A stretch of 36,188 bases of DNA from a virus (lineage: Duplodnaviria; Caudoviricetes), in the IMG/VR virus record IMGVR_UViG_3300037309_000022, positions 1 to 36,188 of that record. One strand, given 5' to 3'. Each line of letters starts with the position of its first letter. The first letter of the stretch is position 1. Made by a program: the position numbers and the translations under genes. The notes beneath the pieces were generated by a model that saw only the letters and a list, made by a program, of their open reading frames with translations, was not told the origin of the DNA and did no database searches. Positions 1-36,188 of this stretch are shown here, piece by piece.

Positions 1-38
1 GTATTTTTCTCCTGCTTGCCGGTCCAATTGCTGCTCAT
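1..38 (-). CDS. Partial early-operon protein (N-terminus MSSNWTGKQEKN, runs off window)
   Basis: ATG at 38 preceded by GGAGG on the minus strand; same orientation as neighbouring early genes. Confidence 0.45.
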   Translation of the reverse strand, partial: MSSNWTGKQEKN

Positions 39-119
39 CTCATCCTCCATTAAACCGGCGGGGCCACGCTGCCTGATTAGCGAGCTACCACTAGCGCCAG
101 ACGCACCCCGCCGTACCGC

Positions 120-278
120 TCACGCGGGTTCCGTTTTAATCTTTTCCGTCAGAAACTTTGGCGGCTCTGCCCCGGCCTCATATGGCCAGGGCTCTTTGCG
201 TGGCGGGAACGGGACAACATTGCGCCCCGTCACCTGGTCGAGCGTCCTGATAGGCCGCGTCAGATAGGGCGAGGTCAT
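120..278 (-). CDS. Hypothetical early protein, 52 aa (MTSPYLTRPIRTLDQV...), not in ORF track
   Basis: ATG at 278 overlaps the upstream stop (ATGA coupling); open to TGA at 120-122. Confidence 0.6.
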   Translation of the reverse strand: MTSPYLTRPIRTLDQVTGRNVVPFPPRKEPWPYEAGAEPPKFLTEKIKTEPA

Positions 279-550
279 TGCTCGCCTCGTGCTTTGGCTA
301 AAGCAGCGCGCAGCGCTGTCGCCACTTTAGACGGGACCCCAGACGCGGCGTCGTGCGCCTCGATTACGTCAAGCGCGTACTGCGCGGCGCTATACAGTTC
401 AGGCGCGGCGGCAATTAAGTTGATTGTGTCGCGTCCTTTATAGACGTTGGCAACCAAACCTGAATGCACACCCATCCCGTCCGGCCCATAAACTCTGTTA
501 TTGCCGTTTTCGCCTGCGCGCCAAGGCCCCGGCGTCCATTTCGTGCTCAT
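275..550 (-). CDS. Phage early hypothetical protein (TPGPW...LIAAAPEL...ALAKARG type)
   Basis: Start at ATG 550 (ATGA overlap); conserved terminal motifs typical of a widespread small phage protein family. Confidence 0.75.
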   Translation of the reverse strand: MSTKWTPGPWRAGENGNNRVYGPDGMGVHSGLVANVYKGRDTINLIAAAPELYSAAQYALDVIEAHDAASGVPSKVATALRAALAKARGEQ

Positions 551-729
551 TCTGCACCCTCCACCTGTTGGACAATCTTCCTGATCCATCGCGCGATTTC
601 GTCTGGCGGCGTCTTTCTGTCGTGGATCGCGGCAATCACCGCGTAGCTTTCTTGCGCAACGTCGCGGATCCGGATCGCGCGATCCATTTTGCGCTGAGCC
701 TCTTGAGCTAATGGGCTGAGGCTGCTCAT
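547..729 (-). CDS. Hypothetical early protein
   Basis: ATG 729 coupled to upstream TGA (ATGA); helical 60-aa product. Confidence 0.65.
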   Translation of the reverse strand: MSSLSPLAQEAQRKMDRAIRIRDVAQESYAVIAAIHDRKTPPDEIARWIRKIVQQVEGAE

Positions 730-1091
730 TCGGCGGCCCTCGTCATTTTGGACCATTGCGGGCCGAACGCGTCGGCGACCAGGGCCGCAAGCGGCATGCG
801 TTGAGACGTAGCGTCCTCCCCGCGCCAGACTTCGGAGCCGTCCGCCTCGAGGTCGTCCATCATGGACGCAAGCGCGCTGTCGTTGAACGCGTCGGCCTCG
901 CCGTTCAGGTAGTCCTCGATCGCTTTGGCTAAAATGCCAACGGGCGAGGCGGGGCGGCAGTCGCGATACTGGAACTCTTCCAGCTTGCGGCGCAAAGCCC
1001 AGCGGGCCTTGCGGATCACGAACAAATCATGCGCGACGTCGCACGCGATACGCATGTCGTCACGGCGTTGATATTCTGCGCGGTCGTCCAT
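726..1091 (-). CDS. Hypothetical early protein, 121 aa
   Basis: GGGAG RBS within a 20-bp leader repeat; coupled to the next gene. Confidence 0.75.
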   Translation of the reverse strand: MDDRAEYQRRDDMRIACDVAHDLFVIRKARWALRRKLEEFQYRDCRPASPVGILAKAIEDYLNGEADAFNDSALASMMDDLEADGSEVWRGEDATSQRMPLAALVADAFGPQWSKMTRAAE

Positions 1092-1340
1092 GTCCGTCTC
1101 CCGTGTTGTGTGATTAAGCGGCGCAGGCGGCTTCGAACGAGCGTTCGCGCGTCAAGCCGTTGTGCGGGACAAAGCGATAAAAGTTGCCGTTCGACGCTTG
1201 CAGCGCGTAGGCGTCCGGTGCGTAATCACCAGGCGTCGGGATTTTGGCGAGAACCTTGAGCCCCTTAAGGAACCCGACATTCACCGTCGATCCGATTGTC
1301 CAGTTTTGGTTTGCCGCGTTCATGTCCGTCTCCCGTGTTG
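1089..1340 (-). repeat. 20-bp exact direct repeat (CAACACGGGAGACGGACATG on minus strand) at 1089-1108 and 1321-1340, containing RBS and ATG
   Basis: catgtccgtctcccgtgttg read at both positions. Confidence 0.9.
1114..1323 (-). CDS. First gene of leftward early operon, 69 aa hypothetical (MNAANQNWTIGSTVNVGFL...)
   Basis: ATG 1323 with GGGAG RBS, directly downstream of the pL-like promoter. Confidence 0.75.
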   Translation of the reverse strand: MNAANQNWTIGSTVNVGFLKGLKVLAKIPTPGDYAPDAYALQASNGNFYRFVPHNGLTRERSFEAACAA

Positions 1341-1346
1341 GTGAGA

Positions 1347-1391
1347 TATGCATATCGCATAGCATGGGGGCCGTCAATGCAAAAAGCATAG
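1347..1391 (-). promoter_or_regulatory. pL-like promoter (TTGACG-17-TATGCA) overlapped by two operators (1347-1361, 1376-1390)
   Basis: TATGC-atatc-GCATA and AATGC-aaaaa-GCATA match the palindrome also found twice at 2049-2088; -35 at 1377-1372. Confidence 0.7.
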
Positions 1392-1429
1392 GGCGCGCAT
1401 AAATTTTTTTGCGGCAGGGTTACGCCAGT

Positions 1430-2026
1430 TTACGAAGGCCGTATGTCCGCAATGGGAGAGGCCCACAAAAGGGCAGCATTCAATCGAGGCGGGGCGTTCC
1501 AGCTTTCCAGGTTATACAGGCCAGGCTGCGTGCCCGGTCGCACTATCTTGACCAGGCACGGGCCGTCCACAATCTGCACCGCGCAGAGCTTGCCCAGGCA
1601 GGCTTGGTCAACGCCCTCTGTTGTGGCTTTCCAAAATACAATCCAGCCGTCCTGCATTGGGTACATAGAGTCGCCCTTAATTCGTGCGGCGACTAAATTA
1701 GACCCATCAGACGGCGGCGGTTCCACATATTCAGAAGCTGCGCCGGGCTCATAATCGTTGACGGTATGCACTTCAGCACCTGCGCCAATGTATGCAAGGA
1801 CGGGGACAAAATTAGGGCGCACTAGGTGCTTACCTGTCAATAACCATTCTGCACTGACACGGAACAACACGGCGTATCGTTTTAATTCATCCCGCTTTGG
1901 GCCTCTGCTGTCGTTTTCGTGAGCCGCGTAGGTTGGATACGGCATTCCCAATGCTCGCGCCGCGTCTGCCGCACTTGCAAAGCCTGCGCCCTCGCGGGCC
2001 TTTCTAATTCTCTGTCCTAATGTCAT
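1430..2026 (-). CDS. cI: CI-like repressor: XRE HTH plus S24 (LexA-type) autopeptidase
   Basis: N-terminal LGQRIRKARE...YAAHEN HTH; GDSM catalytic Ser and LVK Lys; divergent from cro. Start ATG 2026 or GTG 2032. Confidence 0.92.
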   Translation of the reverse strand: MTLGQRIRKAREGAGFASAADAARALGMPYPTYAAHENDSRGPKRDELKRYAVLFRVSAEWLLTGKHLVRPNFVPVLAYIGAGAEVHTVNDYEPGAASEYVEPPPSDGSNLVAARIKGDSMYPMQDGWIVFWKATTEGVDQACLGKLCAVQIVDGPCLVKIVRPGTQPGLYNLESWNAPPRLNAALLWASPIADIRPS

Positions 2027-2047
2027 CCGCACAGCATTCAGGCCAAC

Positions 2048-2090
2048 CTATGCTTTGGGCATTGACAAGAACCTATGCAAATGGCATAGA
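2048..2090 (+). promoter_or_regulatory. pR-like promoter (TTGACA 2062-2067, 17 bp, CATAGA 2085-2090) with operators at 2049-2063 and 2074-2088
   Basis: cTATGC-tttgg-GCATTg and cTATGC-aaatg-GCATAg in the cI-cro intergenic region. Confidence 0.8.
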
Positions 2091-2096
2091 CGCCCT

Positions 2097-2297
2097 ATGA
2101 TTACGGTTGATGTGAAACAGCTTCGGCAGAAATTGGGCCTTTCTCAGGAGGCTTTCGGGGAACTGGTCGGCATCGATCAGGCCACGGTGTCGCGTTACGA
2201 AAACGGCAACCCAATACCGAAGCCGACAATGAAGTTGCTGGCGCAAATCGCGCTTTCCGCGCCGCAGGTCGAGACCCCCACCCAAGCAGCGGAGTGA
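2097..2297 (+). CDS. cro: Cro-like XRE HTH regulator
   Basis: KQLRQKLGLSQEAFGELVGIDQATVSRYENG is a classic HTH_3; divergent from cI; ATG at 2097. Confidence 0.88.
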   Translation: MITVDVKQLRQKLGLSQEAFGELVGIDQATVSRYENGNPIPKPTMKLLAQIALSAPQVETPTQAAE

Positions 2298-2300
2298 GCC

Positions 2301-2474
2301 ATGATCGAGGACCACGAACGTCATTGGAATGAGCCTGCGCAGCCGTCGCGCTGGGACGTGCCTCTTGCGATTTTCGTCGCGTTCGTCGCCGTCACGGTTA
2401 TCGCCTGGACTATGCCGCGTTCGGCTCCAGCGCAACCTGTAAGCAAAACTTGCGAGTTGAGGGGGGCGGTGTAA
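2301..2474 (+). CDS. Small single-TM membrane protein, 57 aa (not in ORF track)
   Basis: GGAG RBS; MIEDHERHWNEPAQPSRWDVPLAIFVAFVAVTVIAW...; TAATG coupling to the next gene. Confidence 0.7.
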   Translation: MIEDHERHWNEPAQPSRWDVPLAIFVAFVAVTVIAWTMPRSAPAQPVSKTCELRGAV

Positions 2475-2761
2475 TGCGAAGGGCCTTGTTTTGGACGCGA
2501 GAGCGTCTCGACGACATGGCTGTTATGCGGCGGGCAGGCGCGTCGTGGTCCGACATTGCCGCTCATGTCGGCAAGCCTGCGCATATTTGCCAGAACACGT
2601 TTTATGCGTCCGGCTGCGCCAATCAAGAACGCTTGACGCAGCACGCAATCGACCGCGCGAAAAAACTTTTTTCGCAAGGGTACAACACAGCGCAAATCGC
2701 CGTCGCGGTCGGCGCTCCAGAGCACGTGATTGCAAATTCCCGTTGTTATTTGGAGGCGTGA
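2474..2761 (+). CDS. Tandem-HTH protein resembling the GcrA N-terminal domain
   Basis: WTRERLDDMAVMRRAGASWSDIAAHVG and AKKLFSQGYNTAQIAVAVG resemble GcrA WTDER..L..LW..G.SA.QIA..LG. Confidence 0.6.
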   Translation: MRRALFWTRERLDDMAVMRRAGASWSDIAAHVGKPAHICQNTFYASGCANQERLTQHAIDRAKKLFSQGYNTAQIAVAVGAPEHVIANSRCYLEA

Positions 2762-2764
2762 AAC

Positions 2765-3028
2765 ATGGCTGTCCGCAAGCTCCGCGATCTGAAGCCGGTC
2801 CAGCTCGCCCGCATCATCCACTTGCAGAAAATCACGCGCCAAGCCTGGCACGACAGGAAGAACCCGGACGACGGCGTTCTTAATCTCACCGCAGCGATGG
2901 AAGCGAAGCCCATCAAGATTCGCGCGCCAGTCGTCGCAATGTGGGCGGCTATTGGATTGATCGGCGTCTATGCCGTCGCGTGCGTCTGGCATGTGACCAT
3001 CACCCTTATTCAGCAGGCGCTGTCATGA
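2765..3028 (+). CDS. Hypothetical protein with C-terminal TM helix
   Basis: GGAGG RBS; hydrophobic VVAMWAAIGLIGVYAVACVW. Confidence 0.7.
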   Translation: MAVRKLRDLKPVQLARIIHLQKITRQAWHDRKNPDDGVLNLTAAMEAKPIKIRAPVVAMWAAIGLIGVYAVACVWHVTITLIQQALS

Positions 3029-3297
3029 GCGCTCTAGCGAAATTGGCCGCACCGTCGGCCTACGACTTGCGAGACGGCCCTACCCGCGAGGATGGGACGA
3101 CCGGAACGGCTTTGGATCGCGAAAGCGCCCAACGGGTGTCTCCCCCGTGGGAGCCTAACCTGGTTGCTGCTACGTCTCGCAACCCCGCCCACTTGGGCAG
3201 TTTCCTTCCCACCTCGGCCGGACGGGACCTAACATCCCGCTCCGGCACTTTCTCCGCCTACGGACAACCTGGACAGTTGTCAGCATCGGGGAAAGAC

Positions 3298-3612
3298 ATG
3301 GGAAAAAATACAGAGCCCGTTACGGTAAATTTGGAACGCTTCTGCGTTAACTCGGAATTGAAAGCCTGGGCAGAAAGTGCGCCCGCGAAGGTCTTGCAGT
3401 TCCGCACCGGCATCAGCGCATCGCGCATCTATGACTGGCGATCCGGCAGGTTCGGAGCCAACGCCTCAACGCTCGAAATCATTCGCCGCGACAAGCTCGC
3501 ATTTGCACGCGAGCAAATGGAGCAGGCCCGCGCGGTCATCCGGCAGAGCCTCGGGCCAATGGCCGATCTGTACCCGGACGCGGTTGAGCGAGTTTTAGGG
3601 GGCGAACTATGA
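3298..3612 (+). CDS. Putative HTH regulator (CII-like position)
   Basis: AKVLQFRTGISASRIYDWRSG is HTH-like; ATG 3298 preferred over 3025 because the upstream stretch is hairpin-dense and encodes an S/P/T/R-rich random-looking peptide. Confidence 0.55.
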   Translation: MGKNTEPVTVNLERFCVNSELKAWAESAPAKVLQFRTGISASRIYDWRSGRFGANASTLEIIRRDKLAFAREQMEQARAVIRQSLGPMADLYPDAVERVLGGEL

Positions 3613-4130
3613 CAGCCCTCGCAATCAATCCTGGCCAGTTGGTGGTTCAGGTGCGCCAGCCGGGCGGGGTGGAACCCCAAGCCGCCTCGCCCGGTAACTA
3701 TCTGACGCTGCCGAACCCGCCATCGGTCAACAAGATGTACGCGGACGGCCCGTCGCGGCGCGTCAAATCAGCCGCCTATAAGGACTGGCTGCTTGAGGCG
3801 GGCTGGCGACTGCGCGCACAAAATCCAAAGCCCCATAAGGGGCAAGTGTTGATGGTCATCGGCGCCGAACGCCACAGCGAGGCCGCAGACATCGACAACC
3901 GCGTCAAGGCTCTATTCGACCTGCTCGTGGCGCACGAGGTCATCGCAGACGACCGGCACGTGACCGGCTTCGCTATTGCCTGGCTTCCGCCGTCGAATGG
4001 CCTGGTCCACGTGGCGATCATGGACGTTCAGCCCATTACTATCCAATTCCATCCCGCCAATTCTCCGGCGCACGGCGGGTGGTTTATCGCGCCAACTCAA
4101 CCTGAGGAGCCTGAGAATAATGGCCTATGA
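3609..4130 (+). CDS. rusA: RusA-family Holliday junction resolvase
   Basis: LPNPPSVN, DIDNRVKALFDLL and IADDRHV acidic catalytic motifs. Confidence 0.88.
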   Translation: MTALAINPGQLVVQVRQPGGVEPQAASPGNYLTLPNPPSVNKMYADGPSRRVKSAAYKDWLLEAGWRLRAQNPKPHKGQVLMVIGAERHSEAADIDNRVKALFDLLVAHEVIADDRHVTGFAIAWLPPSNGLVHVAIMDVQPITIQFHPANSPAHGGWFIAPTQPEEPENNGL

Positions 4131-4923
4131 TATGAGCAAACTACGCAAGGTGCGGGGCGATGGCCCGCCGCGCATCTTAATCTATGGCACAGCCGGGATT
4201 GGCAAGACGACGCTGGCGGCTGAGTTTCCCAACGCGGTGTTCATTCAAACCGAAGACGGGACGCCAGCCGATTTGGAATTGAACTCGTTTGGCATTGCCC
4301 AAACCTTCGGCGATGTGATGGAGGGGCTCGCGTCCCTCTATAGCAGCGACCATCAATTCAACACGCTGATCTTGGACAGCGTGACCGAATTGCAGCGGCT
4401 GGTCTTCACCGAGACCTGCGCCCGTGGCGACGACAAGGGCAACGCGAAAAAGAGCATCGAAGATTTTGGGTATGGCAAAGGCTACGTCTACGCCCAACGG
4501 GTCATGCAAGAATTCATCGACGGCATCACCGCGCTTCGCCGCGACAAGGGCATGGCGGTTATCCTCATCGCTCACTCCAAGGTCGAACGCTTCGACGACC
4601 CGGAAAGCGTGTCATATGACCGCTACGAGATCGACCTGCACGACAAGCTTGTCGGCATGATCGAACGGGACATGGACGCAATCCTGCTTCTCAAAAACGA
4701 TGTGAGCATCAAGACCGAAGACCAAGGCTTCAACCGGGAACGCGCCCGCGCCGATGGCGGCGGGACGGTCTGGATACACGCACGCGGTAAGCCCGCCTTC
4801 GTGGCCAAGAACCGCTTTGGCATCCCCGACAAGGTCCGGTACACGAAAGGCCAAGGCTTCACGATTCTCTCCCAATACATGATCCCGGCCAGCGCTCCAG
4901 TCGCCGCCGAAGTCGCAGCATAA
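4120..4923 (+). CDS. Sak4-like / AAA_24 ATPase (single-strand annealing recombinase)
   Basis: ILIYGTAGIGKTT Walker A, LILDS Walker B, FGYGKGY, AKNRFG; ATG 4120 with GAGGAG RBS. Confidence 0.85.
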   Translation: MAYDMSKLRKVRGDGPPRILIYGTAGIGKTTLAAEFPNAVFIQTEDGTPADLELNSFGIAQTFGDVMEGLASLYSSDHQFNTLILDSVTELQRLVFTETCARGDDKGNAKKSIEDFGYGKGYVYAQRVMQEFIDGITALRRDKGMAVILIAHSKVERFDDPESVSYDRYEIDLHDKLVGMIERDMDAILLLKNDVSIKTEDQGFNRERARADGGGTVWIHARGKPAFVAKNRFGIPDKVRYTKGQGFTILSQYMIPASAPVAAEVAA

Positions 4924-4935
4924 GGAACCCAACAC

Positions 4936-5442
4936 ATGGCTAGTCTAGGAATGACTTTTGACCCCGCAGCCGTCGAACCCTCGCAAGGCTTCGAAGCGCT
5001 TCCAGCCGGGTCCTATCTCGCCCATATCATTGAGTCCGAAGTGAAGGACACCAAAGCCGGGACGGGCGAACGCCTGAACCTGACCTGGGAAATCATCGAC
5101 GGTCCGCACGAAAAGCGCCGCGTATGGCAGGGCATCAATATCAAGAACCAATCCGTCAAAGCCCAAGAAATCGGGCAGGGCGAACTCTCCGCCATTCTTC
5201 GCGCTATGGGCTCCGGCCCCATCGAAGACAGCGAAGACATGCACTTCAAGCCTGTCATTATCCGTCTCAAAGTCGAGAAGGATCAGAACGGCAACCTCAA
5301 GAACGAAGTGGCCAAGGTCGAGCCTGCGAATGCCGCGCCACAGCCTCAGCCGCCCCGTCTGGCCACGTCGAACCCGGCTCCTGTGCAACAGGCCCGGCCT
5401 GCGCAAGCGGCGGCCAGCGGCGCGAAAAAGCCCTGGGGCTGA
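4936..5442 (+). CDS. DUF669-like phage ssDNA-binding protein
   Basis: FEALPAGSY...TKAGTGERLNLTWEIIDG, P/A-rich tail ending KKPWG; follows the Sak4-like gene. Confidence 0.78.
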   Translation: MASLGMTFDPAAVEPSQGFEALPAGSYLAHIIESEVKDTKAGTGERLNLTWEIIDGPHEKRRVWQGINIKNQSVKAQEIGQGELSAILRAMGSGPIEDSEDMHFKPVIIRLKVEKDQNGNLKNEVAKVEPANAAPQPQPPRLATSNPAPVQQARPAQAAASGAKKPWG

Positions 5443-5528
5443 TGAACCCGCCGGGCGGGTGAAACCTACCACAGCGCCGCCCGCCCGGCGTCTCCACAAT
5501 CAGGACTGAACCTAATCGCACGGAGATC

Positions 5529-6500
5529 GTGACGATGACCGATGAAACTACGTCTGGCAACCTGTCCGGGCTTATGAGCCCCATCGTGGACGCCATAGAC
5601 GCCGCATGGGCCGCGCGCCCAACATACGAAAACAACACGCTATCCTTTGGCCAGCTTGGCAACGACTGCGACCGCCAACTGTGGTACGGGTTCCGCTGGG
5701 CCAATCCGCCTGAAGCTTTCTCCGGCCGAATGCGCCGGTTGTTCGAAACCGGCAACATTGCCGAACGCGCCATAGTCGCGGACCTGCAAGCGGCTGGCAT
5801 CAAGGTGTCGCCGATCGATCCGGCCACGGGCAGGCAATGGGCCGTTTTGCTCTATGGCGGCCACATCAAAGGCTATGCCGATGGCAAAGCGACGAACGTG
5901 CCAACGGCGCCGGTCGTCGAGCATCTGCTCGAAATCAAGACTCATAACGACAAGTCATTTAAGGACCTGAAAAAGAACGGCGTGGCGAAGGCGAAGCCTG
6001 CCCATGCCGTCCAGATGCAAGCGCTCATGCATGGCCTTGGCCTGACGCGGGCGCTGTACGTGGCCAAGAACAAAAATGACGACGAACTTTACGCCGAGCG
6101 GCTCCACTTCGACGCGACCCACGCCATATCCATCGTGGCTCGCGCTGAGCGGATCGTGAACGCGGACGACCCGCCGCCGAAGCTGCACGACGACCCGGAA
6201 AGCAAGGCCGCGTTTCAGTGCAAGTTTTGCCCGGCTCGGAGCGTCTGCCATGAGCGCGCAATGCCGCGCCAAAACTGCCGGACCTGTATGCACTCGACTG
6301 CGAGGCCGGAAGGCGGGTGGCATTGCCGCCGCTGGGACAAGAGCCTGACGCCTGACGAACAACGCGCCGGGTGCGTCAAGCATCTGTTCCTTCCAGGCCT
6401 TGTGCCCGGCGAACAAATCGATGCGGACGAAACGGCGGAAACCGTCACCTATCGCATGGCCGATGGGTCCGAATGGATCGATGGTGGGAGGGCGGCGTGA
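5529..6500 (+). CDS. Cas4-like PD-(D/E)XK exonuclease with Cys cluster
   Basis: DCDRQLWY, GYADG, LLEIKT, QMQALM and C-terminal CKFCPARSVC. Confidence 0.82.
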   Translation: MTMTDETTSGNLSGLMSPIVDAIDAAWAARPTYENNTLSFGQLGNDCDRQLWYGFRWANPPEAFSGRMRRLFETGNIAERAIVADLQAAGIKVSPIDPATGRQWAVLLYGGHIKGYADGKATNVPTAPVVEHLLEIKTHNDKSFKDLKKNGVAKAKPAHAVQMQALMHGLGLTRALYVAKNKNDDELYAERLHFDATHAISIVARAERIVNADDPPPKLHDDPESKAAFQCKFCPARSVCHERAMPRQNCRTCMHSTARPEGGWHCRRWDKSLTPDEQRAGCVKHLFLPGLVPGEQIDADETAETVTYRMADGSEWIDGGRAA

Positions 6501-6844
6501 GCATCGTTATTGAATGCGGCATCGTGCCGAAACCTAAGCCGCGTGTGACGCGCCGCGAGGTGCTGATCGCTTTGAGCCGCGCGACCGGACTGCCTGAAAA
6601 GTGGCTCACTGGGCGCATTAAACGGCAAGAACTGATCGTCCCGCGTCACATCGGCTATTATCTGTGCCAGAAGCTGACGGGCAGTTCATACTTTCAAATC
6701 GGCCAGACATTCAACCGCGACCATAGCACGATCATTTCCGGCATCCGGAATGTTAACGCAAATTCGGGCGGCTTGTTCGCTGGCCCGCTTGCTGAAATCG
6801 AGCCCAAGGTTCTCTCGCTATTGGGGCTCGACGACCATGATTGA
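6497..6844 (+). CDS. Stand-alone DnaA C-terminal (domain IV) DNA-binding protein
   Basis: PRHIGYYLCQKLTGSSYFQIGQTFNRDHSTIISG matches the DnaA domain IV signature; GTG 6497 overlaps the upstream TGA. Confidence 0.85.
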   Translation: MSIVIECGIVPKPKPRVTRREVLIALSRATGLPEKWLTGRIKRQELIVPRHIGYYLCQKLTGSSYFQIGQTFNRDHSTIISGIRNVNANSGGLFAGPLAEIEPKVLSLLGLDDHD

Positions 6845-8450
6845 TCTGCGCCCCTATCAATCCGAGGCAATCTCATCCGTCCTGTCCTATTGGAACCAAG
6901 GCGGCGGCGATCCACTCGTGGAAATGGCCACCGGCCTCGGCAAGTCGGTCGTCATTGCAAAGCTGGTGCAGGATTTGGTGGAAGCCTATCCTACCATGCG
7001 CGTCCTCATGCTGGTTCACACGCGCGAACTGGTCGAGCAAAACGCCAAGCAATTGATGCGCCTGTGGCCGCGTGCGCCCATGGGCATCTATTCAGCCGGG
7101 CTTGGCCGCCGCGATGCCCATCACCCCATTACCTTCGCCTCTATCCAATCCGTCTATCGCAAGGCGGGAATACTCGGGCCGCGCGATCTGGTCTTGATCG
7201 ATGAGTGCCACTTGCTCCCGCACGAAGGGGAGGGGATGTATCGCAAGCTCCTCGCCGATCTGCGCTCCGTCACCCCTGACCTGCGCGTCTGCGGTTTTAC
7301 CGCCACGCCATACCGCATGGACAGCGGGCGGCTGGACAAGAACGGGCTATTCGACAAGACCGTCTACGCATACGGCATCGCACGCGGCATCGATGACGGC
7401 TGGCTCTCGCCCATCGTCTCGCGCGGCTCCAAGACCGAAATCGACGTTTCCGGCGTAGCCAAGCGCGGGGGCGAATTCATCGCCGGGGCCCTCGAAGCGG
7501 CAGCCGATAAGGACAGCATCACGCAAGCGGCCTGCGATGAAATCGAAACGCTTGGCGAGATGCGCCGGTCCTGGCTGATCTTCTGCTCCGGCGTCTCGCA
7601 CGCGCACCACGTCCGGGACGCTCTGCGCTCGCGCGGCATCACCGCCGAAACGGTCACGGGCGAAACGCCGCTCGGCGAGCGGGACCGGATCATCAGCGCA
7701 TACAAGCGCGGGGAAATCCGGGCGCTGACCAATATGTCAGTGCTGACCACTGGTTTCGACGCGCCGAACGTGGACATGATTGCACTGCTCCGCCCCACGC
7801 TTTCGCCCGGTCTTCTCGTCCAGATGATCGGGCGCGGGACCCGGCTCGCCTCCGGCAAAGAGAACTGCCTGATCCTCGATTTTGCTGGGAACATCCGCCG
7901 TCACGGGCCGATCGATACAGTCATGGTGGAAGGCAAGGCGGGAGGCCCTGACGACCCGGAAAAGGTCAAGGTTGAAGACATTCGCGCCAAGGAGTGTCCG
8001 CAATGCTTTTATCTCGCGCCCATCCAAGCGCGGGTGTGCAAGCATTGCGACTGGGTCTTTGTCTCTGACGAACCCAAACACGAGCGCAAAGCCGAAACCG
8101 TCGCCGTTCTCTCGCGCGATCTGCCCAAGGGGCCAACGGCTCTCAGCGTCGTCAATTGGGAAGCGAAGCGCTGGAAAAAGGAAGGCGCGCCGGACTCCGT
8201 TCGCGTCACCTATCACGCCGGGCTCCAATCGATCAGCGAGTGGGTCTGCCCTGAGCATGGCGGATACGCTGGCCAAAAGTTCGAAGGCTTCTGGCTGTCC
8301 ATGGCTGGGCGCTCTCCGGTGCCTCGCTCCGTCACCGACACGCTCGCGCGTTGGTCTGAGTTGCGCCAGCCGACACACATACAAGTCAGGCCGAACGGCA
8401 AGTTCTTCGACGTGGTGGGCCGGAAGCATCTGGCAGGGGTGGCGGCATGA
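6837..8450 (+). CDS. SF2 DEAD/DEAH-box helicase (RadD/YejH-like) with Zn ribbon
   Basis: LRPYQ, ATGLGKS, DECH, TATP, QMIGRGTR, CPQC...CKHC. Confidence 0.92.
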   Translation: MIDLRPYQSEAISSVLSYWNQGGGDPLVEMATGLGKSVVIAKLVQDLVEAYPTMRVLMLVHTRELVEQNAKQLMRLWPRAPMGIYSAGLGRRDAHHPITFASIQSVYRKAGILGPRDLVLIDECHLLPHEGEGMYRKLLADLRSVTPDLRVCGFTATPYRMDSGRLDKNGLFDKTVYAYGIARGIDDGWLSPIVSRGSKTEIDVSGVAKRGGEFIAGALEAAADKDSITQAACDEIETLGEMRRSWLIFCSGVSHAHHVRDALRSRGITAETVTGETPLGERDRIISAYKRGEIRALTNMSVLTTGFDAPNVDMIALLRPTLSPGLLVQMIGRGTRLASGKENCLILDFAGNIRRHGPIDTVMVEGKAGGPDDPEKVKVEDIRAKECPQCFYLAPIQARVCKHCDWVFVSDEPKHERKAETVAVLSRDLPKGPTALSVVNWEAKRWKKEGAPDSVRVTYHAGLQSISEWVCPEHGGYAGQKFEGFWLSMAGRSPVPRSVTDTLARWSELRQPTHIQVRPNGKFFDVVGRKHLAGVAA

Positions 8451-8623
8451 CCAAAAACCCAATCGCCGAAACCGCCGTCAAGCTGCGCGCAGAAGGCTGG
8501 AAGATTGTGGCGATCGCCGCGCATCTCAAGCGCTCCAAGGGGGCTGTCGATAAGTACATCCGGAACGCCAAGCCTGCGCCCTATCTGAAATTGAAAGAGG
8601 CCAAGGCGAATGGACGGTCCTGA
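8447..8623 (+). CDS. Small HTH protein, 58 aa (not in ORF track)
   Basis: ATGA coupling; MTKNPIAETAVKLRAEGWKIVAIAAHLKRSKGAVDKYIR has an HTH pattern. Confidence 0.7.
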   Translation: MTKNPIAETAVKLRAEGWKIVAIAAHLKRSKGAVDKYIRNAKPAPYLKLKEAKANGRS

Positions 8624-8975
8624 CCTCTACACACGCGGGCTCTGCGCGATCTGCCGCCGCCAATGGGCCGGAGCAGCCCATGCCTCAGATTGGGCCGAAC
8701 CACACGGCAATTGGCTCCATATGTGCGACGACCCGGACTGCGTCCGGATTGCTTTTCAGGTGGTGAAGACAATGCGGCAAGACCGTTTCTCAAAACTCGA
8801 AGCCATGGCCACCAAAACAGGCGGGGCCCAAGGCGGAAAATATCTGGACGAAATCGGCAAGACCGATCTGGCCACGCTTTCAGAGGCCGAATTTGAAACC
8901 TTCTGCCGCCGCGTCGTGGCTGGATACCGCATCGCCCTCAAGGAACTGATCGACAGCGAGACGGTTCCATTCTGA
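8610..8975 (+). CDS. DUF6511-like protein with N-terminal Cys motif
   Basis: CAIC...CDDPDC, then GGKYLDEIGKTDLATLSEAEF; recalled as typical of genes preceding phage primases. Confidence 0.65.
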   Translation: MDGPDLYTRGLCAICRRQWAGAAHASDWAEPHGNWLHMCDDPDCVRIAFQVVKTMRQDRFSKLEAMATKTGGAQGGKYLDEIGKTDLATLSEAEFETFCRRVVAGYRIALKELIDSETVPF

Positions 8976-11197
8976 TGAACAACCTTGCCGCCGCATTGGA
9001 CCTGGCCGCTCAAGGGCTTCCCGTCTTCGCCTGCCAATCCAGCGGCGATGACCGGAAAAAGCCCCAGCCGCGCGTGTTCTGGCGATCGGCAGCGACCACA
9101 GAGGCGCGGGCGATCCGGACCATGTGGGACCGGTTTCCTGACTCCGCGCCCGGCGTCAACCTCGAACAGACTCCTTACTTCGTCGTGGACTGCGACACGA
9201 AGGATGCGGATGGACCGAAGTGGTTCGCAACCCTCTGCACCGAAAACCAATTTGACCTTGCCACGGTTCCCATTATCCGCACGCCATCCGGCGGCTGGCA
9301 TGTCTATTTCCGGCGTCCATCCGACTTCAAGGTCACGAACGCGCGCGGGTCGCTACCGCCCAAGGGCGAATGCGGGATCGATATCCGTGGCTCCGGCGGC
9401 TATGTGATCGGTCCAGGCGCTCGCTTGGACAATGGCTGTTACGAGATGACCGGGCCGCGCATTGAGGCGGCTCCTGAGTGCCCTGCGTTCCTGGCCGCCA
9501 TCCTGCGCCCGAAGCCGTCCAGCCCACCGCCTGCGCCCCGCATCTGGGGCGGCGGCGCTGAGAACGCCGGGTACGCCCAAGCGGCGCTTAAGGCTGAGGC
9601 TGATGCGGTAGCGGCCGCGCCAGAGGGGGCGCGTAACGAGACGCTGAACAAGGCGGCGTTTAGTTTAGGCCAACTCGTGGCCGGTGGGGCGCTACGAACG
9701 TCAGAGGTCACGGGCGTTCTAGCCAGCGCCGCAGAAAGCGCTGGGCTCCCGGCCAAAGAGATAGCGGCCACGCTACGATCCGGCCTCTCCGCCGGGGCCA
9801 AGCAGCCGCGCACGCCGCCGGAGCGGCCTGGGCCGGACCCTATCGGCGTCCAGTCAGCGGCGAACCTGACGCGCGCCCGCGAGATTTGCGTTAACCCGGA
9901 CCACGACCCATACACCGGAGAGATTGTCGAGCGGGACCTGTCCGACGCGGCCTTGAGGCCCGGCGGGCTGGTCGAGAGCATCGCCGATTGGATCGTCGAG
10001 AACTCGTTCCGGCCCTGCCGTCTGTTCGCAACCGCAGCAGCCTTGACCGCCGTGGGGACGCTGATGGGCCGCAAGATCGCGTGCGAGGGGTCTGGAACGA
10101 ACCTTTATCAGATGATCGTCGCGGGCACAGCCTTCGGCAAGGACGACCCGCAAGAATTGCTGAAAATGCTTCTAGACAGCGCCGGGGACAAGAACTTGCA
10201 TTTCCCGGCCCAAGCCTCCGCCGCGAAGCTCGGCGTCACGCTGGCGACCGATCCCGTCCACGTCCAGATCATCGACGAAATCGACAGCCTTCTGGGCAAG
10301 GTTCAGGGCAAGAATTCGACGAATCAAGAGCGGGCGCTGCTCCAATCCTATTGCACTCTATGGGGCAAGTCGTTCGGCCAGTTCTCGCCAGAGGGGACGC
10401 TCTCGCGCGGCAATATCAGCATTAAGCATCCATGCGTCTCGATCTTTGGCGCAACGACTCCAAGCAGCTTCTACACGCAATTGAAGTCGGCGTTGATTGC
10501 CGGTGGGTTTCTCAACCGCTTCATCGTCTTGCCGCGCTTCGAGCGGCCCAAGATCAACGAGGGGGACCGGCCATACCGCGACACGGTTCCGGCCCATCTG
10601 GCCAATGCCGCGCAATGGCTGATCCGCTGGACCCCATCGGGCGGCAACCTGGGCGCGACGACATACCTTGCCAGCGCCGCGACTCCCGGCCCTGTTTTGA
10701 ACCTACCCTTAAGCCCTGAGGCCAAGGCAAGGCTCAAGGCCTATAACGCGGAGTTGGAAGCCTACGCCGATCTGAACGGCGATGGGCCCAAGACCATGAT
10801 GCGGTCCAGGCTTGCGGACATGGCCAAGCGCCTCGCCTTGATCGTGACGATCGGTCATCACATCGGCCAGCCGCTTCACGGCGTCCAAGTCGGCCTCGCC
10901 GCCCTCGATTGGGCGATCAACCTGCTCGAATGGTCGGCGTCCGAATTTGCACGCGGCATCGACGATCACCTGGCCGAGACCCAGCACCAAGCCGACGCCA
11001 AGCTGGTGGCAGGCTACATCCGGGAGGCCCGGCGGATTAGGCGGTCCGCGCTCTTAAAAAAGCTGGACCACAAGCTGGACTCCCGCGCCGTCAAATCGAT
11101 CCTCGAACTACTGGTCGATGCGGGTGATGTGGAAATGTACGTGGAAGCCCAAGAGGGGTCCCGGCAGAAGTCCACGTGGTACCGCTGGCGGGGGTAG
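8975..11197 (+). CDS. Bifunctional primase-polymerase (Prim-Pol) fused to PriCT-like and DUF3987-like P-loop domain; replication initiator
   Basis: VVDCD, RTPSGGWHVYF, IDIRGSGGYVIGPG; RNETLNKAAFSLG; GTAFGKD and IIDEID, GFLNRF. Confidence 0.88.
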   Translation: MNNLAAALDLAAQGLPVFACQSSGDDRKKPQPRVFWRSAATTEARAIRTMWDRFPDSAPGVNLEQTPYFVVDCDTKDADGPKWFATLCTENQFDLATVPIIRTPSGGWHVYFRRPSDFKVTNARGSLPPKGECGIDIRGSGGYVIGPGARLDNGCYEMTGPRIEAAPECPAFLAAILRPKPSSPPPAPRIWGGGAENAGYAQAALKAEADAVAAAPEGARNETLNKAAFSLGQLVAGGALRTSEVTGVLASAAESAGLPAKEIAATLRSGLSAGAKQPRTPPERPGPDPIGVQSAANLTRAREICVNPDHDPYTGEIVERDLSDAALRPGGLVESIADWIVENSFRPCRLFATAAALTAVGTLMGRKIACEGSGTNLYQMIVAGTAFGKDDPQELLKMLLDSAGDKNLHFPAQASAAKLGVTLATDPVHVQIIDEIDSLLGKVQGKNSTNQERALLQSYCTLWGKSFGQFSPEGTLSRGNISIKHPCVSIFGATTPSSFYTQLKSALIAGGFLNRFIVLPRFERPKINEGDRPYRDTVPAHLANAAQWLIRWTPSGGNLGATTYLASAATPGPVLNLPLSPEAKARLKAYNAELEAYADLNGDGPKTMMRSRLADMAKRLALIVTIGHHIGQPLHGVQVGLAALDWAINLLEWSASEFARGIDDHLAETQHQADAKLVAGYIREARRIRRSALLKKLDHKLDSRAVKSILELLVDAGDVEMYVEAQEGSRQKSTWYRWRG

Positions 11198-11220
11198 GGC
11201 GCACCATAATCTGAGCTTGG

Positions 11221-11253
11221 AGCCGTCTAAGGGAAGCCTTAGGCGGCTTTTTT
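11221..11253 (+). terminator. Rho-independent terminator ending the replication operon
   Basis: AGCCGTCTAAGG-gaag-CCTTAGGCGGCT followed by a T run. Confidence 0.85.
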
Positions 11254-11259
11254 ATGCTT

Positions 11260-11531
11260 GAGTAGTTCCCCGAGTAGTTCCCAGTAATTCCCGAGTAGTT
11301 CCCACGGATATGGCCGAATCGGACCTATTGATCGTTGCTCGATTTGAGTAGTTCCCAGTGATTCCCACGGCAAATGGGAACTACTCAGGGAGAATTATAT
11401 ATATATATCATATACTTATATGAGTAGTTCCCATAATTCCTGTCTTTTTTGAAAACCTATTAAGAGTTGCGCGCTTAGGTTGTGACTAAACCTAGAGTGT
11501 GTAAACTCTCTCTTGTGTGTGGGAACTACTC
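11260..11531. repeat. Iteron array / putative replication origin
   Basis: GAGTAGTTCCC at 11260, 11272, 11293, 11346, 11422; inverted at 11376 and 11521; degenerate copies at 11283 and 11357; (AT)n tract about 11393-11421. Confidence 0.85.
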
Positions 11532-11550
11532 GTTTTTGGGCCTTGCCAGG

Positions 11551-11579
11551 TTGACAGCCATCCTTGGCCAGCAGATTCT
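11551..11579 (+). promoter_or_regulatory. Putative sigma70 promoter TTGACA-17-GATTCT upstream of the late-regulator gene
   Basis: Perfect -35 and 17-bp spacer; -10 keeps A-11 and T-7 and contains a GANTC site. Confidence 0.5.
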
Positions 11580-11636
11580 CTCCCCGCGCACCTGACCACC
11601 GATTGGCCGCCCATCCCGACAATGGAGCGGCCCAAC

Positions 11637-12152
11637 ATGACCCCAGACCAAATCATTGCCCGATTGCGCGAAGCCGGAGAGGTCGAGCGGGCGCTATCCG
11701 CGCCTCCACGGCCTGCCCAACTCAAGGCCTCGCACCCGCCGGTCGAAAAAACCGCACAGGAGGCCAGGGAGGGCCTTTGGGCTCTGGTCCGCACCGACAT
11801 ATCAGGCAACCCGGTCAAGACCGCTGACGGCACGTATCTGACCGATTGGGACCAATCTTGGACCCGCGCCATGGTTCCGGATCGCCAAGCCCACGACCGA
11901 TACGCCGAAACGCTGACTTGGTTAGTTGCCCTTGGCCAGCATAACCCGCGCTGGCGGATCGCCGTCTGGACATGTTATGCCATGGGCTGGGCTCCCCAAA
12001 TGGCATCGACCCGCATGGTCCCGGCGCTCTGGCGCAATGGGCTCATCACCCGCCGGAAGCCGCCGCACCGCAACACGGTTCGGGAATGGCGCGACGACGG
12101 CATCTTGTGGTTGTCACAACATCTTGCGCCTGGGCTCAAGAAATGCGCTTGA
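11637..12152 (+). CDS. DUF6362-like protein, putative late transcription regulator (Q position)
   Basis: IIARLREAGEVERAL...PDRQAHDRYAETLTWL...RIAVW; GGAG RBS; located between origin and terminase. Confidence 0.6.
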   Translation: MTPDQIIARLREAGEVERALSAPPRPAQLKASHPPVEKTAQEAREGLWALVRTDISGNPVKTADGTYLTDWDQSWTRAMVPDRQAHDRYAETLTWLVALGQHNPRWRIAVWTCYAMGWAPQMASTRMVPALWRNGLITRRKPPHRNTVREWRDDGILWLSQHLAPGLKKCA

Positions 12153-12252
12153 CGACGGGCGGAAAGTGCGCAAATGTGCGGCCAAATCTGAAATCATGAA
12201 CAGTTGCGCCCGAGGTCTTAACAGGCCTGCGGGCCGTTTTGCTTTTACTTTC
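12149..12252 (+). promoter_or_regulatory. Putative late promoter (TTGACG-17-AAATGT) followed by a terminator-like hairpin (12208-12252)
   Basis: GCCCG-AGGTC/GGCCT-g-CGGGC stem then cgttttgcttttactttc, upstream of terS. Confidence 0.5.
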
Positions 12253-12292
12253 ACAAAATGACGCAGCGTCAACAAGTTAGGGATTGAAAACA

Positions 12293-12640
12293 GTGGCCTA
12301 CAAACCGGGCCAGTCTGGCAACCCTGGGGGGCGGCCAAAAGAGCGCCCATGGAAAGACGCGATCAACCGGGCCATCAAGCGCCAAGCCGCTGACGGAAAG
12401 CCGTGGCTCGACAAAATCGCAGATCGGCTTTTGCAAAGCGCCGCTGATGGCGATTTGGTTGCCATTAAAGAGTTGGGCGACCGGCTGGACGGCAAGCCAT
12501 CGCAAATCATCGAAGGTGGCGACGATCCCATCAAATTCGAGGACGTGACGGTTGCTCGCCAAAAACTCGCTGAGAAACTCGCTGCTCTTGTCGAGCCCAG
12601 CGCAGAGGCTGGAAGCGATCAAGGGCCTATCGGAAGCTGA
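12293..12640 (+). CDS. Putative terminase small subunit (DUF5681-type N-terminus)
   Basis: YKPGQSGNPGGRPK motif, ELGDRLDGKP; immediately upstream of and overlapping terL. Start GTG 12293 or TTG 12284. Confidence 0.72.
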   Translation: MAYKPGQSGNPGGRPKERPWKDAINRAIKRQAADGKPWLDKIADRLLQSAADGDLVAIKELGDRLDGKPSQIIEGGDDPIKFEDVTVARQKLAEKLAALVEPSAEAGSDQGPIGS

Positions 12641-13991
12641 GGCCGAGCAACTTCTCTACGACTGGCCGCTCTGGGCACGTCCGGAGCAGCTAGAGCCGCC
12701 TGGCGATTGGATTGGCTGGCTTCCCCTTGCGGGGCGGGGATGGGGCAAGACCCGCACTGGATCGGAATGGGTTCGCGGCCTTGTCGAGGCAAGCCCGGAG
12801 CCGGTTCGCATCGCGCTCGTGGCGGAAACGTCCGCAGACGGGCGGGACGTCATGGTCGAGGGCGACAGCGGCGTCATCGCCGTTTCGCCGCCGTGGTCCC
12901 GGCCTCTCTATGAGCCGTCCAAGCGCCGTCTAACCTGGCCCAACGGATCGATCGCCACGCTGTACGACGCACGCGAGCCGGATCAGCTTCGGGGCCCGCA
13001 ACACCACTTCGCGTGGATGGACGAGTTGGCCAAGTTTCGTTACGGCCGCGAGGTCTACGATAACTTGATGATGGGCCTGCGATTGGGCTCTCGCCCCCGC
13101 TGGCTCGCCACGACGACGCCGCGCCCAACCGAATTGATTAAGGCCATGATCCGCGACCCTGCGGTCAAGGTCACGCGGCACAAAACCAAAGACAACCTCG
13201 CCAACCTCGCGCCGACATTCCGCAAGGCTGTCGTCGAGCGATATGCGGGAACCAGGCTAGGGCGCCAGGAACTCGACGCCGAGGTCCTTGAAGACGTTCC
13301 CGGCGCGTTATGGACGCGGCGCAATATCGACGAATACCGGCGCACGAGGGCAGAGATGCCCGCGCTTCGGCGCATCGTCGTCGCCATCGATCCGGCAGTG
13401 ACCGCGACCAGCGACAGCGACGAAACCGGCATTGTGGTTTGCGGCGTCGACGCAGGGAATCGCGGCTATGTCGTCGACGATCAATCGATCAAAGGCGCGC
13501 CGGAAGTCTGGGCACGCCGGGCCGTTGCGGCCTATCGCCAATACAGCGCCGACGCCATTGTTGTTGAGACCAACCAAGGCGGGGATATGGCCATCGCCAC
13601 GATCCGCGCGATCGATGCGGTGGTCCCGATCAAAAACGTCCACGCATCGCGCGGCAAGTTCATCCGCGCCGAGCCAATTTCTGCGCTGTACGAGCAAGGC
13701 CGCATCTCGCATGTCGGCACGTTCGCGCAGCTCGAAGACCAGATGTGTGGGTTTTCGTCCGAGCGTGGATCGGCCCGCGAGGATGGCTATAGCCCAGACC
13801 GCGTCGACGCTGTCGTCTGGGCCTTTACAGAACTCTTTGGCGACATGATCCGCCCGCCTGTCTCGCAGGCGAAAGACGCGTTGATGCGTCGCCTTGGCGT
13901 CGTGGCCGTGTCAGATCCCATCGACCGGGACGAATGGACGCAAGACGTGCAACGACAGACCGCGCGCTATGGCATCGACGACGACTATTGA
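12552..13991 (+). CDS. terL: Terminase large subunit (Terminase_6 type, RcGTA-like)
   Basis: AGRGWGKT Walker A, LRGPQHHFAWMDELA Walker B, TTTPRP, VAIDPA, SPDRVDA; TTG start with GAGGA RBS. Confidence 0.95.
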   Translation: MLAKNSLRNSLLLSSPAQRLEAIKGLSEAEAEQLLYDWPLWARPEQLEPPGDWIGWLPLAGRGWGKTRTGSEWVRGLVEASPEPVRIALVAETSADGRDVMVEGDSGVIAVSPPWSRPLYEPSKRRLTWPNGSIATLYDAREPDQLRGPQHHFAWMDELAKFRYGREVYDNLMMGLRLGSRPRWLATTTPRPTELIKAMIRDPAVKVTRHKTKDNLANLAPTFRKAVVERYAGTRLGRQELDAEVLEDVPGALWTRRNIDEYRRTRAEMPALRRIVVAIDPAVTATSDSDETGIVVCGVDAGNRGYVVDDQSIKGAPEVWARRAVAAYRQYSADAIVVETNQGGDMAIATIRAIDAVVPIKNVHASRGKFIRAEPISALYEQGRISHVGTFAQLEDQMCGFSSERGSAREDGYSPDRVDAVVWAFTELFGDMIRPPVSQAKDALMRRLGVVAVSDPIDRDEWTQDVQRQTARYGIDDDY

Positions 13992-14442
13992 GCCCTACGA
14001 CGCAGCGGCTCACGCCGAGATCGTCGCCAATCTGAGGCCTATCGACCGGGACGAATGGCAGGCCTGGTCGCATGTGATGACGCCGGATGAGTTGGCCGCA
14101 AGCGAGCTTAGCTTTTGGGCTCAACCACCGGCCCGCGCACAAGCCTGGATCGCGAGAGTTGACGGCAGGCCCGCAGCGTTCATCGGCTTCGCGCCATGTC
14201 TGCTGGATTCGTCCACGGCGAGCATCGGCTGCTACGGCACCGACGATTGGCCAGCCGCCGTGCGCCGACTGACACGATGGGCCGAAGTCGAGTTTCGCGC
14301 GGCGATGCGCGAAGTCGGTTTTACGCACGCGCAGGCGCTCGTCTTCGCCAAGCACGCTGAGGCCCGGCGATGGATCAAGTGGTTCGGCGGCGAAGAGCGC
14401 GAACAGGATGGGGAATTTATTTTAATGAAAGGAATGGTCTGA
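13969..14442 (+). CDS. GNAT-fold protein (T7 gp13-like virion assembly protein)
   Basis: NLRPIDRDEW, DGRPAAFIG, HAEARRWIKWFG resemble gp13-like acyltransferase motifs. Confidence 0.65.
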   Translation: MASTTTIEPYDAAAHAEIVANLRPIDRDEWQAWSHVMTPDELAASELSFWAQPPARAQAWIARVDGRPAAFIGFAPCLLDSSTASIGCYGTDDWPAAVRRLTRWAEVEFRAAMREVGFTHAQALVFAKHAEARRWIKWFGGEEREQDGEFILMKGMV

Positions 14443-14633
14443 TGTGCCTGTCGACGCCGCGCGTAAAAACGCCCGAGCCTGCGAACCTGCAGAAGGCCGA
14501 ACAGGGCGCGGCCATGGCTCAGCTTGACCGGCTGCGCAGCGGCTCTGTCCGCACCATGCTCACAGACCGCACCGGCTCCGCCAATGACGCCAAGCCCGCG
14601 TCGCTCCTGCGGCAAATGTTGGGCGGTTCGTGA
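14442..14633 (+). CDS. Small virion protein, T7 gp6.7-like (MCLSTPRVKTP)
   Basis: TGATG coupling; MC.S.P..KTP N-terminus, LLRQMLGG C-terminus; precedes portal. Confidence 0.65.
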   Translation: MCLSTPRVKTPEPANLQKAEQGAAMAQLDRLRSGSVRTMLTDRTGSANDAKPASLLRQMLGGS

Positions 14634-16246
14634 AGGGCGACGACATCCTTCAGCGCTTCGACCAGCTCAAGGTCGCGCGCTCACCGTTCGATTCCTCGTT
14701 CCAGAAGATCGCGGAATATGTTCGGCCTATTCGCGCCGACTTCGATACGCAGCGCACGGCAGGCGAGCGGCGCGACAGAAAGATTTACGACTCGACGCCA
14801 GCCCGCGCGTTGCAAAACCTGACCGCTGGCGTCTATGGCATGTTCACGAACCCGGCGAACGAATGGATCGGGGTTCATGCGCAAGACAACGAACTCGACG
14901 AATACCAGCCGCATCGGGAATATCTGGAAGGCCTGACGACGCTGTTGCTCGACAGCATGGCTCCGTCTCAGTCGCGGTTCTACTCGCAGATCAAATCGTT
15001 CTACGCCGATTGGGGCGGGTTCGGGAACGGCGCGTTCTGGGTCGAAGATGATGCGCGAGGACGGCTAATCGACACCTGCATCCCGTTCCACGAATGCTAT
15101 TGGGCCGAGAACGACCTGGGCGAAGTCGACACGATGGCGCGTCTGACACGATGGACCGCGCGGCAGATCGTGCAGAAATACGGCGAAGAGAATACGCCTG
15201 CCGATATCAAGGCTGAGGCCAAGGTGGGCAGCACGGCGCGTCACGACCTCGTGCAATGGGTCGCGCCGAACCCGGATTATCAAGGCGGGCCTGCCTTCAT
15301 CCCAGAGCGCAAGCCCTTTGCCTCTGTCCACGTCCTGCGGCGTACCGGGCACATTCTGAAGCGCGGCGGTTATGACGAACAGCCGGGCTACGCCGCGCGC
15401 TGGGAAGTCGCCGCCGGTGAGGTCTATGGCCGGTCGCAACTGGATCTGATGCTCGCCGATATTATGATGCTTCAGGAGATGAACCGCACGACGATCATCT
15501 CCGCTCAGCGTCAGGCGCAGCCGCCAATCTTGGCGCACCGTGAGGACAAATTCCGGCCGTTCCAAATGTATCCGGATGGCGTGACGTATGGCGCGATGAC
15601 CGACGATGGCAAGCCTCTGGCGATGCCGTTCCAGTCCGGCGCGCGGCTTGAGATTACGCTCGAAATGCTGAACCAGCGCCGCGACGCAATCCAGAGCGCT
15701 ATGTTCTTCAACCTGCTGCAACTGGTTCAGCAGCCTAACGTCACCGCGACGCAGACGCTCGAAATCCAAGAAGAGAAGATGCGTTTGCTGGCGCCGGTTC
15801 TTGGCGAGCTTGAGACGTTCCTGTCCAAGGTCATGTCGCGCCGGTTCAATCTGTTGTGGCGCGCGAATAAAATCCCGCCGCCTCCCGAGGCGCTTGCCGA
15901 GAGCGGGCTGAAGGTCAAGTTCACCTCGCCTTTGGCGCGGGCGCAGAAGACGGCAGACGCATCGGCGGTCACACGCGTCATGGCGACCATCTTGCCCTAT
16001 GCGAGCGTCGACCCGACCGCGCTCGATGTGTTCAAAGGCGACGAACTGGCGCGCACGCTGGCCAATGGCTTCGGCGTTCCGGCCAAGGCCACGCGATCGC
16101 CGGAAGAGGTCGAGCAACTCCGCGAGCAACGGGCGCAGGCAGCACAAGCCGCGCAGATGGCGTCGATGATGAAGCCTGGCGCGGATGCGATGAAGTCAGT
16201 GGCGCAGGCTGGCCAGATCATAACGGAGCAGCGGCCTGCCGCCTAA
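14630..16246 (+). CDS. Portal / head-tail connector (T7 gp8 / BPP-1 type)
   Basis: KIYDSTP, FGNG, ARWEVAAGEVYGRS, TATQ..EEKMRLLAPVLG, FTSPLARAQ. Confidence 0.93.
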   Translation: MKGDDILQRFDQLKVARSPFDSSFQKIAEYVRPIRADFDTQRTAGERRDRKIYDSTPARALQNLTAGVYGMFTNPANEWIGVHAQDNELDEYQPHREYLEGLTTLLLDSMAPSQSRFYSQIKSFYADWGGFGNGAFWVEDDARGRLIDTCIPFHECYWAENDLGEVDTMARLTRWTARQIVQKYGEENTPADIKAEAKVGSTARHDLVQWVAPNPDYQGGPAFIPERKPFASVHVLRRTGHILKRGGYDEQPGYAARWEVAAGEVYGRSQLDLMLADIMMLQEMNRTTIISAQRQAQPPILAHREDKFRPFQMYPDGVTYGAMTDDGKPLAMPFQSGARLEITLEMLNQRRDAIQSAMFFNLLQLVQQPNVTATQTLEIQEEKMRLLAPVLGELETFLSKVMSRRFNLLWRANKIPPPPEALAESGLKVKFTSPLARAQKTADASAVTRVMATILPYASVDPTALDVFKGDELARTLANGFGVPAKATRSPEEVEQLREQRAQAAQAAQMASMMKPGADAMKSVAQAGQIITEQRPAA

Positions 16247-16589
16247 ACCCAAACGCGCGCCACGGGCAGCCGCAGCGGCGCTCGTCACGCGAACCGGCAA
16301 AGCTGCGGCGAAGGTCGCGAAGGCGTTCCGGTTTCTGAGCGAACACGATCAAGGCCGGGTGGCGCTGGAATATCTGGCGCTCGTCGGCAACCTGACGCAG
16401 TCGAGCTTTGTGGCGAACGATCCATATACGACCGCCTTCAACGAGGGGCGGCGCTCTCTCGTGCTCGAAGTCCTGAGCCTCGCGGACCTTGGTCCCGACG
16501 ATATGGCATTTCTTTTGAGGTCACATGAGCGAAGCGGCGGCGACAGCGGCAACGACGACGACACCGGCGACGACGGGGAATTCTTCTGA
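16236..16589 (+). CDS. Bbp19-like small protein; probable non-canonical CTG start
   Basis: DPYTTAFNEGRRSLVL motif; GGAG 7 nt before in-frame CTG 16236; no ATG/GTG/TTG between the in-frame stop at 16223 and GTG 16359. Confidence 0.7.
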   Translation: MPPKPKRAPRAAAAALVTRTGKAAAKVAKAFRFLSEHDQGRVALEYLALVGNLTQSSFVANDPYTTAFNEGRRSLVLEVLSLADLGPDDMAFLLRSHERSGGDSGNDDDTGDDGEFF

Positions 16590-17358
16590 GGCGGCGAAGC
16601 CTGCCGATGCGTGGGGCGAGATTGCTCCCGAGCTGCGGGAGATGGTTACGAAGAAGGGCTGGACCGGACCCGGCGATGCGCTGAAGTCGTATCAGGGGTT
16701 GGAGAAGCTGATCCCGGCCGACAAGCGCTTGAGCGTTCCGCCGTCCGATCCCGCAGCCCTGCCGCAATGGGAAGGGTGGGCTAAGCTGGGCGTGCCAGAC
16801 AAGCCCGAAGCCTATGAACTGAAGCGCCCCGAGAGCTTGCCAGAGGGCATGGTGTACGACGCGGAGCTTGAGACCGCCGCGAAGGCGCTGGCGGTCGAAG
16901 CCAAGCTGACGCCGTGGCAATTGCAGAAAATGCTCGACGGATTCCATGCCCTGCAAGTCACCCGCTACACCGGGCTCGATGGCCAGAAGGCGGCGACCAA
17001 GGCAAAGCTTGAAGCCGATCTAAAGGCGGAGTGGGGCGCGAAGTACGACGACAACATCGCACTTGCGCGCCGGGTCATGGCGACGCTTTCGCCTGCCGAG
17101 CAACAGGGCGTCGACGCCTTCGAGAGCATCAAGGGCGCTCCGGAAGTCTTGCGCATGTTCTCGAAGCTGGGCGCAATGATTGCCGAGGATCGCCTTGCCA
17201 ATCCGCAGGGCGGCAGCGGTGCGCCGGCTAATGCGGCGGCCGAGATCGAGCGTCTCAAGTCCGATCCGAATTTCGTCAAGGCGTTGCAGAACAAGCGCGA
17301 CCCTGGACACGAAGCGGCCAAGCGCCAGTGGGATAAAGCCCACGGCATCGCGGCCTAA
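16525..17358 (+). CDS. Capsid scaffolding protein
   Basis: LKSYQGLEKLI, KLGVPDKPEAYEL, LKAEWGAKYDDNI; lies between portal and capsid. Confidence 0.85.
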   Translation: MSEAAATAATTTTPATTGNSSEAAKPADAWGEIAPELREMVTKKGWTGPGDALKSYQGLEKLIPADKRLSVPPSDPAALPQWEGWAKLGVPDKPEAYELKRPESLPEGMVYDAELETAAKALAVEAKLTPWQLQKMLDGFHALQVTRYTGLDGQKAATKAKLEADLKAEWGAKYDDNIALARRVMATLSPAEQQGVDAFESIKGAPEVLRMFSKLGAMIAEDRLANPQGGSGAPANAAAEIERLKSDPNFVKALQNKRDPGHEAAKRQWDKAHGIAA

Positions 17359-17367
17359 CCACCAAGT

Positions 17368-17514
17368 CGCGGACAACCGGACACCGGCCCGCGCAATCAC
17401 GACATTTGCATACGGAACAACCCGCGGTTCTCGCGGGCTCCAAGACGCTGGGAAAGACCAGGGATGGAGCCGGGCCTCAACCGGTGAGATGCGGGTCCGA
17501 GAGGGCAACCCCGT
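17368..17514 (+). promoter_or_regulatory. Structured capsid mRNA leader with repeated internal-loop hairpins
   Basis: Hairpins 17368-17393, 17414-17441 and 17493-17511 share an RCAA / single-pyrimidine asymmetric loop. Confidence 0.55.
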
Positions 17515-17550
17515 CGCTTGTCGTTTTTCAAGCAATGGGAGTTTCCCGCC

Positions 17551-18417
17551 ATGAGTTCGTCTACCATTGAAACCGCACGTTCAGTGCAGTTTCGCTCGAC
17601 CATCGATCTGCTTCTGCAACAGAAGGTTTCCAAGTTTCAGCCCCACGTCACGCAAGAGACGTTCAAGGGCAAGCGCGGCACCTTCGACCGCATCCGTCCG
17701 ACCGAAATGACCGCCTACACGGGCCGTCACTCGGATACGCCGCTCATCCCGACCGAGCATGACCGCCGTCACATTGTCGGCCAAATGTGGGTCTGGTCCG
17801 ACCTGATCGACGATGAAGACCGCCTGCAAATGCTGGGTGATCCGACTTCGTCCTATGTTCAGAACGTGGTCGCGTCCATCAACCGCAAGACCGACGCGGT
17901 GATCCGCGATGCGTTCTTCGCGGCGGCGCTGACCGGTGAAGAGGCCGGTTCGACCGTGTCCTTCCCCGCTGGCAACATCGTCGCGGCGGGCGGCGTTGGC
18001 TTGTCCTACGACAAGATCATCGCGGCGAAGAAAATTCTGATCGCGAACGAGGTCGATCTGGATGCCGAAAAGCCGATCCTGGCGGTCACAGATGACCAAT
18101 GGGAAGAGTTGATGACCGACAACGATGTCATCAACAACGACTTCTCGCGCCTCGCCATGGTTCAGAACGGCGACGTGATGGAAGTCGCGGGCGTTCGCAT
18201 CGTGAAATATCAGGGCCTCTCGACCGCGTCGGCTGGCGTGCGCGCCTGCCCGCTGTGGGTTCCGAGCGGCATGATGCTGGGGGTCTGGAAGTCGCCGGAA
18301 ACGCGCGTCACCGAAATGCCCACCAAGAACTACAACACCCAAGTCTATGCCCGGATGCGCATCGGCGCGACGCGCATGGAAGAGGGCAAAGTCATCCAGA
18401 TCAACTGCACGGAGTAA
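17551..18417 (+). CDS. Major capsid protein
   Basis: QFRSTIDLLLQQKVSKF, RHSDTP, GATRMEEGKVIQI; GGGAG RBS before ATG 17551; follows scaffold. Confidence 0.9.
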   Translation: MSSSTIETARSVQFRSTIDLLLQQKVSKFQPHVTQETFKGKRGTFDRIRPTEMTAYTGRHSDTPLIPTEHDRRHIVGQMWVWSDLIDDEDRLQMLGDPTSSYVQNVVASINRKTDAVIRDAFFAAALTGEEAGSTVSFPAGNIVAAGGVGLSYDKIIAAKKILIANEVDLDAEKPILAVTDDQWEELMTDNDVINNDFSRLAMVQNGDVMEVAGVRIVKYQGLSTASAGVRACPLWVPSGMMLGVWKSPETRVTEMPTKNYNTQVYARMRIGATRMEEGKVIQINCTE

Positions 18418-18423
18418 TGATCA

Positions 18424-18918
18424 ATGGCCGTCACCACTGAGTCGTCCACTCAATACAAAAAGGACAACGCGCCGACGACCAACGGGATCAACCAGCACTA
18501 CGACCAAGGCGTTCCGAAGTACTGGTTCTTTTCGTTTACGCAAGGCGCGGCGGCTGGCGATGCCAACTCCACGATGGACTTGCGGCAACTGCCTCCGGGC
18601 AAGTTCCGCATCATCGGTCAGGCGTCCTATGTCCGCACATCCGCGTTCGGCGCGTCTCGCACGCTCGACATCGGCCACACCGGCTACACCAAGGCGGACG
18701 GCACGACGGTCGCGGCGGACGAAGATGCGATCCACAGCGCGGCGGACGTGTCTTCGGCTGGCGGGTTCGTTCCTGCCGACGAGAACTACGCGGCTGGCTC
18801 TGGCGGTACGATCTTGATCGACAGCGCCACGGCGGTCACCATCGAAGCGAAGGTCGAGGGCGGAACCATTCCTGCCGGTGCGACCATCGACGGCTTCCTT
18901 GTGACCATCGGGGCCTAA
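18424..18918 (+). CDS. Putative capsid cement/decoration protein
   Basis: Beta-rich, A/G/T-rich 164 aa directly after the capsid gene. Confidence 0.6.
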   Translation: MAVTTESSTQYKKDNAPTTNGINQHYDQGVPKYWFFSFTQGAAAGDANSTMDLRQLPPGKFRIIGQASYVRTSAFGASRTLDIGHTGYTKADGTTVAADEDAIHSAADVSSAGGFVPADENYAAGSGGTILIDSATAVTIEAKVEGGTIPAGATIDGFLVTIGA

Positions 18919-18922
18919 GCCC

Positions 18923-19537
18923 ATGGCCTCAGCCGTTGACCGGACAGAGACGGGCGTCGCGAACCTCGCCTTGCGTTTTATTGGCGAGACGCGACGCCTC
19001 TCCGATGTCGAAACGGACGCGACGGCAGAGGCGCAATACGCGCGCGATTTCCTCGGGATTGCGCGCGAAACGGTTTTAGCTGGATACGATTGGAACTTCG
19101 CGACCCGGCGTGCGTCTCTCGCTGCGTCCGCGACGGCTCCGGCGTTCGGATATAGCTATCAGTACCCTCTGCCTTCCGGGTGCTTGCGCATCCGGGAGGT
19201 GGTGGGCGCTGGCCAGGATTACCCCTGGACCATCGAGAACGACGGCACGCAGCAAGTGCTGTTGATCGATCTGACTTCGCCGATCAACGTGGTCTACATC
19301 GCGGATGTGACCGCCTTCGCGCAATGGTCCTCGCACGGTTTTGCGGCCTATGCGGCGCAGCTCGCGGCGATGATGGCCCTGCCGTTGACCAAGGACGTGC
19401 AGATCGCCCGGCTGATCGAAGACCAGGCCAAGCGCTCCATCGAGCGCGCATACGAATTGGACTCCCAGGAAAGCGGCGGCGTCCCCGGCTTCCCGCAAGG
19501 CTCTTGGATCACGGCGCGCGATGCCTCTGAGTATTGA
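18923..19537 (+). CDS. Tail tubular protein A / adaptor (T7 gp11-like)
   Basis: ANLALRFIG, WNFATRRASLA, YQYPLPSGCLRI. Confidence 0.85.
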   Translation: MASAVDRTETGVANLALRFIGETRRLSDVETDATAEAQYARDFLGIARETVLAGYDWNFATRRASLAASATAPAFGYSYQYPLPSGCLRIREVVGAGQDYPWTIENDGTQQVLLIDLTSPINVVYIADVTAFAQWSSHGFAAYAAQLAAMMALPLTKDVQIARLIEDQAKRSIERAYELDSQESGGVPGFPQGSWITARDASEY

Positions 19538-20927
19538 CCGCGCGCCAGCCTTTAGCCGTGGCGTCGTTGGCCGGAGACTGCAAGGCCGCACCGACTTCGA
19601 AGGGTTCCGGCTCATGCTGGGCTCTTGCGACAACATGCTCCCGATCGTCGAGGGCGGTCTGACGCGAAGGCCAGGCACCTATCACACGGCCAACGCGGTT
19701 TCGACGGCCGAGCGTCTTATCCCGTTCGTGTCGAGCGCGGCGCAGTCCTATGTCATCGAGGCGTCGCCGGGCGTGTTCCGGTTCTACTACGACGAAGCGC
19801 AGATCCAGGTGAGCGGCAGCCCGCTTGAGGTTTCGACGCCATTCACGGCGGACGATCTGGACGGGCTGAACTGGACGCAAGACAGCGACGTGATGTACTT
19901 GCTGACGCGGTCTCGCGGTCAGAAAATCCACAAGCTCTCGCGGTTTTCGCATTCGTCTTGGACGCTGGAAGAGATCGACCCGGACGATGGGCCGTTCTTG
20001 GATGAGAACACTGATAAGACGCACACGATCACGACAGCGTTTTCCTCGGCCAGCGATTACGAGGTGGGCGACGTTGTGTCGTTCACCGCATCCGAGGCGA
20101 CGTTCGAGCCGGGCCATGTCGGCTCGCTGATCCGCATCCGGCTGACCTCGGCCGATGGCGTCGACTATTGGTCGCCAGGGACAACGCTCAGCGGCGTTCA
20201 GACCACGGTTTATGGCGAGAACTTTTACTATGCCGAGTCCGGCACTGAGACGCGCACAAGCCCGCCCGTGCATCTTGAGGGCTCCGTCTATGACGGCATT
20301 CGTGGGGTCAAGTGGCGATACCTACACTCAGGCTTCGGCGTGGCTCGCATCACGTCCTATACGTCTCCGACGCAAGTTTCCGGCGTCATTGTCCGGGAGT
20401 TTCCGGCAAGCCTGAACGCGGCCGCCGCCTATAAATGGTCGATCGGCGCATGGTCTGCGGCTAATCTCTATCCGGGCGTGGGCCTGCTCGCGGATCAACG
20501 CTTGATCGCAGCCAGCACCGACAACCAGCCGACGACCGTTTACGGCTCGAAGGCGCTGCGGAATTACGAGAAGTTCGAGCCTGGCGCGCGGGCCTCTGAC
20601 GCCTTCGTCTATACGCTGGCCAATCTTGAGGCGACGCCGGTGAGCTGGATGGCCACGGTGAACGCCCTGTTGCTGGGCACAGATCGCGGCGTGTTCGTCA
20701 TGTCCGGCGATACCTATGACGACCCTATCGACGCGACGACAGCGCGCGCCCGCCTCGCGGTCAACGAAGGCTGTGCGCCCGTTTCGCCTTTGGTCATCGG
20801 GCCAAAGGTTGTCTTCGTCTCGCGCGACCGGCGCCGTCTTTTAGAGATGGGCTACGACTTCCAGATCAACGGGTTCCAGACCCGCGACCTGACGATCCTG
20901 AACAACGAAATCGGCCTGACGCAATAG
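19521..20927 (+). CDS. Tail tubular protein B / nozzle, N-terminal part (split gene)
   Basis: FSRGVVG...GRTD, GGLTRRPGT, TQDSDVMYL, GAWS...YP, QRLI; ends just after DLTILNNEIG. Confidence 0.88.
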   Translation: MPLSIDRAPAFSRGVVGRRLQGRTDFEGFRLMLGSCDNMLPIVEGGLTRRPGTYHTANAVSTAERLIPFVSSAAQSYVIEASPGVFRFYYDEAQIQVSGSPLEVSTPFTADDLDGLNWTQDSDVMYLLTRSRGQKIHKLSRFSHSSWTLEEIDPDDGPFLDENTDKTHTITTAFSSASDYEVGDVVSFTASEATFEPGHVGSLIRIRLTSADGVDYWSPGTTLSGVQTTVYGENFYYAESGTETRTSPPVHLEGSVYDGIRGVKWRYLHSGFGVARITSYTSPTQVSGVIVREFPASLNAAAAYKWSIGAWSAANLYPGVGLLADQRLIAASTDNQPTTVYGSKALRNYEKFEPGARASDAFVYTLANLEATPVSWMATVNALLLGTDRGVFVMSGDTYDDPIDATTARARLAVNEGCAPVSPLVIGPKVVFVSRDRRRLLEMGYDFQINGFQTRDLTILNNEIGLTQ

Positions 20928-20936
20928 GGGTGGACC

Positions 20937-21335
20937 GTGGCGAACGCGATGTATCCAAGCTGCAAGACATTGCTTCTGGGCGGCGACATCGACCTGTTGA
21001 ACGACACGATCAAGGTGGTGGCAATCGACACGGCGGATTACACCTACAATTCGGCGCATGATTTCCTGAACGATGTGGCGGCGGGTTCCCGGATCGCAAC
21101 CGCAACGCTGGCGTCTAAGACGATTTCGGGCGGCGTGTTCGACGCGGCGGACGTGACCTTCACCTCCGTCACCGGCGATCCATTCGAAGCCTTGATCCTC
21201 TACAAGGACACGGGCGTCGAATCCACGTCGCCATTGATCGCCTATCTGGACAGCGGCTTTGTTGGCCTGCCGTTCACGCCAAGCGGGGGGGATATCACGC
21301 TCGGCTGGAACGCCAGCGGCATCATTTCGCTCTAA
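20937..21335 (+). CDS. 132-aa beta-rich structural (minor tail-type) protein inserted inside the nozzle gene
   Basis: ANAMY, NDTIKVV, HDFLND, GVFDAADVTF, YKDTGVESTSPLIAYLD, GLPFTPSGGDI; recalled from tail regions of long-tailed phages; own RBS and GTG. Confidence 0.8.
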   Translation: MANAMYPSCKTLLLGGDIDLLNDTIKVVAIDTADYTYNSAHDFLNDVAAGSRIATATLASKTISGGVFDAADVTFTSVTGDPFEALILYKDTGVESTSPLIAYLDSGFVGLPFTPSGGDITLGWNASGIISL

Positions 21336-22210
21336 TGGCGGACATCGATGCGCCGCTCCTAACGGTCTCGCAGACCTTTCCAGGCGGCACGCTCACGCGT
21401 CTGCCTGCCGGGAACGGGTTCAAGCGGATCGTCTGGCAGCAAGACCCTTATCGCGCGATCTGGGCATTGCGCTCCGATGGCGTTTTGGTGAGCCTGACCT
21501 ATCGCAACGACCAGAACGTCTACGCCCTGGCGCGGCATGTGTTCGACGGGGAGGTCAAGGACGTTGCGGTTATCCCGCATCCAGACGGCACGCAAGATCA
21601 GCTTTGGCTGTTGATCGACCGGACGGCGAACGGCTCCACGACCCGGCGCGTCGAGCGCATGGCGAAGGAGCATATCCCGGTCTCGGCCTCCGATCTTTCT
21701 GGCTTCATGCTGATGGATGCCGCGGTCATTTATTCCGGCGCGTCCACGCCGACCCTGACGGGCCTGTCCCATCTTGAGGGCAAGACGGTTCACGCCGTCA
21801 CTGAAGGCCGTCACCTGGGGTCCTACACGGTCGCCTCTGGCCAGATCACGTTGAACGAGAACGTGACCAGCGCCGTGGTTGGTCTGACCTACACGAGCGC
21901 GATCGAGAGCGTGCCCCTTGCTCCGGATCAGACCCTTGGGCGGCCTGGCGTCAAGAGCGTGCCGACGCTCTGGCTGAACGTGCTCGATGCGATTGGGGGC
22001 GAGGTCGCGACCAACCGTGGCGACTGGGTCATCATCGACGGGCGCGAGAGTTCGGCACCGATCCAGGCCGAGACGCCGGCGCTTACTGGCGTTGTCGCCG
22101 TCAAGCTTTTGAGCGGCTGGGACCGGGACATCACTGTTCAGGTTCGCCAGACGTTGCCGCTGCCTCTGACCATTTTGGATTTCACCACGACGACGAGGAC
22201 GAGCGCCTAA
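21335..22210 (+). CDS. Tail tubular protein B / nozzle, C-terminal part with a novel ~25-aa leader peptide
   Basis: WQQDPYRAIWALRSDG.LVSLTY, ARH, LWLLIDRT, GLSHLEGKTV, VGLTY, QTLPLPLTIL; TAATG coupling. Confidence 0.88.
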   Translation: MADIDAPLLTVSQTFPGGTLTRLPAGNGFKRIVWQQDPYRAIWALRSDGVLVSLTYRNDQNVYALARHVFDGEVKDVAVIPHPDGTQDQLWLLIDRTANGSTTRRVERMAKEHIPVSASDLSGFMLMDAAVIYSGASTPTLTGLSHLEGKTVHAVTEGRHLGSYTVASGQITLNENVTSAVVGLTYTSAIESVPLAPDQTLGRPGVKSVPTLWLNVLDAIGGEVATNRGDWVIIDGRESSAPIQAETPALTGVVAVKLLSGWDRDITVQVRQTLPLPLTILDFTTTTRTSA

Positions 22211-22728
22211 TGTGCGTTGCCGCCGCAGCCATTCCCATGATCGTGAGCGCAGCCGCCGCGACGGTGAAGGCTGTCGGCGACTATTCGTCCGCGCAGTCCG
22301 AAGCGCGCGGATTGCAGCGCGATGCGACCATCAACGACCGGCAGACGGCCGAAGAAGAGGCGCGCATCCGGTATCGCAACGAGTTCGTGCTGTCCGAGGC
22401 AACGCAAGATGTTTCGGGCTCCGGCCTGACCGCGAGCGGATCGACCCTGACAACCTTGCGCGAGAACGCAAAGCGATTGGAATTGGAGGCGCTCGACACG
22501 CGATACCAGGGCCAATTGACCAGCGCGAAACTGCGCAACAATGCCCAAGCCCTGAAGCGTCAATCCTATGTGTCCTTGGCTGGCGGTCTTCTGGGCAGCG
22601 CGGCTGAGGTTCTGAAGGGTCCAGGCCTGTTCGACACGGGCGGCGCGCAAGCGCCCAAGATGACGCTGGGCGGCACGACAAAGAGCCAAGCGCGCATCGG
22701 CGGGCGCACCATGGGGCCGGTTTACTAA
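22210..22728 (+). CDS. Internal virion / ejection protein, T7 gp14-like
   Basis: MCVAAAAIP N-terminus (T7 gp14 begins MCWAAAIP), SGLTASGS motif; follows nozzle. Confidence 0.75.
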   Translation: MCVAAAAIPMIVSAAAATVKAVGDYSSAQSEARGLQRDATINDRQTAEEEARIRYRNEFVLSEATQDVSGSGLTASGSTLTTLRENAKRLELEALDTRYQGQLTSAKLRNNAQALKRQSYVSLAGGLLGSAAEVLKGPGLFDTGGAQAPKMTLGGTTKSQARIGGRTMGPVY

Positions 22729-24425
22729 TGGTGAAAATGGTCGCAGTCCCGACGCGGGTTCCTCGCGGCGGCGTATCCGCGCAACCGTTGAACTTCGACC
22801 CGTTGGCGCAAGGGCTGTCGCGCGTTGGGTCTGCGGTTCAGGAGGTCGCGGACCGGCAACAACGCGCCATGGATCACGCGGCGGGCATCCTGTTCGACCA
22901 AGGGCGGCGCGAGGCCATTGCGGCGGCGCTGGACGAAGCCAAGGCGGCAGCCGGGCCAGCGGGCAAGGGTTACGGCGAAGCCGCGATGAAGCTCTACCAA
23001 GAGCGCGCGGCGAAGCTGTTGCCGTCATTGCCTGAGGGGATTTCGCAAGAGGCGCGGCAGCGGTTCGAGGTCGAGATCGAAAGCGGCGCGGGCGCGGTTC
23101 AAGGCGCGGCGCGCGAGTATGTGCTGGGCGCAGAGAAGGCGTATCAGGTTCAGGCGTTTGAAACGGTGCGAGCCGATGCGCAACGGGCGATCCTGGCAGA
23201 CCCTGCGGCTTATGGTGCGGCTTTGTCCAACTTGGAAGCCACGGTTGACCGGTTGACGGGTTCGGCGTTTTCGCCAGAGCAGGCGCTAGACGTTAAGCGC
23301 AAGTTGCGGGCGGAAGCCGCTGGGCTTGCAGTCGAGTCCCTCGTTCAACGCGGCGACGAAGACATTGCCGAGACGGCATTGGACCCGAAGCGCGGACGGA
23401 TTGCGCGCGATCTGGACGCCGATGGGCAAATTCAGGCCAAGCGCCGGATCGAAGCCGCACGCGAACGCAGGCGCATCGAGCGCGACCGGGCGGAGAATGA
23501 AGCCGAGAAAGCGTTGAAAAGGCGTCAGGAAGAAGCCGAGAAGGAATACTTCGACAAGCTGACCACCGGGGCCTTGACCGAAGCCGATATGGCGCAAGCC
23601 AAGAAAGACTTAAGCCCATCGGCCTATCGCACCTTGCTCGACGTTCACCGGCGCGGCGATGGCCAAGACCGGCCCGATGTGGTCAAGAGCATCACGGACA
23701 AAATCTACGGCCAAGGCCAGGACGCGAAGGCGGACATTCAGGCCGCGCACCGTGACGGTAAGCTGTCCAACGACACAGCGGCCAAGCTCTACAAAGAGAA
23801 CGACGCCAAGAGCGGGGCAGGGGACGACAAGGTCCCGGTCACGTTTCGCGCGCAGATCGACTATGTCCGAAACTCGCTGCGGACCAGCGATTTTAATTTC
23901 GATCCAAACCAGGCGCAGAACCAAGCCGAAGCGGTACGGGCCATCACCCTCTATGCGCAAGAGCCCGGCCGCACGGTCGAGCAAGTGCAAAAGTACGCCG
24001 ATCAATTGGTGGGAACCTACACCGGCCAGCCGCCCAAAAAGGCTCCGGCTCCGGGTGTTCTTGCCAACCCCCCGCCAGTAACCGGCGACGGCTTCACGCG
24101 ACCAGCGCCATTGAACGCCAAAGACCTTGGCATCGCGCCCAAGGCTCCGGCACCGGCTCCCGCCGCGCCTGCGGCCAAGCCTGCAACGCCTACGCCAGCG
24201 ACACCGGCAGCCCCAGCGGCTCCGCAAGTCAAGCCGCGCGCAGACCTTCCCCCAGCGCCAGCGGCCTACGCAAAACAACCGGCCCAACGCACGCCCGAAG
24301 AACGCCAGCAAGTCACACGGTGGATTCAACTGTACATGATCCGGAAGCACGGCGGCGATAAGGCCAAGATCATGGCCGACCCCGCCTTTCAGCGCATCAT
24401 GCGTGAGAACGGGGCGATGCGGTAA
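22728..24425 (+). CDS. Internal virion / ejection protein (gp15 position) with Pro/Ala-rich linker
   Basis: Helical A/Q/R-rich 565 aa; synteny. Confidence 0.65.
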   Translation: MVKMVAVPTRVPRGGVSAQPLNFDPLAQGLSRVGSAVQEVADRQQRAMDHAAGILFDQGRREAIAAALDEAKAAAGPAGKGYGEAAMKLYQERAAKLLPSLPEGISQEARQRFEVEIESGAGAVQGAAREYVLGAEKAYQVQAFETVRADAQRAILADPAAYGAALSNLEATVDRLTGSAFSPEQALDVKRKLRAEAAGLAVESLVQRGDEDIAETALDPKRGRIARDLDADGQIQAKRRIEAARERRRIERDRAENEAEKALKRRQEEAEKEYFDKLTTGALTEADMAQAKKDLSPSAYRTLLDVHRRGDGQDRPDVVKSITDKIYGQGQDAKADIQAAHRDGKLSNDTAAKLYKENDAKSGAGDDKVPVTFRAQIDYVRNSLRTSDFNFDPNQAQNQAEAVRAITLYAQEPGRTVEQVQKYADQLVGTYTGQPPKKAPAPGVLANPPPVTGDGFTRPAPLNAKDLGIAPKAPAPAPAAPAAKPATPTPATPAAPAAPQVKPRADLPPAPAAYAKQPAQRTPEERQQVTRWIQLYMIRKHGGDKAKIMADPAFQRIMRENGAMR

Positions 24426-27400
24426 TGGCCGAAACCCTGACGCCGGAACAAGAACAAGCGCTGATGAAAGAATTGGACGCGAGCGCGGCGACGGCGCCGG
24501 TCCAACCTCTCGCGCCAGAAGATCAAACCCGCGTCGCATCGGATCTGGAAGCGTTGATCCTGGAAGACCAATCGGCGCAACCGCAATCGGCTGGCGAGGC
24601 GGCTCTCAGCACTGCGGCGGACATCGGCCAAGGCGTCATCGAGGCCCCGGCATCGATCGTGCGCGGCGTTGCGGATGCGGCCAAGAACTCGCTGTCGTTC
24701 GTCGACGATGTGCTGTGGTGGGCGAACGACAATATCGCAGGCTTCGACACGCCCAAGGATCAGCGCGGCGGCTTCGCCGATTTCATCCCCGAGGTGAAGG
24801 CCAAAGAGGAAACCGTCACCGGCAACCTCATTCGCGGCGTCGCCTCGTTCATGACCGCCTTCGTTCCGATCATCGGCCCGGCTGGGAAGGTGGCGGAAGC
24901 CGCAAAGCTGGCCGGAGCGGCTAAGGTCATCGGGCAAACAGCCGGCGCTGGCTTCATCGCGGACTTCCTGACGCAGGACCCCAATGGCCAAACGCTGTCG
25001 AATGCCTGGCAGAACGCGGGCCTTCCGCAAAATGTGCTGACCGATTTCCTTGCGGCCTCGCCCGAGGACAAAGGCACGGCGACACGGCTCAAGGCGGCGC
25101 TCGAAGGCCTTGGCGTCGGCACTGCGCTCGACGGCCTGATGCGTGGTTTCAAGATCGCCCGCAAGGCCGTCCAGACCAACACCGCACCGGCGCAAGCCTT
25201 CGGCCCTGAGTTCATGACGCCCAAGGCGCAAGAGGCCTTTGTGCGCGTCGGCAATGATGCACCGGCAGTCGTGCGCGTGCCTGAAGGCGGGCAGCCCATC
25301 GAAGCCCTAGGCCAGGCCGCAGACAGCCTAGGCGTGCCCGTTGACATCGTGGCGAAGTCCTTAATCAAGGCAGGCAAGGCCGGGACCGACGATGTCTATT
25401 TGAACCTATCGCACATCGAGACGCCCGAGCAGGTTAAGAAAACCCTGGCCAGCATGGCGGACGCCTTCGCGCCGACCGTCAACGACGCCAAGCGCGGCGT
25501 GCAATCCTGGGAAGACACGAAGGCCCTAGCCGATCAAATGGGCATGACGGTCGACGATCTTCTGTACCGTCGCAGGGCCAAGAATGGCGCGCGGATGCCG
25601 TTCACGGCCGAGGAAAGCCTCGGCGCGCAACGCTTGCTGACCGCGTCGGCTGAGAACCTGGCGGCGCTGGCAAAAGCCGTTGCCGACCCGAACTCCGGCG
25701 ATCTGGACGTGTTCGCCTTCAACAAGGCCTTCACGGTTCACCAAGCCATTCAGGCCGAGGTCATGGGCTCCGTCGCCGAGACGGCGCGCTCGCTCAACGC
25801 CATGCGCATTCCACGCGGCTCGACGGCGGAAAGCCTTCGGGCGGTCAAGCGTGCGCTCGATGCAGACCCAAACATGGTCACGAATGCGCGCCAGTTGGCG
25901 GCCATGGTCACGGCAGCGGCCGAGTCTGGCTTGCCGGTCTCCGTGGTCAACAAAATGGTTCAGAAGGCCGGGCCGATGGCCGCGACAATGGCGGCGGCGA
26001 AACAGGTCTTTATCAACGGCATTCTGTCTGGACCCGCAACCCACTTGGTCAACGTCGCCTCGAACGGCTTGAACACGGTGTTGCAAGTGGCCGATCGCGC
26101 GGTGGCGTCACGGCTTGGCATCGAAGGCGGGCCGGAAGCCATTGAGACGGCGGCGATGAGCCACGCCCTGATCCGTTCGCAATGGGACGCGATGAAGTTT
26201 GCGTGGATGGCGCTGAAGGAAGGCCGGGACGTGTCCGCAACTGGGCAGTTCGAGGGCTCCGAAGTTCTCTCGGCTATTTCGGACAAAGCCTTCGGCATCC
26301 CGCGCAATAAGGGGCCGTTTACCGAAACCCTGGTGCAGGCCGTCAACTTCACGGGGCAGGCTATCGGCATTCCAGGCCGTTTGCTGGCGGGCGCGGATAC
26401 CTACTTTAAAACCATCGGCTATCGCATGGAGGTCCACGCGCTCGCGGCGCGGCAGGCCATGCAAGAGGGTTTGACCGGCGAAGCGTTGTCCAAGCGCATT
26501 GGCGAACTGACGACGAACCCGCCCGAGAACATCCGGCTCGACGCGGACGAATTTGCGCACCGCATGACGTTCACCGAAGACCCCGGCAAGTTCGTCAACC
26601 AAATGATTAAATTGCGCGGCGTCGGCGGCGATCTAAACCCGCTCACTTTCTTCGTGCCGTTCATCCGCACGCCGACCAACATTCTGCGCAACATTCTTGA
26701 GCGTTCGCCTTTTGCGTTCCTCGTGAGCCGGTTCCGGGACGACATGGCAGCGGGCGGCGCTCGTCAGGCCCTGGCCATCTCCCGCATGGCGACTGGCACC
26801 GTGGCCATGGGCGTTATCATGGACGCGGCCGAGCGCGGCTTGATTACTGGCAAGAGCCCGGGCGATCCAGGCGAGCGCGATCTGTGGACCAGGCAGGGGA
26901 AACAAGAATACGCGGTGAAGCTTGGCGACCGTTGGGTTCAGTTCTCGCGGCTCGATCCTGTCGGCGGCGTCCTGGGCGTCGCGGCGGATTTGTCCAACGC
27001 GCTGAAGAATGCGCGGATCAACCCGGACGATGTCGACGAATGGCAGGAAATCTCGGCGGCGATGATCGCCTCAATCTCTCAGACCTTCTTGTCAAAGTCA
27101 TACGTGCAAGGCGTCGTGGATCTGATGGACACGCTGAACGACCCCGAGCGCTACAGCGAAAGCATGATTAACAGCCTAACGGCGTCGTTCATGCCGTTCT
27201 CGTCGCTGTCAGGAACCATTGAGCGCGCCGTCGATCCTGAGATGCGGTTCGCCCGCGATCCGTTCGAGTTGATGCAGAGCCGCATTGCTGGGCTGTCCGA
27301 GCGCCTGCAAGTCAAGCGCGACATCTGGGGCAATGAGCGTCGCACCATCGAAAGCGGCTTCGGCGACACGCTCGACGCGATGAACCCGGTTCGCATCGCC

Positions 27401-27862
27401 AAGGCCAAGGATGATCCAGTTGACGCAGAGCTTGCGCGCCTTGAAGCGCCGATCCGGGCGATCCGGGAAAAGACCAGCTTCGGGCTTGGCAATCGATCGG
27501 CAGAGATCGATTTGGGCCGGTATCCGGAAGTGCTGGACGAATATATCCGGCTGTCCGGTAACGAACTCAAAATTGGCGGGCTTGGCCTCCACGATTACCT
27601 GACGGCTGTCGTTACCGGCAAGCATCCGCAGTCCGAGGTCTATGCGCGGCTGTCCGATGGGCGCGAGGGCGGCAAGGCGCAGTTCATCGACGGCGTCGTG
27701 GAGCGCTACCGCAAGGCGGCACGCGCCAAGATTTTGACCGACGAACGCTTCTCCGAGTTCCGGGCCGATTGGGACCAGGCCGTTGGGCGCAAAAGCGCCG
27801 AGCGCGCCAGGACGCCGGAAGCGCGCACGCGCTTTGAAATGCAGACAGGGGTTTCTCAGTAA
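24425..27862 (+). CDS. Large internal virion / ejection protein (gp16 position)
   Basis: 1145 aa helical; INGILSGPATH, PFIRTPTNI, YAVKLGDRWVQFSRLDP motifs typical of podovirus ejection proteins. Confidence 0.75.
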   Translation: MAETLTPEQEQALMKELDASAATAPVQPLAPEDQTRVASDLEALILEDQSAQPQSAGEAALSTAADIGQGVIEAPASIVRGVADAAKNSLSFVDDVLWWANDNIAGFDTPKDQRGGFADFIPEVKAKEETVTGNLIRGVASFMTAFVPIIGPAGKVAEAAKLAGAAKVIGQTAGAGFIADFLTQDPNGQTLSNAWQNAGLPQNVLTDFLAASPEDKGTATRLKAALEGLGVGTALDGLMRGFKIARKAVQTNTAPAQAFGPEFMTPKAQEAFVRVGNDAPAVVRVPEGGQPIEALGQAADSLGVPVDIVAKSLIKAGKAGTDDVYLNLSHIETPEQVKKTLASMADAFAPTVNDAKRGVQSWEDTKALADQMGMTVDDLLYRRRAKNGARMPFTAEESLGAQRLLTASAENLAALAKAVADPNSGDLDVFAFNKAFTVHQAIQAEVMGSVAETARSLNAMRIPRGSTAESLRAVKRALDADPNMVTNARQLAAMVTAAAESGLPVSVVNKMVQKAGPMAATMAAAKQVFINGILSGPATHLVNVASNGLNTVLQVADRAVASRLGIEGGPEAIETAAMSHALIRSQWDAMKFAWMALKEGRDVSATGQFEGSEVLSAISDKAFGIPRNKGPFTETLVQAVNFTGQAIGIPGRLLAGADTYFKTIGYRMEVHALAARQAMQEGLTGEALSKRIGELTTNPPENIRLDADEFAHRMTFTEDPGKFVNQMIKLRGVGGDLNPLTFFVPFIRTPTNILRNILERSPFAFLVSRFRDDMAAGGARQALAISRMATGTVAMGVIMDAAERGLITGKSPGDPGERDLWTRQGKQEYAVKLGDRWVQFSRLDPVGGVLGVAADLSNALKNARINPDDVDEWQEISAAMIASISQTFLSKSYVQGVVDLMDTLNDPERYSESMINSLTASFMPFSSLSGTIERAVDPEMRFARDPFELMQSRIAGLSERLQVKRDIWGNERRTIESGFGDTLDAMNPVRIAKAKDDPVDAELARLEAPIRAIREKTSFGLGNRSAEIDLGRYPEVLDEYIRLSGNELKIGGLGLHDYLTAVVTGKHPQSEVYARLSDGREGGKAQFIDGVVERYRKAARAKILTDERFSEFRADWDQAVGRKSAERARTPEARTRFEMQTGVSQ

Positions 27863-30027
27863 TGACCGTGGCCGCTAACGACCGCGTTGTCCGGTACTCC
27901 GGCAACGGCTCAACAACCGTGTTCGCTTACGACTTCAAAATCGTGAGCGGGAGCGATCTGCGCGTGACCTTGGTCACGTCTGCTGGCGTCGAGACGGTGC
28001 AGACCATCACCACGCATTATTCCGTTTCCGGCGTCGGCGATGCGGGCGGCGGAAATGTGACCTTTGTCACGGCTCCGGCGACTGGTTCTACTGTAGTTAT
28101 CGAGGGGCGGCTTGCGCCTGCGCAAACGTCCAGCATTCCGACTTCGGGCGCGTTCCCAGCGACGACTGTGGAAGCGGCATTGGATAAGCTGACGCGGACA
28201 GTTCAGGAACATGAGACGCGGCTTGCGCGCGGGTTCCGGACCAATCTCAAGGACACCGCGTCCGAAATAGTCCTGCCGCCTGCGGCCGATCTGGTCAACA
28301 AAGTCTTCCACATGGGCGCGGACGGAAAGACGCCGACCGCAATCGATACCGATATTTCGACGCTTGATGACATCGTCGATGAACTATCCGCCGATGCGGA
28401 TCGGGCCGAGCTGGCGGCCGATCGCGCTGAAGTCGCGGCGGCACTGGCTGGCGTTGCTGGCAATGGCCGGATGCCGATCTACTATTTTCCAATCCTCGGC
28501 CAGTCAAACGGCGAGGGGCGCGGCGATAAGGCGGACGCTTCTTATCCGTCGCCCGTCACCACGGGCTATTACATCACGGGCGGCGTGATTTCCTCGCCTC
28601 TTGCCGATAGCGTCGGCGGCGCTTCGACGGGCTCGGCCTGGCCTGCATTCTCGAACCAATGGGAATTGAGCAAGACCGGAACAAAGGCGATCTTCACAGA
28701 CTTGGCGACGGGCGGATCGGCGCTGATTGCGGCGGCGAACCCGGCAAACAATTGGAGCGCGACAGGTTCGCTCCGAGCGGCGGCTGTGTCTGCAATCAAC
28801 ACGAATATCGCGGCAATTCAGGCTGACACGCGCTTTCAATTGATTGGCGTCATGCCGATCTGGGTGCAAGGCGAGCAGGACGCGACAGAGCTATTTGCGG
28901 GAACGGCTGGCGTTTCCAAGGCGAACTATAAGACCGAGTTCGCAACGCTCGTGGATTATCTGAAAGCCAATATCACAATCGTTCCGTTCCGGTTCGGCAT
29001 CATCCGCATTGGCTCCAAGAACGACCGCTCGCAAAACTCGACTTCAACCCCGGCATGGTCTGACATTCGCGCGGCGCAAGACGAACTTTGCGCATCGCGC
29101 GCCGATTGCCGGATGCTCTATCGCGGCACTTCATCTTTTGCAAAAGACGCGCTCAACTACATGGACAGCGCGACGACCGGCACTGACGTCCACTGGGGTC
29201 AACAGGGCCTGAACTTGGCGGGCAAGTGCGCGGCGATCGAAAGTGCAGCAACTGTGGCATCGAGCGTGCCAACGGCTCCGGCGCTTCTTGGTTCAGCGTC
29301 TATTACGACAGACACTGACATCACGACGACGCTCGCATCACCAAGAACGATTTCCTACACGACGCACGCTAGCGCCCAAGGTTTGATCGTCGTCGTGGTC
29401 AACAACCGCAACGGATCGACATCGGGCAGTGTGTTGAGCGGGTGCACGTTCAACGGCGTGACCATGAAGCTGGCGACGAAAAACACCGCGTCGAACCTTT
29501 TGGCGAATGCTGCGGGCTCGACCGGCTCCGCCGCTGGGCGCGTTGACGTCATGGTCTATCACATTGGCAACGCGGCTTATCTGGCAGCGACCGGGAGCAA
29601 TATCGCTGGTGTCACGGCGAACGTGGTCATTTCGTGGAACGCAAACGTGGCGCATCTCAACCAAGTATGGATACAGTCGGTTGACTCCGACATAATCGAA
29701 GAAACCACGCCCTGCACGAACGCGAGCACGGCAACGGCCGCACTAACGGTCAACCCTGGTCCTGGCAATGCCGCATTGTGCGTGGCCGTCGCCGGGTCGA
29801 ACGGGGACGCGGCGGCGGCTCTCACATGCACCTGGACAGGTTTAACGGAGATCATGGACAGCGGCGGCTCTAATGGCACGCGCGCCTGTCAAATGTCGGT
29901 TGCGACCGGCACGTTGACGGCAAACGTAGTTGCAACTGTCACCGCGACGTTAAGTGGAAATGCAACAGAGTTTGGCTTGATGGCCGCATGTTTCCGCAAG
30001 CGTGTTAGCGGCGAAGAAGCCGCATAA
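27862..30027 (+). CDS. Tail fiber/spike: T7 gp17-like N-terminal anchor, SGNH (SASA-type) acetylesterase, C-terminal beta domain
   Basis: YSGNGSTTVFAYDF...ALDKLT anchor; ILGQSN, WVQGEQD and DVH esterase blocks. Confidence 0.85.
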   Translation: MTVAANDRVVRYSGNGSTTVFAYDFKIVSGSDLRVTLVTSAGVETVQTITTHYSVSGVGDAGGGNVTFVTAPATGSTVVIEGRLAPAQTSSIPTSGAFPATTVEAALDKLTRTVQEHETRLARGFRTNLKDTASEIVLPPAADLVNKVFHMGADGKTPTAIDTDISTLDDIVDELSADADRAELAADRAEVAAALAGVAGNGRMPIYYFPILGQSNGEGRGDKADASYPSPVTTGYYITGGVISSPLADSVGGASTGSAWPAFSNQWELSKTGTKAIFTDLATGGSALIAAANPANNWSATGSLRAAAVSAINTNIAAIQADTRFQLIGVMPIWVQGEQDATELFAGTAGVSKANYKTEFATLVDYLKANITIVPFRFGIIRIGSKNDRSQNSTSTPAWSDIRAAQDELCASRADCRMLYRGTSSFAKDALNYMDSATTGTDVHWGQQGLNLAGKCAAIESAATVASSVPTAPALLGSASITTDTDITTTLASPRTISYTTHASAQGLIVVVVNNRNGSTSGSVLSGCTFNGVTMKLATKNTASNLLANAAGSTGSAAGRVDVMVYHIGNAAYLAATGSNIAGVTANVVISWNANVAHLNQVWIQSVDSDIIEETTPCTNASTATAALTVNPGPGNAALCVAVAGSNGDAAAALTCTWTGLTEIMDSGGSNGTRACQMSVATGTLTANVVATVTATLSGNATEFGLMAACFRKRVSGEEAA

Positions 30028-30044
30028 TTAAAGGAGCCTGACCA

Positions 30045-30344
30045 ATGCCTACGACCGCTCAAGTGAAACCGCTAATGCAGACCGGCGGCAATATTTCTGT
30101 TACAACGCCCGTTGGCGGTACGGCCTACACCGCCTACGCCTCGCAAGCCTGTCTTCGTCTGACCATCGTCAATTCAAGTGGGCAATCCATCGAGTTCGCG
30201 CGCGGCGGCACCGGCGTCGGCATCGTGGTCCGCGACGGCGCCAGCGCGACGATCGAGGGCATTACGAACACAAACCAGATCAGCGTCAGGCGCTCTGGCG
30301 CGAACAATAACGGCGAAGTCGTCAACGCGATGTGGGAAGCCTAA
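30045..30344 (+). CDS. Small beta-rich tail-associated protein
   Basis: AAGGAG RBS; between the spike and the lectin-like gene. Confidence 0.65.
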   Translation: MPTTAQVKPLMQTGGNISVTTPVGGTAYTAYASQACLRLTIVNSSGQSIEFARGGTGVGIVVRDGASATIEGITNTNQISVRRSGANNNGEVVNAMWEA

Positions 30345-30349
30345 GCGCC

Positions 30350-31135
30350 ATGTCGCGCCTTCTGCTGCGACCCCGCTGTGTCGCCTCATCCGGCCCGACG
30401 ATCATTCAGCCTAACGCCGTTTCGGGGTTGATTTCGTGGATCGAGTTCGACGACATCTCCACTCTGTTCAAAAGCGCAGACGCGACGACGACCGCAGTCA
30501 CGACGACTGGCGACGTGATCCGCACCATGCGAGACAAGGCGCACGCCTCCAACCTTTGGTGGAAGAACCGGACCAGTGACGCGACAAGCCCGGTTTATAC
30601 CGAAAACGGCGGCAAGAAGTTCGGCGCGTTCACTATCGCGGCGTCTCGGTTCTTGTCTTATTACGCGGGCGGCGTTGCGGACACGACGATTGACAGCCTG
30701 ACGCGGCCTGCGGCTTACACGTTTATTTGCGCCTATCGAAAAGCGGCGTCTGGAAGCGCCGCGCGCATTTTAGGGAGCAGCGCGAATTCCACGGTCGGAT
30801 GCTTCGACGGCACAGATAATCTAATGTACGGCAGCGCCGTATCAAATGCGGCCAAGCCGAATGCGAGTTCGACATTCATCCGCACGTCCTTCGGCGTCGG
30901 CGCTTGGGTCAACGTGGACGATACCGTTGCCAATTATCAGTTCTATCAGGACAACGTGTTGCTGGCGGGCGCGAACCAAACCTCGTCGGCAACCACTGCA
31001 ACGGTTTTCAACGCCATGGGCCGCCAATCGTCGTCCTATAGCGACTGCGACATCATCGGTTGGGCGCTTTACAACGCCGTGCTCTCCGCGTCTGACCGCG
31101 CTGGCGTCACCGCGTATTTCCAGGCGAAGTGTTGA
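30350..31135 (+). CDS. Putative LamG/concanavalin-like receptor-binding protein
   Basis: GLISWIEFDD..TLF, GD.I..MRDK, ALYNAVLSASDRAGVTAYF pattern. Confidence 0.65.
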   Translation: MSRLLLRPRCVASSGPTIIQPNAVSGLISWIEFDDISTLFKSADATTTAVTTTGDVIRTMRDKAHASNLWWKNRTSDATSPVYTENGGKKFGAFTIAASRFLSYYAGGVADTTIDSLTRPAAYTFICAYRKAASGSAARILGSSANSTVGCFDGTDNLMYGSAVSNAAKPNASSTFIRTSFGVGAWVNVDDTVANYQFYQDNVLLAGANQTSSATTATVFNAMGRQSSSYSDCDIIGWALYNAVLSASDRAGVTAYFQAKC

Positions 31136-31136
31136 T

Positions 31137-31520
31137 ATGTTTATCCTTTCCCGCGCATCTCTAAACACATTGAAAGGCGTGCATCCTGACCTTGTGCGCG
31201 TGGTCAAGCGGGCAATTACTTTGACAAAAGTTGACTTCCGCGTCGGCGAAGGGCTGCGCACTGTCGAGCGGCAACGGGAACTCGTGAAGTCTGGCGCGTC
31301 TCGCACCATGAACTCGCGTCACATTACCGGGCACGCAGTTGACCTTTGGGCAATTGTCGGCGGGCAAGTGCGATGGGACTGGCCGCTTTACTACCGGATC
31401 GCGGATGCAATGAAAGAAGCCGCTCGGCAAGAGCGCGTTCCTATCGAATGGGGCGGCGATTGGGTCAAGTTCAAGGACGGCCCGCACTATCAGTTACCTT
31501 GGCGTAAATATCATAAGTGA
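31137..31520 (+). CDS. Endolysin, M15-family peptidase (T5 lysin-like L-Ala-D-Glu peptidase)
   Basis: LKGVHPDL, EGLRTVERQ, SRHITGHAVD, WGGDW..FKDGPHYQL. Confidence 0.92.
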   Translation: MFILSRASLNTLKGVHPDLVRVVKRAITLTKVDFRVGEGLRTVERQRELVKSGASRTMNSRHITGHAVDLWAIVGGQVRWDWPLYYRIADAMKEAARQERVPIEWGGDWVKFKDGPHYQLPWRKYHK

Positions 31521-31523
31521 GGC

Positions 31524-31817
31524 GTGACGATGGCGTTTCTCGAAGCAATCTTTGGCGGGCGCGATGAACAACATGCCGATGCAGTGTCCGAAGATTTGAA
31601 AAAACCGGACCCTAACGAAGCGACAGATTTAGGGCTTCACGTTCGACAATGCGCCAAGCGCTATGGGGTTCTCGCGGACGGCCTGAACAAGGCGACACGG
31701 GTTCAAATCGCCATGCAGCGCGGCATTGCGCGGACGCAGCTTTTGCTTCTCGTGGTCATCCTGCTTTTGCTTATGAATAAGACGTTCACGCTGGGCGAAT
31801 TGCTCAAGCTTTTGTAA
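31524..31817 (+). CDS. Lysis-region protein with C-terminal TM helix (holin/antiholin candidate)
   Basis: HVRQCAKRY coiled region followed by LLLLVVILLLL. Confidence 0.6.
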   Translation: MTMAFLEAIFGGRDEQHADAVSEDLKKPDPNEATDLGLHVRQCAKRYGVLADGLNKATRVQIAMQRGIARTQLLLLVVILLLLMNKTFTLGELLKLL

Positions 31818-31856
31818 CCCGCGCCCGGCGGTTCCGGGCAATATGTGAGGTGTCAC

Positions 31857-32042
31857 ATGGACAAGTTCTTCGACGCTATCGAGGGAAAAAAATCGTACAT
31901 CATCGCCTTTTTGACGGCACTGCTTGGGCTGCTCCAGGCGTTTGGCGTCGTCGTCCCTGAATGGCTGATCTACATCCTCGCCGGTCTCGGGATCGGCACG
32001 CTGCGGCACGCCGTCGCGAAGTTGCCGCAACCACCGGCCTAG
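31857..32042 (+). CDS. Putative holin (2 TM)
   Basis: GKKSYIIAFLTALLGLL...WLIYILAGLGIGTLR; GAGG RBS. Confidence 0.7.
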   Translation: MDKFFDAIEGKKSYIIAFLTALLGLLQAFGVVVPEWLIYILAGLGIGTLRHAVAKLPQPPA

Positions 32043-32113
32043 GCCTCGCGCGGGTGCTTAGGCGTCATTGGGTCTAACCGGCAGCCGCGTCCGGGCAACA
32101 TGGGAGAAGCGTC

Positions 32114-32347
32114 TTGACCGCGTTCAAAATCCTTGAGGCGCTTCTTCTCCTTTTCAACAAGGTGACGGACTATTTCCATGACCGGGAACTTATCTCGCTT
32201 GGCGAAGCTCGCGTCCTCGCTGACATGCACGCAAAAGCCTCAGAGCGCGTCACCAAGGCCCTTGAAGCTCGCGAGGCTATGGAGCGCGCTCTTGACGCTA
32301 ACCCTAGCCGGGTGCGCGATTGGGACCAAGACCGCCGCCCAAGTTGA
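32114..32347 (+). CDS. Rz: i-spanin (Rz-like)
   Basis: N-terminal hydrophobic helix, helical periplasmic part; overlapped by a lipoprotein gene. Confidence 0.65.
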   Translation: MTAFKILEALLLLFNKVTDYFHDRELISLGEARVLADMHAKASERVTKALEAREAMERALDANPSRVRDWDQDRRPS

Positions 32348-32483
32348 GCCCGATCCGGTCGGGGCCTGCCAAGTCTGGCGCATAATCACCTGGGCGGACG
32401 GCGACACGGACGAGACTTTGAAGCAGGTCAAGGCCAACAATGCCGCACGGCGGGCGTATTGTGGATCGCCGGTTAAGCCCTAA
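32262..32483 (+). CDS. Rz1: o-spanin lipoprotein (Rz1-like)
   Basis: Signal peptide MKLARLWSALLTLT with LAGC lipobox (TTG 32262 likely start); DTDET..QVKANNA...C. Confidence 0.75.
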   Translation: MKLARLWSALLTLTLAGCAIGTKTAAQVEPDPVGACQVWRIITWADGDTDETLKQVKANNAARRAYCGSPVKP

Positions 32484-32521
32484 GCCGGTTGCGGCTCACG
32501 GTTCGGCATTTGGTGAGACAC

Positions 32522-32556
32522 AAAAGCAAAGCCCCAACCGCTTCAACGGTTGGGGC
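32522..32556 (-). terminator. Rho-independent terminator for leftward transcription
   Basis: Perfect 10-bp stem GCCCCAACCG/CGGTTGGGGC, followed by TTTGCTTTT on the minus strand. Confidence 0.8.
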
Positions 32557-32681
32557 GCTGATCCATTGACATAGACTAGGACGCTCCGCCATTTCTGGAC
32601 CACCTAAGCGACGGTGTCGAAAGCGCCATTCCTTTTACAATAGCGCCGCCTATTGTCAAGAAAATCGCGTTTCTTTGACTG

Positions 32682-33215
32682 TCAACCGGAAAAGGTCGGA
32701 AACCTTTCGCGCTTAGCCGATAACTCAGTTTTTGGGTTTCCGGCCAAACTACGCGGCAAAACCTGGGCAATTGCACGCAAGTCATTGACGCTTCTACCCT
32801 TCCCCACGCTTTCGGGAGGCAGGGGCCGGGGCTGGCTATAGCGCCCGCGGGCTCGTCCTTTTTTCACCTTATCCGCGGCATTGATCTTGGGCGTTCCGAG
32901 AAACAAATGTTTCGGGTTGCAGCAAGGCGGGTTGTCGCATGTATGGCAGACATGAGCGCCGGCCGCGGAGAGCCCATTGCCAAGCTCAAAGGCCATGCGA
33001 TGCGCGCCGGTTCTTGATCGTCCAATGCCGGTCCTGACTTCTCCATATCCGTTCGGGTATCGGCCCCGCAGCCAAGGCCAGCAGGCGTCCGGTCCACCAG
33101 ACTGGTCGACCGCGTCCCAGAACTTCGAAGCGCTCCACAGCCCGCGGCGTTTTGGTTGGACACTTTGTCCGATTACGCTTGATAAACGCTGGTCATAGTT
33201 GGACAGATTTTCCAT
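32682..33215 (-). CDS. HNH endonuclease (HNH_3 homing type)
   Basis: CWPW, GYG, AHRMAFEL, VCHTCDNPPCCNPKHLFLGT...N..D. Confidence 0.88.
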   Translation of the reverse strand: MENLSNYDQRLSSVIGQSVQPKRRGLWSASKFWDAVDQSGGPDACWPWLRGRYPNGYGEVRTGIGRSRTGAHRMAFELGNGLSAAGAHVCHTCDNPPCCNPKHLFLGTPKINAADKVKKGRARGRYSQPRPLPPESVGKGRSVNDLRAIAQVLPRSLAGNPKTELSAKRERFPTFSG

Positions 33216-33338
33216 AGTAACCCGTTGATTTTGTTAGGTTCACGCGCAACCCTAGGGCGCGCCAGCCACTTCAAACACCATTGATTTTGTTAGACTTTTC
33301 GCCCGATTTGTCCAACCCAAATGAAGGTTGGACACTTT
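33154..33338. mobile_element. attP region: core CCCTAGGGCGCGCCA (33250-33264) with arm-type and IHF-like sites
   Basis: GGTTGGACACTTT at 33154 and 33326, GTTGGACA at 33198, inverted TGTCCAACC at 33309; TTGATTTTGTTAG at 33225 and 33281; core ends in CCA like a tRNA 3' end; adjacent to the int stop. Confidence 0.75.
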
Positions 33339-34371
33339 CGCGTTGCGCAGACGTTCCGAAGGCGAGCCCGATCCCGTCCGCCGCGGCCTTCCCGCGCTCG
33401 AACGCCGCGACATATTTTTGAGACTCCGAAAGCGTCAGGTGGCCAAGGATCGCCATGATCTGCGCCGCGGAGCATCCAGCCTCCGCCAAGGTGCGTCCTG
33501 ACGCCTTCCTGAGCCCATGCGCCCGGCACCTGTCAGGCAGTCCAGCGGCGCGGCATACCGCGGAGAACCAGCCGCCGAACCCGTTTGCGGTCATGGGCGC
33601 GCCATAGGCCGTGACCAGAAACGTCAGGTGTCCGGTTTGGTAAGCCGCCAGGGCCTCGACCAACCGCGGCGCAAGGGGAACCTCGACCGGAATGCCGGTC
33701 TTGCTCTGGGTGTATCTCAGAACCCCGTCTGAGACGTGCTGGCGGCCCAATAGAACCACGTCAGAGCGCCGGGCCCCTACGCATAGCAAAAGCTCAAAGG
33801 CGGTCCTGGCGCGCGTCCCAAGCGGATAGTGGGCCATAAACTGCCGCTCCTCCTCCGCGGTCCAGCTATGGTGCGGCTTGCGGCGGTATTTGGGGCGCAT
33901 GACATCGCGGGCCGGGTTGCCTTGGATCAATCCATGCAGCCGGGCGGCTCTAAGCACGCCGCGGATACGCTTCAACAGGTGGTCCGCGGCTCCTGGCGTC
34001 TTGGCGGCTATCCCGTCAATAAGGCGCTGGATCTGACTTTCGCCCAAGTCGGCAATGAGCAAGTCTCCGAATTTCTCTGCAAACCGCTCAAGCACGCGGC
34101 GGTAGTTCATGCGCGTTCGCTCGCGCAGTTGGGCATATTCCGCGGTCCCGTAATAGAGCGTGACGGCGTGGCGGACGGAACCGGCGCGGGCTGACCGCGG
34201 AACCAATGCGCGCTCTGGCTTAATCCCGTTCAGCGCGTCGGCATATGCCGCGGCGAACTTGGGAGAGGCTGGGTCGGGCATGGGGATTTTTTTTTCCTTG
34301 CCGCGGCGAAAATACCAGCGCGGCTTTCCATGCCGATCGATCTCATGCGTGACGTGTTTGATCCGGGCCAT
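33271..34371 (-). CDS. int: Tyrosine integrase
   Basis: DRHGKPRWYFRR arm-binding N-terminus; GARRSD, HGLRK, LGH and Y catalytic residues; start ATG 34371. Confidence 0.95.
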   Translation of the reverse strand: MARIKHVTHEIDRHGKPRWYFRRGKEKKIPMPDPASPKFAAAYADALNGIKPERALVPRSARAGSVRHAVTLYYGTAEYAQLRERTRMNYRRVLERFAEKFGDLLIADLGESQIQRLIDGIAAKTPGAADHLLKRIRGVLRAARLHGLIQGNPARDVMRPKYRRKPHHSWTAEEERQFMAHYPLGTRARTAFELLLCVGARRSDVVLLGRQHVSDGVLRYTQSKTGIPVEVPLAPRLVEALAAYQTGHLTFLVTAYGAPMTANGFGGWFSAVCRAAGLPDRCRAHGLRKASGRTLAEAGCSAAQIMAILGHLTLSESQKYVAAFERGKAAADGIGLAFGTSAQRESVQPSFGLDKSGEKSNKINGV

Positions 34372-34579
34372 AATCATTCGCCAAGATGGCGTCCCATGGG
34401 TTCGCAGAGTCAAGCTTGGTCTGGCCCACGTACCTGGCAAGCTCGTTTTCAGTGACGCGGACAAGCGATCTGACCGGCGTCGTTTTCAGGCGCCCGTCTG
34501 CCACTTCGCGCCGGACGGTTTGAAGCGAGACGCCCAGCCTCTCCGCCACTTCAGCCAGCGTCAGCAGGCGCGGGGTCAT
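34343..34579 (-). CDS. xis: Excisionase (HTH_17 / MerR-like)
   Basis: LLTLAEVAERLGVSLQTVRREVADGRL directly upstream of int. Confidence 0.85.
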   Translation of the reverse strand: MTPRLLTLAEVAERLGVSLQTVRREVADGRLKTTPVRSLVRVTENELARYVGQTKLDSANPWDAILANDYGPDQTRHA

Positions 34580-34923
34580 GGGCGCGAGTCTTTCGGTGGC
34601 GTTAGACGCGGCTCAATCCCCGCAAGAATGGCGGCGCGGGTGTTTTCGTCGTCGATGTTGCCCGCAAAGGCGCGGAGAATGTCGCGGGCGGATTCAGTGC
34701 ACAAAGTGTCTATTGCTCCCTCCAATTTTGCGCGCACATCTCCGTCGCAGTGCTTTGGTTTTGGCAGCTTCAAAATACGCTGAAGCCACTCCGCGTCACT
34801 CATGCATCCAGTCCACCACTCTCCGTTCTGCACGATCCCGGAATGGTACGCGGACCACACCACGTCCGAAACATACTCCCGCAGCACACTAACCCGCGCC
34901 GCCGCCTCTAATGCCTTGCTCAT
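34576..34923 (-). CDS. Hypothetical early protein (MSKALEAAAR...)
   Basis: ATGA-coupled chain; AAGGA RBS. Confidence 0.7.
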   Translation of the reverse strand: MSKALEAAARVSVLREYVSDVVWSAYHSGIVQNGEWWTGCMSDAEWLQRILKLPKPKHCDGDVRAKLEGAIDTLCTESARDILRAFAGNIDDENTRAAILAGIEPRLTPPKDSRP

Positions 34924-35120
34924 GTCAGATCCTTTTCAGCGGCCAAGTATGCGGCGATTGCCATCGCTAGCTTGATGTCCGGCGGCGTGTATCCAAGCTG
35001 GGACAAAACGCGATGCGCTATAAACACCGCCCGTTGCCGATCATCGCTCATCATCTTGTACGCCTCAGCGCGAGCGTGGTCTAAAACGGCTTCAAGGTCT
35101 TTTGGTATTGGGTTGCTCAT
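34920..35120 (-). CDS. Hypothetical early protein, 66 aa
   Basis: AAGGAG RBS supplied by the 39-bp repeat; ATGA coupling. Confidence 0.7.
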   Translation of the reverse strand: MSNPIPKDLEAVLDHARAEAYKMMSDDRQRAVFIAHRVLSQLGYTPPDIKLAMAIAAYLAAEKDLT

Positions 35121-35272
35121 AGCTTTGGCTCCTTGGGTTGGTGTTCGACAAGGGCGACGGGGACGACAACGCCTTTCGGATAAACGTCGCAGTGCAAGCG
35201 CGCTTCGCGTTCTGTCGCAAACAAATCATTTGCGTGCGCAGTTTCTTTCGCCGCCTCTAATGCCTTGGTCAT
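35117..35272 (-). CDS. Hypothetical early protein, 51 aa (MTKALEAAKE...VVPVALVEHQPKEPKL), not in ORF track
   Basis: AGGAG RBS; ATGA overlaps at both ends. Confidence 0.7.
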   Translation of the reverse strand: MTKALEAAKETAHANDLFATEREARLHCDVYPKGVVVPVALVEHQPKEPKL

Positions 35273-35513
35273 GCCACGTCTCCTGGGTGGTTGTATGGTG
35301 GATGCGGGATTGGCCGCGTATCAATCTCCGTGTACTGATCGCACGCGGGGTCGTCTCCGTTCTGTGAGTGGAAATGCCTGTCGCAAAATGACGGAACTTT
35401 GAACCCTTGCAGCCGGTATCCGCGCCGCCAAAATCTGCACGTCTCACACGTTGGTTTGCTCATATCGTTTCCATCTCCTTGGGTTGGTGTTCGACAAGGG
35501 CGACGGGGACGAC
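35129..35513 (-). repeat. 39-bp exact direct repeat at 35129-35167 and 35475-35513 encoding VVPVALVEHQPKE plus the AAGGAG RBS of the next gene
   Basis: ctccttgggttggtgttcgacaagggcgacggggacgac read at both positions. Confidence 0.92.
35269..35463 (-). CDS. Small Cys-rich early protein (CETC...C...C)
   Basis: ATG 35463 coupled to the upstream stop; four Cys suggest metal binding. Confidence 0.7.
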   Translation of the reverse strand: MSKPTCETCRFWRRGYRLQGFKVPSFCDRHFHSQNGDDPACDQYTEIDTRPIPHPPYNHPGDVA

Positions 35514-35666
35514 GTGATATTTGTCTGTGTTCTGCTGGCCGTTTAATCTGCCAGCACGAAACATTGCGTGGTCGCGAACTGTATAAATATCCGGCGTGCA
35601 GAACTCTTTCTCGCCTTTCACCGCCCATGCCCTCGGGGCGCTCTTGATCCGGTCGGCTGGGGTCAT
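35460..35666 (-). CDS. Hypothetical early protein, 68 aa
   Basis: ATGA-coupled chain. Confidence 0.7.
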   Translation of the reverse strand: MTPADRIKSAPRAWAVKGEKEFCTPDIYTVRDHAMFRAGRLNGQQNTDKYHVVPVALVEHQPKEMETI

Positions 35667-35869
35667 GGTTTCACCATTTTTGTTTCGCCTTTTTCAAGCA
35701 CAGCAATCATTTCTGTTGCGCCGATCTTGAAGCCGGTCTGAACCATCTGCGTCCACGCGGCCAAAGACTTTTCGTGCGTGTCTTTGTCACTTGGGAATGG
35801 GATAGTCAGAGAACTTTCGAAGCGGCCTGATTTCAGTTTTACGCTGAGTGTGAGAAGGTCTTCGGTCAT
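35663..35869 (-). CDS. Hypothetical early protein, 68 aa (MTEDLLTLSVK...)
   Basis: GAGG RBS; ATG 35869 overlaps the upstream TGA. Confidence 0.65.
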   Translation of the reverse strand: MTEDLLTLSVKLKSGRFESSLTIPFPSDKDTHEKSLAAWTQMVQTGFKIGATEMIAVLEKGETKMVKP

Positions 35870-36188
35870 GGCGTTTTCACCTCTGGCGGTTTGGGGAGGG
35901 GGCGGAAAAGCCTTGGATGCTGATGATACCCTTGCGGCCCACATGGGAACGTGTGCCCATCAAACGGCATACCATCTGGCATTTTGATGCCGTCCTTTTG
36001 ACTTCCGACCCAAACGTCTTTTCCGTCAGTCAAATGCACATCGACTCCAGTGTTTGGGTATTCTCTTACCGGCCTCCACATCGCCGCCTCCACCAACTCC
36101 GGCAGCGCCGCGAAGTCACGTGCAGCGTTGTGAACTGCGCGCATTTCGTCGTCAGTGGGCGTGCGGTTGAAAAAAAGCGTAAGAGCGC
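35866..36188 (-). CDS. Partial early protein with DUF551-like C-terminus (5' end outside window)
   Basis: WRPVREYP...PRLFRPLPKPP; frame stays open to the window end (ALTLFFNRTPTDDEMR). Confidence 0.65.
   Translation of the reverse strand, partial: ALTLFFNRTPTDDEMRAVHNAARDFAALPELVEAAMWRPVREYPNTGVDVHLTDGKDVWVGSQKDGIKMPDGMPFDGHTFPCGPQGYHQHPRLFRPLPKPPEVKTP

Follow-up and report, generated by a model that had tools for sequence, protein, structure and literature searches.

Organisation of the locus

The window, i.e., the whole stretch of 36,188 nucleotides analysed here from a virus of the class Caudoviricetes (IMG/VR record IMGVR_UViG_3300037309_000022), encodes the tail nozzle of a short-tailed phage, made not of one polypeptide but of two, with a complete gene for a protein of 132 residues lying in between (Table 1). 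The nozzle is interrupted by a stop codon at 20925-20927 and resumes from a fresh start at 21335 in another frame, while on the other side the end of the adaptor gene overlaps the start of the N-chain, a gene order compatible with a nozzle hexamer below the adaptor. As claimed in the earlier note, the nozzle is broken into two intact open reading frames; aligned with the nozzle family phrog_376 (712 positions), residues 9-464 of the N-chain correspond to positions 9-444 and residues 23-286 of the C-chain to positions 444-706, the two parts tiling the profile end to end and neither containing a stop or a frameshift. On our own nozzle profile, the N-chain covers positions 11-472 and the C-chain, beginning at its residue 27, positions 474-737. 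Both chains also match the Carin-1 nozzle 8CK1, with E values of 9.8e-61 (8CK1 residues 12-478) and 1.5e-28, respectively. By analogy with solved nozzles, the N-chain would comprise the platform-N, most of the beta-propeller and the tip, plus a short non-nozzle tail (GLTQ), and the C-chain a leader of 25 residues, the last propeller strands, a fibre-dock-like domain and the platform-C. No second nozzle copy was found within the window record, which is 82% complete.

Table 1. Features of the split nozzle locus and the tail fibre gene of the window
Feature	Positions	Strand	Remarks
Adaptor (tail tubular A-type) gene	18923..19537	+	phrog_394, E 1.4e-38
Nozzle N-chain, 468 aa	19521..20927	+	Ends DLTILNNEIGLTQ, then stop; phrog_376 match
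Spacer GGGTGGACC	20928..20936	+	Weak Shine-Dalgarno-like stretch ahead of GTG start
132-aa whisker/wing-arm-type protein (phrog_644)	20937..21335	+	GTG start; predicted rope-bound dimer
Nozzle C-chain, 291 aa, leader MADIDAPLLTVSQTFPGGTLTRLPA	21335..22210	+	TAATG-coupled; phrog_376 match
Rope-type repeat IDAPLLTVSQTFPGGTL	21344..21394	+	C-chain residues 4-20; predicted docking site
Tail fibre, podophage-type anchor and esterase-like domain	27862..30027	+	phrog_1640 over residues 1-118

The GTG start of the 132-residue gene agrees with the N-terminus of its family (MANALY). This gene had been described as complete and as having its own ribosome-binding site; the former holds, but the latter has to be corrected to the short spacer of Table 1. 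As previously noted from the sequence, the C-chain has a new leader and is coupled by TAATG, a coupling that recurs at four more downstream genes of the window. The insert codes for phrog_644 only, and the reported lack of transposase, intron and flanking repeats stands, the Rfam search of the locus returning 0 matches at E<=1 and the search for a repeat pair bracketing the insert or for a target-site duplication returning none; the insert thus displays the features of neither an intron nor an insertion element. The view of the gene as foreign and freshly grafted had to be abandoned, since its GC3 (0.80) and CAI (0.74) are in line with the other virion genes and the same layout occurs in diverged relatives. 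Judged from its sequence, the insert is old and ameliorated, because the layout recurs in diverged contigs and the codon use is native.

Further downstream, an ordinary tail fibre is kept alongside the whisker module, and its esterase-like domain matches PF03629 with an E value of 2.7e-4, falling below the cut-off.

Respective to the assembly, a Logan contig of 24,448 bases and depth 15 covers positions 18500-23500 with zero differences. Both junctions proposed for a read-coverage check are thereby found in one contig, the run of which may be the source of the window itself, while another run, X2, contributes two exact 151-base pieces within 21431-21715 and bridges neither junction; no RNA run was listed as carrying the sequence. 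The arrangement is no assembly accident, because three other phage contigs carry the same three genes with the same loop cut.

Relatives with split or continuous nozzles

These contigs (L288, L289 and L290) came out of the search for relatives with the three-gene layout advised in the earlier note, i.e., 3 of 54 loci, and every frame in them is intact. On our nozzle profile, their N-chains end at positions 472-473 and their C-chains begin at 473-474, with identities to the window of 39% for the N-chains and 32-38% for the C-chains. Behind a leader, 14 other C-chains begin at the same point, short C-part matches that start within nozzle sequence (e.g., P0059 and P0066) being excluded from the split count; an unbroken nozzle is present in 219 of the 225 related loci that were examined. 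No loci were returned when viral contigs were scanned with the C-chain or P0006 as single-protein queries.

The N-chains nearest to that of the window are those of L288-L290, and the clade uniting all four has an SH-aLRT of 98 in a quick tree of the N-half and a support of 77/97.8 in a careful tree of the whole nozzle; in the quick tree of the C-half, the window was not grouped with them. A single origin of all split forms was not rejected (p-AU 0.15), and neither was a single origin of the four inserted genes (p-AU 0.525). L288 to L291 all carry one shared project id.

The order of adaptor and nozzle genes is repeated in L289, L290 and L276, the last of which is split at the same loop without any dimer gene. 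Across relatives, the N-chain tails vary in length and sequence (GLTQ, PEADQAGG, RP and KGA) and the insert measures between ~0.5 and ~2.9 kb, while the C-chains have their own start codons, which overlap the stop of the middle gene in the window, L288 and L289. Rope sites are predicted to number one in the window, two in P0072 and four to five in L290, the C-chain of which also bears a distal domain of ~720 residues with atlas leads (beta-helix) all below 0.9. The platform and beta-propeller nozzle fold is predicted through the model of a continuous relative, L291 (pLDDT 95.8, TM 0.91 to 8CK1), where the break falls as helix 461-464 ends and within loop 465-472, ahead of strand 473-479. L291 is probably itself a re-joined nozzle.

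The 132-residue protein and the leader motif

The 132-residue protein matches phrog_644 (E 2e-36), is a homolog of the Bxb1 wing arm gp31 (9D93_Ra, E 5.5e-13) and compares at 54% with Corndog gp63, which goes unmentioned in the Corndog preprint. Its model (pLDDT 91.6) has a predicted fold closest to gp31 (Z 14.7), with middling similarity to GP4 fibre I (Z 8.1, rmsd 2.9 over 112) and Bas63 whisker chain K (9MT4; Z 7.4, rmsd 3.1 over 95), and Sf14 (9C39) scores Z 7.3; the A1002 fibre and VP1 gp11 chains were not among the fold-match lists. Proven rope-bound dimers thus stand at Z 7.4-8.1 and 7-10% identity. According to the respective papers, dimers with a related fold are strung along N-terminal ropes through strand complementation (PMC12609058, PMC13730344), those of the Bas63 whisker being seated on such an N-terminal rope (PMC12609058). 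Each of the three genomes that have the gene carries one copy only. The family had been placed in the tail regions of long-tailed phages, to which it is not confined; in 80 viral loci, the upstream neighbours of phrog_644 genes are varied, many being ORFs of 700-880 aa, and a nozzle match was found beside none of them (0/80) within up to 6 kb per side.

As suggested earlier, the leader resembles a repeat encoded next to this family in unrelated phages, of which it is a single copy. The motif is enriched beside phrog_644 genes, occurring in 31 of 80 loci (42.1 matches per 1e5 windows), vs 11 of 160 nozzle-only control loci (2.5 per 1e5 windows) and 2 of 80 shuffled controls, figures obtained with hand-anchored profiles, the second seeded by the first, at a single threshold and with loci counted without dereplication. 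The leader repeat ranks 1 of 275 windows in a leave-one-out test and, with a profile of non-nozzle repeats, is the best of 49,690 six-frame windows, scoring 17.6 vs 10.8 for the next. Outside the profile, Corndog gp64, encoded directly behind the family member gp63, contains four matches of 13.1-25.6 bits. Gene context was available for six loci, and the motif and the family gene occur together in the window, L288, L289 and L290 and are both missing in the split L276 and the continuous L291, the genome of which gave no match to the 132-residue family. As such, a candidate rope-type partner is encoded beside the 132-residue gene. No motif match was found in Bxb1 gp29, gp30, gp32 and gp33 (best 3.2 bits), nor does the A1002-type rope match the repeat of the window, and therefore the family can be anchored otherwise; a motif seen by eye in the tail of Bxb1 gp30 was dropped at a score of -10.6. 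Two more split C-chains, P0221 and P0222, reach a motif score of only -2.2, and the repeat profile had zero matches to PDB sequences.

Proposed explanation and alternatives

The reading we favour, and hold to be likely, is that the nozzle is split around the 132-residue gene, the two chains re-forming one propeller subunit and the leader acting as a one-site rope for the dimer. A cassette composed of the dimer gene and the start of a rope gene would have become inserted, in an ancestral nozzle gene of the Carin-1 type, into a loop between blades, leaving a stop behind the N-part and joining the rope start to the C-part. By analogy with the whiskers of Bas63 and the fibres of A1002, the open beta-sandwich of the dimer would be completed by the leader, and six short stubs would surround the hexameric nozzle. 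In relatives, the rope is longer, with two or with four to five predicted sites, and the large distal domain is added. We infer the binding of the leader to the 132-residue protein, for which a site of 17 residues may be short if the dimer is to be stable. The purpose is most likely an auxiliary contact with the host surface beside the main fibre, otherwise bracing, this being the weakest step.

The two-chain nozzle could also function with a leader that is a leftover of the insertion and mainly provides a start codon, the 132-residue protein binding elsewhere on the virion or no longer being used. The dimer-less split of L276 at the same loop, the degenerate leaders of P0221 and P0222 and the anchoring of gp31 in Bxb1 without the motif speak for it, but it appears unlikely given that the leader is the top motif match of the entire window, that gene and motif have been retained together across nozzles about 60% diverged and are jointly missing from L276 and L291, and that the gene is single-copy in the three genomes having it. 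Restoration of one chain by intron splicing, ribosomal bypass or protein trans-splicing, with the middle gene as a passenger, would require precise rejoining, and the lossless profile tiling is just what this demands; with an empty Rfam search, N-chain tails and insert sizes differing between relatives, C-chains beginning with their own start codons and no intein-like ends visible in the translations, it is nonetheless highly improbable. Least probable of all is that the gene is dead and was recently interrupted, or that the assembly is chimeric: the sole run across both junctions may be the source, X2 covering only 21431-21715, and nearly all related loci are continuous, but the recurrence of the layout in three other contigs argues strongly against it, the codon use is native, and the record shows neither stops and frameshifts in the two parts nor another nozzle copy.

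If the split nozzle with its one-site rope is true, a natural permissive site exists in an essential tail protein, and phrog_644, a large unannotated family, gains a testable partner motif. The nozzle family of the window, a second one beside that of A1002, shows apparent steps, namely a clean one-loop cut, a one-site rope, longer ropes with cargo, a form lacking the dimer and what is probably a re-fusion. More tentatively, and with doubt slightly outweighing belief, the loop that precedes the final propeller blades in podophage nozzles may be a reusable plug-in site, where a mobile cassette of phrog_644 and the 17-residue rope repeat splits the nozzle and makes its new N-terminus a tunable mast. 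The window would then be a minimal early stage of an architecture that A1002 reached independently, at the start of a series running through P0072 to L290, with L276 bearing a different leader without dimers and L291 representing the re-joined state, and the repeat would be a portable tag for hanging the phrog_644 dimer on any virion protein.

Comparison with known systems

The nozzle belongs to the same sequence family as the Carin-1 / LME-1 type (8CK1_A, 9EFK_M; phrog_376, tail tubular protein B) and is likewise placed between the adaptor and internal virion proteins, but the solved nozzles are single-chain whereas that of the window consists of two chains and an inserted gene. Homologs of the 132-residue protein, i.e., Bxb1 gp31 (9D93) and Corndog gp63, as well as Corndog gp64, a pure repeat protein with the same motif, are siphophage tail-tip accessories outside any nozzle gene; according to PMC12646305, gp31 hangs on gp30, which is without the leader motif. 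GP4 fibre I (8JOU), the Bas63 whisker (9MT4) and Sf14 (9C39) have a similar fold at 7-16% identity only, and their dimers are described as threaded on a free rope or N-terminal extension, anchored on the collar or a separate rope protein and not on the nozzle.

The split-nozzle design is not unprecedented; it was seen by cryo-EM in A1002, an unrelated Pseudomonas podophage (Kochitakasuvirus; PMC13730344). As described in that paper, gp42 (nozzle-base) and gp39 (nozzle-rope) complement into one nozzle, the gp39 rope binding the fibre dimers gp41 and gp40 by beta-augmentation, and modular exchange is only proposed as the origin; the counterpart genes in KPP25 are ORF008-005. Both systems share the order N-chain, dimer gene(s), rope and C-chain, the TAATG coupling ahead of the C-chain, and a C-chain giving the last propeller strands and platform-C with an N-terminus that carries the dimers (predicted in the window). 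A1002 carries two dimer genes and an 11-site rope some 300 A long, together with a long tail tube, whereas the window has one dimer gene and one predicted site in a 25-residue leader. Unlike the window, A1002 uses other families (phrog_8040, 8123, 3758 and 26502), and no profile match to the nozzle and 132-residue protein of the window was obtained in either direction (best E 0.16 among 9 sequences). On the evidence of gene order and profile matches, the window locus works like the A1002 split nozzle without being a member of it; built from other protein families, it would be a miniature and probably independent version of the A1002 design.

Architecture of the split nozzle locus

The virus record, 82% complete at 36,188 bases, carries a podophage virion operon composed of portal, scaffold, capsid, adaptor, nozzle, internal virion proteins and fibre. 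As the earlier note had claimed, the tail nozzle is encoded in two parts around a 132-aa gene, i.e., an N-chain and a C-chain, whose ORFs tile the nozzle family phrog_376 without a gap, and this split nozzle is real and conserved (table below). The region 18500-23500 is spanned with zero differences by one Logan contig, which may be the source of the window, while a run of a second study contained two exactly matching fragments of the C-chain gene, neither of them bridging a junction. Codon use of the middle gene is native (GC3 0.80, CAI 0.74); no Rfam match was found at the insert and, in agreement with the earlier note, no repeat pair was found around it.

Features of the window and of related contigs
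Record	Coordinates	Feature	Match or remark
Window	1430-8450	temperate-type early region	minus-strand CI-like repressor facing cluster of RusA, Sak4, SSB, Cas4-like exonuclease and helicase
Window	18424-18918	gene of 164 aa, lying between those of capsid and adaptor	no match in PHROG or Pfam
Window	19521-20927	nozzle N-chain	phrog_376 positions 9-444; Carin-1 nozzle
Window	20937-21335	132-aa middle gene	phrog_644
Window	21335-22210	nozzle C-chain	phrog_376 positions 444-706; Carin-1 nozzle
Window	27862-30027	tail fibre	weak acetylesterase (PF03629)
L225	1690-3724	nozzle on two ORFs	break in the profile interval 102-263, away from the loop cut in the window
L276	4349-6810	split of a second type, loop as in the window	N-chain stop overlaps GTG start
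L290	3553-6879	C-chain of the split nozzle, 1108 aa	~720-residue distal domain, followed by four to five rope-type repeats
L291	4591-6807	uninterrupted nozzle, branching among split ones	GQGDPLAQ at the cut site
L298 (Bxb1)	6520-6614 (Bxb1 record about 27519-27613)	27 open codons upstream of gene 31	gene 31 annotated and modelled as 106 aa

Elsewhere in the window, the 164-aa gene is a possible candidate for a capsid cement protein, and unmatched genes of 164-167 aa also lie upstream of the adaptor in the related contigs L289, L290 and L276. The tail fibre gene has GC3 (0.69) and CAI (0.59) below the values of its neighbours, which suggests a more recent exchange. No integrase was found among the 30 ORFs scanned in the window.

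Distribution and origin of the split

Nozzles were continuous in 158 of 160 viral loci (contig ends cut the remaining two), in 50 of the 54 loci of a targeted scan and in all 11 of a further set. Of 164 proteins checked from a full HMMER search that used the C-chain as query, 115 were full-length nozzles, 41 started inside nozzle sequence and 8 started with a non-nozzle leader, the nozzle part of the latter beginning at profile position 473-474 in six and at 461 and 468 in two; all four best non-self matches were of this leader-bearing type. A last search yielded four further leader-bearing C-chains among 17 new proteins, not counting that of L289, for a total of 14 besides the window's (gene context for 4), and one N-chain, P0006, ends at profile position 472. 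Relatives with the same three-gene layout, for which the earlier note proposed a search, do exist: L288, L289 and L290, alphaproteobacterial MAG contigs under one shared project id, encode N-chain, phrog_644 protein and leader plus C-chain in the window's order. Their N-chains are 66-68% and their C-chains 51-55% identical among themselves, against 39% and 32-38%, respectively, to the window. The split is inherited.

Mapped onto the model of the continuous nozzle of L291, the cut coincides with the end of helix 461-464 and loop 465-472, which precede strand 473-479. Judging from secondary structure and strand order, the C-chain would contribute about seven propeller strands, a fibre-dock-like domain and platform-C. 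In L276 the nozzle is cut at the window's site without a middle gene; its leader is rich in proline and contains an ETDA motif, the dimer gene is absent, and similar leaders occur in P0073, P0074, P0094, P0104, P0124 and P0224. The distal domain of L290 gave weak beta-helix leads, all under 0.9.

In trees built from a chosen subset of matches, the window and L288-L291 stand together in a quick N-half tree (44 rows, SH-aLRT 98) and form one side of a branch in a careful whole-nozzle tree (50 rows, 77/97.8, not starred); the grouping was not recovered in a quick C-half tree (68 rows). The continuous nozzle of L291 (model pLDDT 95.8, TM 0.91 to the Carin-1 nozzle structure 8CK1) is nested among split members (96/34) and its loop at the cut site is 8 residues longer, so that re-fusion from the split state is the simplest, if weakly supported, reading, and GQGDPLAQ a possible scar. 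A single origin of all split forms was not rejected (p-AU 0.15).

The middle protein and the leader

A member of phrog_644, the middle protein shares homology with gp31, the tail wing arm of Bxb1 (E 5.5e-13); of 50,697 phage records, 445 contain a match to it, and mycobacteriophages account for 396 of these. Its model (pLDDT 91.6) resembles gp31 (Z 14.7, rmsd 1.3, 102 residues), a KP1 baseplate chain (Z 12.2), GP4 fibre I (Z 8.1, rmsd 2.9, 112 residues) and chains K of Bas63 (Z 7.4) and Sf14 (Z 7.3); Z below 8 may mean no more than a common arrangement, the top rows nonetheless being all phage virion parts. Bas63 chain K is taken, from entry title and size, to be the whisker; the open sandwiches of the Bas63 whisker dimers are completed by an N-terminal rope, around which the dimers wrap (PMC12609058). 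The upstream extension of Bxb1 gene 31 matches the N-terminal helix of the family and begins at ATT seven bases behind AAGGAG, possibly reflecting a non-ATG or mis-set start.

A first profile of the leader motif, built from ten leader repeats anchored by hand, gave 86 matches (42.1 per 1e5 windows) in 31 of the 80 loci that carry the 132-aa family, compared with 2.5 per 1e5 in the nozzle-only loci, where 11 of 160 were matched; after shuffling, 2 of 80 remained. When it was excluded from the profile, the window's leader nonetheless came first of 275 in its protein. Near the 132-aa family, the matches occur in tandem at intervals of about 20-25 residues. A reverse profile of 35 non-nozzle repeats, not independent because these were chosen with the first, placed the leader first among 49,690 six-frame windows (17.6 vs 10.8 for the next) and picked out four repeats in Corndog gp64, a protein absent from both profiles. 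Motif sites number one in L288 (12.7), one in L289 (24.7), four at 8.9-17.2 plus a weak fifth in L290, and two weak ones in P0072 (8.0, 5.5); none was found in L276-type leaders or in L291. The genomes of L288, L289 and L290 hold one match each to the 132-aa family, that of L291 none. Among the loci L001-L080, uncharacterised proteins near phrog_644 genes (L011, L016, L041, L045, L060 and others) are built mostly of rope-type repeats in tandem, and some have globular parts that look lectin-like; they lie in varied genomic settings.

Proposed assembly

The two nozzle chains would reassemble and the middle protein would dimerise, the leader filling the groove of the dimer; six stubs would thereby arise on the nozzle and may aid host-surface contact beside the retained main fibre. 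A two-chain nozzle is very probable. Docking of the middle protein on the leader is predicted with fair assurance, although the motif was not found in Bxb1 gp29, gp30, gp32 and gp33, and the leaders of P0221 and P0222 score -2.2, all of which counts against it.

Comparison with known systems

A literature search, with subscription papers mostly outside its reach, found no publication describing a gp31-type gene that splits a phrog_376 nozzle. The Pseudomonas podophage A1002 possesses a heterodimeric nozzle whose C-chain rope carries 11 fibre dimers (PMC13730344). KPP25 shows the matching A1002-type gene order, with a 147-aa gene identical to 44NX_B; all four proteins, however, belong to PHROGs other than those of the window and match neither window profile. 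The locus thus appears to work like that of A1002 without being a member of the A1002 system, and an independent origin of the two split nozzles is likely.
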